Shown: positions 1 through 64,000 of the stretch, in pieces
Numbering within the stretch: the first letter of the stretch is position 1
How the letters are laid out: every line of letters begins with the position of its first letter
NCBI GenBank assembly: GCA_013698095.1
Contig: JACCVQ010000133.1
Location: 2,596 to 66,595 of the forward strand
Direction of reading: 5' to 3'
Source of the DNA: Chloroflexota bacterium
GTDB lineage: Bacteria; Chloroflexota; Limnocylindria; Limnocylindrales; CSP1-4
DNA: 64,000 nt
Made by a program: the position numbers and the translations under genes
Notes under the pieces: generated by a model
The model's database searches: none
What the model was told of the DNA's origin: nothing
The model's input: only the letters and a program-made list of their open reading frames with translations

Positions 1-1016
1 AATTGAAGGCCGAAGTTTCGCCGGCCGCGGGCGGCGACCGCTCCGACGTCGAAGCCGCGACCGTCGTCGCGGACAGTCAGGACCCAGTCCTCGGGCTCGA
101 TCCCGGTGGCCACCGTGACCGCCGAGGCTGCTCCGTGCTTGCGCACATTCTGCAGTGCTTCCTGCAGGACGCGCAGGACGACCGTCTGCTGGGGACCGGT
201 GAGACGATCCGGCGACGCCTCGAGCTCGGCGCTGATGGCGAGTCCGGTGAGGGCCGTCGTCCGGCCGATCGCGTCCGAGATCGCGCCGTCGAGGCCGAGC
301 TCGTCGAGGACGGGCGGGCGAAGCTGGCTGATGAAGGTCCGGACCGAGCCGAGCTCGCGCCGGAGCAGGTCGCGCAGGAACCGGAGCTCGGTCCGGGCCG
401 CCCGCTCGTCCGTGTCGATCACCCGCTCGATGTACTCGACCTGGAAGATCGCGTTCGACAGGACCTGGGCCGGACCGTCATGGACCTCCTGGGCGAGGCG
501 CGAGCGCTCCGACTCCTGGGCCTCGATGATCCGCATCTGGACATCGGCCGCAATTCCTTCGCCGTCGCTGACCAGGCTGGCGTCGCCGCGCTCCAGGAAG
601 AGCCACGTCGATTCGAGGTTCTTCAGGGCGATCTCGAGCTTGGCCAGCTCGGTCTGCTGCCGGCCCAGCTCCGCGCCGAGCCCATCGACGTCGGTCCGGA
701 GGGACCGGATCCGGGACGCCTCGGCGCCGGCCTCGGCCGCCTCGGCGGCCTGGTTCGCGGGTGCGCTCGCTCCGTCGTCGGCATCGATCGGGCGCCGGGC
801 GTGGGCCTCCGGCCTCCCGCGTTCCACGGCATCGAGCTCGTCACGGAGGGCCTGCCAGCGGTTGAACTCCTCGGCATACGCCGTCCGGTAGCGCTGGCTG
901 ACGGTCCGGAGCGTGTTCGCGCTGTAACCGACCGCCTCGGACGCTTCCGCGCGGAGGCCGTCGATCCGCGCATCGCGGACTGTTCGGATGTCATCGCCGG
1001 ACAACGCAGCGTCCAT
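1..1016 (-). CDS. sensor histidine kinase, HisKA_3 + HATPase_c, cytoplasmic DegS-like (3' end lies outside the window)
   Basis: Not in the supplied ORF track because it has no stop inside the window. The reverse complement from ATG (1016-1014) reads MDAALSGDDIRTVRDARIDGL... It continues through MRIIEAQESERSRLAQEVHDGPAQVLSNAIF (H-box of the HisKA_3 type) to VLRVLQEALQNVRKHGAASAVTVAT and LTVRDDGRGFD (N and G1 boxes). No TM segment is present, and there is a coiled-coil-like N-terminal half. The + ORF 3..1379 is its codon-phase mirror. Confidence 0.8.
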   Translation of the reverse strand, partial: MDAALSGDDIRTVRDARIDGLRAEASEAVGYSANTLRTVSQRYRTAYAEEFNRWQALRDELDAVERGRPEAHARRPIDADDGASAPANQAAEAAEAGAEASRIRSLRTDVDGLGAELGRQQTELAKLEIALKNLESTWLFLERGDASLVSDGEGIAADVQMRIIEAQESERSRLAQEVHDGPAQVLSNAIFQVEYIERVIDTDERAARTELRFLRDLLRRELGSVRTFISQLRPPVLDELGLDGAISDAIGRTTALTGLAISAELEASPDRLTGPQQTVVLRVLQEALQNVRKHGAASAVTVATGIEPEDWVLTVRDDGRGFDVGAVAARGRRNFGLQ

Positions 1017-1039
1017 TCGCCCCGGAGTATACGGGCCAC

Positions 1040-2665
1040 TCACGGACAGACGATGCGGAAGACCCGCGTGTCGACAATGGCCGCGGCGTCGGAGGGGTCC
1101 GTCGGCGTCCCGATGTCCACCGGCTCGAAGCACGCTGCATCGGCCCCGCCGGCCGCGAGGACGCCGGGCCACCCTCCGTGGTCCGTGCTGCTGACGATCA
1201 GCGTTCGGGCGCCGAAGGTTGACGCAAGGTCGACCACGCTGGACGGACTCTCGGCGGGCAGCGCCAGGGAATTCACGCCGGTTGCGGCAGCAAGCCAGAT
1301 CGGAAAGTCGGTGACGATCGGGCCGAGCGTGGCGAGCGGGGTTCCGGCGGCGGTCATCTGCCGTTCGAGCGCCGAATAGCGCGCCTCGACGCTCCGCGAG
1401 TTGCCGCCGAACGACGGGAAGAGCACGGCGCTGAACAGGAGCGCACCGCTGACGGTCAACGCCGGTGCGAGCCAGGCCACCGGATTCGTCCACGCTCGTC
1501 GCAGCCCGATTGCCGCGAGCAGGCGGTCCAGCCCGAGCAACGCCGCGATGACGAGCAGGACATGGACAGGACCCGCGGCGTGAAGGAACGTTCCCCACGT
1601 CGTTGCGACCGGAAAGGCCAGGCTGGTCACGAGGAACGTGATGCCGCCGACCAGCATCACGGCCCGGAGCGACCGCAGACGGACAGCCAGCGGCAGCGCG
1701 ACGAGTCCAACCAGGGACAACGGCGCGCCCGGCAGGAGCAGGACGCTGAACAGGTTGTGGCCGAGTCCTTCGACGCGCATCTCGAGCAGCCGGGCCGGGC
1801 CCACGGCGAGATACCGACTCATCGTGGGTGGGTCCTGCCAGGCGAAGATGTCGAACCCGGTGACCGACAGGGCGTTGGCGAGCGCCTGACCGGGTAGGGG
1901 GTTGCCGAAGACGAGCCAGTCGCGGATCGCCCACGGAGCGAAGATCAGGAGCGCAATCGCACCTGGAACAGCGATCAGGCCGACGCGGGTTGCGCGCGGT
2001 GCGCGGATCCCCGTCGATGCGATGACGGCCCATGCAAGGCCGATCCAGACCGCCTCATTCCGGGTGAGCGCCGCCAGCCCGATCAGGACGCCGAGGCCGA
2101 GAAGTCGTCGATCCACCCATCGGATCGCCTCTCCCGCGGCGCTGAGCCGGGTCATCAACAGGCACGCGCCGAGGGCGAGGGCCGCAAACAGCATCGTCGA
2201 GTCCGGCAGGGTTGAGTGGAGGAGCAGCGGAAGGTAGACGGCGCACGTCAAGCCCGTCCCGATGGCAAGGGTCCGTGCCCTGCCCTTCGGCAGTCCCTTC
2301 TCCGCTGCAACGTCGGCCGCGATGCGCCATGCCAGCACCGGAATGAGGGAGCCGACGATGACCGGCACCAGTTGGGCGACCCTGAAGCTGGTGCCCAGGA
2401 CCAGCATCGGCAACGCGGACAGGAATGTCGGAAGCGGCAGCCAGACCTCGAAGGCGGGCCGCGGGAAGATCAGCGGCGGCGTCTGGTAGCTCCACAGGGC
2501 GTCGGAGACCAGGCCGCGGCCCTCGACCAGCGCCCGTGACGCGGAGACGTAGTAGGCCGTGTCCTCCGGGATCGGAAACACCACGAACGACGCCGTGACT
2601 GTCCGGACAACGACCGAGATGAGAAACAGGCAGACCGCGGCCTGGACGGCCTCGCGACGCGTCAC
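1040..2665 (-). CDS. GT-C fold membrane glycosyltransferase, ArnT/PMT-like (PMT_2 type)
   Basis: ORF 1040..2707. GTG at 2665 overlaps the upstream stop (GTGA, 2662-2665), so 2665 is the preferred start. It has a multi-TM N-terminal body with FPIPEDTAYYVSASRALVEGRG near TM1, followed by a soluble C-terminal domain of about 130 aa. This layout is typical of polyprenyl-P-sugar dependent GT39/GT83-like enzymes. Confidence 0.72.
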   Translation of the reverse strand: MTRREAVQAAVCLFLISVVVRTVTASFVVFPIPEDTAYYVSASRALVEGRGLVSDALWSYQTPPLIFPRPAFEVWLPLPTFLSALPMLVLGTSFRVAQLVPVIVGSLIPVLAWRIAADVAAEKGLPKGRARTLAIGTGLTCAVYLPLLLHSTLPDSTMLFAALALGACLLMTRLSAAGEAIRWVDRRLLGLGVLIGLAALTRNEAVWIGLAWAVIASTGIRAPRATRVGLIAVPGAIALLIFAPWAIRDWLVFGNPLPGQALANALSVTGFDIFAWQDPPTMSRYLAVGPARLLEMRVEGLGHNLFSVLLLPGAPLSLVGLVALPLAVRLRSLRAVMLVGGITFLVTSLAFPVATTWGTFLHAAGPVHVLLVIAALLGLDRLLAAIGLRRAWTNPVAWLAPALTVSGALLFSAVLFPSFGGNSRSVEARYSALERQMTAAGTPLATLGPIVTDFPIWLAAATGVNSLALPAESPSSVVDLASTFGARTLIVSSTDHGGWPGVLAAGGADAACFEPVDIGTPTDPSDAAAIVDTRVFRIVCP

Positions 2666-4323
2666 GGTGTCACGTCGCGGAAGTCCGCGGTCGCGACGAC
2701 CGAGCACCGCCGGTCGGCATCACTCAGGCAGATCGGATAGAGAGCGATACGCGGCGGACCGCCATCAGTTCCGGGAATCGTGAAGACCGGCGCCCCGATC
2801 CATGACGGTCGACTGTCGCCGCGCAGGACGGGGGCCATGGAGGTCGCGATCTCATCGCGCTCGAGGACGAGCCACGCCGTGCGATACGCGGTTGCGATCT
2901 CGCGCTGCGTCTCGATCGAGTCATTGGTCGTGACGACGCCGCCTCGGCCGGTGAGATAGCGATAGCCCGCGGCGTCGATCGTCAGGAGGCGGTCATCGGC
3001 CGCGGCGCCCGCGATGTCGAGGGCGGCCGCCAGCGTCAGGCGTGCCTGACGCTTCTCATTCCAATCGGCATCGACGACCACCGTCCCGACCAACGCCGCG
3101 ACGATTCCGATGGCAACCGTCGCTCCGCTGAAGACATGCGTCGCGTCCTCGCGATTCCACGTCCGACGGCGCGCGGCGATCCACGCGACACCCACGGCGG
3201 TCCCTTCCAGAGCAAGAACGTAGCCATGGGGGACGAGGGCGACAGCCGAGTGGATGAATGTCCCGCCCGGAACGTGAATCGCGGACACGATCGCCGAAAA
3301 CGCGAAGAGCGCGGCTGCGTATCCGAAGAACGGTCCGAAATCCACGGACCGCCGCCGCCGCAATGCGCCGATCAGCATGGGAGGGACGAGCAATCCGGCG
3401 CCGACCAGGGTCGTGAAGATGCCCACCGCCGCCACCAGCCCGCCGACTCGGGTCAGGAGGAGCGGCCCGAGGCCCATCCCCAGGAGATGGTCGAGCGTCG
3501 CGGGTGACGTGATCTGGTTCCACTCCTCGATCGAGCGGATGAAGAGCACTTTGCCCGACGCGGAGGAGGGCGAGATCGAGCCGAACACGACGAGCTGACG
3601 CGCGACCCAGGGCGCCATCACGGCGACGAACAGCCCGGCGCACGCGACCGCCGACCAGACGGGGATGGCCGGACGTCGGGATCCGGACGAGCGCCATGCA
3701 CGCCAGCGATCCCACAGGAAGGCGAGTGCGAGGACGCCGCCCGCCAGGACGCCGTCGTTGCGGGCCAGCGTCGCAAGCCCGACCAGCAGGCCCCCCAGGG
3801 CGAACGATCGAGCATGGCCCTTGAGCCCCCGGGCGCCGAGGAACAGGGCGCCGGCGACGAGCGGCTGGTACAGCGAGAAGTTGTCGGTCTGGACCATGAA
3901 GGGAAAGCTCAAAGCTGGAAACGCGGTCAGGATTCCTGCCCCGACGGACACCACTCGACTCGCGCCCGCTTCGCGACCGATCGCCCACGCGAGAGGAGCG
4001 GCGAGCGCCCCGCTCAACGCGAATGGCACGGCGGCCGCGACCGGGTTCATGCCGAAGATCGTGAGAAACGGCACCTGAACGATCGATGCGAGCGGCATCC
4101 AGTGGGCATTGGATGGGATCGGCAGAACCGGATCGGCAGGAATCCGGCCGCCGACTTCGGCAAAGATCCAGACGAAGTCCACGCTGAATCCGCGGGCCTC
4201 GGCGAGCGATCGGGCGACGTCCGCGTAATAGGCCGAATCGGGGTAGGCCGGATCCGGGTGGAGCCAGATCAGGACAAGTCGGCCGACGAGGGCGAGCAGG
4301 TACAGGGCGAGAGGGGTTCGCAC
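2662..4323 (-). CDS. GT-C fold membrane glycosyltransferase, ArnT/PMT-like
   Basis: ORF 2662..4614 was trimmed to GTG 4323, where the protein-like sequence VRTPLALYLLALVGRLVLIWLHPDPAYPDSAYYADVARSLAEARGF starts. The upstream 97 codons are Arg/Pro/Gln-rich and not protein-like. It is polytopic with a C-terminal soluble domain, the same architecture as the downstream neighbour. Confidence 0.72.
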   Translation of the reverse strand: MRTPLALYLLALVGRLVLIWLHPDPAYPDSAYYADVARSLAEARGFSVDFVWIFAEVGGRIPADPVLPIPSNAHWMPLASIVQVPFLTIFGMNPVAAAVPFALSGALAAPLAWAIGREAGASRVVSVGAGILTAFPALSFPFMVQTDNFSLYQPLVAGALFLGARGLKGHARSFALGGLLVGLATLARNDGVLAGGVLALAFLWDRWRAWRSSGSRRPAIPVWSAVACAGLFVAVMAPWVARQLVVFGSISPSSASGKVLFIRSIEEWNQITSPATLDHLLGMGLGPLLLTRVGGLVAAVGIFTTLVGAGLLVPPMLIGALRRRRSVDFGPFFGYAAALFAFSAIVSAIHVPGGTFIHSAVALVPHGYVLALEGTAVGVAWIAARRRTWNREDATHVFSGATVAIGIVAALVGTVVVDADWNEKRQARLTLAAALDIAGAAADDRLLTIDAAGYRYLTGRGGVVTTNDSIETQREIATAYRTAWLVLERDEIATSMAPVLRGDSRPSWIGAPVFTIPGTDGGPPRIALYPICLSDADRRCSVVATADFRDVTP

Positions 4324-4437
4324 GGCCGGTGCAGCGTAGCACCGGGTGTCCGCCCTTCCGACTGGTACGAAGGGACCATGCAAATCGGACCCGCAGCGGG
4401 CCGCGCCCACTCCTCTGCAGTGCCTAGACTCCGGATC

Positions 4438-5379
4438 ATGGAGCTCGGTCGGCGCTTGTGGCTGGTCCTGCGAGCCATCGCCCCAACGACGGAGCTGCTG
4501 CGCCGAAGCGGCGCGCTGCGCTGGCTGTGGCTCGGCATCGCGGTTCTCTGGGCAGCTGGCGGCATCAGGATGTTCCTCTTCCACATCTCGTACGACCCGT
4601 TCACTGACATCCACGTCTACTACGACGCGGCAGCGCGCCTGAACGCCGGACAGCCGCTCTATCCGCCGGGCGCTCGAATCTATCCGCCGCTCTTCTCGAT
4701 CCTGTTCCGCCCGCTCGCGCTGCTGCCGTTCGAGGTCGCGGCCGCGATCTGGGAAGCGATCCTGGTCGGGGCACTCGGGCTGACGATCTGGCTGATCGGG
4801 ATCCGCAAGCCGGCAACGTGGTGGGCGGTCCTCATCCTCGGCATCGGAATCGGCTGGACCCTTGCGATCGGCCAGGTGGAAGCTCTCGTCGCCCTGCTCC
4901 TCGCCATTGGGAGCCCGTTCACCGTTGCCCTTGCCGCCAACATCAAGATCTTTCCGCTCGCGGTCGGGATCTACTGGGTCGCCCGTGGTGACTGGAAAAA
5001 CGTCGGGCGCCTCGCCGGCTGGACGATGGGCCTCGTCCTCGTCCAGCTCGTCCTCGATCCGGCCAACACCTGGGCCTTCCCCGGCACGCTGGGCCCGGGC
5101 CAGATCGCCTCGGAGGTCGGATCGGAGGGGAACCTCTCGCCGTTCGTCCTGTCACCGATCCTCTGGGCGGTCGTCGTCGCGATCGAGGTCGCGGTCGCGT
5201 TCCGGCTTGGCCGCACTCGTTGGGGATGGCCCGCTGCGGTCGCCCTGGCGGTGCTGTCACCACCGCGAGTCTTCTCCTACAACCTCATGACGCTCCTCGC
5301 CTGCCTGGGCGGCCCGGGCACGACGCGCGTTGAGCGTGACACCGCCGGGCCTGCACCTGCGAGCGGCGAACCTCAATGA
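4438..5379 (+). CDS. DUF2029 / GT87-like membrane glycosyltransferase (short, 313 aa)
   Basis: ORF 3814..5379 was trimmed to ATG 4438 (MELGRRLWLVL...). Diagnostic motifs are FTDIHVYYDAAARLNAGQPLYPP...YPPLF and GQVEALVALLLA...ANIKIFPL, as in PimE-type alpha-mannosyltransferases (family GT87). Confidence 0.68.
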   Translation: MELGRRLWLVLRAIAPTTELLRRSGALRWLWLGIAVLWAAGGIRMFLFHISYDPFTDIHVYYDAAARLNAGQPLYPPGARIYPPLFSILFRPLALLPFEVAAAIWEAILVGALGLTIWLIGIRKPATWWAVLILGIGIGWTLAIGQVEALVALLLAIGSPFTVALAANIKIFPLAVGIYWVARGDWKNVGRLAGWTMGLVLVQLVLDPANTWAFPGTLGPGQIASEVGSEGNLSPFVLSPILWAVVVAIEVAVAFRLGRTRWGWPAAVALAVLSPPRVFSYNLMTLLACLGGPGTTRVERDTAGPAPASGEPQ

Positions 5380-6650
5380 CGACCCTCGATCGCCTCCGCA
5401 AACCGGCGATGGCGCGGATGATCCTCTGGACCGGCGGGCTCTTCGGCTGGATCGCATTCGCGGGCTTGACCTCGCAGATGTACCGGAACACGCCGCCGCG
5501 CGCCGGGTTCGACCTGGAGTTGCTGATCGCGGGCGGGCGCGATGTGGCGGCCGGCATCTCACCCTACGACTCGGCGATGCTCGCCGGCCGGCCCGTGGAC
5601 ATCGCGGACCTCTTCTACGCGTATCCGCCGATCGTGGCCCAGGTGTTCTCGCTGTTCGCGTCCCTCCCGTCGGTCGCGATCTCCGCGATCGCAGTGGCGA
5701 CGGCGACGCTTGCGGCCGTCGTCGTGGGTCGCGCAACGGCTACGGCATTCGGCGGACCTGCGATCGGCCGCGCGGCGATGTTGCCCATGGCGGCGCTGCT
5801 TCCGTTCTGGTTCCCCTACACGGTCGGAATGCTGTTCGGCAACATCGACATCTTCTTCCCCGCGCTCTACGGGCTCATCCTCCTCGCAGTCGTTCGCGGC
5901 CAGGGCGCGGGCTCGGAGCGATGGGTCATCGTGGGCGGACTGGCGCTTGCCCTCGCCTCCATCGTGAAGCTGCATCCGGCCGTCCTCGGCGTGTGGATGC
6001 TCGCGCGCGGGCTCGTCGAGTGGCGCCGCCAGGATCGGGGAGCGCAGCGACAAGCCGTCCCGCGAAGCTGGCGGATCGCAGGCGTGTCGATCGTCGCTGT
6101 GGCCGTGGTCCTCGGGCTCAGCCTCGCGGTCGGCGGTGTTCAGCCGTGGGTCGACTACGTGACCGTGTTGCGGGCGGGGACCTCGGTCGACCTGCTCGAC
6201 ACCCGGAACCTCGGGCCCGGGGTCCAGATCGTGATGCTCCTGGGTCTCGGACCCAGCGCCGTCGGGCCGGTGCAGCTGGTTGTCCTTGTCTCGGCGCTCC
6301 TCGTCGCGATCAGCGCGGCGATGCGCGTCGACGACCCGCTCGAGAGCCTCACCTGGGCGGCAACCGCCTCGTTCATCGTCCTGCCGGTGACCTGGTTCCA
6401 CCACTTCGCGGCGCTCATCCCGTTCGGGATCGCGGCTCTCGCCCGCGGCGCGACCGCCGACCCGGCGTCGCGAAGGCAGCTCTGGATCCTGCTCGGGCTG
6501 ACCTTCGCGATCATAACGGTCGGCTTTGCCGGACCGCCGACTTGGCTGCTCGTCCCCGTGTTCATCGCGGCCATGCGGATCAGCCGGACGCGGTCTGCGC
6601 CGCAACCGTCCCAGGAACCGGAGCCTCGGCTCGCGCAGGTCGGTGGCTGA
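5376..6650 (+). CDS. DUF2029 / GT87-like membrane glycosyltransferase
   Basis: ATGA overlap with the upstream stop (5376-5379). Contains GFDLELLIAGGRDVAAGISPYD...FYAYPPIVAQ, then many TM helices and ASIVKLHPAVL (the K-x-x-P motif region of DUF2029). Confidence 0.7.
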   Translation: MTTLDRLRKPAMARMILWTGGLFGWIAFAGLTSQMYRNTPPRAGFDLELLIAGGRDVAAGISPYDSAMLAGRPVDIADLFYAYPPIVAQVFSLFASLPSVAISAIAVATATLAAVVVGRATATAFGGPAIGRAAMLPMAALLPFWFPYTVGMLFGNIDIFFPALYGLILLAVVRGQGAGSERWVIVGGLALALASIVKLHPAVLGVWMLARGLVEWRRQDRGAQRQAVPRSWRIAGVSIVAVAVVLGLSLAVGGVQPWVDYVTVLRAGTSVDLLDTRNLGPGVQIVMLLGLGPSAVGPVQLVVLVSALLVAISAAMRVDDPLESLTWAATASFIVLPVTWFHHFAALIPFGIAALARGATADPASRRQLWILLGLTFAIITVGFAGPPTWLLVPVFIAAMRISRTRSAPQPSQEPEPRLAQVGG

Positions 6651-6735
6651 CGGCGACGCATCCGAGGAGCTCGCGGCGCACCCCAGGCAGATCGCGGCGG
6701 CGGGGAACTTTCGCGCGCCCGAAGAAGCGTCGAGC

Positions 6736-8409
6736 TCATGGTGCCGGGAGCGCCGGGCAGGCCGGATCCACGGCGCCGTACAGGTACAACGGTTCACTCG
6801 GACCGACCACGAGGTACTGCCGGTACGCAGTCGCGTCAAGGTGGACGAGGTGGTACCCGTCAGCGTCGAGCGGGCTGTTCGACAGCACGGCGCAGGGGCG
6901 GGCCGCCAGAAGGAAATTCCAGTACCACGTCAGGCCACGGGCTGGCGAGTCGGCATTCGCCGGCTCGCCACGGTGGAAGCCCGCCCACTCGTAGCCCGCG
7001 TCCACGGTCTCCGGCGCATAGCCCAGGCCCACGGCGGCTGCACCGGCGCGCCAGCGTGCCGCGTCATAGGCGAACGAGTTGGCGCCGATCACCAGGGCTG
7101 AGGCGCCGAGCCACGCCAGCGCCGCGTGGCCGAGCGGTCGGCTCCACCGCGGGCGGCCCGCCCCCGCGGCTCCGGACGCGAGGAGGATCGCCACAATCGG
7201 AATCATTGGAACCAGGTAGCGGTCGAGCGGGTAGGCAGCCATCGAGATCAGGGCGCCGAGTTCCGCGACGTAGCCGATGGCGAACGCCAGGAGCAGCGCG
7301 GTCGGGGTGTGAGCGATGGAGCCCGCCCGCTTCCATGCGGCCCGGATCGTGCGGACGCCGGCCAACTGCCGCGCGGCCCAGCGGACCACGACGGCTGCCA
7401 GCAGGACGGCCGCGAGCACGGCGAGAGCCTCCGACATGGACCAGGCGATCGGATGGATCAACGGGTCGCGCGTCCCGCTGAGCATGGCGTTGCCGATCAG
7501 CCCCTCGGGCATCCAGAACTGGCCGACCAGCGGCCCGATCGTGGGCACGCTGAACGCGATCGCCACCAGCCCGACGCCCAAGAGCAGGTGCAGCGGGCTG
7601 AACGAGGCGAGACGACGCCCGACCGCCGGAACCAGTGCCGGGAGCAGCCCCGCCGCGAGGGTCGTCAGCGCCGGGCCGAGCAGGATCAGCCGCACGGGTT
7701 CCGGTGGCCGGCCGAGACCACCGTTGATCGCGGCTGAGTCGACAAGCGCGAGGACCGTCGCGACGGCTGCCGCCCCCAGGACCGCCAAGGTCAGAATCAG
7801 GAGGCGCTCGCCGGGTCTGCTCCGGACCAACGAAACGGCAAGCACAGCGACGGGTGCGGCGATCGCGAACTCGCGGATGCTCACCCCAAGGACGCCGACC
7901 AGGATGGACGCGGCCAGGGCTGATCGACGCCCGCTGCGGAGCCATGCCATCCCCAGCCATAGCGACAGCATCTCGAGCGCAAACGCTGGGCCGTCGGTCA
8001 TGAAGCTCGCCGACTCGCGCGCGAACCCGGGGAATGTGATCACCAGGACGGCGGCAAGCACCGCAGCCCGGCGGCCCGCCCCGTATCGCCCGAGCAGGTA
8101 CGTGGCGACGATTCCCAGGGCCGCCATGGCCAGGCCGAATGCCGTGTAGGCCCAGCTGGCACCGCCGGCCAGCCACAGGAGCGGCTGCACGAGCACGATC
8201 TGCCCCACGGCGGCGGCCGTGTGACCCGGTATCGCGATGCTGCCGGTGCGATAGAGGCTGTCGGCGCCGCGGATGTAGACCCAGTCGTCATTGCTCGGGA
8301 CGCCCACCGCGCCAGCGGCTGCGGCGAGCGCCAGCGGCGCCCCGACACCGACCAGCAGCAGCGCGGCAAGGGCCACGGCATCGCCCCGGTCGAGGCGCGA
8401 CTCCGTCAC
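6736..8409 (-). CDS. GT-C fold membrane glycosyltransferase, ArnT/PMT-like (paralogue A of a tandem pair)
   Basis: ORF 6736..9243 was trimmed to GTG 8409, which forms a GTGA overlap with the stop of the upstream paralogue. Motifs include PSNDDWVYIRGADSLYRTG, FMTDGPAFALE and VSIREFAIAAP. The C-terminal soluble domain ends in RPCAVLSNSPLD...PLYLYGA. Confidence 0.75.
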   Translation of the reverse strand: MTESRLDRGDAVALAALLLVGVGAPLALAAAAGAVGVPSNDDWVYIRGADSLYRTGSIAIPGHTAAAVGQIVLVQPLLWLAGGASWAYTAFGLAMAALGIVATYLLGRYGAGRRAAVLAAVLVITFPGFARESASFMTDGPAFALEMLSLWLGMAWLRSGRRSALAASILVGVLGVSIREFAIAAPVAVLAVSLVRSRPGERLLILTLAVLGAAAVATVLALVDSAAINGGLGRPPEPVRLILLGPALTTLAAGLLPALVPAVGRRLASFSPLHLLLGVGLVAIAFSVPTIGPLVGQFWMPEGLIGNAMLSGTRDPLIHPIAWSMSEALAVLAAVLLAAVVVRWAARQLAGVRTIRAAWKRAGSIAHTPTALLLAFAIGYVAELGALISMAAYPLDRYLVPMIPIVAILLASGAAGAGRPRWSRPLGHAALAWLGASALVIGANSFAYDAARWRAGAAAVGLGYAPETVDAGYEWAGFHRGEPANADSPARGLTWYWNFLLAARPCAVLSNSPLDADGYHLVHLDATAYRQYLVVGPSEPLYLYGAVDPACPALPAP

Positions 8410-10250
8410 CCGGGGTCGAGGTGCGGGCCGGGCCCCATGTTGCCCGGGTCCACCAGCGAGGCGCCGGAGCCGAACCCTGTACTCCGTGCCGACGTGTCGG
8501 GGCCGACGGGGTGGGCCTGAGGCGGAGCGCCCTCGAGGGCGGCCTGCGGCGGCGCCGGGCAACCAGGGCCGGTAGCGCCGTACAGGTACAGCGGCTCGCC
8601 CGCCCCGAAGAACAGGTAGTTGCGATAAGCCGCTTCGTCCTCGCGGATCAACTGGAACCCAGGGATGTCCAGTGGGCTGTTGGAAAGGACTGCGCAGGGA
8701 CGGAACGACGGCCACCGGTCGTCGTAGTCCGTCAGGCCGTAGTCGTGGATCCCCGCCGACTGCTGTCCGCTCGCGTGGAACTCGACCCACTCGGGGCCAA
8801 CGTCGATCGTCTGGGCGGCATAGCCGAGGGTGACCGCAGCCTCGCCCGCCCGGTAGCGCGTCGCGTCGTACGCGAAGGAGTTGGCTGCGATGAGGATCGC
8901 GGACAGCGCGAGCCAGGCGAGAGCGGCATGGGAGAACGCTTCGCTCCGGACCTGCCGGGCCTGCGTCCCGAACGGATGGAGGAGGAGAACGGCCGCGGGC
9001 GGGATCAACGGGTAGAGATAGCGGTCGTAGAGGGGGAAGAACGAGCCGAAGACCGCCAGCCCGGCGGCATACGCGAGCAGGAACAGGACGAGCGGCCCCT
9101 CGCGACTGCGCGCGACCTCCATCGCAGCGCCAGCGGCCTTCGGCAGCGTGGCGACACGGGCGAGGCGGCGGCCGCCCCAGCGCAGGATCAGCGCGGCGAA
9201 GAGGACGGATGCGACCAGCGCGAGCTGCTCGGACATCACCCACATGCGGGGCGGGATGACCTGATCGCGGAAGCCGCTCAGCAGCGCGTCGCTCACGGCG
9301 CCGGTGGGAGCCCAGATGTAGCCGATGAAGGGCCCGTCCGGCACCACCACCATCCCGGTGGCGACGAGGCCGGCGCCCGCTACGACGTGCGACGCCTGGA
9401 GGTCCTTGATCCGCCGGCCGACGGCCAGCGCGATGGACGGCAGCAGGGCGGCGGCGAGCGTCATGAACGCCGGCACGCTGTACGCAGACAAGGACAGGCC
9501 GAACGTCGATGGCGCGCCCCGGGCCGGCAGCGAGCTCGCAATCAGGGCAATCGCCACGATCCCGAGGGCGAAGGTGGCAGACACAGCCGCGAGCAGTCGC
9601 CGCTCATCGGCGCGGTTTCGCGCCCACGCGGCGACGAGAATGGCCACGGGGGCCGCGATCGCGAACTCCCGGATGCTCACTGCCAGGAGCCCGACCCCGA
9701 CGGACGCGATCAAGGTGAGGCGTCCGCCAGCTCCCTGGAGCCACCTGACCCCGAGCAGCAGGCATAGCGTGCTGAGCGCGCAGGCGGGCAGATCGGTCAT
9801 GAAGGTGGCCATCTGTCGAGCGAGCCCGGGATAGGCGAGCAGCACCGCCACCGCGAAGACGGCCGAGCCCGCGCCGACGAACCGGCGCGCCAATAAGTAC
9901 GTCGAGACCACGGCGATCAGCCCCATGGCCAGCCCGTACGCCGTGAAGACCCACATGGCGCCACCGGTCAGCCACAGCAGTGGCTGCACCAGCGCAAGCT
10001 GCCCGATGGTCGCGGCCGTGTGCCCTGGCGAGTCGATGGCGCCCGTTCGGAACAGGCTCAGGGCGCCGCGCATGTAGACCCAGTCGTCATTGCTGGGAAA
10101 CCCGATCCCGCCAGCCGCGGCCGACATCCAGAGCGGGATGCCGACGGCGACCAGCCCGAGCCCGGCGAGGGCAACGGCGTCCCGTCGGCCGAGGGGCTCA
10201 GGCACGGAGGCGGTGGTCGTGGGGTCCTCGGACCTGAGCATCTGGAGCAT
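8406..10250 (-). CDS. GT-C fold membrane glycosyltransferase, ArnT/PMT-like (paralogue B of a tandem pair)
   Basis: Full ORF. Colinear with 6736..8409 and shares long identical blocks: PSNDDWVYMRGALSLFRTG, LVQPLLWL, VSIREFAIAAPVA, ANSFAYDA, RPCAVLSNSPLD and EPLYLYGA. Confidence 0.75.
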   Translation of the reverse strand: MLQMLRSEDPTTTASVPEPLGRRDAVALAGLGLVAVGIPLWMSAAAGGIGFPSNDDWVYMRGALSLFRTGAIDSPGHTAATIGQLALVQPLLWLTGGAMWVFTAYGLAMGLIAVVSTYLLARRFVGAGSAVFAVAVLLAYPGLARQMATFMTDLPACALSTLCLLLGVRWLQGAGGRLTLIASVGVGLLAVSIREFAIAAPVAILVAAWARNRADERRLLAAVSATFALGIVAIALIASSLPARGAPSTFGLSLSAYSVPAFMTLAAALLPSIALAVGRRIKDLQASHVVAGAGLVATGMVVVPDGPFIGYIWAPTGAVSDALLSGFRDQVIPPRMWVMSEQLALVASVLFAALILRWGGRRLARVATLPKAAGAAMEVARSREGPLVLFLLAYAAGLAVFGSFFPLYDRYLYPLIPPAAVLLLHPFGTQARQVRSEAFSHAALAWLALSAILIAANSFAYDATRYRAGEAAVTLGYAAQTIDVGPEWVEFHASGQQSAGIHDYGLTDYDDRWPSFRPCAVLSNSPLDIPGFQLIREDEAAYRNYLFFGAGEPLYLYGATGPGCPAPPQAALEGAPPQAHPVGPDTSARSTGFGSGASLVDPGNMGPGPHLDPG

Positions 10251-10469
10251 TATGGACGGGGCAGTGCAGCCACGGTGTCTCCAGGAGCGGCGCCACCCGA
10301 GCTAGAGTGGCGGCGGGAGCCCGAGGGCCACGTCAGCGAGCACGGCAACGCCGACGACCCAGCTCCGATTTGAGCCCGCCAGAGGCGCACGCGTGCGAAA
10401 CGGAGCCATCGTCAGGGTGATGCGATCCAGGGTGGAATCGGCCCAACCGTCGCCCGTAGACTTGCGCGG

Positions 10470-11306
10470 ATGACCCCGACGCTGACCCTGGTCCTGCCGG
10501 CGTTCAACGAGGCCGATCGAATTGGCCCCGCCCTCGATGAGCTGTTCGGGTACCTGCATCGGCGCGGCTCGGAGGCACGGGACGGTGCCCCGGGCTCAGC
10601 GGATCTCCCCGAGCGGATCGAGGTTCTCGTGGTTGACGATGGAAGCGACGACGGCACAGCCGACCTCGTGCGCGCCCGGCCGGAGGCGAAGCCGCCAGCG
10701 GATGGATCGGCGCCCGAGCTCACCGTGATGACCGTCGGCCATGCCGGCAAGGGAGCCGCGGTACGGGCGGGGATGCTGGCTACGACGACGGACCTGATCG
10801 TGTTCGCGGACGCCGACATGGCCACGCCACCGGACATGCTGCCGCTCGTTGTCGGCGCACTCGATGTCCATGACATCGCCCTCGGCAGTCGCATCCAGCC
10901 TGACGGCTCCGACATGCGGAAGAGCCAGCCTGTCTATCGCCGCTGGCTTGGCAAGGTATTCCATCTCCTGGCGTCTGCCTGGGTTGTCGGACCGGTTCAG
11001 GACACCCAGTGCGGTTTCAAGGGCTTCACCCGGAGCGCGGCGCACGACCTGTTTGGCCGTCAGCGAATCACCAGCATCGTGTTCGACGTGGAGCTGATTT
11101 TTCTCGCTCGGCGACGTGGGTACCGGATGAAGGTCGTCCCGATCAGGTGGGCCGACCGGCGCGGCTCGAGAATGCGCGCCCGGCCGAGGCTGGCACTCCG
11201 CGTCGCATGGGACCTCCTCCGAATCCCCCTGATCCATCGGCGCCTTGGAGCGCCGGTCCGGCCGGTCGATACGGCCGACCACACCCATGGCTCTCGCGAC
11301 GCCTGA
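10470..11306 (+). CDS. GT2 polyprenyl-phosphate glycosyltransferase (dolichyl-/decaprenyl-phosphate beta-glycosyltransferase-like, Ppm1/DPM1/ALG5 type)
   Basis: LTLVLPAFNEADRIGPALDEL, VVDDGSDDGT, FADADMATPP, VQDTQCGFKGF and VFDVELIFLARRRGY are the classic GT2 polyprenol-P-sugar synthase motifs. Confidence 0.85.
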   Translation: MTPTLTLVLPAFNEADRIGPALDELFGYLHRRGSEARDGAPGSADLPERIEVLVVDDGSDDGTADLVRARPEAKPPADGSAPELTVMTVGHAGKGAAVRAGMLATTTDLIVFADADMATPPDMLPLVVGALDVHDIALGSRIQPDGSDMRKSQPVYRRWLGKVFHLLASAWVVGPVQDTQCGFKGFTRSAAHDLFGRQRITSIVFDVELIFLARRRGYRMKVVPIRWADRRGSRMRARPRLALRVAWDLLRIPLIHRRLGAPVRPVDTADHTHGSRDA

Positions 11307-12456
11307 GAACGCTGGCCCGGCTGGGCCGGGCGCAACGACGGCGGCAGCGGCTCTCCGCGTGGCGGCCATCCTGTCCATCGTCGTCGTGCCCGGGGTGGTC
11401 ATCCTGTCCGCCGTCGGGGCCGGGACCTTCGGGTACGACTTCCTCGCCTATCACCAGGCCGTCGAACGGGTCGTCGCCGGGGATCGCCTGTACGATCCGT
11501 CGGTCCAGATCACGGGCGGGTTCGGGCTGTTCTACTACCCGCCGCCCTTCGTCCTGCTCCTGCTGCCGCTCGGGCTGCTGCCTTCCGCCATCGCCTCGAA
11601 CCTGTGGCTCGGGACTTCGGCCGTCATGCTCCTCGCTGGGATCGCGATCCTGCCCGTTCGACCGACCGTGCGCTGGGCAATCCTCCTCCTCGCCGGCCTG
11701 TCGTGGCCGGTCGCGTACGCCCTGAAGCTCGGCCAGGTCGGACCACTGCTCCTCCTCCTCTTTGCCGTCGGTTGGCGCTGGCGGGATCGGCCCATCGTGT
11801 TCGGCCTGGCCGGCGCGATCGGCACGATCGTCAAGATCCAGCCGGGGATCGTGCTGGCTTGGGCGGTCCTGACCCGGCGCTGGACGGCGGTCGTCGTGGC
11901 GGCGGCCCTGCTTGTCCTCGCGTCCGTCATCGCGACTGTTGTGGCCGGTGGCCCGTCGATCTGGGCTGACTACCTGACTCTCCTTCGAATTGTCAGCGAT
12001 CCGATCACGACGCCGCACAACTTCACGCCCGGCGCCGTCGCCTACCAGATGGGCGCCCCGGTGGGGATCGCAGCGGGCATCCAGGTGGTCAGCTCGGTCG
12101 CCGCAGTCGCCGCGGTCGTGGTCGCGGCGCTGCGCATGCCCGCGGACGTGTCCCTCCTCGTCGCGATCGTCGCAAGTCAGCTCCTGTCGCCGGTCCTGTG
12201 GGATCACTACGCCTTGCTTCTGCTCCTCCCGGTCGCCTGGCTGCTCGAGCGCGGGCACTGGTGGGCGATCGCAATCCCCCTGTCGACATCTGTGCTGATG
12301 CTTCCGGTGGGACTGCCCGCAATCGTGTTCCCGATCGCCTTCTGGGTGACGATGGCGGCGTTGCTCGCTGTCGGGTCGAACGAGGCGGCCCGAGCCAGGG
12401 TGACGGCGGACGCTTCAGCGCCCGAGGTCCGGCCGCTGTCACAGAGCCTCCAATGA
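11287..12456 (+). CDS. DUF2029 / GT87-like membrane glycosyltransferase
   Basis: ORF 11245..12456, with ATG 11287 preferred. Contains GYDFLAYHQAVERVVAGDRLYDP...FYYPPPFVLLL, LKLGQVGPLLLLLFA and GTIVKIQPGIVLAW. Confidence 0.75.
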   Translation: MALATPENAGPAGPGATTAAAALRVAAILSIVVVPGVVILSAVGAGTFGYDFLAYHQAVERVVAGDRLYDPSVQITGGFGLFYYPPPFVLLLLPLGLLPSAIASNLWLGTSAVMLLAGIAILPVRPTVRWAILLLAGLSWPVAYALKLGQVGPLLLLLFAVGWRWRDRPIVFGLAGAIGTIVKIQPGIVLAWAVLTRRWTAVVVAAALLVLASVIATVVAGGPSIWADYLTLLRIVSDPITTPHNFTPGAVAYQMGAPVGIAAGIQVVSSVAAVAAVVVAALRMPADVSLLVAIVASQLLSPVLWDHYALLLLLPVAWLLERGHWWAIAIPLSTSVLMLPVGLPAIVFPIAFWVTMAALLAVGSNEAARARVTADASAPEVRPLSQSLQ

Positions 12457-13724
12457 GCTCGACGCCCGGGACGCTTGCGCCCGTGACCGCCCGCGCCACG
12501 TTTGCCGAGCGCTTCGACCGCGCGGCCCAGGTCGGCGTCGCCGTCACGATCCTCGCGGCGCTCGTGTACTGGCTGTCGAACCGGATGTTCGACGCGACCC
12601 GGGGCGACTTCTTCTACCTCGCCGACGCGTTCCTCCATGGTCGGGTGTGGCTCGACGTCCGGCTCGGCTACCAGGACGTGATCCTGCAGGACGGCCACCC
12701 CTACGTTCCGTTCGCGCCATTCCCGGCTGTCGCCCTGATGCCGATCGTCGCCCTCGTCGGGCCGGCCGTCGCGGACCAGTGGGAGACCGGGATCAATGCC
12801 GCCCTCGCCGCCGCGTCGGTCGGCCTGGCGTGGTGGTTCACCGGGCGAGCGGGCGTCCGATCGCTGATCGACCGGTTCTGGTTGGTGCTCCTGCTCGGTT
12901 TCTCGACCCAGATCTGGTGGGTCACGACCCGGGGCGGGGTCTGGCACACGGGGCACCTCGTCGCGACGATCCTGACGATGGCCTGCCTCGTCGAGCTGTG
13001 GGGCTCGCGCCGGGCCTGGCTCATCGGCCTGCTGGCGGGGGCAGCGTTCATGACCCGGGCGCCGCTGGCCTTCGCGATCCCGTTCTACGCCCTGCTCCTC
13101 GGCGGCGATCGGATCTGGGAGCCGCGCCGCTGGCCGTGGCGGGCGTGGGTCGAGCTCGCGGCCGGCGTGCTGCCGTCACTCGTATTCTTCTTCTGGTACA
13201 ACGCCGCGCGGTTCGGATCGCCGCTCGAATCGGGCTACGCCCTGGCGCTGCTTCCGGAGTGGCTCGAAAACCAGCGCAAGCTGGGCCTCTTCTCGACCGC
13301 CCACATCGGGATGAATCTCGAGTACCTGTTCGTGAAGATGCCGCGCCAGATCGCGGAATTCCCGTTCTTCCGTCCGGACGGACTCGGCATGTCGATCTTC
13401 ATCACCTCGCCCGGCCTGCTCTACGCGAGCCGCGCACCGTGGCGATCGTCACGGACGTGGTGGCTGGCCGGGGCGGCCCTGCTCGTCCTGATTCCGACGT
13501 TGCTCTACTACGGCGGCGGCTGGCTCCAATACGGCTACCGCTACGCCCTCGACTCGATTCCGTTTGTGTGGGCGCTGTGCGTGCTCGCGGCGGCCGGCGC
13601 GGCCGAGCGACTGGCGAAGCTGGGGGTCGAGCGTCCGGTGATCGGTCTCGGCTGGCGGCTGTTGATCGCCCTCGGCGTCCTCGTCGGCCTGGGCAGCGTC
13701 TACTGGGCCTATAACCTCAAGTGA
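12453..13724 (+). CDS. GT-C fold membrane glycosyltransferase (ArnT/PMT-like, 423 aa)
   Basis: ORF 12198..13724 was trimmed to ATG 12453 (ATGA overlap with the upstream stop). Contains GDFFYLADAFLHGRVWLD...DGHPYVPFAPFPAVALMP followed by about 10 TM helices. Confidence 0.62.
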   Translation: MSSTPGTLAPVTARATFAERFDRAAQVGVAVTILAALVYWLSNRMFDATRGDFFYLADAFLHGRVWLDVRLGYQDVILQDGHPYVPFAPFPAVALMPIVALVGPAVADQWETGINAALAAASVGLAWWFTGRAGVRSLIDRFWLVLLLGFSTQIWWVTTRGGVWHTGHLVATILTMACLVELWGSRRAWLIGLLAGAAFMTRAPLAFAIPFYALLLGGDRIWEPRRWPWRAWVELAAGVLPSLVFFFWYNAARFGSPLESGYALALLPEWLENQRKLGLFSTAHIGMNLEYLFVKMPRQIAEFPFFRPDGLGMSIFITSPGLLYASRAPWRSSRTWWLAGAALLVLIPTLLYYGGGWLQYGYRYALDSIPFVWALCVLAAAGAAERLAKLGVERPVIGLGWRLLIALGVLVGLGSVYWAYNLK

Positions 13725-13791
13725 TGCTCGCGGGGCGGGTTCCCCCCTAGCGTGCAACACTCCCCGGCGAACCCGGCCCAATGGAGGAACC

Positions 13792-16104
13792 GTGCGCCAT
13801 CCCCGCCTCGTCCTTGCGATCTTCATCCTGTCCGGCGCCGCCGGGCTGATGTACGAGGTGGTCTGGTCACGCCAGCTCGTGCTCGTCTTCGGCAACACGA
13901 CCCAGGCCGTCTCGACGATCCTGACGGGGTTCTTCGGCGGCATGGCGGTGGGCTCGTTCCTTGGCGGGCGGCTGGCCGACCGGGTGCGGTCGCCGCTCCG
14001 GCTGTACGGGATCATCGAAGTCGTGCTCGTCGTCGTCGTCCTCCTGACGCCGGTCACGTTCCGCCTCCTCCATGAGCTGTACCGCGGGATCTACCCCGCG
14101 ATCGAGGGCCAGCCGATCGTCCTCGCCCTGCTCCGCTTCGCACTCGCGATCCTGGCGCTCGCCCCGGCGACGGTCCTGATGGGGGCAACGCTGCCCGCGC
14201 TGACCCGCCAGCTCAGCCGAGACAAGCACTTGTCCGCCGCCTTCGGACGGCTGTACGCGGCCAATACATTGGGCGCGATCTTCGGGACGCTCGCGGCCGG
14301 TCTGGTCCTGATCGAACTGGCCGGATTGACGGGCACACTCGTCATCGCCGCCGCCTGCTCCGCGGTCGCCGGGGCGGTCGCTCTTGTCCTCAGCAGGGGT
14401 CCGGGCGCGGTCGATCCGCTACCGACAGTCGCTCGGGCCCAGGAGGCGTTGGCAACAGCGGTCGCTTCCAGCCGACGCCCCACTCTCGCCCTGGTCCTTG
14501 CCTTCGTCTCGGGACTGACATCCCTTGGCTATCAGGTCCTCTGGACGAGGTTGCTGTCGTCGGGCACGGGGAATTCGACGTATGTCTTCACGCTGATCCT
14601 CGCGATGTTCCTGATCGGGATCACGATCGGCGCATTGATCTTCAACGCGAATCGCCGACGAATTCGCCAGCCGGTCGCCCTGATCGCGATGGCTCAGGCG
14701 CTGGTGGCCGCGATCGCCTTCGTGGGCCTCGTGCTCGTGATCGGCAAGCCCGGTCCAATTGACCCGGGCAATGCGTTCGAGTCCGCCCAGGCGATTCTCG
14801 GGCCGATCATTCTCGTCGTCCTGCCCGCAACGATCGTGATGGGCTTCACGTTTCCGGCCGCGTCCACGCTCCTCGGCGACGATCCGGACCGGATCGCCGC
14901 CAATGCCGGTCGCCTGCTGGCCGCCAACACGGCGGGCTCGATCACCGCCACCTTCGCGATCCCGTTCTTCGTGATTCCGGCGGTCGGCTCACCGAACGCC
15001 GTCGCCCTCCTCGCCCTCGTCAACGTTGCGACCGCGATCGCCCTTGTCGCCAGCCGTGCCGGAGCGCGGTCCGTCTCGCCCAATCGTCGCCTCGCGACGG
15101 GGCTCGCCGCCGCCGTCGTCGCTGTCGCGATCGTGGCCGGGCTCGCGAGGCCGGGCACGATCGTCGACCCGAGCGTGGCCCGGATCCACGAACGGAAGGC
15201 GCAGCTGTTCGAGAGCCAGGAGGACGAGATCGCGTCGGTCCAGGCCGGCGCAACGGCGACGCAGCAGCTCTGGGTCACCGGCACCGCGATGACGCTCCTG
15301 ACGGTCGACGCCAAGCTCATGCCGATCCTGCCGCTCGTCCTCCGGCCAGAGTCGCAGAGCGCCGCGACCGTCGCCTTCGGGATGGGCTCGGCGTTCCGGG
15401 GCGCCCTGATCGCCGGCATGAAGACCGAGGGGATCGAGCTCGTCCCGACCGTGCCGAAAATGTTCCACTGGTTCTACCCGGATGCCGGCAAGTTCCTCGC
15501 CGACCCGAATGGCGAGATCATCGTCACCGACGGCCGGAACCACATCGAGCTCACCACCGAGACCTACGACATCATCGTCACCGACCCGCCGCCGCCGATC
15601 TTCAGCTCGGGTGCCTCGGTCATCTCATCGCTCGAGTACTACCAGGCCGGCCACGCCCGCCTCAATCCGGCCGGGATCATGATGCAGTGGGTCCCATACG
15701 GCGCCACGATCGACGAGTTCAAAGCGCACGTCCGGACGTTCAAGAGCGTGTTCCCGCACGTCACGATGCTGTTCGGGCCGGGCGGCTACGGGCTGTACAT
15801 GATGGGCAGCGACCAGCCGATGGCGTTCGACGAGGCGACGACACGCGAAGTCCTGGGCCGGCCCGGCATCCTCGAGGACATCTCGTCGGCGTACGACTCA
15901 CGAGCAACGACGATTGACCAGTGGGTCACCAAGATCGACCAGCTCCGCTGGATCGACGATGCCGCGGTCGATCGGTTCACCGGGTCCGGACCGCTGATCA
16001 CCGACGATCGCCCGTTGCCCGAATACTTCCTCCTGCGCCGGGTGCTCAACCGGGATGTCCCGCTCGCGCACCCGGGCCTGCTGCTCTCCCTGACCCGCGG
16101 CTGA
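13792..16104 (+). CDS. fused polytopic membrane domain / spermidine-synthase-like (class I SAM-fold) protein
   Basis: The N-terminus FILSGAAGLMYEVVWSRQLVLVFGNTTQAVSTILTGFFGGMAVGS and the following TM helices match the fused MFS/spermidine synthase family. The C-terminal part reads VAFGMGSAFRGAL...IIVTDGRNHIE...YDIIVTDPPPP...EYYQAGHARLNPAGIMMQW, an aminopropyltransferase-like fold. Confidence 0.75.
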   Translation: MRHPRLVLAIFILSGAAGLMYEVVWSRQLVLVFGNTTQAVSTILTGFFGGMAVGSFLGGRLADRVRSPLRLYGIIEVVLVVVVLLTPVTFRLLHELYRGIYPAIEGQPIVLALLRFALAILALAPATVLMGATLPALTRQLSRDKHLSAAFGRLYAANTLGAIFGTLAAGLVLIELAGLTGTLVIAAACSAVAGAVALVLSRGPGAVDPLPTVARAQEALATAVASSRRPTLALVLAFVSGLTSLGYQVLWTRLLSSGTGNSTYVFTLILAMFLIGITIGALIFNANRRRIRQPVALIAMAQALVAAIAFVGLVLVIGKPGPIDPGNAFESAQAILGPIILVVLPATIVMGFTFPAASTLLGDDPDRIAANAGRLLAANTAGSITATFAIPFFVIPAVGSPNAVALLALVNVATAIALVASRAGARSVSPNRRLATGLAAAVVAVAIVAGLARPGTIVDPSVARIHERKAQLFESQEDEIASVQAGATATQQLWVTGTAMTLLTVDAKLMPILPLVLRPESQSAATVAFGMGSAFRGALIAGMKTEGIELVPTVPKMFHWFYPDAGKFLADPNGEIIVTDGRNHIELTTETYDIIVTDPPPPIFSSGASVISSLEYYQAGHARLNPAGIMMQWVPYGATIDEFKAHVRTFKSVFPHVTMLFGPGGYGLYMMGSDQPMAFDEATTREVLGRPGILEDISSAYDSRATTIDQWVTKIDQLRWIDDAAVDRFTGSGPLITDDRPLPEYFLLRRVLNRDVPLAHPGLLLSLTRG

Positions 16105-16171
16105 CCGGGCCCGTACTCGGCGCACCGACATTCCTACTTGACCGGGTGCTGCGCGTCGCCACGATGAGGAC

Positions 16172-18499
16172 GTGATCGAACCGGGGGCCGTCACCGACGG
16201 CGCAGATCCGCCCGTCCACGCCCACGCCCACGCCGACACGCGTCGGCGATGGCTGGCCCCGTCGTCGGCCGTCCTCGCCTTCGGCGGGGTCATCGGCTGG
16301 TCGGCGTTCCTGCTGTTCTCGGTCGAGCCGCTGATCGGCCGGCTCGTCCTGCCGGTCTTCGGTGGAACGCCGGCCGTCTGGGCGACGACGCTGTTCTTCT
16401 TCCAGGCTGTCCTGCTGCTCGGCTACCTGTACGGCCATCTCTCGGTGACACGACTCGGGATCCGGCGCGGCGCCGTGCTCCACATCGCGCTCGTCCTGGC
16501 TGCCGGCGCCGCACTCGCCCTCTCGCCGGCGCGCCCAGCGGACCTCCGCGACCCGGCCATTCCGGACGTGCTCAACCTCGTCGGCATGCTGGCCCTGACG
16601 ATCGGGCTGGCGGCGTTCGTCCTGACGACCACGACGCCACTCGTGTCAGCGTGGTACGCGGCCAGCCGGACCGCCACCAGCGACGGCGGCGACGCCTACT
16701 GGCTCTACGCCCTGAGCAACGCGGGGTCCCTGCTCGCCTTGCTCGCCTATCCGTTTCTCATCGAGCCACGGCTGGGGCTGTCGGCCCAGCGTGGGGTGTG
16801 GGCCGTCGGCTTTGTCGTGTTTGCCTTGGCGATCGCCGGGTGCGCCGCATGGGCGAGCGGACGCGCCGGACGGACGTCACCCGCGGCCGGACCGGACGAG
16901 CTCGAGACAACCGGCGCATCCGAGCCGATCGCCGGGCGGCGGCGGGCGACCTGGCTGCTCCTGGCAGCGGTGCCGTCCGGGCTGCTGTCGGCGGTCACCA
17001 CGTTCATCGCCACCGATCTCGTCTCGGCTCCGTTGTTGTGGCTTGTGCCGCTGGCGATCTACCTGCTTACGTTCATCGTCGCGTTCTCGGATCGCGGTCG
17101 TCGCATGGTGCCTGCGGCCGCACTCGTGGCCCCCGCCGCGGTCACCCTGATGTGGGTGCCGTTCGGGTCGGCCGGTGGCTGGCCGATCCTGCCGCTCGTC
17201 GTCCTGATGTACGGCGGCCTAGGTGTCGTCGCCACCGCGATGCACGGCCGGCTCGCCATGGACCGACCGGATCCGGCCCATCTGACCGAGTTCTACCTCG
17301 TGATCTCGATCGGCGGGGCGCTCGCCAGCGCGTTCGTCGCGCTCTTCGCGCCAATCCTGTTTCCGGGCGTTTGGGAGTTCCCGATCCTGCTCGTCCTGGC
17401 CCTCGTCGCCCTCGCCGCGACGGAGCCACGGCGTCGCGGCAGTGGCGTCGCGCGGACCAACCGACCACCGATCAACCTGGCGCCGTTCGTCCGCGGCGCC
17501 CGGAGCCGAGTGCTGCCCTACCTCGCGGTCGCCGCGATCCTTGTCGTGTTCCTGGTGCGCGACACGTCGCTCGGTGCGGAGGCCGGTATCCGCTGGCTGC
17601 TCGTCGGCGGACTGATCCTGCTCGTCGGCGCGCGGCCCGCATTTCTGGCCACATCCACGGCGCTCGTTCTGGCGCTCGCCGTCCTCGTCCTCCAACCGGC
17701 CGCGATCTTCCGCGACCGGAGCTTCTTCGGCGTGACCGAGGTCCTCCGACCGGACGGCGCACCACAGACCACGTTGATGAACGGGACCACGGTCCACGGA
17801 GTCCAGTGGACGGATTCGGCGAAGGCGCAGATGCCGACCGCGTACTACGCGCCGGCCGGCCCGTTCGGCGACGTCTTCGCGGCATTGGAGAGCGATGACC
17901 AACCAAAGGACATCGCGATCGTCGGCCTCGGCGCCGGCGCATTGACGTCGTACCTCCGGCCGAACTGGACGATGACCTACTTCGAGATCGATCCGCTCGT
18001 GGCAGAGGTCGCGTCGGATCCGCGCTTCTTCACGTTCCTGTCGAGCGCGAATCCGCGGCCATCGATCGTCTTGGGCGACGCCCGCCTGTCCCTCTCGGAC
18101 GTTCCGGCTCAACGATTTGACGCGTTGTTCGTCGACGCATTCTCGTCCGATGCCGTGCCCACGCACCTGCTGACCAGCGAGGCCTATGCGCTCTACGCCC
18201 GGCTCGTCAAGCCTGGCGGCCTGGTCGTGACCCACATCCCGAATCGCTATTACGATCTGGCCCCGGCCGTTGCGGGCGCCCAGGCGGCAAATGGCCTGAC
18301 GGCCCTGATCCGAACGTTCCAGCCGACCGAGACCGAGGCGCGTGAGGGCGCGGCGCCCACGATCCTCGCGGTCGCATCGTCGATCGGATCGTCGCTCGCG
18401 GACTTGCGCGACGGCGGCTGGCAGCCGCTCGAACCGACCGTCCCTCCGATGACTGACGACTTCATGGACGCGCTGCGGTTTCTTCGTCCGCTCTGGTAG
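16172..18499 (+). CDS. fused polytopic membrane domain / spermidine-synthase-like protein (second tandem copy)
   Basis: GTG start at 16172. N-terminus reads LLFSVEPLIGRLVLPVFGGTPAVWATTLFFFQAVLLLGYLYGH. C-terminus reads DIAIVGLGAGALTSYL...FEIDPLVAEVA...IVLGDARLSL...FDALFVDAFSSDAVPTHLLT.EAYALYARLVKPGGLVV. Confidence 0.72.
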   Translation: MIEPGAVTDGADPPVHAHAHADTRRRWLAPSSAVLAFGGVIGWSAFLLFSVEPLIGRLVLPVFGGTPAVWATTLFFFQAVLLLGYLYGHLSVTRLGIRRGAVLHIALVLAAGAALALSPARPADLRDPAIPDVLNLVGMLALTIGLAAFVLTTTTPLVSAWYAASRTATSDGGDAYWLYALSNAGSLLALLAYPFLIEPRLGLSAQRGVWAVGFVVFALAIAGCAAWASGRAGRTSPAAGPDELETTGASEPIAGRRRATWLLLAAVPSGLLSAVTTFIATDLVSAPLLWLVPLAIYLLTFIVAFSDRGRRMVPAAALVAPAAVTLMWVPFGSAGGWPILPLVVLMYGGLGVVATAMHGRLAMDRPDPAHLTEFYLVISIGGALASAFVALFAPILFPGVWEFPILLVLALVALAATEPRRRGSGVARTNRPPINLAPFVRGARSRVLPYLAVAAILVVFLVRDTSLGAEAGIRWLLVGGLILLVGARPAFLATSTALVLALAVLVLQPAAIFRDRSFFGVTEVLRPDGAPQTTLMNGTTVHGVQWTDSAKAQMPTAYYAPAGPFGDVFAALESDDQPKDIAIVGLGAGALTSYLRPNWTMTYFEIDPLVAEVASDPRFFTFLSSANPRPSIVLGDARLSLSDVPAQRFDALFVDAFSSDAVPTHLLTSEAYALYARLVKPGGLVVTHIPNRYYDLAPAVAGAQAANGLTALIRTFQPTETEAREGAAPTILAVASSIGSSLADLRDGGWQPLEPTVPPMTDDFMDALRFLRPLW

Positions 18500-18580
18500 C
18501 TGGTGGCTCCGCACGGTCGCTGTTTCCGCGCTCCGTTGCGGCCGCAATCGAATCCGGGGACCCGGTGCTATCCTCGGCCC

Positions 18581-19816
18581 GTGACCACCCACGCTCCCAG
18601 CGCGGAGCCCGCCTGTCCGGGCGCGACCACCCCCGACAGGCCAGCCGACCAACCGGACGCAGCCCTGGATCCGGCCGCCCTGCGCGTTGAGCGACGAGCG
18701 TTCGACGACGTCCCGCGGGCAACCTGGGATCGCCTGGCGGCAGCGAATTCGTGGGCGACGCCATTCTCGTCGTGGGCCTACCAGCGGGCGTGGTGGGATG
18801 CCTACGGCGCGAGCGCTCACGATCAGACGCTCATCGTCGTCCGCGCCGGCGGCGCGCCAACAGAGCCCGTCGCGATCGTGCCCCTCATGCACCGCCACGA
18901 GGTGGAGCCCGGCGATGAGGCAACGGCCTCGAAGATCCGTCACGGCGACCCGGGGAACCTGACTCCCGTCCCGCCGACCGCCAAGGCGATCTTCTTCGGC
19001 GCCTCGTACCACGCCGACTACGCGACGATCCTTGCGGCGCCGGCCGACATGCCCGCGGTCGCCACGGCTCTCGTCGACCACCTTGCCTCGCCCGACGCGG
19101 TCGACCCCGGCCATCCGGAGCCGTGGGACGCGGTCGACCTGCGCCGCCTCCGCTGCGGCGACCCAACCGCCGACGCCCTGGCCAGAGCCTTCGGAGTGCG
19201 CGAGATGGGCGAGCGTTGGACGCTCAATCTGGAGCGCGAAGACGTCTGCCCGGTCGTCACGTTCCCCGAGAACGTCGATTTCGAGGGCTATCTCGCGACC
19301 CTCGACAAGAAATCGCGCCACGAGATCCGGCGCAAGATCCGGCGAGCCGAGGCCTCGGGAGAAGTCCTCCTGGCGCCATCAGCAGACCCCCTCGCCGACC
19401 TGCCCGACTTCATCGACCTCCATCAGCGCCGCTGGGGTGCGGACGGGCTGTTCCCGCCGACGCCGGGCGGTGACGCGTCGCGGGTGTTCATGCGCCGGCT
19501 GTTCGAGGAGAACGGCCCGGACGGCCCCGTCCGGCTGTCGTTCCTGACCGTCGGCGAGCGGCGCGTTGCCGCCGGGATCCATGTCGCGACGGCCGACACC
19601 TGGATGTTCTACAACGCCGGGATCGACCCCGACGCCCGCGAGCTGTCGCCGGGCGTCCTGCTCGCCGCGCGCTACGTGCAGGCGGCGCTCGAGGCCGGCA
19701 TGGGGCGGTTCGATTTCCTGCGCGGTAACGAGCCGTACAAGTACGAGTGGGGCTCCGAGGACGAGCCGATCCAGCGGCTGCTGGTGCGCCGGGACGCCGA
19801 CGGGAGCTCCGCCTGA
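18581..19816 (+). CDS. GNAT-fold acyltransferase, CelD / BioF2-like (FemAB-related) family
   Basis: ORF 18503..19816, with GTG 18581 the likely start. Contains WDRLAAANSWATPFSSWAYQRAWWDAYG, FEGYLATLDKKSRHEIRRKIRRAE, and FLTVGERRVAAGIHVATADTWMFYNAGIDPD...SPGVLLAARYVQAALEAGMGRFDFLRGNEPYKYEWG. Confidence 0.7.
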   Translation: MTTHAPSAEPACPGATTPDRPADQPDAALDPAALRVERRAFDDVPRATWDRLAAANSWATPFSSWAYQRAWWDAYGASAHDQTLIVVRAGGAPTEPVAIVPLMHRHEVEPGDEATASKIRHGDPGNLTPVPPTAKAIFFGASYHADYATILAAPADMPAVATALVDHLASPDAVDPGHPEPWDAVDLRRLRCGDPTADALARAFGVREMGERWTLNLEREDVCPVVTFPENVDFEGYLATLDKKSRHEIRRKIRRAEASGEVLLAPSADPLADLPDFIDLHQRRWGADGLFPPTPGGDASRVFMRRLFEENGPDGPVRLSFLTVGERRVAAGIHVATADTWMFYNAGIDPDARELSPGVLLAARYVQAALEAGMGRFDFLRGNEPYKYEWGSEDEPIQRLLVRRDADGSSA

Positions 19817-21018
19817 TGGGAGCGCCCCCGACCTGGGACCCATGTCTCGTCCCGCTCGAGCACGTTGACCTGCCCGGCCCGCAGCGCGTCCGGGTCGTCG
19901 AGATCCTCGCCACCGGCACCAGCGGCGGCGCACAGGAGCACCTCTTTTCGCTGCTGTCGCGGCTCGACCGCACGTTCTACGAGGCGTCGGTCGTCGCCTT
20001 GTCGGGGGGCAGCGCGGTCCGCAAGCTCCAGCGCCACGGCTTCGATGTCACCGTCATCGACGAAGCCGACGATGCGGCCGCCGTCCGCGCCCTCACCGCC
20101 CACCTGGCGATGGTCCGACCGGACGTCGTCCACACCCACATGTACCGGGCCGACATCGTCGGGACGAAGGCCGTCATCGCCCTCCGCGACAGCGGCCATC
20201 GGGCACCGTACGTCGTCTCGACGGTCCACTCGTCGCGGATCCGCTCGCACGAGGACCGCGACCTCCTCCGCCAGCTCACCCCGTCAATGGACCAGCTGAT
20301 CGCGGTCTCGAAGTCGATCGAGCGCAAGATCGCCGACGAGCACCGGACCGGCGCGCCGGTCCGCCTGATCTACAACGGGGTGGACCTCCAGCGCTACGAC
20401 CACCAGGAGCCGTGCGCCCCGTTCGGCGACCAGTACGGGATCGAGACCGGATCGAAGATCGTCGGGGTCGTCGCCCGGCTCGAGTCGGAGAAGGGTCACC
20501 AGACCCTGATCGAGTCCTGGCCGGCGGTCCTCCGCGAGGTCCCGGACGCGTACCTGTTGATCGTCGGCGAGGGCTCGCGACGCGACGCGCTCGAACAGCT
20601 GGCGTCGGCCCGCAGGGTCGGCCATCGAGTCGTCTTCACCGGGCGTCGCGACGACATCCCGGCCGTCACCGCCGCGCTTGACGTCGCCGTCCTACCCTCG
20701 TGGCGCGAGGCCCAGGGCCTGTCGATCCTCGAGGCGATGGCGTTGTCGCGGCCGGTCGTCGCATCCGATGTCGGCGGGATCCCGGAGATGGTCGAAGACG
20801 GCGTCACGGGCCTGCTCGTGGAGCACGACAACCCGGCTGCCCTGGCCGCTGCGATCGTCCGTCTGCTGAAGGATCGCCCGTTCGCCGCGAGGATCGCCAA
20901 GGCCGGCCACGACCTCGTCCACGACCGCTTCTGCATCGAGTTGATGGTCAAGGCGATCGAGCAGATCTACGACGACGGCGCTCGCGCCGTTCGCCTGGCC
21001 GAGGCCGCGGCGAGCTAG
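19816..21018 (+). CDS. GT4 (GT-B fold) glycosyltransferase
   Basis: ORF 19747..21018 was trimmed to ATG 19816 (TGATG overlap with the upstream stop). Contains GGAQEHLFSLLSRLD, VVARLESEKGHQ, and WREAQGLSILEAMALSRPVVASDVGGIPEMVEDGVTGLLV (the E-x7-E region). Confidence 0.85.
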   Translation: MGAPPTWDPCLVPLEHVDLPGPQRVRVVEILATGTSGGAQEHLFSLLSRLDRTFYEASVVALSGGSAVRKLQRHGFDVTVIDEADDAAAVRALTAHLAMVRPDVVHTHMYRADIVGTKAVIALRDSGHRAPYVVSTVHSSRIRSHEDRDLLRQLTPSMDQLIAVSKSIERKIADEHRTGAPVRLIYNGVDLQRYDHQEPCAPFGDQYGIETGSKIVGVVARLESEKGHQTLIESWPAVLREVPDAYLLIVGEGSRRDALEQLASARRVGHRVVFTGRRDDIPAVTAALDVAVLPSWREAQGLSILEAMALSRPVVASDVGGIPEMVEDGVTGLLVEHDNPAALAAAIVRLLKDRPFAARIAKAGHDLVHDRFCIELMVKAIEQIYDDGARAVRLAEAAAS

Positions 21019-21086
21019 CTCTCGCATCGCCGGTAGGACCATCGTCGTGGTGCGGAGGCGCACCGGGGCGGGCTAGGATCGCCCTT

Positions 21087-21941
21087 GTGAGAGACCGCCT
21101 GCTGCGCGACGGGTTCGTCATCCTTGCCGTCGCCTTCGTCGCGTTGCGTCTCCTCGCGATCAAGCCGTGGGCCGACAGCGTGGATGCGTACGCCTACTGG
21201 ACGACACGCGACGGTGTCTTCTACCAATACGCGACGACGGGGCGGATCGGGGCGTACCTCTATTCGCCGGCGTTCGCCCAGGCCCTTGCGCCATTCGTCT
21301 GGTTGCCGCTGGCGGTCTTCACAGCGCTGTGGACCGCCCTGAACAGCGCTGCGCTGTGGTTCATCCTCCGACGCTGGGCCCTGCCGAGCATTCTCTTCCT
21401 GCCGATCGCCTTCGAGATCGTGTCCGGCAACGTCCACCTCCTGTACGCCGCCGCAATCGTCGTCGGGTTCCGCTGGCCGGCGGCGTGGGCGCTGATGCTC
21501 CTGACGAAGGTCACGCCGGGCGTCGGCATCCTGTGGTTCCTGGTCCGGCGCGAGTGGCGCTCGCTCGCCATCGCGCTCGGCGTGACCGCGGCAATCGCCG
21601 GAGTCTCGTACGCCCTCGACGCGACTCAGTGGGCACGCTGGATCGAGATCCTGCGGGCCGATGCAGGGGGCGCCGGCGAGGGCACTTTCACGACCGTCGG
21701 CGGTTACCTCCCGATCGCGCTCGCGCCGCGCCTGGCGGTGGCCGTGGTCGTGGTCGTCCTCGCCGCGCTGACGGATCGTCGCTGGCTTGTCCCGGTCGCG
21801 GTCGTCCTGGCAATGCCCGTCGTCTGGGTGAACAGCCTCGCCGTCCTCGCCGCCTGCGTTCCACTGTGGCGCGAGCGCCGCGTCCCGGTCGCGCGACCGG
21901 AGACGTTTGGCGGCACGCCGCCGCTCGGGGCACGCCCATGA
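21087..21941 (+). CDS. DUF2029 / GT87-like membrane protein (short, 284 aa)
   Basis: ORF 20700..21941 was trimmed to GTG 21087 (VRDRLLRDGFVILAVAF...). Contains SVDAYAYWTT...YLYSPAFAQALAPF, SGNVHLLYAAAIVVG and LLTKVTPGVGILWFLVRREW. Confidence 0.6.
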   Translation: MRDRLLRDGFVILAVAFVALRLLAIKPWADSVDAYAYWTTRDGVFYQYATTGRIGAYLYSPAFAQALAPFVWLPLAVFTALWTALNSAALWFILRRWALPSILFLPIAFEIVSGNVHLLYAAAIVVGFRWPAAWALMLLTKVTPGVGILWFLVRREWRSLAIALGVTAAIAGVSYALDATQWARWIEILRADAGGAGEGTFTTVGGYLPIALAPRLAVAVVVVVLAALTDRRWLVPVAVVLAMPVVWVNSLAVLAACVPLWRERRVPVARPETFGGTPPLGARP

Positions 21942-23080
21942 GCCGGTCCACGAGCTCGCCCCCGCGGCCCGCGTTCGGCCGACGTCCGGCCGACATCGTG
22001 TCGATCGTCGCCATCGGAGCCGTCATCGTCGCCTACATCGGGTACGGCCTCCTGACCGCCCAGAGCACGCTCGGTTGCGACTTCCTCGCCTACTTCAACG
22101 CGTCCGTCAACTGGGCCCACCACAGGCCGATCTACGACCTCTCCGTCGCCTCGACCGGGACGTGCGGGATCTACCAGTACCCGCCGCCCTTCGTGATGCT
22201 CGCGATCCCGTTTAGCGTCTTCGGGTTCGACATGGGCAACGGCCTGTGGATCGCGTTCCTGCTCGCGTGCTGGGGGATCGGGACGGCGATCCTGCCGGTC
22301 CGGCCGACGACGCGCATCATCATCCTGCTGGTCGGCGCGGTCGGCTGGCCGCTGCTCTACGGCGTCCGGCTCGGCACGGTCGCACCGATCCTCTACGTCC
22401 TGTTCGCGCTGGCCTGGCGGAACCTCGAGCGGCCCGTCTGGCTCGGCGCGAGCGTGGCGATCGGAGCCATGGTCAAGCTCCAACCGGGGCTGATCGCCGT
22501 CTGGCTCCTTGTCCGCCGCGACTGGCGTGCGCTGGCGGCCGCGGCCGTCGTGGGTGCGGTCATCGCCGGGATCGCGGCGGTGGTCGGCCTGTTCGATTGG
22601 CTTGGCCTCCTCACCCTCCTCAGATCGCTCTCGAATGCGGTCGACATCCCGGTCAACATGGCGATCGGGGCGACGCTGCGCAGCCTGGGCATGGATCTCG
22701 AGCTCGCCCGGACCATCCAGACCGTCAACACGATCGTGATCCTGGCGATCGTCGTCGTGACCGGGATCCGGCTACCGCGAACGGCGGGCTTCCTCGTGGC
22801 GGTCGTTGCGAGCCAGCTGATCTCGCCGATCGTGTGGGCCCACTACGCCGTGATATTGCTCCTGCCCGTGGCGTGGCTCCTCGATCGGGGGCAGTGGTGG
22901 GCCATTCTCATCCCGCTCGTCCATCTCTGGGTGCTCCTGCCCTTTGCTCCCAACTGGACCTATGCGGTCGCCTTCCACGCCACGTTGATCGGGTTGATTG
23001 TCGTGGGCTGGCGCGACGGCAGAGAGGCGGAGGAACCGACTTCGGCCGCAGTCCTGGCGGCAAACGAGCCGGCCGCCTGA
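21938..23080 (+). CDS. DUF2029 / GT87-like membrane glycosyltransferase
   Basis: ORF 21167..23080 was trimmed to ATG 21938 (ATGA overlap). Contains GCDFLAYFNASVNWAHHRPIYD...YQYPPPFVMLAIPF, VRLGTVAPILYVLFALA and GAMVKLQPGLIAVWLLVRRDW. Confidence 0.75.
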   Translation: MSRSTSSPPRPAFGRRPADIVSIVAIGAVIVAYIGYGLLTAQSTLGCDFLAYFNASVNWAHHRPIYDLSVASTGTCGIYQYPPPFVMLAIPFSVFGFDMGNGLWIAFLLACWGIGTAILPVRPTTRIIILLVGAVGWPLLYGVRLGTVAPILYVLFALAWRNLERPVWLGASVAIGAMVKLQPGLIAVWLLVRRDWRALAAAAVVGAVIAGIAAVVGLFDWLGLLTLLRSLSNAVDIPVNMAIGATLRSLGMDLELARTIQTVNTIVILAIVVVTGIRLPRTAGFLVAVVASQLISPIVWAHYAVILLLPVAWLLDRGQWWAILIPLVHLWVLLPFAPNWTYAVAFHATLIGLIVVGWRDGREAEEPTSAAVLAANEPAA

Positions 23081-24384
23081 TGCAGTACGGGGTGATCGGG
23101 GCAGGGGTCCTCGGGATGACCGCGGCGCTGCGCCTCCTGGAGCGCGGTCACGAGGTGTCGATCCTCGAGGCCGGCGATGGCGTCGGCGGCCTTGCCGGGA
23201 GCTTCGAGGTCGAGCCCGGCATCTGGCTGGAGAAGTTCTACCACCACATCTTCCGATCGGACCGCCGGATCACCGCCCTGATCGAGGAGCTCGGGCTCGG
23301 GCCGAGCCTGCGCTGGCACGAGCCGGAGACCGCGATGCAGTCAGGCGGCCGAGTCGAGGCATTCGACACGCCGGGCGCCGTCCTGCGCTTCAGCGGCCTG
23401 CCCCTGATCGACCGGGTCCGACTCGGCGCCGGTGTCGCTCTCCTCAAGGCGATGCCGCGATCCGGGCCGATCCAGGATGTCAGCGCCCGGCGCTGGCTCA
23501 CCCGGGTGATGGGCGGCAACGCCTGGCGAGTCGTCTGGGAGCCACTGCTCCGGGGCAAATTCGGGGATGCGGCCGACGACGTCTCGATGGCCTGGCTGTG
23601 GGCCCGGATCCACGATCGAACGCGTCAGCTCGGGTACATCGACGGCGGCTTCCACCAGCTCTACACCCGGATCGCCTCCCGGATCGACGAGCGTGGCGGG
23701 CGGCTCGTCACGGGCTTCCGGGCCGCGGCGATCGAGCCGCAGGGAGCGGAGATTTCGGTCAGGAGCGCCGACGCTCGGGTCGAGACATTCGATCGCCTGA
23801 TCTCGACCCTGCCCGCTCACCTGACGCTCGGGATCACCAAGGACCCGGCGATCGACCCCACGGCCGGGCCGCGCCCGCCGGATGCGCTCGGCGCGCACTG
23901 CCTGATCCTCAGTCTCGATCGACCGCTGACGGGGCGCTACTGGATCGGCGTTGCAGATCGCGGAAGCCCGTTCCTTGCCGTCGTCGAGCACACCGCGATG
24001 CTGGAGCCGGCCGCGTACGGCGGCCGGCACCTTGTCTATCTCGGCAACTACGTGCCCCACGACGACCGGCTGTTCGAGGAGACCCCGGACGAAACCCTCG
24101 CCCGCTACGCACCGGCGATCCGCGGCCTGAACCCGGCCTTCGATCCGTCCTGGGTGGGCAAGCGCTGGGCGTTCGGTGCCCGGTTCGCCCAACCGATCGT
24201 GACCCCGGGCTTTCGGATGCGCATCCCGCCGTTCGAGACCCCGGTCCCGAACCTGTTCGTCGCGAGCATGTTCCAGGTGTTTCCCCACGATCGCGGCCAG
24301 AACTACTCGATCGAGCTGGCCGAGCGGGTGGTCGCCCGCCTCGAGGGCCCGGCGCGCACGACGCCCGCCGGCGCGGGCCGATGA
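23080..24384 (+). CDS. FAD/NAD(P)-binding oxidoreductase, amine-oxidase / protoporphyrinogen-oxidase-like fold
   Basis: ORF 22246..24384 was trimmed to ATG 23080 (TGATG overlap). The N-terminal dinucleotide motif is MQYGVIGAGVLGMTAALRLLERGHEVSILEAGDGVGGLAG. The rest is soluble. Confidence 0.75.
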   Translation: MQYGVIGAGVLGMTAALRLLERGHEVSILEAGDGVGGLAGSFEVEPGIWLEKFYHHIFRSDRRITALIEELGLGPSLRWHEPETAMQSGGRVEAFDTPGAVLRFSGLPLIDRVRLGAGVALLKAMPRSGPIQDVSARRWLTRVMGGNAWRVVWEPLLRGKFGDAADDVSMAWLWARIHDRTRQLGYIDGGFHQLYTRIASRIDERGGRLVTGFRAAAIEPQGAEISVRSADARVETFDRLISTLPAHLTLGITKDPAIDPTAGPRPPDALGAHCLILSLDRPLTGRYWIGVADRGSPFLAVVEHTAMLEPAAYGGRHLVYLGNYVPHDDRLFEETPDETLARYAPAIRGLNPAFDPSWVGKRWAFGARFAQPIVTPGFRMRIPPFETPVPNLFVASMFQVFPHDRGQNYSIELAERVVARLEGPARTTPAGAGR

Positions 24385-25808
24385 GCCTCGCTCGCCTGTG
24401 GGCATTCCTTGCGATCGGGTTGCCGGTACTCGCGGCGCTGATCGCGAACCTGTCGGCGGTCGATCTCGCGTACCACCTGCGGGCCGGCGGGATCGTCCTC
24501 GACACCGGCCGGATCCCGACGACCGATACGTTCACGTTCACCGCCGCCGGCGAGCCGTGGCTCAACCAGCAATGGGGCGCCCAGGTGATCCTCGCGACGG
24601 TCTATCGCGTCGCCGGCTGGACGGGGCTGGCGCTCCTGCGCGCCGTGCTCGTCGGTCTCACGTTCGGACTGTTGTTCGAGGCGTGTCGGCGGCGCGGCTT
24701 CGACCTTCGACGTGCCGCCTGGCTGACGATCGCGGCGTTCGTCGTGACCGCGGTTGCCCTGGCTCTTCGGCCGCAGCTGTTCGGGATGGCGCTGCTGGCG
24801 CTGACGCTCCTGATCGTCGTGGAGCGGCGCGCCCATCCGCGTCTGTTGTGGGCGGTGCCGGTCATCGTCTTCGCCTGGGCCAGCATCCACGGCAGCTTCA
24901 TTCTCGGCCCGGTCGTGCTCGGGCTCGCCTGGCTCGAGGACGTCCACGACCGCGTGCCCGGCCGGCACCGGCTCCTCGGCGTCGCAGTCGTCGCGGCGGC
25001 GGCCGCGCTCGTCAACCCGTTCGGCATTGGCGTGTGGGCCTATGCCGTGGGGCTGTCGACGAACAGCTTCGTGACGAGCCGGATCAGCGAGTGGCAGCCG
25101 ACGACGCTCCGGACGATCCCCGGGATCCTGTTCTTCGGATCGGTCGCGGTGGCCGTCCTCCTCCTCGTTCGGCGTGGCCGGCCGCCCACTTGGCCGGCGC
25201 TCGCCTGGCTGGCGGTCTTCGCCGCGATCGGCACGTATGCGATCCGCGGTGTCGCCTGGTGGCCGCTGGGCTCCGCGGTCGCGATCGCCGGGGTGCTCGC
25301 GGCGCGCGAGACGTCCACGGAGGCCGCGCCTGCCCCGCGGCGTGCCGAGCGCTCGAGCCGCCTCAACGTCGTCTTCGTGGGGTTGATCGTCCTCGTCTGC
25401 GTCGCCCTCGTGCCAGTCTGGCGCCCGATCGACAGCCGCCTCGGCGTCCCGGTGGGGACCGTCGGCGACGCCCCTGGCGGGATCACGCATGCGCTCGGGA
25501 AGGCGGTCCGGCCGGGCGACCGGATCCTCAACCCGCAACCGTGGGGATCGTGGTTCGAGCTGGCCCTGCCGCAGGCCACGGTCGCCCTCGATTCCCGGAT
25601 CGAGGTGTTCCCGGCCGCGGTCTGGGACGACTACGACGCGGTCCACCGCGGGACCGACGGATGGCAGGCCATCCTCGCCCGCTGGGCGCCGACATTCGTC
25701 GTTGCGACCGACGACGAGGACGCGTTCGTCGCGCGCCTGACACTGACGGGCTGGACGGTGCTCTACGCCGACGATGACGGCACGATTCTGCGGCGCCCGG
25801 CCTCGTGA
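24381..25808 (+). CDS. polytopic membrane protein with C-terminal soluble domain, probable GT-C-type glycosyltransferase or glycan polymerase (family unassigned)
   Basis: ORF 22998..25808 was trimmed to ATG 24381 (ATGA overlap). Contains MSLARLWAFLAIGLPVLAAL..., DTFTFTAAGEPWLNQQWGAQ, and many TM helices. The C-terminal part of about 140 aa is hydrophilic. Confidence 0.55.
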   Translation: MSLARLWAFLAIGLPVLAALIANLSAVDLAYHLRAGGIVLDTGRIPTTDTFTFTAAGEPWLNQQWGAQVILATVYRVAGWTGLALLRAVLVGLTFGLLFEACRRRGFDLRRAAWLTIAAFVVTAVALALRPQLFGMALLALTLLIVVERRAHPRLLWAVPVIVFAWASIHGSFILGPVVLGLAWLEDVHDRVPGRHRLLGVAVVAAAAALVNPFGIGVWAYAVGLSTNSFVTSRISEWQPTTLRTIPGILFFGSVAVAVLLLVRRGRPPTWPALAWLAVFAAIGTYAIRGVAWWPLGSAVAIAGVLAARETSTEAAPAPRRAERSSRLNVVFVGLIVLVCVALVPVWRPIDSRLGVPVGTVGDAPGGITHALGKAVRPGDRILNPQPWGSWFELALPQATVALDSRIEVFPAAVWDDYDAVHRGTDGWQAILARWAPTFVVATDDEDAFVARLTLTGWTVLYADDDGTILRRPAS

Positions 25809-25880
25809 GACGCGGTCCGACGTTGCCGGAGGGAGTTCGGCCCATGGCTCCATCCCGCGCCGGACTGGTACGGTCTGCGC

Positions 25881-27077
25881 ATGCCACCTGAACTCGACGT
25901 CGTGGTGCTTGGCGGCGGAGGTCATGTCGGGCTCCCCCTGAGCCTTGCCTTCGCCCGGGCCGGCCTGCGGGTCGGCATTTACGACATCAGCCAGCCCGGC
26001 CTCGACCGGATCGCCGCCGGCAAGATGCCGTTCAAGGAGAACGGGGCCGACGAACTCCTCGCCGAGCTCCTGCCGACCGGCCGTCTCGAGATGAGCACGG
26101 ATGGTGCGATCCTCGCTCGGACCATGCAGGTCGTCGTCGTGATCGGCACCCCGGTCGACGAGTTCCTCGGGCCATCGATGACGGTCTTCGAACGAGCCGT
26201 TGCTCAGATCAGCCCATACCTCCGCGATGGCGCGCTGATCGTGTTGCGGAGCACCGTGTATCCCGGCACGACCGCCTATGTGGCCCAGCACCTTGCCAGG
26301 CGCGGCGCCAATGTCGACGTCGCCTTCTGCCCGGAACGGATCGCCGAGGGCCACGCCCTCGAGGAGCTCCACACCCTGCCCCAGATCGTCGGCGCCGACA
26401 CCGAGCCGGCCGGCGATCGAGCCGAGGCACTCTTCGGCCGCCTTGCCAGGAAGACGATCCGGACGACGTCCAAGGAGGCGGAGCTCGCGAAGCTCTTCAC
26501 GAATACCTGGCGCTACATGAAGTTCGCCGTCGCGAACCAGTTCTTCATGATCGCGGACCAGGCAGGTATCGACTACTCGAACGTCCTCGACGCGATCCGG
26601 ACGGACTATCCGCGCGCGGCGGACCTCCCGTCGCCGGGCTTCGCCGCGGGCCCTTGCCTGTTCAAGGACACGATGCAGCTCGCCGCCTTCACGACCGACC
26701 ACTTCCCGCTCGGACAGGCCGCGATGCAGGTCAACGAGGGTCTGCCGGCGTATATCGTCTCGGCGCTCGAGCGCCGCTACGAGGGGCTCCATGGCAAGAC
26801 GGTCGGGATCCTCGGCATGGCGTTCAAGGCCGAGTCCGATGACGCCCGGGCGTCGCTCAGCTACAAGCTCCGGAAGCTCCTCGCCTGGGCTGGCGCCACT
26901 GTCGTCTGCACGGACCCGTTCGTCCAGGACGACCGGCTCACGACTCTCGAGTGCGTCCTGGAGGAGAGCGACGTGCTCGTGCTCGGCGTGCCGCACAAGG
27001 CGTACCGCAGCCTCGACGTCGGGGGCAAGGACGTCGTCGACGTCTGGGGCGCCCTCGGCGAGGGCATCCGGCTGTGA
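25881..27077 (+). CDS. nucleotide-sugar dehydrogenase (UDP-glucose/GDP-mannose dehydrogenase family)
   Basis: Contains VVVLGGGGHVGLPLSLAFA, VAFCPERIAEG, KEAELAKLFTNTWRYMKFAVANQF, GFAAGPCLFKD and ILGMAFKAESDDARAS. Confidence 0.85.
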   Translation: MPPELDVVVLGGGGHVGLPLSLAFARAGLRVGIYDISQPGLDRIAAGKMPFKENGADELLAELLPTGRLEMSTDGAILARTMQVVVVIGTPVDEFLGPSMTVFERAVAQISPYLRDGALIVLRSTVYPGTTAYVAQHLARRGANVDVAFCPERIAEGHALEELHTLPQIVGADTEPAGDRAEALFGRLARKTIRTTSKEAELAKLFTNTWRYMKFAVANQFFMIADQAGIDYSNVLDAIRTDYPRAADLPSPGFAAGPCLFKDTMQLAAFTTDHFPLGQAAMQVNEGLPAYIVSALERRYEGLHGKTVGILGMAFKAESDDARASLSYKLRKLLAWAGATVVCTDPFVQDDRLTTLECVLEESDVLVLGVPHKAYRSLDVGGKDVVDVWGALGEGIRL

Positions 27078-28096
27078 AGATCCTGATCACCGGCGCCGCC
27101 GGGTTCATCAACGGCTATCTCGTCCCGGAGCTGCTCGAGGCCGGCCACGAGGTCATCGGGCTCGACGACTTCAGCAAATACGGCCGCCTGACGAAGTCGT
27201 ACGACCATCACCCGCGTTACCGCTTCTTCGAGGGCGACGCCAAGGACGTCGGGCTGATGACCGAGCTGGCGGCAGACGTCGACCAGGTCGTGGCCGCCGC
27301 TGCGATGATTGGTGGGATCAGCTACTTCCACGAGTTCGCGTACGACCTGCTGGCCGAGAACGAGCGGATCCTCGCCTCGACGTTCGATGCGGCGATCGCC
27401 GCCCACAAGACCGGCCGGCTGAAGCGGATCATCGTCGTGAGCTCGTCGATGGTCTACGAGTCGGCGACGGTGTTCCCGACCCCGGAAGGCGCCGAGAAGA
27501 CCTCGCCGCCGCCGATCTCGACCTACGGCTTCCAGAAGCTCGCGTCCGAGTATTTCGCGGCCGGTGCCAGGGAGCAGTTCCAGCTGCCGTACACGATCGT
27601 CCGACCGTTCAACTGCGTCGGGATCGGCGAACGCCGGGCCACGCGCGACACCGACATCATGTCCGGCAACGTGAAGCTGGCTCTCTCGCACGTCGTACCG
27701 GATCTCGTGCTCAAGGTGCTCAAGGGCCAGGACCCGCTCCACGTCCTGGGCGACGGGTCGCAGGTCCGCCACTACACGTACGGCGGCGACCTCGCTCATG
27801 GCATCCGCCTTGCGATGGAGTCGCCGGCCGCCGAAAACAACGACTTCAACCTGTCCACGGCCCGCTCGACGACCGTCCTCGAGCTGGCCGAATGCATCTG
27901 GTCGAAGATCCACACCGACGGCCGCCCGTTCAACTACACCTCGGACACGCCGTTCAAGCACGATGTCCAGCTCCGCGTCCCGGACGTCCGGAAGGCGAAG
28001 GAAGTCCTCGGCTATGAGGCGACGACGTCGCTCGAGACGATGCTCGACGAGGTGATCCCGTGGATCCGCGACGAGGTCGCGGCGGGGCGGCTGTGA
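27074..28096 (+). CDS. NAD-dependent epimerase/dehydratase (extended SDR)
   Basis: ORF 26951..28096 was trimmed to GTG 27074 (GTGA overlap). Contains VKILITGAAGFINGYLVPELLEAGHEVIGLD, SSSMVY and YGFQKLASE (Y-x3-K). Confidence 0.85.
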   Translation: MKILITGAAGFINGYLVPELLEAGHEVIGLDDFSKYGRLTKSYDHHPRYRFFEGDAKDVGLMTELAADVDQVVAAAAMIGGISYFHEFAYDLLAENERILASTFDAAIAAHKTGRLKRIIVVSSSMVYESATVFPTPEGAEKTSPPPISTYGFQKLASEYFAAGAREQFQLPYTIVRPFNCVGIGERRATRDTDIMSGNVKLALSHVVPDLVLKVLKGQDPLHVLGDGSQVRHYTYGGDLAHGIRLAMESPAAENNDFNLSTARSTTVLELAECIWSKIHTDGRPFNYTSDTPFKHDVQLRVPDVRKAKEVLGYEATTSLETMLDEVIPWIRDEVAAGRL

Positions 28097-28842
28097 GCGC
28101 GAGCGGCATCCCTCCCGAGCTCTCGATCGTCCTGCCCGTGTACAACGAGGGCGAGGGGGTCGAGCCGGTCCTCCGGGCACTGTCGGCCGGGATCAAGACG
28201 CCCCACGAGCTGGTCGTCGTGTACGACTTCGACGAGGACACCACCGTGCCCGTCGTGGCCCGGCTCGCACACGAGATCCCGAACCTGCGCAGCCTCCGCA
28301 ACGATCTCGGTCGGGGCGTGCTCAATGCGATGAAAGCGGGCATCGCCGGCACGACTGGACCGTTTGTCCTGATCTCGATGGCCGACGGCTCCGACGAGCC
28401 CCACGTCGTCGACCCGATGGTCGCGCTCGCCCGCGACGGTGCCGACATCGTGTCGGCCAGTCGGTACATCAAGGGTGGCCATCAGGTCGGCGGGCCACGC
28501 CTGAAGCGACTGATGAGCCGAGCGGCCGGGCTCAGCCTGCATCACCTCGCCGGCGTCCCGACCCACGACCCGACAAACAACTTCAAGCTCTACCAACGGA
28601 CGTTTCTGGCGACGACTCCGATCGAGAGCAGTGCCGGCTTCGAGCTGGCCCTGGAGCTGACGGTGAAGGCCACCCTCGCCGGCAGCCGCATCGCCGAGAT
28701 CCCCACCACGTGGCGCGACCGGACGGCCGGTCAGAGCAACTTCAAGCTCCGCAAGTGGCTACCGCACTATCTCCACTGGTACCGCGTCGCATTTGCCGGC
28801 CGCATTCGTCGGCTCGCCGGCCGCCGCCCTCGAGCCCGCTGA
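28093..28842 (+). CDS. GT2 polyprenyl-phosphate glycosyltransferase (DPM1 / ArnC-like)
   Basis: ORF 28060..28842 was trimmed to GTG 28093 (GTGA overlap). Contains LSIVLPVYNEGEGV, VVVYDFDEDTT, ISMADGSDEP, ASRY..GG, DPTNNFKLY and ELTVKATLAGSRIAEIPTTWRDR. Confidence 0.85.
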   Translation: MSASGIPPELSIVLPVYNEGEGVEPVLRALSAGIKTPHELVVVYDFDEDTTVPVVARLAHEIPNLRSLRNDLGRGVLNAMKAGIAGTTGPFVLISMADGSDEPHVVDPMVALARDGADIVSASRYIKGGHQVGGPRLKRLMSRAAGLSLHHLAGVPTHDPTNNFKLYQRTFLATTPIESSAGFELALELTVKATLAGSRIAEIPTTWRDRTAGQSNFKLRKWLPHYLHWYRVAFAGRIRRLAGRRPRAR

Positions 28843-30066
28843 CTCGACTGCCTCGGTGCGGAGAATCGCGATCGTCGCCGCGAGGATCGCGAGCATCGCG
28901 AGGGACCCGGCGACTCCGAGCGGACCGCCGACCGGGAGGGTCGCGCCGACCTCCGGAGTCGGCGGCACGGCGGCCAGCAGGTTCAGCGTGAACACGACCC
29001 CGAATACGAGGGCCAGCCAGGCCGCCCGACGATCCGGGAAGGCGAGAGCGAGGAACGCCAGCGCCCCGAAGGCGTAGCGCTCGTGCATCGTCGTCAGCAG
29101 GCAGAACGCGACGAGGACGGACGCAGCGAGGCCATACGCCAGCCCCCGCGCGGAGCGCGCTCGATACGCCAGGCCGAAGACAGCCAGCTCGCCGAGCAGG
29201 GCCAGGCCGTATCCAACGTGGCGCAGGGTCAGCGAGCCGACGACCGCGCCCTGGTCGGATACGAACTGACCGCCCGCGAAAGCCTCCTGGACCAGCCACC
29301 ACGCGTTCCACGCCCGGAGCGAGAGGATCGCGAAGATGTCGCCCTGGTACTCGGCGAGGTTCCGGGCGTAGCCCTGGACCCCGCCGGCCGCGAGGAACGG
29401 CAGCCACAGCAGGACGATGACTGCGGCCCCGACCAGCCCGGCCCGGACGGCGCCAAGCCAGCCGTCGCGGGCCAGGAACCACGCCCCGAATGGCACGAGG
29501 AATGGCAGGGCCTGCGGCTTGGTCATCAGGGCGACCGCCAGCGCCGCAGCGGCCCAGAGCGAATGGCCGCGGACCGCCAGGACGTAGGCGACGGCGCCGC
29601 CGAGCACGTAGATCGACTCGTACTGGCCCCACCACGCGCTGACGTCGATGACGGCCGGGTGAAGCAGGATCGCGGCACCGCCGAGGATCGCCCAGCGCCG
29701 GGTAGCCCGGAGGTGCCAGATGACGACGAGGCCAAGGGCGATGTCGGCCAGGCTGGCCGGCGCCTTCATAATCGCCCGGATCCCGGGCTCGGCCGATGTC
29801 GTCACCGTTCGGAACGCCGGCTCGATGGCCGCGAGGACGCCCCAGATCCAGGCCATGACGGGCGGGAACGACAGGTTCTGGTCGTACGCGTTGCCGAAGG
29901 AGCCAGTCGCGAGGCCGTGAACCCACAGGACGAACTGGTCGAGGTCGCCGGTCAGGCCCGGCGTGGGCCACAGGGCGATCCGAATGGCGATGGCGAGCGC
30001 GACGATCGCGGCGACTGCCCCGATGAACGGGATCCGGGGCGTCGCGTCACGGGTGCGTTCACTCAA
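28759..30066 (-). CDS. GT-C fold membrane glycosyltransferase, Gpi18/PIG-V-related or ALG-like (COG5542-type)
   Basis: ORF 28759..30465 was trimmed to TTG 30066; the start is uncertain. Contains IRIALWPTPGLTGDLDQFVLWVHGL, NLSFPPVMAWIW, SAWWGQYESIY, ALMTKPQALPFL, and TTMHERYAFGALAFLAL near the C-terminus. The 3' end overlaps the convergent GT2 gene by 84 nt. Confidence 0.6.
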   Translation of the reverse strand: MSERTRDATPRIPFIGAVAAIVALAIAIRIALWPTPGLTGDLDQFVLWVHGLATGSFGNAYDQNLSFPPVMAWIWGVLAAIEPAFRTVTTSAEPGIRAIMKAPASLADIALGLVVIWHLRATRRWAILGGAAILLHPAVIDVSAWWGQYESIYVLGGAVAYVLAVRGHSLWAAAALAVALMTKPQALPFLVPFGAWFLARDGWLGAVRAGLVGAAVIVLLWLPFLAAGGVQGYARNLAEYQGDIFAILSLRAWNAWWLVQEAFAGGQFVSDQGAVVGSLTLRHVGYGLALLGELAVFGLAYRARSARGLAYGLAASVLVAFCLLTTMHERYAFGALAFLALAFPDRRAAWLALVFGVVFTLNLLAAVPPTPEVGATLPVGGPLGVAGSLAMLAILAATIAILRTEAVESAGSRAAAGEPTNAAGKCDAVPVEIVR

Positions 30067-30195
30067 GGCGGACCCATCGTAGCGTCGGGGAGGGGGTCGC
30101 TCACCCGCCCGCCTGCGATGTTCGAAAGGCGCGTGCGAGTCGGCGGCCACATCGTGCGACGGCCAGCCCGGCCCCGACCGTGCGACCATGCGCCC

Positions 30196-30450
30196 ATGGA
30201 GAAGCATAACCGCGAACAACGACGGCAGGCGAAGTTCGGCGGCGGCCGAGCCAAGGACCAGGGCGGCTGGCCGACCGGCGAGCCGAATCCGGTCTTCGGC
30301 GGCGGCGAGGCGCCCGAGGAGGCGATCGCCGGCCGACCGGACCAGGATCAGACCAAGCTGACCGGACCGGGAACGGGTGGCGCCACGGAGCAGGACGAGC
30401 GGATGCCGCACCACGAGGGCGTCCACGGGAGCAACAGCGCCAAAGGCTGA
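30196..30450 (+). CDS. hypothetical small hydrophilic Gly-rich protein (84 aa)
   Basis: It lies inside the antisense-looking ORF 29083..30450, in a stretch of about 480 bp that no gene explains. From ATG 30196 it reads MEKHNREQRRQAKFGGGRAKDQGGWPTGEPNPVFGGGEAPEE... Third-codon positions are almost all G/C while second positions are mixed, which is the pattern of genuine genes in this window. No clear SD sequence, and no family recognised. Confidence 0.35.
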   Translation: MEKHNREQRRQAKFGGGRAKDQGGWPTGEPNPVFGGGEAPEEAIAGRPDQDQTKLTGPGTGGATEQDERMPHHEGVHGSNSAKG

Positions 30451-30543
30451 CCCGACGGGTTGCACCCGGCCAGGACTATGCGGCTATTCGAAACGGCGGC
30501 GCGGTCACGTTGGGCCGCCCCGCACGCCCCACCCCGGCGACCG

Positions 30544-31641
30544 CTACGCCTGCGCCGTCGACCAGTAGCGCTCGGCGGCTCCGCCTGACCCGTCGAGCAG
30601 GGCGACCTTCCGGGCATACGCCCGGACCTGTCGAGCCATCTCCTGGGTCCCCTCGAACAGCCGATCGATCTGGCTCTCGTACAGGTTGATGCCGCTGATC
30701 TTGCGCTCGAGCTGATCGCCGATGTCGGCGAATTCGGGACTCAGGTGGACGCCGTCAGGCAGGTCGGCGAAGGCGGTTCGCGGCAAGTCCTCGAGACGCG
30801 AGAAGTCGTTCCACCAGGCGTAGGGGAAGTCCTCGTAGAACGTGACGATTCCGGCGTAATCCGGTCCGGGCATGACCCAGCGCCGGCCCTCGCCCAGGAG
30901 CTTCACTCCCACGTCGCGACAGAGTTGATGGTCGACGTGGTTGCCGACGCCGAGCGGCAGGTACAGTTTCTGCGGCTCGAGCCGGACGATCTCGCGGAGC
31001 AGGATCTCGTACGGCGCGGCGTCGTCGGCGCGCGGCGCATTCAGCAGCTCCTCGTCGTTCTCGTACCCGCGGAACACGGCGTCGGGCAGGTCGAGGAACA
31101 CGATCGAGGCTTCGGCAAAGGCCGCGAACATCTCATCTTCGAGACGCCGTTTCGCCATCAGCTCGCCCGCGGCGGCGGCATCGACCAGCTCGTCGGTCGC
31201 GACCGCGCCCTGCGTGCTGAGCGTGTCCATCACCGGCTGACCGGCCAGCGACTCGGACCGGATGCTCGCCCGGCGGTACCACGACGAGCGCTGCCAGAAG
31301 CGCTTGGCGGCGGCGTCGGCGTCGACCTGGGTGGCCTCGAGCCGGTCGTCGGTGGCCGCCCAAGCCGGAAGCACCTCGGGATCGCCGTAGACCGGGAAGT
31401 CGGCCGCGATGTGGGAGCGGTTGAACGCTTCCGACACCGGCCACATCGTCTTCGTCCCGAAGCCGAGCGCCTCGCGCTGGTAGGTCGTGAGGCCGTCGCC
31501 GTTCTCGCGCTCGGCCCGGCCCGTACCCGAGAACACCGTCAGGATCGTCACGTTCTGGCCGAGCTCGCGGAGGCTCGCGATCAGCCCGCCGCAGGAGAGC
31601 GCAACGTCGTCGGGATGGGGGGCGACGAAGACGTGGGTCAT
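30544..31641 (-). CDS. PIG-L / LmbE family N-acetylglucosaminyl deacetylase with a large internal insertion
   Basis: ORF 30544..31746 was trimmed to ATG 31641 (MTHVFVAPHPDDVALSCGG). The second metal motif GVGNHVDHQ appears only at about residue 245 of 365. Confidence 0.8.
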   Translation of the reverse strand: MTHVFVAPHPDDVALSCGGLIASLRELGQNVTILTVFSGTGRAERENGDGLTTYQREALGFGTKTMWPVSEAFNRSHIAADFPVYGDPEVLPAWAATDDRLEATQVDADAAAKRFWQRSSWYRRASIRSESLAGQPVMDTLSTQGAVATDELVDAAAAGELMAKRRLEDEMFAAFAEASIVFLDLPDAVFRGYENDEELLNAPRADDAAPYEILLREIVRLEPQKLYLPLGVGNHVDHQLCRDVGVKLLGEGRRWVMPGPDYAGIVTFYEDFPYAWWNDFSRLEDLPRTAFADLPDGVHLSPEFADIGDQLERKISGINLYESQIDRLFEGTQEMARQVRAYARKVALLDGSGGAAERYWSTAQA

Positions 31642-31806
31642 GGCCGGGCGAGTATAGCGAGGCGCCTCCCCGCTCCGTGCCCTTGGGTCGGAGCGCCCTC
31701 GCAATTCGACATCCTCAACTGGTATCGTCCCGCGGGGCGAACGCACCGGGATGTGTCGCCCGCCCGTGAACGTCCCGTGCGACAGGTGGAATCGAGGGGA
31801 GAGGCA

Positions 31807-33831
31807 GTGCCGTCGCTTGGGCTCGCCGACGAACTCGCCATCACGATCGCCAACCCGGACAGCCTCCTCGCGATCGGGCTGGCGCTGCTGCTGGGCGCCG
31901 GCTGCTGGCTGCTCGGATTCTGGATTGCCCGGACCGTCGGTCTCTTCCGGCCCGACGCACCTGCAGGCGAGATGCTCGGGGTCGGGCTCGCCTTCGGGTT
32001 GATGGTGGTGACCGCCTGGTGGGCAGCGATCTGGTCCGGCGGACGGAGCTCGTTCGTACCGGTGGCGATCGGCTTCGCCCTGGCGCTCGTTCTGGCGATC
32101 GCGCGACGTCCGCCGGCGCCGGCCGTCGCCGTGTCAGTGTCGGATGCGAGTGACGGCGACGAAGGGACGACCCAATCGCGATCCGCCCGCCGACCGTCCC
32201 TCCCGCTGACGGCCGTCGGGGCAGGCGTCTTCGTGGTCGCCGTCGCCCTTCTGTACGGCTCGACCATGTCGCTGAGCCCCAGAGACGGCGTTCAGCCGGT
32301 CGAGAAGACCGACATCGCCTTCTACGCGGTCCTTGGGCGGGACCTTGTCACCACCGGCACGGAGACGAACACGCTGCCCTCCGGCTTCGACGATCTGGCT
32401 GGGGCCTCGCCGCAGGTCTGGTACCACTGGGGCGAGCTGTGGCTGGCCTCGGCGGTCATCAAGCTCTTCGGAATTGCCCCGCTCGGCGCGCGCTACCTGG
32501 TGGTGCTGCCGTTGTTGCTCCTCGCGACGGCGGCCATGACCGGAACCTTCGTCCGTCGCCTGGCGGGGACCTCGTCTCCCGCCGCCTATCTGTTCGGCTT
32601 CGTCGTCTGCCTGCTCCTCGCGCCCGTGCCGCTCCTGGCCGGCCCGTTCTTCAGCGTCTGGGCGGCCGGCATGATCTACGGCATCGCCGTGTTCGGCCTC
32701 GCGGCGGTCGCCGTCCTGTGCGTGATCCATGCCCTCGCGATCCAGAGCACGCTCCAACCCTCCTGGACCCTCGCCGTATTCCTGGGGAGCGCGGTCGCCT
32801 TCGTCCTGCCAGCGCACATCATCGTCGCGCTGCTCGGGCTGGTCGGGCTCGGGGTCCCCGTCGCCATCCGGATCGGCGGGTCCCTCGTCGCGACGCGTCG
32901 GCCGCCCAGCGCCTCTCCGCTCTGGTGGCGAACGCTGATCGCGGCCGCGGCCGCTGTCCTGTCCACCGTCGCCTGGGGCGCGATCACCGATCACGGTCTC
33001 GGAGAGGGCGGACCTCTTGTCGGGATCACGCCGTTCAACGACGCCTGGCGCGACACGGTCCTCGTTGTGACGCTTGGCGCGGGCCTGCTGCTGGCAATCC
33101 CGATCGCGGGGATTCTCTCTCACCGGGGCAATCGCCTGCTCTTCGACGCCTGCGTCGGCACGGTCGCGATGGTGGTCGCGGGCGCGTTGCTGTGGGGCTG
33201 GCGAGTGGCCGCCTTCAACACGTTCTACCTCTTCTTTGCCGCCATCGCCGTCTTTGCGACGCCGATCGCCGCCGCGGGGGCCTGGTGGCTGATGCAACGG
33301 CTTTGGGCCGCCCGGCGTCGCGGATTGGCGATCGGCATCGCCACGCTCTGCTTCCTCCAGCTGGAGTTCGGCTTGCTGATCAGTCTCAGCCGGCTCCACG
33401 GACAAGACTCCGTGTACGAGCCGATTCCGGTCGCCGTCCTCGCGGCCATCGAGCGCCTGCCACCGGACGCAAAGCTCGCGTATGCCTGCCAGTCGTTCGA
33501 GGAGATCTCGTTCGTCAATTCGAAGCTGCTCAGCATCGACGCCCACACGGCGCGGCGGATCGTACCGATGTGCTTCCAGGCGGATGTCAACGGCCCGCTC
33601 TTGGGCGCGGAGGTCGACGATGCGGTCCCGGACGCCGGGTTCGTGTTCGCGCCTCAGGCGGCCCTCTATCCCGACTCAAGCACCCGCCCATCGTCGGCGG
33701 CCGTGGCGGCTTTCCTCAGGGCCCACGGCATCGAATACATCTATGCCGACGCTGGGCACCCGAATACTCTCGTCACCGGGGCAATTCCGGTCGAGACCGT
33801 CGGCAGGTTCGAGCTGCTTCAGGTCCCCTGA
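31807..33831 (+). CDS. large polytopic membrane protein with C-terminal soluble domain (unassigned; candidate GT-C glycosyltransferase or polymerase)
   Basis: ORF 30745..33831 was trimmed to GTG 31807, which is preceded by GGGGAGAGG. About 14 hydrophobic helices follow. An extracytoplasmic-looking loop reads SPRDGVQPVEKTDIAFYAVLGRDL...QVWYHWGELW, and the C-terminal 150 aa are hydrophilic. Confidence 0.55.
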   Translation: MPSLGLADELAITIANPDSLLAIGLALLLGAGCWLLGFWIARTVGLFRPDAPAGEMLGVGLAFGLMVVTAWWAAIWSGGRSSFVPVAIGFALALVLAIARRPPAPAVAVSVSDASDGDEGTTQSRSARRPSLPLTAVGAGVFVVAVALLYGSTMSLSPRDGVQPVEKTDIAFYAVLGRDLVTTGTETNTLPSGFDDLAGASPQVWYHWGELWLASAVIKLFGIAPLGARYLVVLPLLLLATAAMTGTFVRRLAGTSSPAAYLFGFVVCLLLAPVPLLAGPFFSVWAAGMIYGIAVFGLAAVAVLCVIHALAIQSTLQPSWTLAVFLGSAVAFVLPAHIIVALLGLVGLGVPVAIRIGGSLVATRRPPSASPLWWRTLIAAAAAVLSTVAWGAITDHGLGEGGPLVGITPFNDAWRDTVLVVTLGAGLLLAIPIAGILSHRGNRLLFDACVGTVAMVVAGALLWGWRVAAFNTFYLFFAAIAVFATPIAAAGAWWLMQRLWAARRRGLAIGIATLCFLQLEFGLLISLSRLHGQDSVYEPIPVAVLAAIERLPPDAKLAYACQSFEEISFVNSKLLSIDAHTARRIVPMCFQADVNGPLLGAEVDDAVPDAGFVFAPQAALYPDSSTRPSSAAVAAFLRAHGIEYIYADAGHPNTLVTGAIPVETVGRFELLQVP

Positions 33832-33946
33832 TGGCGACGATCGTCCTGCTCGTTGCCGGACGGTTGTGGAGATCCACCGGCTCACCGACCCCCGGTACAC
33901 TGGCCGCCATGGTTCAGGCCTCGTCCCGTCACGAGTCGGGCTCCTC

Positions 33947-34747
33947 GTGAAGGTCGTCATCCTCGCCGGCGGTCTCGGGACCCGGCTGTCCGAGGAGACC
34001 GCCTCGCGACCCAAGCCGATGGTCGAGATCGGCGAGCGGCCGATCCTCTGGCACATCATGAAGAGCTACAGCCATCACGGCTTCAACGACTTCGTCGTGT
34101 GCCTGGGCTACAAGGGCTACATGATCAAGGAGTACTTCTCGAACTACTTCCTGCACATGTCCGACGTGACCTTCGACATGCGCGACAACGCGATGACCGT
34201 CCACCAGAACGCGGCGGAGCCGTGGCGGGTGACCCTCGTCGACACGGGGGCAGAGACGCAGACCGGGGGCCGGATCAAGCGAGTCGCCGAGTACATCGGC
34301 GACGAGACGTTCATGCTGACGTACGGCGACGGCGTCGCGGACATCGACCTGGCGAAGCAGCTGGAGTTCCACCGATCCCACGGGAAGGCGGCGACCATCA
34401 CGGCCGTGCAGCCCCTGGGACGCTTCGGATCCCTCGAGATCGATGAGGACGCGACCGTTGGTGGGGTCATCGCGCCCGGGGTGCGGGCATTCCAGGAGAA
34501 GCCAGTCGGCGACGGCGCCTGGGTGAACGGCGGCTTCTTCGTTCTCGAGCCGACGGTCCTCGAGCGGATCGCCGGTGACGACATGCTGTTCGAGCGCGAG
34601 CCGCTGGAGAGCCTGGCCGCCGACGGCGAACTCGTCGCATACCGGCATCGCGGGTTCTGGCAGCCGATGGACGCCCTGCGCGATCTGCGCGTCCTGCAGT
34701 CGTTGTGGGAATCGGGGACAGCACCGTGGGTCGTATGGACGACGTAA
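33947..34747 (+). CDS. rfbF: glucose-1-phosphate cytidylyltransferase
   Basis: ORF 33482..34747 was trimmed to GTG 33947. Contains VKVVILAGGLGTRLSEETASRPKPMVEIGERPILWHIMKSYSHHGFNDFVVCLGYKGYMIKEYFSNYFLH and WVNGGFFVLEP...FWQPMDALRD. It is colinear with RfbF/DdhA. Confidence 0.9.
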   Translation: MKVVILAGGLGTRLSEETASRPKPMVEIGERPILWHIMKSYSHHGFNDFVVCLGYKGYMIKEYFSNYFLHMSDVTFDMRDNAMTVHQNAAEPWRVTLVDTGAETQTGGRIKRVAEYIGDETFMLTYGDGVADIDLAKQLEFHRSHGKAATITAVQPLGRFGSLEIDEDATVGGVIAPGVRAFQEKPVGDGAWVNGGFFVLEPTVLERIAGDDMLFEREPLESLAADGELVAYRHRGFWQPMDALRDLRVLQSLWESGTAPWVVWTT

Positions 34748-35961
34748 CCGGAGTCGCGTCGCGGGCGTCGGCGCTGGCCGTCGAACGACCGATCCGGCCA
34801 TGCCCGGTCTGTGGCTCCGGAATCCACGACGTCCTGTACGAGCAGCGGTTCGAGGACTTCGCGGCCGGAAGCATCACGGACGCCTATGACGTCGTCGCAT
34901 GCCGGAGCTGCGGCATGTGCTTCGCGTCGGGGCTGCCGGAACATGGGCGTTTCGCCGAGTACTACGGGCAATCGTCCAAGTACGACATGGGCGCGGCCGG
35001 CGCCGAGGTGTCGCGTTTCGATGCACAGCGGTATCGGGACGAGGCGGCATTCATTGCTGCCCATGTTGCCGACCGCAGCCGCTCGGTCCTCGACATCGGA
35101 ACTGCAACCGGAGACCTGCTGGTGGCGCTCCGTGACCTCGGTTTCACGAATCTGCACGGGGTCGAACCGTCGGCAGAAGCCGCGCGCAAGGCAAGAGAAC
35201 TCCATGGCCTGGATGTAATCCCTGGCGACATCCGAACAGCTAAAGAGCTTGCCGAGGAATTCGACCTCGTCAGTCTGGTTGCCGTTCTCGAGCACCTCGT
35301 GGATCCCGCCTCGGCTCTTCGTGAGGTCGCTGCACTGCTCAGCACGACCGGAATCCTCTATCTCCTCGTTCCCGACGCGACAAGCTTCAGTGAACACGTC
35401 AACGCGCCTTACCAGGAGTTCAGCGTCGAGCACATCAACTACTTCACTAGTGCATCACTGTCGAACCTGCTCGCGATGGTGGGCTTGCATGTGTCCGTGC
35501 AGCAACGAACCGTTCTTGAACAGAGCGAGGACTCCGAAGGTGGTGCCTTGGAAGTGCTCTGTCAGCGAAGTACTGCTCCCGCGGAGATCCAATTCGACGC
35601 GGCCGGACTCCATGCCCTTCGTGCCTACGTCGACCTCAGTGCGAGGAAGGAAGCTGGCGTAGTAGCGAAGATCAACGAGTTGGCCGAGAGCCAGAGCCCG
35701 ATCTTTGTTTGGGGCACGGGAACTAACACGCTGCACCTTCTGATTGCCTCGCGCCTGGCAGAGTGCAACATCGTGGCCTTCCTGGACTCAAACCCCCACT
35801 ACGCGGGCCGCGAGCTGGCCGGCCGGCCGGTGATGATTCCGACAGCCGTCGCCAACCCGGACGCGCCGATTCTGGTGGCGTCCGCGATCAGCCAGACGGC
35901 GATCGCGACGGCGGCGCGGACCCTTTTCGGCCAGGACGTCCCGCTCATCCTGCTGTACTGA
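34735..35961 (+). CDS. class I SAM-dependent methyltransferase with N-terminal Cys4 zinc-ribbon and C-terminal Rossmann-like module (sugar C- or O-methyltransferase type)
   Basis: Contains CPVCGS...CRSCGMCF, VLDIGTATGDLLVALRDLG, and LVSLVAVLEHLVDP. The C-terminal module reads PIFVWGTGTNTLHLL...VAFLDSNPHYAGRELAGRPV...ILVAS. GC is visibly lower from about 35200 to 35760. Confidence 0.8.
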   Translation: MDDVTGVASRASALAVERPIRPCPVCGSGIHDVLYEQRFEDFAAGSITDAYDVVACRSCGMCFASGLPEHGRFAEYYGQSSKYDMGAAGAEVSRFDAQRYRDEAAFIAAHVADRSRSVLDIGTATGDLLVALRDLGFTNLHGVEPSAEAARKARELHGLDVIPGDIRTAKELAEEFDLVSLVAVLEHLVDPASALREVAALLSTTGILYLLVPDATSFSEHVNAPYQEFSVEHINYFTSASLSNLLAMVGLHVSVQQRTVLEQSEDSEGGALEVLCQRSTAPAEIQFDAAGLHALRAYVDLSARKEAGVVAKINELAESQSPIFVWGTGTNTLHLLIASRLAECNIVAFLDSNPHYAGRELAGRPVMIPTAVANPDAPILVASAISQTAIATAARTLFGQDVPLILLY

Positions 35962-37076
35962 TGTCGAGCCTCAAGGACGCCTATCTCGGGCGCCGCGCCT
36001 TCGTGACCGGTCATACTGGGTTCAAGGGCGCTTGGCTCGCGGAGTGGCTCCGGACGCTGGGCGCCGAGGTCACCGGGTATGCGCTGGATCCGCCGACCCA
36101 GCCGAGTCTCTTCGACGCCCTGGACCTCGGAAGCCGGATGAAGCATGTGATCGCGGACGTCCGTGATCACGAGCGACTCCGGACCCAAGTCCAGGACGCA
36201 CGGCCCGACGTGATCTTCCATCTCGCCGCTCGGGCCCTGGTCCGGCGCGCCTACGAGGAACCGCGCGACACCTTCGAGACCAACGTGATGGGCACGGTCA
36301 ACGTGCTCGAGGCGGCCCGAGCCTGCCCCTCCGTGCGCGCGATCATCATCGTGACGAGCGACAAGTCCTACGAGAATCTCGAGACGGGCCGACCGTTCGT
36401 CGAAGCCGATCCCATGGGTAGCCGCGATCCGTACGGCGCGAGCAAGGCGGCCGCAGAGCTCGTCACGGCCGCCTATCGCGAGAGCTTCTTCGCCGACGGA
36501 GCGGCGGTCGCCAGCGTCCGCGCCGGCAACGTCCTCGGGGGCGGTGACTGGGCGCCGGATCGGATCATCCCGGACTCGGTGCGCGCGCTCGTCGCCGACC
36601 AGCCGGTGGTGGTCCGGAACCCCGAGGCGGTCCGGCCCTGGCAGCACGTCCTAGAGCCGCTGTCCGGCTACCTCCAGCTCGGCGCGCTCCTGTTGGACCA
36701 TGGGCGTCGTTATGAGGGTGCGTGGAACTTCGGGCCAACCGTCCAGGGCTCAGAGCGGCCGGTCCGCTGGGTGGTCGAGCGGTTTCTCGCCGAGTGGGGC
36801 TCGGGCTCCTGGACGACGCCGGCTTCGACCGCCGGCCAGCCCCGGGAAGCCCACCTCCTGAGCCTCGACAGCACCAAGGCCCACGAGCAGCTCGGATGGG
36901 CCCACGTCTGGGAAGCGCCCACGGCCATCCGCCGGACGGCCTCGTGGTATCGCGAGTACTACCGAGATCCGGGCGCCACTCGCGCGCTGGTCGCCGACGA
37001 GCTCCGGGCCTACCAGGACGACGCCGCCGAGGCCGGACGGTCGTGGGCCGGCGTGGCCCGAAGGTCAGCCACGTGA
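35961..37076 (+). CDS. rfbG: CDP-glucose 4,6-dehydratase
   Basis: ORF 35763..37076 was trimmed to ATG 35961 (TGATG overlap). Contains GRRAFVTGHTGFKGAWLAEWL, TSDKSYEN, DPYGASKAAAE, RAGNVLGGGDWAPDRIIPD and RPWQHVLEPLSGYL. Confidence 0.9.
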   Translation: MSSLKDAYLGRRAFVTGHTGFKGAWLAEWLRTLGAEVTGYALDPPTQPSLFDALDLGSRMKHVIADVRDHERLRTQVQDARPDVIFHLAARALVRRAYEEPRDTFETNVMGTVNVLEAARACPSVRAIIIVTSDKSYENLETGRPFVEADPMGSRDPYGASKAAAELVTAAYRESFFADGAAVASVRAGNVLGGGDWAPDRIIPDSVRALVADQPVVVRNPEAVRPWQHVLEPLSGYLQLGALLLDHGRRYEGAWNFGPTVQGSERPVRWVVERFLAEWGSGSWTTPASTAGQPREAHLLSLDSTKAHEQLGWAHVWEAPTAIRRTASWYREYYRDPGATRALVADELRAYQDDAAEAGRSWAGVARRSAT

Positions 37077-38449
37077 CTGCCCCGCGCGAGGGCGCCCCCG
37101 GCACACGCGACGACATCCTCGCGTTGGTCGGCCGCTACTACCGCGAGCGCCACACGCCTCCGTCGTTCGACCCCGCCCGCGACCCGGTGCGCTATGCGGG
37201 CCGCGTTTTCGGCGAGGAGGAGATGCGCCTGCTGGTCGACTCGAGTCTCGACTTCTACCTGACCGCCAGCCGCTTCACCGAGGAGTTCGAGTCGAGCTTC
37301 GCCGAGCGTCTCGGCCTGTCCGACGCCCTCTTCGTGAACTCCGGATCGTCGGCGAACCTCGTCGCCCTCACGACGCTGACGTCGCCGAAGCTCGGCGACC
37401 GCCGCCTCGTCGCCGGAGACGAAGTGATCACGGTGGCGGCGGGCTTCCCGAGCACCGTCACTCCGATCGTCCAGAACGGCCTCGTGCCGGTCTTCGTCGA
37501 TGTCCGGCTTGGCGACTACAACGCGGATCCGGAGCAGTTGCGGGCGGCGATGTCGCCGCGGACGCGAGCCATCATGCTCGCCCACACCCTCGGCGTCCCG
37601 TTCGACCTCGACACGGTCATGGACCTCGTGAAGACCCACGACCTGTGGTTCGTCGAGGACAACTGCGACGCCCTCGGCGCGACGCACCGTGGCCGGCTGA
37701 CCGGGACGTTCGGTCACCTGGCGACGTCGTCCTTCTATCCGGCGCATCACATCACGACCGGCGAGGGCGGGATGGTCGTCACCGCTGACGAGCGGCTCGC
37801 CCGCACCGCCCAATCCATCCGCGACTGGGGCCGTGATTGCTACTGCGCCGGGGGCGAGAACAACACCTGCGGCAAGCGGTTCAGCCAGCAGTTCGGCAGC
37901 CTGCCGTACGGCTACGACCACAAGTACGTATACAGCCAGCTCGGCTACAACCTGAAGGCAACGGACATGCAGGCGGCGATCGGCTGCGCCCAGCTGAAGC
38001 GGCTCGACGAGTTCGTTGCCGCCCGCCGGCACAACCACGGCCGGCTGCTGGATGCGCTCCGGCCGTTCGAGGACCGGCTCATCCTGCCGGTCACGCCGCC
38101 GAACACGGATCCGTCGTGGTTCGCGTTCGTGATCACGGTCCGCGAGGACGCCGGCTTCACGAGGGCCGACCTGACCGGCTACCTCGAGGCCAACCGGATC
38201 GAGACGCGCGGCCTGTTCAGCGGGAACCTGCTCCGACACCCGGCATTCGAGTCGATCGAGCGCCGGGTCGTCGGCGACCTGGCAGCCACCGATGTGGTCA
38301 TGAATCGGACGTTTTTCGTGGGCGTGTACCCGGGGATCGACGATGCGCGCCTCGACTACATGGTCGACGCGTTCGAGCGCTTCATGGCGGGCGATCGCAC
38401 GAGCCGCACACCCGCGGGCCGGCTCACGCCCGCGCCCGCGGATCGCTGA
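37073..38449 (+). CDS. rfbH: CDP-6-deoxy-L-threo-D-glycero-4-hexulose-3-dehydrase (E1; PMP and [2Fe-2S] dependent), RfbH/DdhC
   Basis: ORF 36722..38449 was trimmed to GTG 37073 (GTGA overlap). This is a DegT/DnrJ-fold protein with SSFYPAHHITTGEGG, meaning His replaces the usual PLP lysine, which is the E1 hallmark. The cysteine cluster is RDWGRDCYCAGGENNTCGKRF. Confidence 0.9.
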   Translation: MTAPREGAPGTRDDILALVGRYYRERHTPPSFDPARDPVRYAGRVFGEEEMRLLVDSSLDFYLTASRFTEEFESSFAERLGLSDALFVNSGSSANLVALTTLTSPKLGDRRLVAGDEVITVAAGFPSTVTPIVQNGLVPVFVDVRLGDYNADPEQLRAAMSPRTRAIMLAHTLGVPFDLDTVMDLVKTHDLWFVEDNCDALGATHRGRLTGTFGHLATSSFYPAHHITTGEGGMVVTADERLARTAQSIRDWGRDCYCAGGENNTCGKRFSQQFGSLPYGYDHKYVYSQLGYNLKATDMQAAIGCAQLKRLDEFVAARRHNHGRLLDALRPFEDRLILPVTPPNTDPSWFAFVITVREDAGFTRADLTGYLEANRIETRGLFSGNLLRHPAFESIERRVVGDLAATDVVMNRTFFVGVYPGIDDARLDYMVDAFERFMAGDRTSRTPAGRLTPAPADR

Positions 38450-38457
38450 GCGGGGCG

Positions 38458-39150
38458 GTGGCCGTCGTCCGCAGGATCTCATGCGCGGTGCGCGCGATCG
38501 TCGATCACGGCGAGCGCGTCTACACGGTGGAGCTCGAGCCCTCGACCCGCGTGCCGCTCTTCAAGCCGGGCCAGTTTCTGCACCTGGCGATCGATCCGTT
38601 CGATGGAGCGGGTTTCTGGCCTGAGTCGCGGGTGTTCTCGATCGCGAGCTCGCCCCACGAACGGGTTCGGCTGACGATCACCTATGCCGTCAAGGGCGCC
38701 TTCACGACGCGGATGGAGCGCGAGCTGGCGCCCGGCGCCACCGTCTGGGTCAAGCTCCCGTACGGTGAGTTCGTGGTGGACGCGACGAACGACGCGGTGC
38801 TGTTCGCGGGCGGTACCGGCGTGACGGCTTTCACCGCGTTCCTCCAATCGCTCACGCCCGACCTGACCTCGCGCGTCCTGCTTTTCTACGGCGCCCGGAC
38901 GGCGGATCTCTTCGTCTACGGTCCGCTCGTCCAGGCGTGTGCTCGGGAGGTCCCGTCGTTGACCTGCCACCTGGTCAACGAGGAGACGCAGGGCCGCCTC
39001 GAGGTCGACGCCGCGTGGCCGGCCATCAGCCCCCTCCACGACCCGGTCTTCTATCTCAGCGGCCCGCCGCAGATGCTGGACGCCCTCGCGGCACAGCTCC
39101 GAGGACGCGATGTCCCCGCCGAAGGGATCCGGACGGATGCCTGGGAGTGA
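38458..39150 (+). CDS. FNR-type FAD/NAD(P)H oxidoreductase, E3 (CDP-6-deoxy-delta-3,4-glucoseen reductase)-like but lacking the ferredoxin domain
   Basis: ORF 37837..39150 was trimmed to GTG 38458. Contains FKPGQFLHLAI, RVFSIASSP (the R-x-Y-S type FAD motif), and VLFAGGTGVTAF (the NAD(P) motif). It is only about 230 aa and has no N-terminal Cys-x4-Cys-x2-Cys segment. Confidence 0.7.
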   Translation: MAVVRRISCAVRAIVDHGERVYTVELEPSTRVPLFKPGQFLHLAIDPFDGAGFWPESRVFSIASSPHERVRLTITYAVKGAFTTRMERELAPGATVWVKLPYGEFVVDATNDAVLFAGGTGVTAFTAFLQSLTPDLTSRVLLFYGARTADLFVYGPLVQACAREVPSLTCHLVNEETQGRLEVDAAWPAISPLHDPVFYLSGPPQMLDALAAQLRGRDVPAEGIRTDAWE

Positions 39151-40198
39151 CGCGCGCCCGCTGCCGGTGCAAGACCTGGAGCACATCCTCGAGCACACCG
39201 AGGCCCTCTGGCAGGACCTCCGTGGCGCTCGACTGTTCGTGACCGGCGGAACGGCCTTCTTTGGTCGGTGGATGCTGGAGAGCTTCCTCAAGGCGAACGA
39301 CGACCTTGGGCTGGGCGCCGAGGCCACAGTGCTGACGCGCGATCCAGCCCGGTTCGCCGCGGCGGCGCCACACGTCGCGGAGCACGCGGCCGTGACCTTG
39401 CACCGCGGCGACGTCAAGTCGTTCGAATTCCCGACATCCGACTGTAGCCACGTGCTACATATGGCCACGGAGGCTGGTCCGGGAATGTCTCAGCGCGCCT
39501 CGTTCCAGACGGCCACCGCGGGCACCGAACGCGTGCTGGCCTATGCCGCCCTGCGTGGGTCGCACAAGCTATTGCTCACCAGCTCCGGGGCCGTGTACGG
39601 CAAGCAGCCGCCCGACTGTGACCGCCTCTCCGAGGAGTACGCCGGGGCGCCACAGCCGGAAGACGCGAACGCTGGCTACAGTTTCGGAAAGCGGGCGGCC
39701 GAGTCCCTTTGCTTGGCCGTAGCGGCGGAGTCCGGCGTCGAGGTCAAGATTGCGCGCTGCTTCGCGTTCGTCGGTCCGCTCCTGCCGCTGGACCAGGATT
39801 ACGCCATCGGCAACTTCTTCGGCGACGCGTTGGATCGCGATCACATCGAGATCAAGGGCGACGGCACCGCGCGCCGCTCCTATCTCTACGCGTCCGACCT
39901 TGCCATCTGGCTCTGGACGATCCTGGTGCGGGGCGAATCGGGCCGGCCATACAACGTCGGCTCGGAGCAGGATCTGAGCATCGCCGAGCTGGCAGGAAAG
40001 GTCGCCGGCGCGGTCAGGCCGGGCATCCCGGTTCGCATCGCCCAGACGCCGACCGGTGCCGCTCCCTCGCGTTACATCCCGTCCACCGCCCGGGCCAAGG
40101 GCGAGCTGGGCCTCCAGGCGCATGTCATGCTGGACGAAGCGGTGCGTCGGACGGCGCAGTGGCACCGCGACGGACCAGCGCCCGCAGGCGCAGGCTAG
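39137..40198 (+). CDS. NAD(P)-dependent epimerase/dehydratase-family protein (extended SDR), candidate 4-keto or branch-carbonyl reductase (YerF/RfbS-like role)
   Basis: ORF 39110..40198, with ATG 39137 preferred. Contains RLFVTGGTAFFGRWMLESFL, LLTSSGAVYG and YSFGKRAAE (Y-x3-K). Confidence 0.8.
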   Translation: MPGSDARPLPVQDLEHILEHTEALWQDLRGARLFVTGGTAFFGRWMLESFLKANDDLGLGAEATVLTRDPARFAAAAPHVAEHAAVTLHRGDVKSFEFPTSDCSHVLHMATEAGPGMSQRASFQTATAGTERVLAYAALRGSHKLLLTSSGAVYGKQPPDCDRLSEEYAGAPQPEDANAGYSFGKRAAESLCLAVAAESGVEVKIARCFAFVGPLLPLDQDYAIGNFFGDALDRDHIEIKGDGTARRSYLYASDLAIWLWTILVRGESGRPYNVGSEQDLSIAELAGKVAGAVRPGIPVRIAQTPTGAAPSRYIPSTARAKGELGLQAHVMLDEAVRRTAQWHRDGPAPAGAG

Positions 40199-40287
40199 GC
40201 TTGATGGACACCGATCGGACCGACAGAGTTGTCGCGGGCGCCCCACGCGCTGATTCGCTCCACTAGAACCGCCGGGAGACGCACTTG

Positions 40288-41154
40288 ATGGAAGTTCAAC
40301 TGGGGGGACGGCCCGTCGGGGACGGACAGCCCTGCTACGTGTTGGCCGAGATCGGGATCAACCACAACGGCGACGCGCAAATCGCACGGAAACTGATCGA
40401 TGTCGCCGAGTTCGCGGGCTGTGAAGGGGTCAAGTTCCAAAAGCGAACGGTCGACGTCGTCTACACCGCCGAGGAGCTGGCCAAGCCGCGCGAGAGCCCG
40501 TTCGGCGAGACGAACGGCGATCTGAAACGCGCGCTGGAGTTCGGCCAGGCAGAGTACGAACAGATCGACGCCTACTGCCGGACCAAGCCCATCTCATGGA
40601 CGGCTTCGCCCTGGGACGAAGCCTCCGTCGACTTCATCGACCAGTTCGACCCGCCGTTCTTCAAGGTCGCCTCGGCATCGCTGACCGACGACGGGCTGCT
40701 CCGCCACATCCGCTCGAAGGGCAAGCCGATCGTGCTGTCGACCGGGATGAGCACGCTCGAGCAGATCGACCACGCCGTCGACGTCCTCGGCAAGGAAGAT
40801 CTGATCCTCCTCCATTGCTGCAGCGCCTACCCCTCCCAGTACGCGGAGCTGAACCTCCGTGCAATTCCGGTCCTGCGCGAGCGCTACGGCATTCCGATCG
40901 GGTATTCGGGGCATGAGACCGGCATCGCATCGTCGGTCGCCGCCGCGGTCCTTGGGGCGTGCATCGTCGAGCGCCATATCACGCTGGACCGGTCGATGTG
41001 GGGATCGGACCAGGCCGCCTCGCTCGAGCCGAACGGGATCATGCGGGTGGTTCGCGACATCCGGCTCGTGGAAACGGCGATGGGCGACGGTGAGAAGACC
41101 GTCCTCCCGTCCGAGGTTCCCATCATGCAGAAGCTTCGGCGGGTCGGGCTCTGA
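40288..41154 (+). CDS. NeuB-family PEP-condensing ulosonic-acid (sialic-acid-type) synthase, TIM-barrel only, no SAF/AFP domain
   Basis: Contains CYVLAEIGINHNGDAQIARKLIDVA...GVKFQKR, FFKVASASLTD, IVLSTGMST, LLHCCSAYPS, IGYSGHETG, and VERHITLDRSMWGSDQAASLEP. The protein ends after 288 aa, where canonical NeuB continues with a SAF domain of about 60 aa. Confidence 0.85.
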   Translation: MEVQLGGRPVGDGQPCYVLAEIGINHNGDAQIARKLIDVAEFAGCEGVKFQKRTVDVVYTAEELAKPRESPFGETNGDLKRALEFGQAEYEQIDAYCRTKPISWTASPWDEASVDFIDQFDPPFFKVASASLTDDGLLRHIRSKGKPIVLSTGMSTLEQIDHAVDVLGKEDLILLHCCSAYPSQYAELNLRAIPVLRERYGIPIGYSGHETGIASSVAAAVLGACIVERHITLDRSMWGSDQAASLEPNGIMRVVRDIRLVETAMGDGEKTVLPSEVPIMQKLRRVGL

Positions 41155-41156
41155 GC

Positions 41157-41633
41157 GTGACGATCAAGGCCGTCGCGATGGACGTCGACGGCGTCCTTAC
41201 CGACGGGACGGTCTGGCTCGACGAGAACGGTGGCGAAGGGAAGGCCGTCTCGTTCGCCGACATCATGGGCGTCTCGCTGGGCCGCCGCGCTGGCCTGCTC
41301 TTCGCGTTCGTTTCGGGAGAGGGCGGACCGTGCCTCGATCGGATCGCGGCGAAGTTCGGCGTCGGCGACGTGTACCGCGACTGCAAGGACAAAGCTGGCG
41401 CGGTCCGCGACTTCGCCTCCCGCTACGACCTCGACCTCGCCGAGGTCTGCTTCATCGGCGATGACGTCAACGACGTGCCGGCCCTCGAGATCTGCGGCCT
41501 CGCCGTCGCACCCGCCAACGCCCAGGGGCCCGCGGCGGCGGCGGCGTCGATCGTGACGACGAGACCGGGTGGGGGCGGTGCCGTGCGAGAGGTCATCGAC
41601 GACCTTCTGCGCGCCCGCGAGGTTGCGCAGTGA
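41157..41633 (+). CDS. HAD-IIIA phosphatase, KdsC/YrbI family (ulosonate-phosphate phosphatase)
   Basis: Contains AMDVDGVLTDG, KDKAGAVRDF, FIGDDVNDVPAL and GGGGAVREV. It has a GTG start 3 nt after the neuB-like stop. Confidence 0.85.
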   Translation: MTIKAVAMDVDGVLTDGTVWLDENGGEGKAVSFADIMGVSLGRRAGLLFAFVSGEGGPCLDRIAAKFGVGDVYRDCKDKAGAVRDFASRYDLDLAEVCFIGDDVNDVPALEICGLAVAPANAQGPAAAAASIVTTRPGGGGAVREVIDDLLRAREVAQ

Positions 41634-43426
41634 GGCTCGCCGACTACGTCATGCAACGGGTCGCGGACGCCGGCGTCGGGCATGTCTTCATGGTCCCGGG
41701 CGGCGGCGCGATGCACCTGAACGATGCGCTGGGCCTGTGCAAGGACCTCGAGTTCGTGTCCACCCTGCACGAACAGGCTGCAGCGATCGCGGCCGAGGCC
41801 TATGCCCGCGTCACGAACAACCTGGGAGTCGCGCTCGTCACGACCGGACCGGGTGGCACGAATGCGATCACCGGCGTAGCCGGCGCCTGGTTGGAGTCGA
41901 CCCCGTGCCTGATCCTGTCCGGCCAGGTCAAGCGTGCGGATCTGAAGGGTGTCCTCGGCGTCCGCCAGCTTGGCCCGCAAGAGGTCGACATCGTCTCGAT
42001 CGTCACGCCGATTACCAAGTACGCGGTCACGGTGATGGATCCGCTGGCGATCGGCTTCGAGCTGGACAAGGCGCTCCACCTAGCCCGGACGGGCAGGCCA
42101 GGCCCGGTCTGGCTCGACATTCCCCTGGACGTCCAGGGTGCGCAGATCGACCCGGCCGTGCTGGAGCGCTACGACCCAGGGTCCGCGGAATCGATTCCCG
42201 TCGATGTCGCCGGCCAGATCGAGCGAACGATCGAATTACTGAACGCCGCCAAACGACCCGTCCTGCTCGTGGGCAATGGGGTCCGGCTCGCTGGCGCCGG
42301 CAACGCCTTGCTCCATTTCGTCGATGCCCTGGACATCCCGGTCCTCGCGACGTGGATGGGCGCGGACCTGCTGTGGGAGACGCACCCGCGGTACTTTGGC
42401 AAGCCCGGGACCGTAGCTTCGCGAGGTGCCAACTACACCCTCCAGAACGCCGATCTCCTCCTGTCGATCGGAGCCCGGCTCGATGTTCCCGTCACGGGCT
42501 TCGATCGCACCCAATTCGCTCGCGCGGCCCAGGTCATCGTCGTGGACATCGACCCGACTGAGATTAACAAGCTGGGCGCCGTCGTCGATCTCCCGGTGTG
42601 TGCCGACGCAGGGACGTTCATCTCGGGCGTTCTCGAGCGTTCCCGAACGATCGCCGCCGTGGACCGATCGGCCTGGCTCGAACGCTGTACCGAGTGGAAG
42701 AGCCGCTATCCCGTGATCCTGCCCGAGTACTGGGAGCGGGCCGACTTCGTCAACACCTATGCCTTCTCCAGCGTGCTGGCTGACGAGCTCGACGGCGACG
42801 ACCTGATCATCCCAGGCAGCTCCGGGGTCGGGATCGATACGTTCTGGCTCGCGTTCGCCGTGAAGCAGGGGCAGCGACTGTTCAGCACTGGCGGCCTCGG
42901 TGCGATGGGCTTCGGCCTGCCGGCCAGCATCGGCGGATGCCTCGCGAGCGGTCGCAAGCGGACGATCAGCGTCGATGGGGATGGCGGCTTCCAGCTGAAC
43001 ATCCAGGAGCTGGAAACGGTCGTACGCCTCGACTTGCCGATCAAGTTCTTCGTCATCAACAACGACGGCTACGCCTCGATCCGGGCGAGCCAGAACAACC
43101 ACTTTCACGGGAATCTGGTCGGCTCCGACGCATCGAGCGGCTTGACCCTGCCCGACCTGATGAAGATCGGCGCGGCCTACGGCATCGCCACGGAACGCAT
43201 CACCGAGAACGCGGGCCTCAAGGCCAGCATACGCGCAGTGCTGGATCGACCCGGACCCGTGCTCTGCGAGGTCGTAGTCGCGCCGGACCAGGCGATCGGG
43301 CCGCGCGTTTCGTCGGTACTCCGGCCGGATGGCACCATCGTAAGCCGACCGCTCGAGGACCTGTGGCCGTTCTTAGAACGTGACGAGCTTCGCTCGAACA
43401 TGCTGATTCCGACCCTCGATGAGTAA
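41630..43426 (+). CDS. thiamine-diphosphate-dependent enzyme, acetolactate-synthase large-subunit-like (YerE-like candidate)
   Basis: GTGA overlap with the upstream stop. Contains GVGHVFMVPGGGAMHLNDAL, HEQAAAIAAEAYARV, VTTGPGGTNAITGVAGAWLESTPCLILSGQV, GLGAMGFGLPASIG and DGDGGFQLNIQELET...NNDGY. Confidence 0.85.
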   Translation: MRLADYVMQRVADAGVGHVFMVPGGGAMHLNDALGLCKDLEFVSTLHEQAAAIAAEAYARVTNNLGVALVTTGPGGTNAITGVAGAWLESTPCLILSGQVKRADLKGVLGVRQLGPQEVDIVSIVTPITKYAVTVMDPLAIGFELDKALHLARTGRPGPVWLDIPLDVQGAQIDPAVLERYDPGSAESIPVDVAGQIERTIELLNAAKRPVLLVGNGVRLAGAGNALLHFVDALDIPVLATWMGADLLWETHPRYFGKPGTVASRGANYTLQNADLLLSIGARLDVPVTGFDRTQFARAAQVIVVDIDPTEINKLGAVVDLPVCADAGTFISGVLERSRTIAAVDRSAWLERCTEWKSRYPVILPEYWERADFVNTYAFSSVLADELDGDDLIIPGSSGVGIDTFWLAFAVKQGQRLFSTGGLGAMGFGLPASIGGCLASGRKRTISVDGDGGFQLNIQELETVVRLDLPIKFFVINNDGYASIRASQNNHFHGNLVGSDASSGLTLPDLMKIGAAYGIATERITENAGLKASIRAVLDRPGPVLCEVVVAPDQAIGPRVSSVLRPDGTIVSRPLEDLWPFLERDELRSNMLIPTLDE

Positions 43427-43444
43427 CCTTGGCAACGAACGAGC

Positions 43445-44290
43445 ATGACCAGGATCGGCATCATGCAGGGACGACTCGTGCCCCCGCTGGGCGGCCGCTT
43501 CCAGTGCTTTCCGCGCGATGGCTGGGCCGGCGAGTTCGCGTTCGCGGCCGCTGCGGGAGTGGACACGATCGAATGGATCTACGACGAGTTCGGGGCGGAC
43601 GTCAACCCAATCGCAAACGACGACGGGATCGACGCGATGCAACAGCTCTCGGATCGCCATGGCGTCCGGGTCGTGTCGCTCTGCGCCGACGTCTTCATGG
43701 ATCGCCCGCTCGTTCGAGCTAGCCAACCCCAGCTGGAGGAGCGGATCGGCGTCCTGATCTGGCTGATCGATCGCGCCCGACAGGTCGGCATCGGGCGGAT
43801 CGTGCTGCCCTTCGTCGACATTTCGAGCATCGAGACCGATCCCGAGTTCGAGCAGGTCGTCGATACGATCCTGGGCGTCGTGCCCCGGGCACAGGAGGCT
43901 GACGTCGAGCTCCATCTCGAGACGTCCCTCGGCCCGGACCGGTTCGCCGCGCTCCTGGCGCGACTGCCTCCGGGGGTCGTCAAGGTCAACTACGACATCG
44001 GCAACAGCGCTTCGCTCGGGTACGACCCGCTCGAGGAGCTGGCGGCGTACGGCGATCGCGTCGGGAGCGTCCACGTCAAGGATCGGGTCCGAGGCGGAAG
44101 CACCGTCCCGCTCGGGTCAGGCGACGCTGATCTGCCAGCGGTCTTCGATCGCCTGCGAGAGTTGCAGTACGCAGGCGACTACGTCCTGCAGGTCGCGCGT
44201 GGGGAGCCCGGCGACGAGGTCCGCTGGGCCCAGCGAAATCGCGAGCTCGTCCAGCAGTATCTGGCGGCTCCGGGGGCGAGCGGCCCATGA
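43445..44290 (+). CDS. xylose-isomerase-like TIM-barrel protein (sugar-phosphate isomerase/epimerase family)
   Basis: Contains RIGIMQGRL, AGVDTIEW, VVSLCADVFM, LHLET, NYDIGN and SVHVKD, the motif spacing typical of the AP_endonuc_2 family. Confidence 0.72.
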   Translation: MTRIGIMQGRLVPPLGGRFQCFPRDGWAGEFAFAAAAGVDTIEWIYDEFGADVNPIANDDGIDAMQQLSDRHGVRVVSLCADVFMDRPLVRASQPQLEERIGVLIWLIDRARQVGIGRIVLPFVDISSIETDPEFEQVVDTILGVVPRAQEADVELHLETSLGPDRFAALLARLPPGVVKVNYDIGNSASLGYDPLEELAAYGDRVGSVHVKDRVRGGSTVPLGSGDADLPAVFDRLRELQYAGDYVLQVARGEPGDEVRWAQRNRELVQQYLAAPGASGP

Positions 44291-45336
44291 AGCTTCTGGT
44301 GGCCGGTCTCGGCGGCATCGGCCAACGCCACGTCCGGAACCTGCGGACGCTGTTGGGCCCCGAAGCCGAGATCCTCGCCTATCGCGTGCGACGGGACTCG
44401 CCGACGCTCACCGACAGCCTCGGTGTCGAGCCCGGCGCTGAGGTGGACGAGAAGTACGGCCTCAAGGTCATCACCGACCTGGACGCCGCGCTCGGTGAAG
44501 GGCCGGATGCGGTGCTCATCTGCAATCCGAGCAGCCTTCACCTGTCCATCGCGCTGAAGGCCGCCCATGCCGGCGCGGCGATGTTTGTGGAAAAGCCCCT
44601 CTCCAACGACCTCGCCGGGGTCGCGGAGCTCGTCGACCTGGTCGAGAGCAGGCGGCTGGTCGGCCTCGTCGGGTACCAGATGCGGTTTCACCCGGGTCTG
44701 CGCCGCGCCCACGAGCTCCTCGAGGCCGGGGCGATCGGCCGCGTCGTCGCCGTCAGGATCGAGGTCGGCGAATACCTGCCGGGATGGCACACGTATGAGG
44801 ATTACCGCCAGATGTACGCCTCGCGGGCAGACCTCGGCGGGGGCGTCGTCCTGTCCCAGATCCACGAGCTGGATTACGTCTACTGGCTGTTCGGGATGCC
44901 ACGCCGGGTCTTCGCTCTCGGCGGTCATCTCACGCGGCTGGAGGTGGACGTCGAGGACACGGCCAGCATCCTGCTGGAGTGCACCGTCGATGGGCGGGCC
45001 ATCCCGGTCCACGTCCACCAGGACTACATTCAGCGGCCTCCGAGCCGGACCTGCGAGATCATCGGCGATGCGGGCAAGATTCTGATCGACCTTCGCCAGG
45101 TGACACTGACCGTGTTCGGCGTAGAAGGGACCATGACGGAGTCGACGGCCAACCCGGACTTTGCACGAAACCAGCTCTTCCTCGACGAGATGACCCACTT
45201 CCTTGCTTGCCTCGAGGGCCGGGAGACGCCGAGCGTCACGATTCGCGACGGGGCGCGGAGCCTTGCGATCGCCCTGGCGGCCAAGGAGTCCATCGCGACG
45301 GGACAGGTCGTTGAACTCTCGCAGGCCGGCCTGTGA
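44287..45336 (+). CDS. Gfo/Idh/MocA family NAD(P)-dependent oxidoreductase
   Basis: ATGA overlap. Contains MKLLVAGLGGIGQRHVRNL, VLICNPSSLHLSIALKAAHAGAAMFVEKPL, GYQMRFHP and SQIHELDYVYWLFG. Confidence 0.85.
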   Translation: MKLLVAGLGGIGQRHVRNLRTLLGPEAEILAYRVRRDSPTLTDSLGVEPGAEVDEKYGLKVITDLDAALGEGPDAVLICNPSSLHLSIALKAAHAGAAMFVEKPLSNDLAGVAELVDLVESRRLVGLVGYQMRFHPGLRRAHELLEAGAIGRVVAVRIEVGEYLPGWHTYEDYRQMYASRADLGGGVVLSQIHELDYVYWLFGMPRRVFALGGHLTRLEVDVEDTASILLECTVDGRAIPVHVHQDYIQRPPSRTCEIIGDAGKILIDLRQVTLTVFGVEGTMTESTANPDFARNQLFLDEMTHFLACLEGRETPSVTIRDGARSLAIALAAKESIATGQVVELSQAGL

Positions 45337-46163
45337 TGCGACCAAACGATCTCTTCGACCTGTCGGGCAGGGTCGTGGTCGTCACGGGAGGCGCCGGGTT
45401 GCTCGGTCAGCGGCACGGGGAGGCGGTCGCCGGCGCGGGCGGCATCCCCGTTCTGGCCGACCTTCGAACGGATCGGCTCGACCCCGCCCACGCGGGCTTC
45501 GCTGCGCGGTTCGGGCCACAGGCCTCGGTCGTCGGCGTCGACATCACCGATCCGCGGAGTGTCGAGTCGCTGCTCCAGACCGTCCTGGGCACATATGGTC
45601 GAGTCGACGTCCTGATCAACAACGCGGCGAACAATCCGAAGATGGAGCCTGGGTCGGACGTCGAGTTCTCCCGCCTCGAGTCCTTCCCGTTGGCGCAGTG
45701 GCAGGCGGACATCGCCGTCGGTCTCACGGGATCGTTCCTGTGCAGCCGAGAAATCGGTGCTGAGATGGCGAAGCGGGGGCGCGGTGTCATCGTCAACGTC
45801 GCTTCCGATCTTGCGCTGATCGGCCCCGACCAACGGCTGTACCGGAAGGACGGGCTCGCCGAGGACCTGCAGCCGGTCAAGCCCGTAACGTACTCCGTCG
45901 TCAAGTCGGGGCTCATCGGCCTGACGCGCTACCTCGCAACGTACTGGGCGAGCGCAGGCGTTCGCGTGAACGCGATCTCGCCAGGCGGCGTCTACACCGA
46001 CCAGACGGAGGACTTCGTCCAGCGTCTCTCGAGCCTCATCCCTATGGGGCGCATGGCCAACGTCGACGAGTACGCAGGAGCGATTCTGTTCCTTTGCTCC
46101 GACGCCTCGTCGTACATGACCGGCGCCAACCTCGTCGTGGATGGGGGCCGGACCGCCTGGTGA
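45333..46163 (+). CDS. classical short-chain dehydrogenase/reductase
   Basis: Contains VVVVTGGAGLLGQ, INNAANN, VNVASDLALIG, YSVVKSG (Y-x3-K), and RVNAISPGGV. Confidence 0.85.
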   Translation: MMRPNDLFDLSGRVVVVTGGAGLLGQRHGEAVAGAGGIPVLADLRTDRLDPAHAGFAARFGPQASVVGVDITDPRSVESLLQTVLGTYGRVDVLINNAANNPKMEPGSDVEFSRLESFPLAQWQADIAVGLTGSFLCSREIGAEMAKRGRGVIVNVASDLALIGPDQRLYRKDGLAEDLQPVKPVTYSVVKSGLIGLTRYLATYWASAGVRVNAISPGGVYTDQTEDFVQRLSSLIPMGRMANVDEYAGAILFLCSDASSYMTGANLVVDGGRTAW

Positions 46164-46193
46164 AGACCCGGACCACCTCTTGGTGTCGCTCCC

Positions 46194-47420
46194 GTGAGTG
46201 ACGTCGGGCCTACCCCCTCCTCTCGAGGCCCGGCCGGAACCAGCGATTCCCTGGCGGCTCTGCTCGACCACGATCCGGAGGACTGGCGCTCGGCGCTGGA
46301 CCGGCGCTACGCAGTCCTCGACGACGTCCTGGACGGCCGACGGAGTGCGATCGTCTACCCGGCCGCCCGGCTCGGCAGGGACGTGGTGCCTCAGTTGACG
46401 GCGCTCGGGGTGCTGGTCGCGGCGTACGGCGACCGCGACCCGAGCGTGCATGGCGGCGCGGTCGACGGGCTGCCGGTTCTCTCGCCGGCGCGGGTCGCGG
46501 TTCGCCACCAGGCGGACGTCATTCTCGTGGCGAGCACGATGTACGACTCGGCGATTCGTGAAGACCTCGAGTCGCGGGGATGCCAGCATGTGATCCCATT
46601 TGGCTACCTCAACCTGCGTCTGCCGCACATCTTCCGGACGCGCGAGTACGACGGCGCTTGGAAAGGCGCGCTCGACCCGACCAATCGACCCGACATCGAG
46701 GCGGCGCATGCGCTGCTCGGCGACCTGGAGTCGCGAACGGTGTTCGAAGGAAAGCTCGGGTACTACCTGGCCCGCGACAAGGCGAACATCGACGGCATCC
46801 GATCGACCAACACGATCTATTTCGACCGCAGCGTCCACGCCCTGAACCCCGAGGAGGTCGTCGTCGACGGCGGCGCCTTCGTCGGGGACACGTTGTCGTC
46901 CTTCGTGGGCGAGAGCGCAGGCCGCTTTCGCGCCTACTACGCCTTCGAACCGGATCCTGTGAGCTTCGATCGCCTCGAAGTGGAGGCGGCACGCGACCCG
47001 GCGCGAGTCACGGCCGTCCGGGCAGGTCTGGCCCGCCAGACCTCCAGCGCCCGTCTGCTGAGCACGCATGGGGCCGACGCACGCTTCCTGGGCGCCGAGG
47101 AATCCGGCGGAGACGAGGTCCCGGTCGTCGGCCTCGACGAGTACTTCGCAAAACGGCGTCCCCCAACGCTGATCAAGATGGACATCGAGGGCGCTGAGGC
47201 GGATGCGCTGCACGGAGCGGCGCGCATCATCGCGGCGGTTCGGCCGAAGCTCGCGATCTCCGCCTACCATTATCCGACCGATCTCTGGCGGATCCCGCTT
47301 CTCCTGCAGCGGCTGATGCCCGATAGCCGACTCTACCTCCGCCACTACACGCGGGAGGTCGACGACACCGTGTGCTATGCGATCCCGGGGGACAAGTCCT
47401 TTCAGCCACTGGTGGGGTGA
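46194..47420 (+). CDS. FkbM-family SAM-dependent methyltransferase with N-terminal Rossmann-like module
   Basis: GTG start. The C-terminal half reads [12 protein letters not shown]...AFEPDPVSF...[14 protein letters not shown]...PKLAISAYH, which are FkbM motifs. The N-terminal module reads [17 protein letters not shown]...[24 protein letters not shown]...ILVAS. Confidence 0.8.
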
Positions 47421-47990
47421 TGGGTATCGAAGACGAACTGGCTACGCATGTGGCCGCGGTCCAGGGGATGGTCGCGAGGTCGTCGAACGTGATCGCCGAG
47501 ATCGTGGCTCGTCTCTGTCCTGCTTCGAGCACGGCGGCAAGCTCCTGATCTGCGGCAACGGCGGAAGCGCGGCAGACGCACTGCACTTCGCGGCCGAGTT
47601 CATGACCGATTCCGGATCGACCGCCAGCCATGGCCGGCGATCGCACTCTCGACCGATACGTCGGTGCTGACCTCGATCGCGAACGACGCTGCCTTTGACG
47701 ACGTGTTCGGCCGGCAGGTTCAGGCTCTCGGGCGCCCCGGTTACGTGCTGATCGGCTTGTCGACGAGCGCACGGTCAGCGAATGTCCTCGCCGCGCTGCG
47801 AGCGGGCCGCGAGCGCGGCCTGGTGATGATCGGCTTCACCGGCGAGGCACGATCGGAGGCGATGTCCGGAACCTGCGATCTCCTCCTCGCGGTGCCCTCC
47901 GAAGACACGGCCGGGATCCAGGAGTGCCACGAGTTCGTGTACCACGTGGTCGCCGGAATGGTCGAAGCGCGGCTTCATGGGCGCCCATGA
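47420..47990 (+). pseudogene. gmhA: SIS-domain phosphoheptose-isomerase-like gene (GmhA/DiaA type) interrupted by two frameshifts
   Basis: Frame 1 runs from ATG 47420 (TGATG overlap with the fkbM stop): [32 protein letters not shown], then stops at about 47545. Frame 2 (ORF 47377..47670) carries [27 protein letters not shown]. Frame 3 (ORF 47664..47990) carries [58 protein letters not shown]...GFTG...IQECHEFVYHVV. Together the three pieces reconstitute a colinear GmhA-like protein of about 190 aa. Confidence 0.7.
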
Positions 47991-48021
47991 TCGATCGGCT
48001 CTGGGGGGTCGACCACGGGAA

Positions 48022-48990
48022 TCAGTCGAAGTTGATCCGTTCCTTCTCTACGACGAGGGGTCGTTTGTGGACCTGGGTGTGGATGGCGCCGATGTACTCG
48101 CCGAGCATGCCGATGAAAAAGAGTTGCACGGCACCGAAGAAGTAGATCCCGATCAGAAGTGGTGCCAATCCCAATTGAAGGTCATCCCAAAACAGCAACT
48201 TCGCCACGAGGTAGCCGAGCGCGATGATCAGGCTCAACACGGAAATGGCGAAGCCCGCCATGGTGGCCAGCCTTAGTGGCACCTTGGAGTGATTCGTCAC
48301 ACCGAGCATCGCGACGTCATAGAGACTGAAGAAGTCGTTCTTCGTCCTGCCACTGTGACGGGCCGGCTGGGCGTAGGAGACTTCAGCTCGCTCGTATCCG
48401 AAATCGCTGACGAGGCCCCGGAAGTAGGGATATTGCTCTTCGGTTCCACGGAACTTCTCGATAACGTCGCGGTCGTAGAGACCGAACCCAGTGAAGTTGT
48501 GGACGAGTTCGACGTCTGAAGAGAGCCGGCCGACGAGCCAGTAGTAGAACTTCCGCGTTCGCAGCATCAGCCACGAGTCCTTCGTGCCCTGCTTCACACC
48601 GATAACGACCCTGTACCCCTCCTGCCACTTCTGGACGAACTGGGGGATGAGTTCAGGAGGATCCTGCAAGTCCGCGACGCAGCTCATGACAGCATCGCCG
48701 CGGGCCTGAAGGAATGCGTGGTACGGCGAGCGAATGTGGCCGAAGTTGCGGGTGTTGACAATGACCTTGACGTGATGGTCGGTCGCCGCCAGTTCGCGCA
48801 GGATCTCGACTGTCTTGTCGGTCGAGGCATTGTCGATGAACAGGTGGTCGTAGTCGTAGCCGGGGATGGTCTGCATCGCGGCTTTGACCTGCCGATGGAC
48901 CTCGCGGACGTTCCCTTCTTCGTTGTAGCAGGGCGTGAGGATCGTCAGCAGGGGCACGGCGGTTCCTCTCGGGCCTTGGGCATGCGTCAA
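48022..48990 (-). CDS. GT2 polyprenyl-phosphate glycosyltransferase with C-terminal TM pair (GtrB / ArnC-like)
   Basis: ORF 48022..49296 was trimmed. The start is TTG 48990 (TTGA overlap with the gtrA-like stop) or GTG 48957 (preceded by GAGAGGAA). Contains LLTILTPCYNEEGNV, FIDNASTDKT, SCVADLQDPPELI and GFGLYDR. The C-terminus has two TM helices, ending in GMLGEYIGAIH. GC is visibly lower than in the flanks. Confidence 0.85.
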   Translation of the reverse strand: MTHAQGPRGTAVPLLTILTPCYNEEGNVREVHRQVKAAMQTIPGYDYDHLFIDNASTDKTVEILRELAATDHHVKVIVNTRNFGHIRSPYHAFLQARGDAVMSCVADLQDPPELIPQFVQKWQEGYRVVIGVKQGTKDSWLMLRTRKFYYWLVGRLSSDVELVHNFTGFGLYDRDVIEKFRGTEEQYPYFRGLVSDFGYERAEVSYAQPARHSGRTKNDFFSLYDVAMLGVTNHSKVPLRLATMAGFAISVLSLIIALGYLVAKLLFWDDLQLGLAPLLIGIYFFGAVQLFFIGMLGEYIGAIHTQVHKRPLVVEKERINFD

Positions 48991-49532
48991 TCCTCCGACA
49001 CGGCAGGGGGATCGTAGAAGGGCGTCGCGGGTTCGTCCCTGTGACGAGCGCCACCGAAGCTGTAGTACCGATGGGTCAGATAGCTCGCGACGATCACGAC
49101 CACTGTGAGAAGCGCCTGGACGACGTAGATGCTGAACGGCAGCACCGCCAGAAGGATCGGCAGCGCGACGAGGCCGACGATGAGACTCGTGACGTACACG
49201 AGCGAGAAACGCGGGAGCTCTCGCAGGATCGAGCCGCGGCTTCGGAAGACCAGGTAGCGGTACCCAAGGTACGCGTTGAGCACTGCGATCGGCCAAGCGA
49301 TCACCACGATCACGAGGTAGTGGAGGCGCTCGCCGAGGAGGAACTGGAGCAGGGCCCAGACCCCATACCCGAAGGCCGTGTTCCAGCCGCCGACGACGAG
49401 ATACAGCAGCTGCTCGCGGCGGCGGAGGTAGAAACGAACGGGTAGCCCGAGCGCACGATGGCCCCTGAGTCCATCGAGGCGTTTGTCGATCCGGCTCGGC
49501 GTCCCGGGCGCTGTGGGCTGCACGGCCACCAT
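48987..49532 (-). CDS. GtrA-family small membrane protein (lipid-linked sugar translocase-like)
   Basis: ORF 48987..49763 was trimmed to ATG 49532. It has four hydrophobic helices, with LLYLVVGGWNTAFGYGVWALLQFLL and YLGYRYLVFRS. It lies immediately upstream of the GtrB-like gene. Confidence 0.78.
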   Translation of the reverse strand: MVAVQPTAPGTPSRIDKRLDGLRGHRALGLPVRFYLRRREQLLYLVVGGWNTAFGYGVWALLQFLLGERLHYLVIVVIAWPIAVLNAYLGYRYLVFRSRGSILRELPRFSLVYVTSLIVGLVALPILLAVLPFSIYVVQALLTVVVIVASYLTHRYYSFGGARHRDEPATPFYDPPAVSED

Positions 49533-49546
49533 CCTACGCGCAGCGG

Positions 49547-50251
49547 TCAGGTCGGGAACCCCGCCGCGCCGATGAGCGGCACGAACATCACCGGGCCATC
49601 TGAGGTCTCGGTCCAGCGATCGCCGTCGCGCGCAACCACGATCAGCTGCTGGCGATCCCGGCCGCCGACAGGCAGCACGAGCCGACCGCCATCCGGATGG
49701 AGCTGGTCGCGCAGGGCCGCGGGGATCCATGGTGCTGCCGCCGCGACGAGGATCCCGCGCCACGGGGCGCCCTCGCGCAGGCCGAGCGACCCGTCTCCGA
49801 CCCGGATATCGACGAGCTCGGCGTAGCCGAGTCGCTCCAGCCGCGCCCGGGCCGTGCTCGCCAGCTCTTCGTGCCGCTCAACGCTGACCACCCGACACCC
49901 GAGCTCGGCGAGCACGGCGGCCTGGTAGCCGGACCCGGTCCCGATCTCCAGGACACGATCACCCGGGCCGACCCGCAGCAGCTCGGTCATCCGGGCGACG
50001 ATGTACGGCTGGCTGATCGTCTGGCCGGCTTCGATCGGCAGGGCGTCGTCGGCATACGCGGACCGCCGCTGTGCCTCGCCGATGAACGCCTCGCGCGGGA
50101 CGGCGCCGATCGCCACGAGCACCCGCTCATCGGCGACTCCGCGGCTCCGGAGCTGGGTTTCGACCATCCGGGCCCGCTCCGCGGCAGCGCCGGTGTCAGC
50201 GCCCGCCTCAGCGTCGGGCGGCGGGCGATCCGGACCGGTCCCGCCGTCCAC
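49547..50251 (-). CDS. pcm: protein-L-isoaspartate O-methyltransferase
   Basis: Contains MVETQLRSRGV.DERVL.A...VPREAF, YADDALPIEAGQTISQPYIVARMTELL, VLEIGTGSGYQAAVLA and RLVLPVG. An alternative start is ATG 50167. Confidence 0.9.
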   Translation of the reverse strand: MDGGTGPDRPPPDAEAGADTGAAAERARMVETQLRSRGVADERVLVAIGAVPREAFIGEAQRRSAYADDALPIEAGQTISQPYIVARMTELLRVGPGDRVLEIGTGSGYQAAVLAELGCRVVSVERHEELASTARARLERLGYAELVDIRVGDGSLGLREGAPWRGILVAAAAPWIPAALRDQLHPDGGRLVLPVGGRDRQQLIVVARDGDRWTETSDGPVMFVPLIGAAGFPT

Positions 50252-50257
50252 GGCCGA

Positions 50258-51331
50258 TCAGGACGGGGCGGGCGAGCCCGATGCGGCCGGTGAGGTCGAC
50301 GGGGCGACCGATGCGGACGGGACAGCCGAGCCCGAAGCAGCCGGCGAGCCCGACGGGGCAACCGAACCGGACGCGGCCGGTGAGCCCGACGGGGCGATCG
50401 AGACCGACGGGGTCGGCGTGGCGATCGGCGTTGGTGACGGGCTGGGCGAGACGTATGGCGTCAGGATTCCGCCGGTCCCGAGGAAGATCCCGTTGAGGAA
50501 GATCAGGCCGAACACCGCGAACGTGGCGATCACGAAGATCTTGGATGCCCGATCCTGGACCCGGATCGCGGGGTCGACCACGACCTTCTCGGCCTTGACC
50601 GGCTTGCCCTCGCGAGCGGCCCGAGCTCGGGCGGCCGCGGACATGGCGCGACCGGTCCCGGCAGCGGCGGGCACGGCCGGGAGCTCCTCGTCGGCGGCGA
50701 CCTCCTCGTCCGCGGCGAGCTCCTCGGCGACGTCGGCGTCCTCAGCCGCGAGCTCGTCGTCGACATCGGCCTCTTCGGCCTCGAGCTCTGCCTCGACCTC
50801 GTCATCCGTCGCTTCGTCGACGACCGCGGCGGTCTCCACGACGGGCTCGGGCGCCGCGACGGCGACCGGCTCGGGCGCAGCTTCCGGCTCAACCGCCGCC
50901 GCCACGACCGGCTCGGGCTCGGGCTCGTGCACCACCTCGGGCTCGGGCTCGTGCACCGCCTCGGGCTCGGGCCGGGGAGCCGGCTCGGGCTCGGCCTCAG
51001 GCTCACGTTCAGCGGCCGCGACAACCTCGACCGCCACGGGCTCGACCGGCGCAGCCTCGGCCGGCGGAAGCTCCTCGACCGCGATGGCCTGCGTCTCGTC
51101 CGAAGGGGCGTCAGCGGGGCCGTCGGCTGCCGCATCGCCCTCCTCGTCCTCGGCCCCGAGCTCGTCAGCCGCGGCAGCCATCGCCTCGGCCTCAGCCCTG
51201 CTTGCGTCGGCCGCGTCCGTCCGCCCAGCGTCAGCGCTCGTTCCGGCGGCCGATTCATCGCCCGTCGTCGGCGTTGCGAGCGACTCGGACGCGTCGGAGG
51301 CGTCGGACGCGGTGTCCCTCGGTTCGGTCAT
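50258..51331 (-). CDS. single-pass membrane protein with long acidic Ala/Glu/Pro-rich N-terminal region and Ser/Pro-rich repeat tail (no family recognised)
   Basis: Third-codon positions are G/C-rich throughout. One clear TM segment is IFVIATFAVFGLIFLNGIFLG, preceded by KPVKAEKVVVDP. The tail reads PSPSPTPIATPTPSVSIAPSGSPAASGSVAPSGSPAASGSAVPSASVAPSTSPAASGSPAPS. The overlapping + ORFs are low-complexity shadows. Confidence 0.55.
   Translation of the reverse strand: MTEPRDTASDASDASESLATPTTGDESAAGTSADAGRTDAADASRAEAEAMAAAADELGAEDEEGDAAADGPADAPSDETQAIAVEELPPAEAAPVEPVAVEVVAAAEREPEAEPEPAPRPEPEAVHEPEPEVVHEPEPEPVVAAAVEPEAAPEPVAVAAPEPVVETAAVVDEATDDEVEAELEAEEADVDDELAAEDADVAEELAADEEVAADEELPAVPAAAGTGRAMSAAARARAAREGKPVKAEKVVVDPAIRVQDRASKIFVIATFAVFGLIFLNGIFLGTGGILTPYVSPSPSPTPIATPTPSVSIAPSGSPAASGSVAPSGSPAASGSAVPSASVAPSTSPAASGSPAPS
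50261..50420. repeat. imperfect tandem repeats of about 36 nt inside the coding sequence (Ser/Pro-rich tail)
   Basis: The cores gagcccgacgggg and gaggtcgacgggg recur at about 50292, 50347 and 50383. They encode APSGSPAASGS-type units on the minus strand. Confidence 0.55.
50913..50972. repeat. 24-nt in-frame tandem repeat, about 2.5 copies
   Basis: The units are tcgggctcgggctcgtgcaccacc, tcgggctcgggctcgtgcaccgcc and the partial tcgggctcgggc. On the minus strand they encode EPEPE(V/A)VH units. Confidence 0.75.
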
Positions 51332-51433
51332 CCGGTCGTGTCTCTCCTGTGGTGGACGCTCGGCGGCTCGCGCCGTGCATGTCGGCGTGACGACGCGCGG
51401 CGGCGCCCGGTGCGGCCGCCAGTGTACCGAAGG

Positions 51434-53734
51434 TCAGGCGTCGCGCATCTCCGGGACGAGCAGACCGGCCAGTCCGGCAAGAACCGTGACGATGCCGCTG
51501 AACACGAGCACCGGCACGACCCCGATCGTCTGGCCGAGGATTCCACCCACGGCCATTGCCAACGTCATCGACCCGAAGACCAGGGCGAACCGGAACCCGA
51601 TCACCCGTCCGATCAGCTCGGGCGGCGTCCGCTGCTGGAAGAGCGTCTGGCTCGGGATCACGAAGATCATGTTCGCGACGCCCGCCCCGAACAGGATCCC
51701 GAAGTCGAGCGCGAGGTTGCCGCTCAGCGCGAACGCGATCAGGAACAGCCCCCACAGGACGTACCCGCCGATCACCATCCGGCCCTTGGCGAGGCGCATC
51801 CCGATCAGGCCGATCACGAAGCCACCGATGAGGTTGCCGACGCCGATCGAGGTCTCCAGGAAGGCATATGCGGCTTTCGGGTCGACCCCGTTGGCGGGTC
51901 CCAGGATGTCTTGCGCGAAGATCGGGGTCAGGGCGGTCAGCGACCCGATCGCGAACTGGGCGAATGCCGCCTGGATCGTGTTCGCGAACAGGACGGGCTC
52001 GCTCCTGAGGAACCGATAGCCCTCCTTCATCTCCTCGACGACACCGGTGCGGGCGGGTTCGCTGATCGCCGGCTCGGCGGCCTGGGCGCCGGGCGACGCA
52101 GCCTGTTCGATCCTGCCAGCCGCGCGCGTCGGGTCGATCGCCTCATCGGCGACCTCGTCGACGACCTCGCCGACGGTCGCCATTTCCGGCCGCGCCCGAC
52201 GCTGGATCGCCGGGACCGCGATCGTCGCGATCAGGAGCGCCGAGGCGGCGTACGTCGCGGAATCGACCCAGAAGGCGAGGGCGATCGCGGGCCCGAGGAA
52301 GCCCACGAAGATGCCGGCCAGAGGGTAGCCGATGACGTCGGCGAAGGTCTCGCCGGCCCACAGCGCCGAGTTGGCGGTCAGGAGCTCGTCGTCCCGAACG
52401 ATCCGGGGCAGGATCGCCACCCGGGCCGGACGGAAGAAGATCGAGATCGAGGTGATCAGGAAGATCAGCGGATAGACGAGCACGACCGAGGTGACCGCGA
52501 CAATCGGCATGACCAGGACCACCGCGGCCCGGAGAAGATCGCTGACGATCATCACGTCGCGCTGATTCCAGCGATCGACATAGGCGCCGGCGAGGGGCGA
52601 CAGGAGCAGGTTGGGGATCGTGGCCGCAACGAAGACAAAGGCGACCGCGACCGCGTTGTTCGTCAGGCCGAGGACCAGGAACGCGATCGCGATCTGGTGG
52701 ATCCGGTCGCCGAACATGCTGATCATCTGGCCCGCCCAGAGGGCCGAGAACGAGGGGTTGAGGGCGAGCCGGACGTAGGGATGGCGGCGGACCCGATCCT
52801 GGACGTCGACCCGTGGCCGGCCGGGCAGGGCGATCGCCCCGTCGTCGTCCGCGGCGGCGCTCGTGGCAGACGGGACCGGGGCGAGCGCGATCCCGCGATC
52901 GGTCGGGTAGTGCGGCGCCCACACGTCGGCGACCCGGCCGTCGGCGCCGCGCACGCGGTCCACGACCTCGCGCGCACTCGGTCCCGCCAGCCCCATGCCG
53001 CGACCGCCGAGGACGAGCGGGCGGTCGAGGGACGCGGTCTCGGCGAACCCGGTCGTGAGCCCGGTCCCGGGGCGGACACGTTGCTGGCCGAGGGCGGCCC
53101 CGATGCCGCGCGGCAACCGGGTCGTGCCCGCCAGGCCGGTCAGCGGTCCGTCGTGGTCCGATGTCGCGGTCTCGTGGTCCTCGTCGCCGGGGTTTCGAAC
53201 CACCGTCGCGAACAGGAAGAAGGCGAGCCCGATGGTCAGGAAGACATCGCCGATCGAGGCGACGTTTCGAACGAACGGGAGCGGGATCGGCAGGATGTCG
53301 GCGAGCGGCCCAGCGTGCAAGAAGAAGTTCGCATTGAGCTCGGCATCGAGCGGAACGTGGAACGCCGAGGTCAGGTCCTGGAGCCGGAATCCGGCGGGCT
53401 CGAGGCTCGGGATCCAGATCGGCATGTGGCCGCCGTTGGCGATGATCGCGATCGTGTTCGAGAGGATGCCGACGAACGCGAGACGCATGCCCGGCTGGTT
53501 CCGATTGACCCACAGCGCGGCCAGGAGGAGGACAAACGCCAGGAAGAACAGCGGCAGCCGGACCGCCTCGATGAAGCCGTTGCCGCGGTTGAGGAACCAC
53601 TCGGTCCCGAAGCGCAGGATGACCGCGATCATCAGGACCCCGACCCAGCGCAGGCGGACCGCGGCGAGGTTGGCGAGGGACCCGCCGGCGAGGAGGCCCA
53701 GGACAAGACCGAAGGCGATGCCGCCGATCAGCAC
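51434..53734 (-). CDS. fusion protein: N-terminal DUF5317-like membrane domain + low-complexity linker + C-terminal MFS transporter (MFS_3/EntS-like)
   Basis: The N-terminal 190 aa read MLIGGIAFGLVLGLLAGGSLANLAAVRLRW...IIANGGHMPIW...ASIGDVFLTIGLAFFLF, which matches my recollection of the DUF5317 family. A linker of about 150 aa follows. From RHPYVRLALNPSFSALWAGQMISMFGD onward there is a 12-TM MFS with a long central loop. Confidence 0.72.
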   Translation of the reverse strand: MLIGGIAFGLVLGLLAGGSLANLAAVRLRWVGVLMIAVILRFGTEWFLNRGNGFIEAVRLPLFFLAFVLLLAALWVNRNQPGMRLAFVGILSNTIAIIANGGHMPIWIPSLEPAGFRLQDLTSAFHVPLDAELNANFFLHAGPLADILPIPLPFVRNVASIGDVFLTIGLAFFLFATVVRNPGDEDHETATSDHDGPLTGLAGTTRLPRGIGAALGQQRVRPGTGLTTGFAETASLDRPLVLGGRGMGLAGPSAREVVDRVRGADGRVADVWAPHYPTDRGIALAPVPSATSAAADDDGAIALPGRPRVDVQDRVRRHPYVRLALNPSFSALWAGQMISMFGDRIHQIAIAFLVLGLTNNAVAVAFVFVAATIPNLLLSPLAGAYVDRWNQRDVMIVSDLLRAAVVLVMPIVAVTSVVLVYPLIFLITSISIFFRPARVAILPRIVRDDELLTANSALWAGETFADVIGYPLAGIFVGFLGPAIALAFWVDSATYAASALLIATIAVPAIQRRARPEMATVGEVVDEVADEAIDPTRAAGRIEQAASPGAQAAEPAISEPARTGVVEEMKEGYRFLRSEPVLFANTIQAAFAQFAIGSLTALTPIFAQDILGPANGVDPKAAYAFLETSIGVGNLIGGFVIGLIGMRLAKGRMVIGGYVLWGLFLIAFALSGNLALDFGILFGAGVANMIFVIPSQTLFQQRTPPELIGRVIGFRFALVFGSMTLAMAVGGILGQTIGVVPVLVFSGIVTVLAGLAGLLVPEMRDA

Positions 53735-53872
53735 GGGGTCTCGTCCCCGGCACGCTGGTGGATCGTCATCGTCGACGAATCATGGCGGTTTGAGAAAACG
53801 GGCGGGCTTCGATCGCGTCGCGCTGGCAGTCGTGACGGGCGCGAGGGCCCCGAATAACGCAGTCCTGCCGGC

Positions 53873-55303
53873 TCAGGCCTGGTCGGCCGATGCCGAGGAG
53901 GAGGCCGAACCACTGGCGATCCCGCGCGACGCGGTGGCCTGCGTCATCCGATTGGCCGCCTGGCCGATCAGCGGAATCTGGCGCGGCTCCTCGCGCCGGC
54001 CCGGATCAGACACGCCCTGGACCCACGGCGTGCGCACGAATGCATCGACGACGACCGGATCGAACTGGATCCCGGCGAACTTGCGGAGCTCGTTGAGGGC
54101 CTGCTCCGCGGTCAGCGGCGTCATCCGATACGGCCGCTGGGCGGTCATCGCCTCGAAGGCGTCCGCCACGTGCAGGATCCGGGCGAGCTTCGGGATCTCG
54201 TCACCGATCAGGCGATCCGGGTAGCCCGAGCCGTTGTACCACTCGTGGTGATGGCGAATGATCGGCAGCTCCGGGGCAAGCTTCGTGACCGGCGCGATGA
54301 TCTGGGCACCGAGCACCGGATGGGCGTTCATCTGCATCCGTTCTTCGCGCGTCAGGCGGTCGCTCTTGAGCAGGACGCTGTCTGGCACGCCGATCTTGCC
54401 GACGTCGTGGAGCAGGCCGCCCCACTCGAGCGCTTCGAGCTCAGAGGCACTGACCCGCATCTCCCGCCCGATGTCAACGGCGATCAGCTTCACGTTCTGG
54501 CTGTGCTTGCTGGTGAACGGATCGCGCTTGTCCACGGCCTCGGCCAGTGCCCCGATCGTCTGCGTGAACATGTCCCGCATCTCAACGAACCGGTTGTACG
54601 CCACCCGAGTCGTGTAGAGGGGCAGGGCAAAGAGGAGGGATGCCCACCAACCAACTGAGTACATTTGAGCCATCAGCCACGCCAAGGGAGCCAACGCCAA
54701 CGAGTTGACATATGTACCCTGAAAGTCGCCAAGGGCAACCAGAGCAAACGACTGCCCACTTCTCATCGCGACGATTAGCGACGTAGCACCGGTATTGAGC
54801 AGGTAGAACGCGGCCGCTCCAACAATGGTCGAAACGAAGACGACCCACTCTTCCTGCGAGCCACCCCGAAGGAGTTCCGTGATCAGTCCGCCGACGACGG
54901 CGGGCAGGACGAGACCGGCGTGATTGGCTGCTGTGCCGTACCAAGGGATCCGACCGCGAAGCTCGCGGACCTCCGTTGAGCCAACGAGCGCAACAATCCC
55001 TCCCGCGACGGGACCTCCGAGCGAGAAGGCCGCGATGATCGGCGCCATCGACACCGACACAAGACTCCCACGAGGCATCTTCACTGGTAGGGCACCGGCG
55101 AATAACGTCAACAAAGTCCAGAAGCCGATGCCCAGCCAGAGGTCGATCGGCGCCTTGGAGCCTTCGACGATCGAGATCGAGGAGCGGATTCCCGCGACGA
55201 AGTCGCTGTCAGTTCGCGAGGCAAACACAAAGCTCGTGAGGATCAGCGCAAAGACGCTGACGCTCACGAGCCCGGTGATATAGAGCTTTAGGGACCTGGA
55301 CAT
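53873..55303 (-). CDS. membrane-anchored HD-GYP domain protein (putative c-di-GMP phosphodiesterase)
   Basis: The N-terminal 230 aa or so are polytopic (about 7 helices). They are followed by DKRDPFTSKHSQNV, GGLLHDVGKIGVPDSVL, HPVLGAQI, and HHHEWYNGSGYPDRL, the HD and GYP signatures. Confidence 0.85.
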   Translation of the reverse strand: MSRSLKLYITGLVSVSVFALILTSFVFASRTDSDFVAGIRSSISIVEGSKAPIDLWLGIGFWTLLTLFAGALPVKMPRGSLVSVSMAPIIAAFSLGGPVAGGIVALVGSTEVRELRGRIPWYGTAANHAGLVLPAVVGGLITELLRGGSQEEWVVFVSTIVGAAAFYLLNTGATSLIVAMRSGQSFALVALGDFQGTYVNSLALAPLAWLMAQMYSVGWWASLLFALPLYTTRVAYNRFVEMRDMFTQTIGALAEAVDKRDPFTSKHSQNVKLIAVDIGREMRVSASELEALEWGGLLHDVGKIGVPDSVLLKSDRLTREERMQMNAHPVLGAQIIAPVTKLAPELPIIRHHHEWYNGSGYPDRLIGDEIPKLARILHVADAFEAMTAQRPYRMTPLTAEQALNELRKFAGIQFDPVVVDAFVRTPWVQGVSDPGRREEPRQIPLIGQAANRMTQATASRGIASGSASSSASADQA

Positions 55304-55375
55304 CGGTTCCCCGTACGTGGCTTCCGATCTATGACTCTAATCCACCCGAGCCACAATCGGTCTGTGCCAAACGTA

Positions 55376-55465
55376 CTAGAAGCCCTTGAGCGACGCGCCT
55401 CCCGCGATCGCCATGGCCGCGACGGCTCCCGCCGCGGTAAAGAGCCGGATCAATCGATCTTTCAT
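55376..55465 (-). CDS. possible 29-aa hydrophobic small protein
   Basis: ATG 55465 is preceded by AGGAG at a spacing of 8 nt. It encodes MKDRLIRLFTAAGAVAAMAIAGGASLKGF. It lies 72 nt upstream of the HD-GYP gene on the same strand. The longer ORF 55376..55588 has an implausible N-terminus. Confidence 0.3.
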   Translation of the reverse strand: MKDRLIRLFTAAGAVAAMAIAGGASLKGF

Positions 55466-55658
55466 CGATGAGGCTCCTGCTACCAGCCCTTGCTGCCGAA
55501 GGTGGGTTCCACGCTCGTTCCTCCTTACGGCCTCCGCGTCCCATAGGAACACGAAAACCGACCTGACACGATGGTCGGTCGGTTGCACTACTCGCTCGGC
55601 TCCACCCTAAGTGCCCATTTCAGGTGGAGCTTCGGCGCGTCCGAGCGTATTAACTTTG

Positions 55659-55684
55659 CTTCCTAGTACCTCCGTACTGGGAAG
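55659..55684 (-). terminator. hairpin downstream of the STAND regulator gene (possible terminator, no U-tract)
   Basis: The arms cttcctagtac and gtactgggaag form an 11-bp stem with one G-U or mismatch position and the loop ctcc. A second hairpin, gctccacc-N16-ggtggagc, lies at 55599-55630. Confidence 0.2.
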
Positions 55685-55741
55685 TAGGCCGGACTATAGG
55701 GAGACGTGAGTGACCCGGTCAATACGTCATCCTACCTATCT

Positions 55742-58700
55742 TCACAGACTCTCTATGGGTGGCGCCTCAAGCCCAAGCTCGCGTTTCAGAAGGTCGGAGT
55801 AGTAGGCATACTGCTCTGCAGCCGCCGAGTGGGCGCCGGAACTTCGAAGCAGTCGAAGCAGCGCCAAGGCCAGGTCCTCATTCCCTGGGTCGACTTCGAC
55901 GGCTCGTCGAGCGAGCTGGATAGCCTCCTCGAGCCTTCGAGCATCAACATGACTTCGAACCTGGCGGTCGATGACCCTCAGGTACGAGACGTGTAGCCAC
56001 TCTCGATAGTCGCTGCTCCATTCCTCGTACGAGAAATCGAGCGCGAACTTCGCCGCGTAGTTTCCGCTCAGCTGGCGAGCGATAGTGGGTCCAGGATCTC
56101 GTTCGAATCTGGCGACTAGCCTCGCGCACATCTGACTGCGCGAGTCGACAAGGTCGCTGTCGAGCCAGATCAGGTCAGAATCCTGATGCACGTACCCGGC
56201 CGAGGTGTCCTCGCTGTACTCGGGTTCGAAGATGCGGCGCAGGAAGTACACCGACTGGTTGAGCGAGTTGATCGCTGCGGAGGGTTCAATGTCGGGCCAC
56301 ATTGCATCCATGACCTCCTCGCGAGTGGCCGAGAACCGAGGGCGAGAAGCCAGGAAACACAACAGCGCGAGCACCTTGCGCCGGACCTCGTGGCCACCGA
56401 CCAGTTCCGTGCCCACGGTGATTGACAATCGTGCTAGGTCCTCGATCACTACTTGGGGAGCTAGCCGCCTGGCAAGCACCTTCCCCAGGTGTCGTTCAGT
56501 TCCGGATAGGCGACGGTCCTTGGCAGCCGAATTCAGCAGGGCGACGACCTCGTGGGACCCAACACGTGCAAGCAGTCTTGCGACGGCTGGCACCTGCGGT
56601 CGAGCAGCACGTGAAATTTCTACCCTAAGCGCAGGCAGCCATCGGCTTGGCCTCCGGATTGCTTCCTCTGCCACTCGATCGAGACTGGCCTCTGACAGCT
56701 TCTCGAGATTCATGACCAAGAGTTCGGTGACAATCGATAGCACGAACTGCAGGCGCGCCGGCAGCCCGAGCACCGCTCCGTCCAACTGGTCGAGGGTTCC
56801 GGCGAGGCAAATTGACGCGACCTCCCGCCATAGCCCGGCATTCTGGCGGTCTGCAAACGCGAGGGCTTCGCGAGCGACATTCGCTGCCTCGGGCGACCGC
56901 TGAAGGGTCGCGACGACCGCCGCGGTTGCCCTGACGCGACTTACATGGCCGCTATAGTTCGACGGACTATCAGGCCTCAGATTTTCGAGGACCGTGAGGG
57001 CGCCGCCAAGGTCTCCAGCCCGAATTGCCAAGCCGACCCTAACGAGGTGTAACGCTTGAGCCATCGAATGAGTCACGGTCAGGTCGACTTCAGCGATCAG
57101 GCGTTGGGCCGCCTGCGCGTCCCCGACCTGGGTCTCGAAGTCAGCAAACTCTCCCAGAAACTCGGCGCGAGCGCCGTGGCGCAGAGTCCTCCCAGCTTCA
57201 ACGAATAGGGCCCGGGCCGTGTCCATTTCACCGCTGTATCCGATCAGCGAAGCCTTGAGAAAGCACGCGGACGCCCACTCAGATCCCGAAGAACTATTAG
57301 CCAAACAGTCGATGGCCATCGACGCATTTGCGAGGGCTCGATCCATGGCTCCTTGGGATCTCAACGTCAAACCCGCATTCAAAAGGCTCACGCCCTCGTA
57401 GTGCGCCAAGCCTTCCCGACGCGATCGTTCAGCAAGAGCCGTAAACGCTTGCTCGGCCAATACCAAGTCCATATCGACGGATGCCCTGATTAGCGCAGAG
57501 GTTGCAGCCGCGACCTGACGCAGTAGATCCGACTTCGCTGACGCCATGAAGTTCTCAGTCATCGTCAAGGCGTCCGCGAATCGGCCTGAAGTTAGGAGGC
57601 CCGTGATCAGGTTCGCCTTTGCGGCGTCGTTTCCGGGGTCTATCTCAGTCGCTCTTAACGCGTGCTCGACGACGCGAGCGATGTCGCCCTCGACGCTGGC
57701 CTGGCGCGACGCGATGACTTCGATCGCTGCCGATCGCGGCGCCTCAGGAAACATGCGGACGAAGTCCGCGGCTGCTGAGAAGGCACCCGACGCGACGATC
57801 CGTTCGAGGTGCAGCTCCAGGACGCGCAGCAGGTCGAGCCAGCGGGTCGCCGACGCGTAGTGATGGGCGGCAGTTCGCCAGTCGGAGCTCTCAGCCCAGG
57901 CAGCCACGGCGACGTGAAGCGCATCGACGCCGGTTCCGCCCACGTCGCGCGTCAGCCGCTCCTCGAGGAACTCGCGGACGAGCGGGTGGTAGCGCTGTTC
58001 GGAGGCCCGCCGGTTGGCCCGACGACCGAGCATGCCGAGGCGCTCGGCATCGCCGATCATCGACTGGACCTCGACCGCGGACAAGCCCGACGCAACCTGG
58101 GCGAGCTCCGGCGTCACTCGCTGGAGGATCGAGGTCCGCATGAGGAACTGTTGTTGGATGGTCGGCAGATCGCCCACGACTTCCTCCGCGAGGTAGTCGT
58201 GGAGCTCGTCGCGAGCGCCCGACAGGCCACGCACGAACGCCCGCGTCTCCGCCGGCGTCCGCTCGCGCAACGCGGCCTGGACCAGGGTCAGCGACGCCGC
58301 CCAGCCTTCCGTCCGCTTGGCGAGCTCGACGAGCACGTCTGGCTCGAGCGGCCGCCCGTACGTCTCGCGGAAGAGCTGCTCCATCTCGATATCCGAGAAC
58401 CGGAGGTCCGCGATACCGATCTCGGCGAGCTCCCCGAGCGAGCGCAGCTTCGCGACCGGCACTGACGGAACGCGCCGGCTGGCGAACACGATCGACAGGC
58501 GCTCCGGCCCCTTGGCCACGATCTCGCGGGCGATCTGGCGGATGTCGGCTACCTCGTCGGCCAGGTGGAAGTCGTCGAGGATCAGGGCCGCCCCATCGCC
58601 GGTGATCGACGGCAGCTCCTCGAGGAATGTCTCGATGGCGTCCTCGCGGGTGGGTCCTCCAGGTTCGAGCGAGCGGAGAATCGAGGCCGTCCGCGGCGCG

Positions 58701-59170
58701 AAATCCGGCTCGAACTCGCGGCCGGCTGCGATCAGATGGGACAGGAACCCGATCCAGTCCCGGTCCTCCTCGTCGAGCCGATACCAGATCGTGCGCAGGC
58801 GGGTCCGCCGTGAGAAGTCGGCCAGGAGCGTGGTCTTGCCGTAGCCGGCGTCGGCGATGACGAAGATGACCCGGCTGTGGATCTTAACGTCGAGCCAGGC
58901 GAGGAGGCGTGTCCGCGCGAGCGTCTCGTCGCGCAGCCCCGGCGCCGCGATCTTGCCCGGTTGAATGGGATAGGACACGCCGCCCCCAGGGTCGGCACGG
59001 TCGCGGTCGGATGCCGCGATCGCCGCGCGGCCCGGGCCGACCGCGATTGGCGCACGCGTGGGTGCCTTCCCTCGTGAGCCGAGCGTGACCGGATCGAGCG
59101 GCGCGAACGATACGGATGCGGTTCGGGCCGTGTCAACGACGCGGACGGGCTGATCGGGCATGCAGCGCAT
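55742..59170 (-). CDS. large STAND-type regulator: MalT-like N-terminal ATPase + helical/TPR-like sensor region + C-terminal OmpR-type winged helix and BTAD (SARP-type) module
   Basis: The N-terminus is KIAAPGLRDETLARTRLLAWLD...VIFVIADAGYGKTTLLADF (Walker A). Further MalT-colinear blocks are LILDDFH (Walker B), TEGWAASLTLVQAAL, DYLAEEVVGDLP...FLMRTSIL and YHPLVREFLEERL. The C-terminus is RRKVLALLCFLASRP.FSATREEVMDAMWPD...AINSLNQSVYFLRR (wHTH) followed by a BTAD-like region, YREWLHVSYLRVIDRQVR...AIQLARRAVEVDPGNEDLALALLRLL. An alternative GTG start is at 58978. GC is lower than in the flanks. Confidence 0.8.
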   Translation of the reverse strand: MRCMPDQPVRVVDTARTASVSFAPLDPVTLGSRGKAPTRAPIAVGPGRAAIAASDRDRADPGGGVSYPIQPGKIAAPGLRDETLARTRLLAWLDVKIHSRVIFVIADAGYGKTTLLADFSRRTRLRTIWYRLDEEDRDWIGFLSHLIAAGREFEPDFAPRTASILRSLEPGGPTREDAIETFLEELPSITGDGAALILDDFHLADEVADIRQIAREIVAKGPERLSIVFASRRVPSVPVAKLRSLGELAEIGIADLRFSDIEMEQLFRETYGRPLEPDVLVELAKRTEGWAASLTLVQAALRERTPAETRAFVRGLSGARDELHDYLAEEVVGDLPTIQQQFLMRTSILQRVTPELAQVASGLSAVEVQSMIGDAERLGMLGRRANRRASEQRYHPLVREFLEERLTRDVGGTGVDALHVAVAAWAESSDWRTAAHHYASATRWLDLLRVLELHLERIVASGAFSAAADFVRMFPEAPRSAAIEVIASRQASVEGDIARVVEHALRATEIDPGNDAAKANLITGLLTSGRFADALTMTENFMASAKSDLLRQVAAATSALIRASVDMDLVLAEQAFTALAERSRREGLAHYEGVSLLNAGLTLRSQGAMDRALANASMAIDCLANSSSGSEWASACFLKASLIGYSGEMDTARALFVEAGRTLRHGARAEFLGEFADFETQVGDAQAAQRLIAEVDLTVTHSMAQALHLVRVGLAIRAGDLGGALTVLENLRPDSPSNYSGHVSRVRATAAVVATLQRSPEAANVAREALAFADRQNAGLWREVASICLAGTLDQLDGAVLGLPARLQFVLSIVTELLVMNLEKLSEASLDRVAEEAIRRPSRWLPALRVEISRAARPQVPAVARLLARVGSHEVVALLNSAAKDRRLSGTERHLGKVLARRLAPQVVIEDLARLSITVGTELVGGHEVRRKVLALLCFLASRPRFSATREEVMDAMWPDIEPSAAINSLNQSVYFLRRIFEPEYSEDTSAGYVHQDSDLIWLDSDLVDSRSQMCARLVARFERDPGPTIARQLSGNYAAKFALDFSYEEWSSDYREWLHVSYLRVIDRQVRSHVDARRLEEAIQLARRAVEVDPGNEDLALALLRLLRSSGAHSAAAEQYAYYSDLLKRELGLEAPPIESL

Positions 59171-59245
59171 GGTGCCGGTCGAGACTCACCGGCCGCTTAG
59201 CTGCGAGTCCATTGGCTCGTTGCCGCGGCGCCGCCTGCGGCTCGC

Positions 59246-60199
59246 CTACTCCGTCTCGTCGACCAGGAGCGGCCGGAGGATGAACGTGGAGAGCTTGCCG
59301 TCCGGGCCCTTGAGGACTGGCCCCTGGAGGCCGCCCGCGACATCGGTCAGCTTCAAGGCTGCGATCTCGTTTGCGGTCATCTCTCGGTGCGGAAACGCCG
59401 AACCGCCGGTGCCATCTCCGGGACCCTTCTTGAAGTCTGTCACCGCGATGGCCGGCCACGGCCAGGCGATCGGCTTGAGCTCGGGAGCCGGCTCACGCTC
59501 CAAGATCATGCCGCGGTATCGCTCGGGGACGTAGACATCGGAGTCGATCGTGCCGCCGCGGTCGAAGTCCTTCAGGCGCTGGGAAAGTTTGAAGAACGCC
59601 GCTCGGGCGACCTGGTCGGGACCAGGCTGCGGGATCTCGAACAGGGCGGCGACCTCGACGGTCTTGTCGAGGCCCCCGGCGCGAACGGTGAAGTAGGAGG
59701 TCGGCGCGTCCATGGTCGTGTCGTCGAGGTACTTGTCCCGCGCGCCACCGAGGCCACCGGCGCCCAGGGCAAAGTCGAGGAGCTCCTGGATCTGGTCCTC
59801 GGCGAGCTTGGCGGTGCGCCACGGGGCCGAGTGGACGACGCCGCCCGCATCCGGCTCGGGGAACGTCGCCACGATTCGTTTGAACACGATCACGCCGTCG
59901 CCGAAGAGGGTGAAATCGGGTGCCTGGCTCGCGTTGAACTCGATCGGGACGAACCCGCCGCCCTCTTCGAGCCGGAGGATCACGTCTGTTGATCCGGTCT
60001 TGTGGTCGATCTCGCCGACGCTGGCGCCCGGTGGGACGCTCGGGCCGGAGGTGGGCGGCGAACCGCTCGAACCGCTTGATCCGGGGGGGCTGCTGGGGGT
60101 CGGCGAGGCCGTCACGCCGCCGCACGCGGCGGCGACGATCGTGAGGACGACGAGAGCGACAGGCCGCGAGATGGGCAGGGCAAACGACAACTTCGGCAT
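59246..60199 (-). CDS. putative lipoprotein with Ser/Pro-rich linker (function unknown)
   Basis: ORF 59246..60253, with the second ATG (60199) preferred. It reads MPKLSFALPISRPVALVVLTIVAAACGG, a signal peptide plus lipobox, then TASPTPSSPPGSSGSSGSPPTSGPSVPPGAS, then a globular domain of about 260 aa. Confidence 0.62.
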   Translation of the reverse strand: MPKLSFALPISRPVALVVLTIVAAACGGVTASPTPSSPPGSSGSSGSPPTSGPSVPPGASVGEIDHKTGSTDVILRLEEGGGFVPIEFNASQAPDFTLFGDGVIVFKRIVATFPEPDAGGVVHSAPWRTAKLAEDQIQELLDFALGAGGLGGARDKYLDDTTMDAPTSYFTVRAGGLDKTVEVAALFEIPQPGPDQVARAAFFKLSQRLKDFDRGGTIDSDVYVPERYRGMILEREPAPELKPIAWPWPAIAVTDFKKGPGDGTGGSAFPHREMTANEIAALKLTDVAGGLQGPVLKGPDGKLSTFILRPLLVDETE

Positions 60200-60480
60200 G
60201 GCGCTCCTGACGCCGGTACCGGCGATCGAGTTCCCGTGACGAAGCTTCGGCATGGACCCGATCCTGCGATCGTCGTTGTCCGGCGGGCGCTGTCCGAAGC
60301 GGTCCGAGCTGATTTGCCGCTTGACACCACCGCTACTGTCCGTTCATGAGTCCGGGTCCGATCTCGGCTCGATCCACTTGGGCGTACCGAGCTGTCAGCC
60401 CATTTGGACCGACCCGAAATCGAGCGGGGGGCCGCGACCGTTGCCGGGGCGACCGCGTTCTACAGGAGGAACGGGCAAGC

Positions 60481-60786
60481 GTGTTCCAGGACCGGACTCT
60501 CACCTGCCGCGACTGCGCAGGTGAATTCACGTTTTCCAGCGGCGAGCAGACGTTCTTTGCGAGCAAGGGCCTGCTCAACGACCCCCAGCGATGCCCGGCC
60601 TGTCGGGCTGTCGCCAAGCGCGCCCGGACCGTCGGTGCCCCGCGCGAGTTCCATGCTGCGATCTGCGGCAGTTGCGCCGGTCAGGCGATGGTCCCGTTCG
60701 CTCCGCGCAACGACCGGCCCGTCTACTGCAGCACGTGCTTCGACAAGGTCAAGGCTGCGACCCAACCGGTGACCGTCACGGCTTGA
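60481..60786 (+). CDS. zinc-ribbon domain protein (two CxxC pairs, duplicated F-x-F...EQ.FF..KG motif)
   Basis: ORF 60346..60786 was trimmed to GTG 60481, preceded by AGGAGG. Contains LTCRDCAGEFTFSSGEQTFFASKGLLNDPQRCPACR, and a second half-site CGSCAGQAMVPF.PRNDRPVYCSTCF. Confidence 0.68.
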   Translation: MFQDRTLTCRDCAGEFTFSSGEQTFFASKGLLNDPQRCPACRAVAKRARTVGAPREFHAAICGSCAGQAMVPFAPRNDRPVYCSTCFDKVKAATQPVTVTA

Positions 60787-60821
60787 GCCATTCGCGCACT
60801 GCGCGCCCGTCACGGCCAGTG

Positions 60822-60848
60822 GAGGCCGGCCCGATCGGGGTCGGCCTC
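60822..60848 (+). terminator. GC-rich hairpin after the zinc-ribbon gene
   Basis: The arms gaggccggccc and ggggtcggcctc pair with one bulge, one G-U pair and the loop gatc. The hairpin lies 36 nt after the stop, and the downstream T content is weak. Confidence 0.35.
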
Positions 60849-60901
60849 ATCGATTCCAGGGCTAGACTCGTGACCTGAGCACGCAGGAGGAGATCGATCG
60901 C

Positions 60902-61105
60902 ATGGGCGTCATCATCATCCGCGAGATGGTCGGCCGGAGCCCGACCTCATGGAGCGACGCCGCCCGCCGGGCGGTCGAGACCGCGTCGAAGACGGTCCGC
61001 AACATCCAGACCATCGAGGTTGTTCGCTCGACCGCCGAGGTCCGCGACGGCGAGATCGTCGAGTACCGCGTCGACGTGAAAATCGGCTTCGAATACGAGG
61101 GTTAG
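60902..61105 (+). CDS. dodecin-family small flavin-binding protein
   Basis: The 67-aa product reads IIIREMVGRSPTSWSDAARRAVETASKTVRNIQTIEVVRSTAEVRDGEIVEYRVDVKIGFEY, which matches the dodecin consensus. An AGGAGGAG SD sequence lies upstream. Confidence 0.8.
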   Translation: MGVIIIREMVGRSPTSWSDAARRAVETASKTVRNIQTIEVVRSTAEVRDGEIVEYRVDVKIGFEYEG

Positions 61106-61140
61106 GGCCGATTGCATTCGTCGCTCGTTGAGTGCGATCC

Positions 61141-62496
61141 TTACCCGGCTTCGGCGTAGCGTTCGCCGGCGTAACTGACGAAGCGGGTCTGCTTCTTCTT
61201 GAACCAGAGCTGGATCTCGCCGGTTGGGCCGTTGCGGTGCTTGGCGAGCTTCAGGTTGATCACCTCGCCGTCCTGATCCTGGTCGTCGGCGCCGCGTTCC
61301 TTCTCGCGCCAGAGGAAGCAGACGAGATCGGCGTCCTGCTCGATGGCGCCCGATTCGCGAAGGTCCGACAACCGCGGCTCCTTCGACTCGCGCATCTCCG
61401 GCTGGCGGCTGAGCTGGGAAAGCGCGATGACGGGGACGCTCAGCTCGCGGGCGAGCGCCTTGAGGCCGCGTGAGATCTCCGACACCTCCTGGACGCGGTT
61501 GGCGTCGCGCGTGGTCGTGCTCGACTGCATCAGCTGGAGATAGTCGACGATGACGAGGTCGAGGCCGGCCTCGGCCTGAAGGCGGCGGGCCTTCGTGCGG
61601 AGCTCCATCGTGCTGATGTTCGGCGTGTCGTCGATATAGACCGGCGCCTCGGACAGGGAGTTCATGGCGGGTGCGATCCGGGCGAAGTCCATTTCCTCGA
61701 GAAAGCCGGTCCGGAGGCGCTGGCTGTCGATGTTGGCGACGCTCGAAAGCAGCCGCAGGACGAGCTGCTCCTTGCTCATCTCCAGACTGAAGATGCCGAC
61801 GCTCTTCTTCTCGCGAACGGCGGCGTGCTCGGCGATGTTCAGCGCGAAGCTCGTCTTGCCGACGCTCGGCCGGGCGGCGAGCACGATCAGGTCGCTCTTC
61901 TGGAGGCCCGCCGTGAGCGCATCGAGGTCCGTGAAGCCCGATCGGACGCCGCTGATCTCGCCGCGGTGGGCATGGAGGTAGTCGAGCCGGTCGTATGCCG
62001 AGTGAAGCAGCGAGTCCAGCTTCGAGAAGCCGACATCGATCCGCTTCTGGCTGACGGCAAAGAGCTCCGCCTCCGCGCGATCGATGGCCTCCTGGATCTC
62101 GGCCGGGTCCTCGTAGCCGATCCCCGCGATCCGGCCGGCTGCTCCGATCAGGCCGCGAAGGACCGCCTTGCGCTCGACAATTCGTGCGTACTGGACCGCG
62201 TGCACCGCGGTGGGCGTGGAGTTCGAGAGGCTCGACAGGTATGACCGACCGCCGATCGCGTCGAGCTCACCCGCCCGCTCGAGCGCCTCCGCGACGGTGA
62301 CGATGTCGATCGGCTCGCGCTTCTCGAACAGCTCGAGGACCGCTTCGAAGATCTTGCCGTTCGCCTGGCGATAGAAGTCTGTCGGCCGCAGGAACTCGGC
62401 AACCTCGACGACCGCGTCACGGTCGATGAGGATGGCGCCAAGCACCGATTGCTCGGCCTCGAGACTCTGGGGCGGCAGACGATCGATCACGGGCAC
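61141..62496 (-). CDS. dnaB: replicative DNA helicase
   Basis: Contains PPQSLEAEQSVLGAILID, GFTDLDALTAGLQKSDLIVLAARPSVGKTSFALN (Walker A), LVIVDYLQLM, and ALSQLSR...RPRLSDLRESGAIEQDADLV. GTG start, no intein. Confidence 0.95.
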   Translation of the reverse strand: MPVIDRLPPQSLEAEQSVLGAILIDRDAVVEVAEFLRPTDFYRQANGKIFEAVLELFEKREPIDIVTVAEALERAGELDAIGGRSYLSSLSNSTPTAVHAVQYARIVERKAVLRGLIGAAGRIAGIGYEDPAEIQEAIDRAEAELFAVSQKRIDVGFSKLDSLLHSAYDRLDYLHAHRGEISGVRSGFTDLDALTAGLQKSDLIVLAARPSVGKTSFALNIAEHAAVREKKSVGIFSLEMSKEQLVLRLLSSVANIDSQRLRTGFLEEMDFARIAPAMNSLSEAPVYIDDTPNISTMELRTKARRLQAEAGLDLVIVDYLQLMQSSTTTRDANRVQEVSEISRGLKALARELSVPVIALSQLSRQPEMRESKEPRLSDLRESGAIEQDADLVCFLWREKERGADDQDQDGEVINLKLAKHRNGPTGEIQLWFKKKQTRFVSYAGERYAEAG

Positions 62497-62751
62497 CTCG
62501 AAAAGTAATGGCTGGCTGTGTCACCTCCAGTGTCACGGCCAGCCCCGAGTGCCCTCTAGGGAGTTATCCCCCAAACCCATCCACGAAGTCGCCGGGAGCG
62601 TGGTTTCGTGTGGACGGACTGTGGGAAACAGGGCGACCTCAGGTGGCGTCAGCGCAAGGCGCCGACGAGCACGCGATCGAGGGCACCGCAGTGCCTGAGT
62701 GAGCGCGCGCAGGAGGCAACGCCGCGATGGGGCCGCATGAGGCCGTCCCGA

Positions 62752-63402
62752 TCAGTCGAGGCGGCGGATGACGCCGATCAGCTTCCCCTGGATCCGGACG
62801 TCGTCGTAGAACATCGGCGGATAGGCGGGGTTGGCCGGTTGCAGGCGGACGCGGTCCTTCTCCTTGAAGAAACGCTTGAGCGTGACCGCGTTCTCCTCGA
62901 CCTGGGCGACGACGATGTCGCCATTGCGGGCCGTGTTCTGCGGCCGGATCAGCACGAAGTCCCCATCCGCGATGTGCGCCTCGATCATCGAATCGCCGCG
63001 GACCTTGAGGACGTACGCGTCGCCCGAGGGAGCGAGCATGTCCGGGACGCCGATGGTTTCCGATGCGTCGGCGTAGGCCTCGATCGGACCGCCGGCGGCG
63101 ATCTCGCCGATCACCGGCAAAACGTGGGCTTCCATGGTCACCGACTGCGGCACGAGCTCCGCGGCCAGGCCGAGACGCATCGCTGCGAACGGCGTCAGGC
63201 GGATTGCCCGCGACTGTGCGGCACCGCGCTCGAGATAGCCGTCCCGCTCCAGGATCTGAAGGTGGTGGTGAACGGCAGACGTCGAAGCCAGCCCGACCGC
63301 CTTCGCGATCTCGCGGACGGACGGCGGGAAGCCCCGCGAGCGCAGGGTCGCTGCGATGAAATCGAGGATCCGGACCTTGCGGTCGGCATCGTGCTTGGTC
63401 AC
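62752..63402 (-). CDS. lexA: LexA repressor
   Basis: ORF 62752..63540 was trimmed to GTG 63402, preceded by AAGGAGG. Contains ILDFIAATLRSRGFPPSVREIAKAVGLASTSAVHHHLQILERDGYL, the cleavage site EIAAGGP, VRGDSM (catalytic Ser), and VTLKRF (catalytic Lys). Confidence 0.92.
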   Translation of the reverse strand: MTKHDADRKVRILDFIAATLRSRGFPPSVREIAKAVGLASTSAVHHHLQILERDGYLERGAAQSRAIRLTPFAAMRLGLAAELVPQSVTMEAHVLPVIGEIAAGGPIEAYADASETIGVPDMLAPSGDAYVLKVRGDSMIEAHIADGDFVLIRPQNTARNGDIVVAQVEENAVTLKRFFKEKDRVRLQPANPAYPPMFYDDVRIQGKLIGVIRRLD

Positions 63403-63429
63403 CTGCGCCTCCTTGTCGATGCATGATAC

Positions 63430-63443
63430 CGAACGGACGTTCG
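63430..63443. promoter_or_regulatory. candidate LexA operator (SOS box), CGAAC-N4-GTTCG palindrome
   Basis: cGAACggacGTTCg lies 28 nt upstream of the lexA start and 109 nt upstream of the divergent DUF1232 gene. It matches the Gram-positive/actinobacterial Cheo-type core GAAC-N4-GTTC. Confidence 0.6.
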
Positions 63444-63551
63444 ATGTCAAGGCGAGCGGGGCGGCCGATGCGGCCGAGGCTGATAGACTCCCGGTCCCCG
63501 ATGGCTCGGCAGTGCGCGTGCGCGTCCGCGTCGGTGGCAAGAAGGGATCGC

Positions 63552-64000
63552 ATGGCGCGCGAATCGAAGGGCAAGGACAGGAGTCGACGGTCGAGCACGC
63601 TCGGCCGGGCGCTCGGGCTGATGGCGTTCATGCCGCTGGCCAGCCGGGCGCCGCTGTACGCGCGACTGATGCTGGCCCTGATCCTCGACGAGCGGACGCC
63701 GGCGTCGCGCAAGGCGATGCTCGCCGGGGCGGCCGGCTACATGCTCGTCGGCCGCGATCTGGTCCCCGACGACATCCCGCTCCTGGGCGGCCTCGATGAC
63801 CTCGTCATCGTCGTCCTCGCCCTCGACTTGTTCCTCGACGGCGTCCCTCAGGATCTGATCGACGAAAAGCTCGTCGAGCTCGAGATCGATCGCACCGCTT
63901 TCAACGAGGACCTCGCCCGGATCCGGCGGTTGACGCCGGGCCCGGTTCGCAAGACGATCCGCCGGATCCCGGATCTGCTCGGCCAGGCCGGCGCAGCATT
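63552..64000 (+). CDS. DUF1232 (YkvA-like) membrane protein (3' end lies outside the window)
   Basis: Not in the ORF track because it has no stop in the window. From ATG 63552 it reads MARESKGKDRSRRSS...AGYMLVGRDLVPDDIPLLGGLDDLVIVVLALDLFL, the D-x-I-P-x-x-G-x-x-DD signature of DUF1232. Confidence 0.7.
   Translation, partial: MARESKGKDRSRRSSTLGRALGLMAFMPLASRAPLYARLMLALILDERTPASRKAMLAGAAGYMLVGRDLVPDDIPLLGGLDDLVIVVLALDLFLDGVPQDLIDEKLVELEIDRTAFNEDLARIRRLTPGPVRKTIRRIPDLLGQAGAA

Follow-up and report, generated by a model that had tools for sequence, protein, structure and literature searches.

In Yersinia pseudotuberculosis the yersiniose A pathway (DdhA-D, YerE, YerF) leads to CDP-4-keto-3,6-dideoxyglucose, to which a ThDP enzyme adds a two-carbon branch at C4 from pyruvate before a final reduction. 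Long alpha-keto acid donors have precedent as well, in ErwE, MMAR_2332 and MyGE (PMC9306805). In the erwiniose-type clusters (ErwE/ErwF/ErwI/ErwJ of Pectobacterium atrosepticum and the JanthE cluster of Janthinobacterium sp. HH01) the donor-supplying genes adjoin the ThDP gene (PMC9306805), and a BphI/BphJ-type pyruvate aldolase-dehydrogenase pair makes the donor 4-hydroxy-2-oxopentanoate. Caryophyllose (MMAR_2332/MMAR_2331, Mycobacterium marinum) and gastriose (MyGE/MygI, M. gastri) carry C6 and C7 polyhydroxyalkyl branches on a 3,6-dideoxyhexose, and these branches were proposed to come from polyhydroxylated alpha-keto acids via YerE-like enzymes (PMC9306805). The published donor suppliers for both sugars are described as pyruvate aldolases, MMAR_2331 as one of the HpcH/citrate-lyase type, and the gastriose branch matches decarboxylated 3-deoxy-octulosonic acid.

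The window (the whole stretch of 64,000 nucleotides of the CSP1-4 genome that was analysed) combines rfbF-rfbG-rfbH, a YerE-like ThDP gene and an SDR gene, as the erwiniose-type clusters do, and would share with the Yersinia pathway the acceptor, the ThDP branching at C4 and the subsequent reduction. We consider it fairly likely that positions 33947 to 47990 of the plus strand form a single operon for a CDP-activated 3,6-dideoxyhexose that bears a long polyhydroxyalkyl chain on its C4. The core of the original prediction, that a YerE-like carboligase is combined with the pathway to a CDP-4-keto-3,6-dideoxyhexose and that a C4-branched, probably methylated sugar is to be expected, is borne out. 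The genes that it named are all found on the plus strand in GC3-supported frames, but its list was incomplete: a NeuB-type synthase and a KdsC-type phosphatase within 33947-43426 had been missed. The operon also runs beyond 43426 and ends at 47990, the additional genes encoding a TIM barrel, a Gfo/Idh/MocA oxidoreductase, a classical SDR, an FkbM methyltransferase and a frameshifted gmhA-like protein.

The identities of the enzymes that build the acceptor are clear. The rfbF gene (33947..34747, true start GTG at 33947) scores 427 bits on the glucose-1-phosphate cytidylyltransferase equivalog TIGR02623 (cut-off 300), rfbG (35961..37076) 447 bits on the CDP-glucose 4,6-dehydratase equivalog TIGR02622 (cut-off 278), and rfbH/E1 (about 37064..38449) 670 bits on the CDP-6-deoxy-4-hexulose 3-dehydrase model NF011936 (cut-off 423). 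In the last of these, His replaces the PLP Lys, as read directly in FYPAHHIT, and the Fe-S motif C-X57-C-X1-C-X7-C is exact (DNCDALG...DCYCAGGENNTC). The ATG of rfbG overlaps by 1 nt the stop of a gene for a zinc-ribbon class I SAM methyltransferase of unassigned target (34705..35961; Methyltransf_23, 1.9e-24; N-terminus CPVCGS...CRSCGMCF), homologues of which are present in 25 of 80 related loci. The protein taken before as an E3-like reductase (38458..39150, 230 aa) is E3-like only in part: it has the FAD/NAD modules, but the [2Fe-2S] ferredoxin domain is absent, so that in comparison with Yersinia E3 is reduced to an FNR module. Among domain models it matches NAD_binding_1 only, its best NCBIfam match is NAD(P)H-flavin reductase (62 bits), and just 2 of the 80 related loci have a homologue; it is a candidate E3 substitute. 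With this FNR-only reductase, or with a reductase encoded elsewhere, RfbF, RfbG and E1 would convert glucose-1-phosphate to CDP-4-keto-3,6-dideoxyglucose by the chemistry established for their family.

The gene at 41630..43426 encodes an enzyme with three TPP domains, and the earlier view that it is YerE-like is upheld; it is not AHAS-like. Its best PDB matches are JanthE (8rph, 437 bits by phmmer) and PpYerE (5ahk, 313), ahead of plant AHAS (281) and E. coli AHAS I (251); it scores 398 on TIGR00118, under the AHAS equivalog cut-off of 538; and in the tree it falls on the JanthE/PpYerE side, from which E. coli IlvB, IlvI and Gcl are split off with an SH-aLRT of 96. On these comparisons the enzyme is no acetolactate synthase, and the carboligases JanthE and PpYerE are its nearest solved relatives. 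It carries Pro at both AHAS specificity positions (Phe and Arg); throughout the family Pro, Ser or Val takes the place of the donor-specificity Phe, and no member has Arg at the acceptor position.

One would argue that the enzyme could nevertheless be an acetolactate synthase of primary metabolism, the best NCBIfam name for it and the label that JGI gives to its relatives, or an IolD-like enzyme in a cyclitol pathway together with the products of the next two genes. These encode a xylose-isomerase-like TIM barrel (43445..44290; PF01261, 3.4e-25), which matches IolE weakly, and a Gfo/Idh/MocA oxidoreductase (44287..45336; PF01408 and PF02894), whose best model is IolG, although its score of 129 on TIGR04380 lies under the cut-off of 355. 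However, the ThDP enzyme lies under every AHAS equivalog cut-off, has no adjacent small subunit and resembles JanthE and PpYerE more than any AHAS, and IolD is absent from its top 25 models. Of 50 full-length loci, only 14 have the TIM barrel and only 11 the oxidoreductase, and both also stand beside NeuB where the ThDP gene is absent; in ThDP-less CMP-type loci the TIM barrel directly follows NeuB, and in locus L115 it is fused to NeuB and SAF. We therefore regard a role in primary or cyclitol metabolism as very improbable. The TIM barrel is predicted to belong to the ulosonic-acid module, as an isomerase, epimerase or dehydratase that acts on a sugar or sugar phosphate.

The question of the donor leads to the two genes that precede the ThDP gene. 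The first (40285..41154; PF03102, 260 bits) encodes a NeuB-family synthase without SAF domain, in which the motifs EIGINHNGD, GYSGHE and ERH are intact; it scores 254 on TIGR03569, under the cut-off of 400, and its best PDB match, 6ncs, likewise has 290 aa and no SAF. The second (41157..41633) encodes a C0 HAD phosphatase of the KdsC/KDN-9-P-phosphatase type with the motif DVDGVLTDG, which reaches 106.3 bits on TIGR01670 (cut-off 106.95) and almost equal scores on the NCBIfam models for KdsC (96.8) and KDN-9-P phosphatase (96.5). The KDN pathway of Bacteroides thetaiotaomicron consists of a NeuB-family KDN-9-P synthase, a KdsC-family KDN-9-P phosphatase and a CMP-KDN synthetase. The operon resembles it in the synthase and the C0-type phosphatase and differs from it in the missing SAF domain and the absence of a cytidylyltransferase. 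We propose that the synthase joins PEP and an aldose phosphate to a 3-deoxy-2-ulosonate phosphate and thus supplies the branch donor. Its substrate would probably be manno-configured, namely mannose-6-P or, in the presence of a GmhA-like isomerase, heptose-7-P or a pentose-5-P. The phosphatase would then release a 3-deoxy-2-ulosonic acid with some 8-10 carbons.

The three genes are translationally coupled, the HAD gene starting 3 nt past the NeuB end (a 2-nt gap) and its stop overlapping the ThDP start by 4 nt. The linkage holds in both search directions: among 67 GTDB loci that extend 2.5 kb or more upstream of the ThDP gene, a NeuB-family gene lies within 4.5 kb in 61 and somewhere in the locus in 65, and a ThDP gene follows within 2.5 kb downstream in 47 of 59 NeuB-anchored metagenome loci. 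The donor modules are of two kinds that exclude each other, SAF-less NeuB with HAD (sometimes with a GmhA-like SIS protein) and a NeuB-SAF-cupin isomerase fusion, and the module type follows the ThDP tree with 6 changes against a shuffled mean of 18 (none of 200 shuffles was as low). Across 160 loci the ThDP gene and CTP_transf_3 never occur together (ThDP only in 130, CTP_transf_3 only in 7); the ThDP-less sister loci (L115, L118 and others) are KDN-like and have CTP_transf_3 genes, of which one also encodes a fused HAD domain. The ulosonic acid is thus paired with the ThDP enzyme or else activated with CMP, and this acid, as the product of NeuB, most probably serves the ThDP enzyme as donor.

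These data bear directly on the yersiniose analogy of the original prediction, in which pyruvate gives a two-carbon acetyl branch and a YerF-type reductase completes the sugar. The NeuB and HAD proteins would then belong to an unrelated second pathway for a KDN- or Kdo-like acid of the same glycan. YerE is the founding precedent for such a branch, and JanthE, the nearest solved relative, takes pyruvate in vitro (PMC12188165). Against it stand the coupling of the three genes and their linkage in both directions; moreover, a CMP-ulosonate synthetase was found neither in the window nor in the 130 ThDP-positive loci, whereas one is present in all well-sampled loci that have the same NeuB type but no ThDP gene, and without an enzyme to activate it a free ulosonic acid could not be built into a glycan. 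In AHAS the Phe at the donor position favours pyruvate, and small residues stand in its place here. The YerF-type finish fares no better, since the window holds no homologue of the SDR at the ErwF/YerF position of the JanthE cluster and only 2 of the 80 related loci do. The analogy is thus unlikely to apply, and the gene context predicts a C7-C9 branch.

The JanthE cluster, ordered rfbF-rfbG-rfbH-JanthE-SDR-BphJ-like-BphI-like aldolase, serves as a positive control: a donor-supply gene adjoins its YerE-like gene. The window proteins are 62% (RfbF), 49% (RfbG), 54% (RfbH) and 37% (ThDP enzyme) identical to those of this cluster. In place of its aldolase pair, which is found in none of the 80 related loci, the operon has the PEP-dependent NeuB-type synthase and the phosphatase; the NeuB type also sets it apart from the aldolases of caryophyllose and gastriose.

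A further possibility is that the ThDP enzyme acts on the ulosonic acid alone, yielding a 2-deoxy-aldose or a ligation to an acceptor other than the CDP-sugar, while a separate, unbranched CDP-3,6-dideoxyhexose enters the same glycan. The tighter linkage of the ThDP gene to NeuB (65/67) than to the rfb genes, present within 10 kb in 41 of the 50 full-length loci and missing there in the other 9, speaks for it. However, the order rfbF-rfbG-rfbH-SDR-NeuB-HAD-ThDP is met again in different phyla as a block of genes that all point the same way, the JanthE cluster has the same fusion of rfbFGH and ThDP pathways, and the enzyme groups with the ketone-accepting YerE/JanthE carboligases and not with simple decarboxylases. 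A non-exhaustive search also identified no paratose/abequose-synthase-type 4-ketoreductase to finish an unbranched sugar. This explanation, too, is improbable, and a long-branched CDP-3,6-dideoxyhexose, similar to gastriose or caryophyllose and not to yersiniose, is most likely the product.

In forming this product the ThDP enzyme would decarboxylate the ulosonic acid, an alpha-keto acid, and transfer the acyl-anion equivalent to the C4 ketone of the CDP-sugar, as gene linkage and the published 'unifying scheme' suggest. This use of an ulosonic donor stays putative, because 3-deoxy-2-ulosonic acids are mostly cyclic hemiketals. Locus L163, with rfbFGH-NeuB-HAD but neither a ThDP gene nor a cytidylyltransferase, counts against the proposed pathway. 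MyGE did not accept ketones in vitro (PMC12247030). For all members of the family the functional links rest on gene context, and the predicted pathway would fit within the known acyl-branched-sugar scheme.

The branch ketone may be reduced by the extended SDR (39110..40198; PF01370, 4.7e-32), which is found in 41 of the 50 full-length loci as the cassette's conserved core reductase or epimerase; it is 33% identical to the second JanthE-cluster SDR (351 aa) and has no blastp match to the one at the ErwF position. Two methyltransferases and a three-enzyme tailoring set are additional to the Yersinia pathway. The TIM barrel, the Gfo/Idh/MocA protein and a classical SDR of the gluconate-5-dehydrogenase/KduD type (45333..46163; adh_short_C2, 1.3e-43; gluconate 5-dehydrogenase, its top NCBIfam match, 164 bits, KduD 128) may modify the ulosonic acid or its precursor, and the product would be methylated by the zinc-ribbon enzyme and the FkbM-family protein (46194..47420; PF05050, 5.4e-14; TIGR01444), probably an O-methyltransferase, which is present in 40 of the 80 loci. 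The last gene, a gmhA-like SIS isomerase (47426..47990), requires three frames with switches near 47518 and 47604, as judged by tblastn with 20 intact homologues, and an independent Logan contig at 26x depth has the identical sequence; the intact homologue of locus L005 scores 186 bits on TIGR00441 (gmhA). With this gene broken and the E3-like protein lacking its Fe-S domain, the pathway could be impaired in the CSP1-4 genome.

The predicted connection of the sugar to GT-C enzymes agrees with the genes linked to the operon. On the minus strand lie a predicted polyprenyl-phosphate sugar synthase, a GtrB/ArnC/PgfS-like GT2 (48022..48990; PF00535; NF047588 PgfS 186 bits, ArnC 125), and a GtrA-family small membrane protein, a putative flippase partner (48987..49532, start approximate; PF04138, 8.8e-15). 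The TTG start of the former at 48990 is deduced from a TTGA overlap with gtrA. This arrangement, in a window rich in GT-C, resembles that of three-component lipid-linked glycosylation (GtrA/GtrB/GtrC, CsbB-YfhO, PgfS-PgfM, ArnC-ArnT), and the association recurs in other lineages: GtrB-like homologues are present in 44 of 81 loci, window included, and within 10 kb in 32 of the 50 full-length loci, a GtrA cluster is present in 27 related loci, and the commonest large membrane proteins nearby are of GT-C families. This suggests that the sugar may be loaded onto polyprenyl phosphate, taken across the membrane and handed over to GT-C enzymes. However, the donor in CSP1-4 would be a CDP-sugar; to our knowledge, known GtrB-type enzymes take UDP- or GDP-sugars, and we know of no description of a CDP-sugar donor for the class, which counts against this step.

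The earlier view that such sugars are rare finds no support: the ThDP enzyme has more than 6,900 matching protein clusters at E <= 1e-150, and about 19 phyla are represented among the related loci. The family is non-mycobacterial and belongs mostly to uncultured Acidobacteriota, Planctomycetota, Thermodesulfobacteriota, Verrucomicrobiota and others. This soil bacterium thus probably uses the operon to make a sugar of the cell surface whose long carbon side chain would be built by a sialic-acid-synthase-like enzyme and attached by a thiamine enzyme, and operons like that of CSP1-4 occur across many bacterial phyla.

Third-position GC marks out the operon as one co-directional series of genes on the + strand, in which all successive genes overlap or follow each other closely. 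The CDP-3,6-dideoxyhexose pathway is recognized by three equivalog models, all above cut-off: rfbF (33947-34747, +; TIGR02623, 427 bits against a cut-off of 300), rfbG (35961-37076, +; TIGR02622, 447 bits against 278) and rfbH/E1 (approximately 37064-38449, +; NF011936, 670 bits against 423). Read directly, E1 carries FYPAHHIT, with His at the position of the aminotransferase PLP-lysine, and the exact [2Fe-2S] motif C-X57-C-X1-C-X7-C. A methyltransferase with an N-terminal CxxC...CxxC zinc ribbon (34705-35961, +) lies between rfbF and rfbG. The original prediction also listed an E3-like reductase (+ strand, GTG start at 38458): the FNR module is there, but it makes up the 230-aa protein alone, and the plant-type [2Fe-2S] ferredoxin domain that we sought in this ORF is absent. 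Homologues of this reductase occur in 2 of 80 related loci. All the genes of the earlier list were borne out by curated models or motifs, but two genes within the same interval had been left out, a NeuB-family synthase and a HAD phosphatase, which sit between the extended SDR gene (39110-40198, +; directly after the E3-like gene) and the ThDP gene (41630-43426, +).

The NeuB-family synthase (40285-41154, +) has 289 aa, matches PF03102 with 260 bits and retains intact metal and PEP motifs. The protein stops after the barrel and has no C-terminal SAF/antifreeze-like domain, as is the case in its closest solved relative, 6ncs. The HAD protein (41157-41633, +; 158 aa) is of the KdsC/KDN-9-P-phosphatase type and the stop of its gene overlaps the ThDP start by 4 nt; the curated models for KdsC (96.8 bits) and KDN-9-P phosphatase (96.5 bits) do not separate its substrate by score.

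The ThDP enzyme matches PF02776, PF00205 and PF02775, and its motifs LHEQAAA (HEQ, with the catalytic Glu) and GDGGFQ...VINNDGY (cofactor) were read directly. Among solved structures the best match is 8rph with 437 bits, which we identified as JanthE by its CDG motif and a 100% match to a Janthinobacterium sp. HH01 protein, followed by 5ahk (PpYerE) with 313 bits; plant AHAS, E. coli AHAS I and Gcl reach 281, 251 and 189 bits, respectively. The original prediction had singled out grouping with bona fide acetolactate synthases as the decisive check of its YerE-like assignment, and the assignment withstands it: in a tree of 88 sequences, for which PpYerE, JanthE and the E. coli enzymes IlvB, IlvI and Gcl served as references, the window enzyme and its relatives fall with PpYerE and JanthE, and a branch with SH-aLRT of 96 parts this side from the three E. 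coli enzymes. One would argue that the enzyme could still be a biosynthetic acetolactate synthase (IlvB/IlvI/IlvG). We rejected this reading on three grounds: the score on TIGR00118 is 398 against a cut-off of 538 and lies below every AHAS equivalog cut-off, the Pfam scan of the operon genes found no ilvN/ilvH-like small-subunit gene, and two residues typical of AHAS are both replaced by Pro. The first of these is the Phe at the specificity position, which in AHAS favours pyruvate as donor; relatives of the window enzyme mostly have Ser, Val or Pro in this column. The second is the acceptor-binding Arg, which is found in no member of the family. As judged from its sequence, the ThDP enzyme is YerE-like and not an acetolactate synthase.

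Public databases hold more than 6,900 protein clusters that match the ThDP enzyme at E <= 1e-150, and every JGI-derived relative that is named at all bears the label "acetolactate synthase large subunit"; this is probably a systematic error of annotation. Cultured carriers were sought among the best 120 homologues, all of which are environmental.

The association of the ThDP enzyme with NeuB and with the rfb genes extends far beyond the window. Species-representative genomes contain 168 relatives with 49-72% identity, and the best 80 of these 168 loci, which we compared, bear phylum labels for approximately 19 phyla; the order rfbF-rfbG-rfbH-SDR-NeuB-HAD-ThDP of the window recurs among them. 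A NeuB-family gene is found within 4.5 kb of the ThDP gene in 61 of the 67 loci with at least 2.5 kb of sequence upstream of it, and anywhere in the locus in 65. The rfb genes, which share an operon with the ThDP gene in the window, lie no more than 10 kb from it in 41 of 50 full-length loci and are missing within 10 kb in the other nine. The association was also seen in reverse, when metagenomes were scanned with the NeuB protein: among 59 hits with at least 1.5 kb of downstream sequence, a YerE-like gene lies within 2.5 kb in 47 and a HAD gene adjoins in 41. A second YerE-like paralogue, which is divergent, is present in two Acidobacteriota loci (L041:3009-4937 with 4957-5958; L072:6730-8538) and in L041 adjoins a second NeuB-like gene, which suggests that one such locus serves two different branched sugars.

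The ThDP gene was also compared with CTP_transf_3, the CMP-ulosonate synthetase family. Across all 160 loci the two never occur together: the ThDP gene is alone in 130 and the cytidylyltransferase in 7. Neither the window nor any of the 130 ThDP-positive loci yielded such a gene by tblastn with E. coli KdsB and three CTP_transf_3 proteins as queries, nor was the family recurrent among 215 leftover ORFs scanned with Pfam. Seven of the well-sampled NeuB loci that lack a ThDP gene (L115, L118, L121, L132, L103, L141 and L153) carry CTP_transf_3 instead; their NeuB is of the SAF-less type and about 70% identical, and the trio of xylose-isomerase-like TIM barrel, Gfo/Idh/MocA oxidoreductase (GFO) and SDR is kept in most. 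L118 has up to three CTP_transf_3 genes (one of them HAD-fused), a GmhA-like isomerase (SIS) gene and a GT2 gene, and both L118 and L115, the two loci checked by Pfam, contain a second NeuB and weak KpsS/KpsC-like (Capsule_synth) matches. The pathway of these sister loci is probably of the capsule type, with a CMP-ulosonic acid of an unusual kind. A free ulosonic acid has no entry into a glycan without activation. The either/or pattern implies that the ulosonic acid is either activated with CMP or passed to the ThDP enzyme. One locus, L163, is an exception: rfbF-rfbG-rfbH-NeuB-HAD is followed by a 154-aa ORF, an SDR and a GtrB-like GT2, and neither a ThDP gene nor a cytidylyltransferase is found within 8 kb. 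A replacement by a ThDP enzyme of the alpha-keto-acid-dehydrogenase type was rejected for this locus, since the two ORFs past HAD are the SDR and the GtrB-like GT2 and not E1 alpha/beta.

The NeuB genes come in two kinds of module. Type A, that of the window, consists of the SAF-less NeuB and the HAD; of the 20 loci with a GmhA-like SIS gene nearby, 19 possess the HAD. In type B the NeuB has about 500 aa and is fused to SAF and, at the C-terminus, to a cupin of D-lyxose/mannose-6-P isomerase type (e.g., L018:7867-9372, L064:8471-9985, L071:6208-7812 and L080:8369-9919); such fusions accompany the ThDP genes of one clade with 22 members and those of a few loci besides. Vallitalea maricola and Xanthobacter sp. 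VTT E-85242 are among the carriers of type B. A conserved 197-aa protein, for which there is no Pfam or NCBIfam match, lies between the type B fusion and the ThDP gene, and a HAD phosphatase is next to it in 0 of 13 cases. The module type follows the ThDP tree with 6 changes against a shuffled mean of 18, and none of 200 shuffles was as low.

In the window, the ThDP gene is followed on the + strand by the TIM barrel, the GFO (best model IolG, below cut-off), an SDR resembling gluconate-5-dehydrogenase/KduD and an FkbM methyltransferase, the last two assigned by Pfam/NCBIfam. A cyclitol pathway, in which ThDP, TIM and GFO would be IolD/IolE/IolG-like, was considered and rejected: IolD is absent from the top 25 models of the ThDP enzyme, and TIM and GFO also accompany NeuB where there is no ThDP gene. 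In loci of the cytidylyltransferase type the order is NeuB-TIM-GFO-SDR, followed in L118 by the GmhA-like SIS gene, and L115:12431-14332 is a fusion of NeuB, SAF and a xylose-isomerase-like TIM barrel. Judging from these fusions and gene orders, the SIS, cupin and TIM proteins would act as aldose-ketose isomerases or epimerases in preparing the aldose of NeuB, and the TIM/GFO/SDR trio falls in the ulosonic-acid half of the pathway. Mannose-6-P, a pentose-5-P or heptose-7-P are possible aldoses, for a branch of roughly 7-9 carbons. Neither a heptose kinase nor a heptose nucleotidyltransferase is found beside the GmhA-like gene among the families of the 215 leftover ORFs, which argues against an ordinary nucleotide-heptose pathway. 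The GmhA-like gene at the end of the window operon (47426-47990, +) is readable only in three frames, with switches at approximately 47518 and 47604. The same stretch is letter-identical in an independently assembled Logan soil-metagenome contig at 26x depth; therefore, the frameshifts are no artefact of a single assembler, and the gene is probably a true pseudogene. In this genome the E3 is truncated and the gmhA is broken.

The relationship to JanthE is instructive for the question of the donor. The physiological substrates of JanthE are stated to be unknown (PMC12188165). In Janthinobacterium sp. HH01 (L086; AMWD01000002.1, 4131597-4153429) its gene stands in the order rfbF-rfbG-rfbH-JanthE-SDR-acylating acetaldehyde dehydrogenase (BphJ-like)-4-hydroxy-2-oxovalerate aldolase (BphI-like)-SDR-GT2, the same layout as in erwiniose-type clusters, where the aldolase pair makes the donor (Steitz et al.; PMC9306805). 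Because of this cluster, the natural donor of JanthE is probably 4-hydroxy-2-oxopentanoate and the acceptor CDP-4-keto-3,6-dideoxyglucose. The published "unifying scheme" clusters have a class II pyruvate aldolase (BphI or HpcH type) by the ThDP gene; contrastingly, the window family has the NeuB module directly upstream. A BphI-type aldolase occurs in 0 of the 80 loci of this family, and no aldolase family was present among the Pfam hits of the window operon or the recurrent families of the 215 leftover ORFs. Taken with the placement of NeuB, the JanthE case indicates that the rule by which donor-making genes adjoin the YerE-like gene holds in the known case and carries over here.

The donor of the ThDP enzyme is therefore most likely the NeuB product, a ulosonic acid, which is chemically suitable because it is an alpha-keto acid. 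The sialic-acid-synthase-type enzyme would build a ulosonic acid of 8-10 carbons; in loci that have a stand-alone GmhA-like isomerase, this may be a 3-deoxy-deculosonic acid made from heptose-7-phosphate. The ThDP enzyme would fuse the ulosonic acid, minus CO2, to C4 of the CDP-3,6-dideoxy-4-ketohexose. Everything past the identity of the enzyme families, including carboligation onto the ketone, is inferred from gene context. The same genomic context argues against pyruvate as donor, which would leave a C2 branch. The original prediction of a yersiniose-like sugar was thus right in kind, since a ThDP-branched CDP-3,6-dideoxyhexose is retained, but the branch is probably long and derived from a ulosonic acid rather than two carbons from pyruvate. 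To regard the extended SDR as the branch reductase is a guess; in the JanthE cluster it is the second SDR that it resembles, not the one at the ErwF position. This latter 313-aa SDR, our proxy for YerF, has no blastp match in the window and is present in 2 of 80 loci. We class the locus as a variant of the acyl-branched-sugar scheme that is widespread in uncultured bacteria and has an uncharacterised product. Krug et al. 2024 reportedly surveyed more than 200 YerE-like clusters in silico; that survey or Lanza et al. 2024 may already mention a donor supply of the NeuB type. Among the papers covered by our literature search, none names both YerE and N-acetylneuraminate synthase.

The CDP-sugar would then be transferred to polyprenyl phosphate by a GtrB-like enzyme, and GT-C transferases would install it on the outer side of the membrane. 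In the window, a GtrB/ArnC/PgfS-like GT2 and GtrA are adjacent to each other and convergent with the operon; a GtrB-like GT2 is present in 32 of 50 full-length loci and GtrA in 20. The GT-C genes of the window are five GT87 and one PMT_2, and in other genomes, where 57 large polytopic membrane proteins are encoded close to the cassette, GT-C types are the commonest families of these proteins (PMT_2 9, YfhO 5, PMT 3, GT87 2, TMEM260-like 2). This linkage and frequency support the original proposal that the sugar feeds a GT-C-built glycan, here through a lipid carrier, with the use of a CDP-sugar by a GtrB-type enzyme being putative. A mycobacterial LOS (caryophyllose) locus, which high GC and the GT87 genes brought to mind, was rejected as the ThDP relatives are not mycobacterial. 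A large polytopic membrane protein is also encoded at approximately 31800-33831 (+), inside the long ORF 30745-33831, which has about 14 hydrophobic segments, no Pfam match, and an end 115 nt 5' of rfbF on the same strand; its product is a candidate for a dedicated transferase or polymerase of the branched sugar.

In our estimate the chances are about even that the route from NeuB through the ThDP enzyme and the GtrB-like enzyme to GT-C transferases yields an undescribed class of 13-15-carbon branched monosaccharides, spread over many soil and sediment phyla and hidden behind thousands of mislabelled genes. It would extend the acyl-branched-sugar scheme known from YerE, ErwE, MMAR_2332 and MyGE by another route of donor supply, in which a PEP-dependent NeuB-type synthase with a phosphatase, or a NeuB-cupin isomerase fusion, replaces the pyruvate aldolase, and it names candidate physiological donors for a ThDP carboligase family of biocatalytic interest. 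If this is true, thousands of metagenome genes called "acetolactate synthase" or "N-acetylneuraminate synthase" belong to this pathway; in metagenome surveys, SAF-less NeuB homologues should not be taken to indicate sialic-acid-like sugars, nor should these ThDP enzymes be counted as acetolactate synthases. Apart from those of a few mycobacteria and plant pathogens, no characterised surface sugar comes near the size predicted here for abundant uncultured soil lineages, and for the large GT-C glycan island of this genome the likely specialised sugar can now be named.
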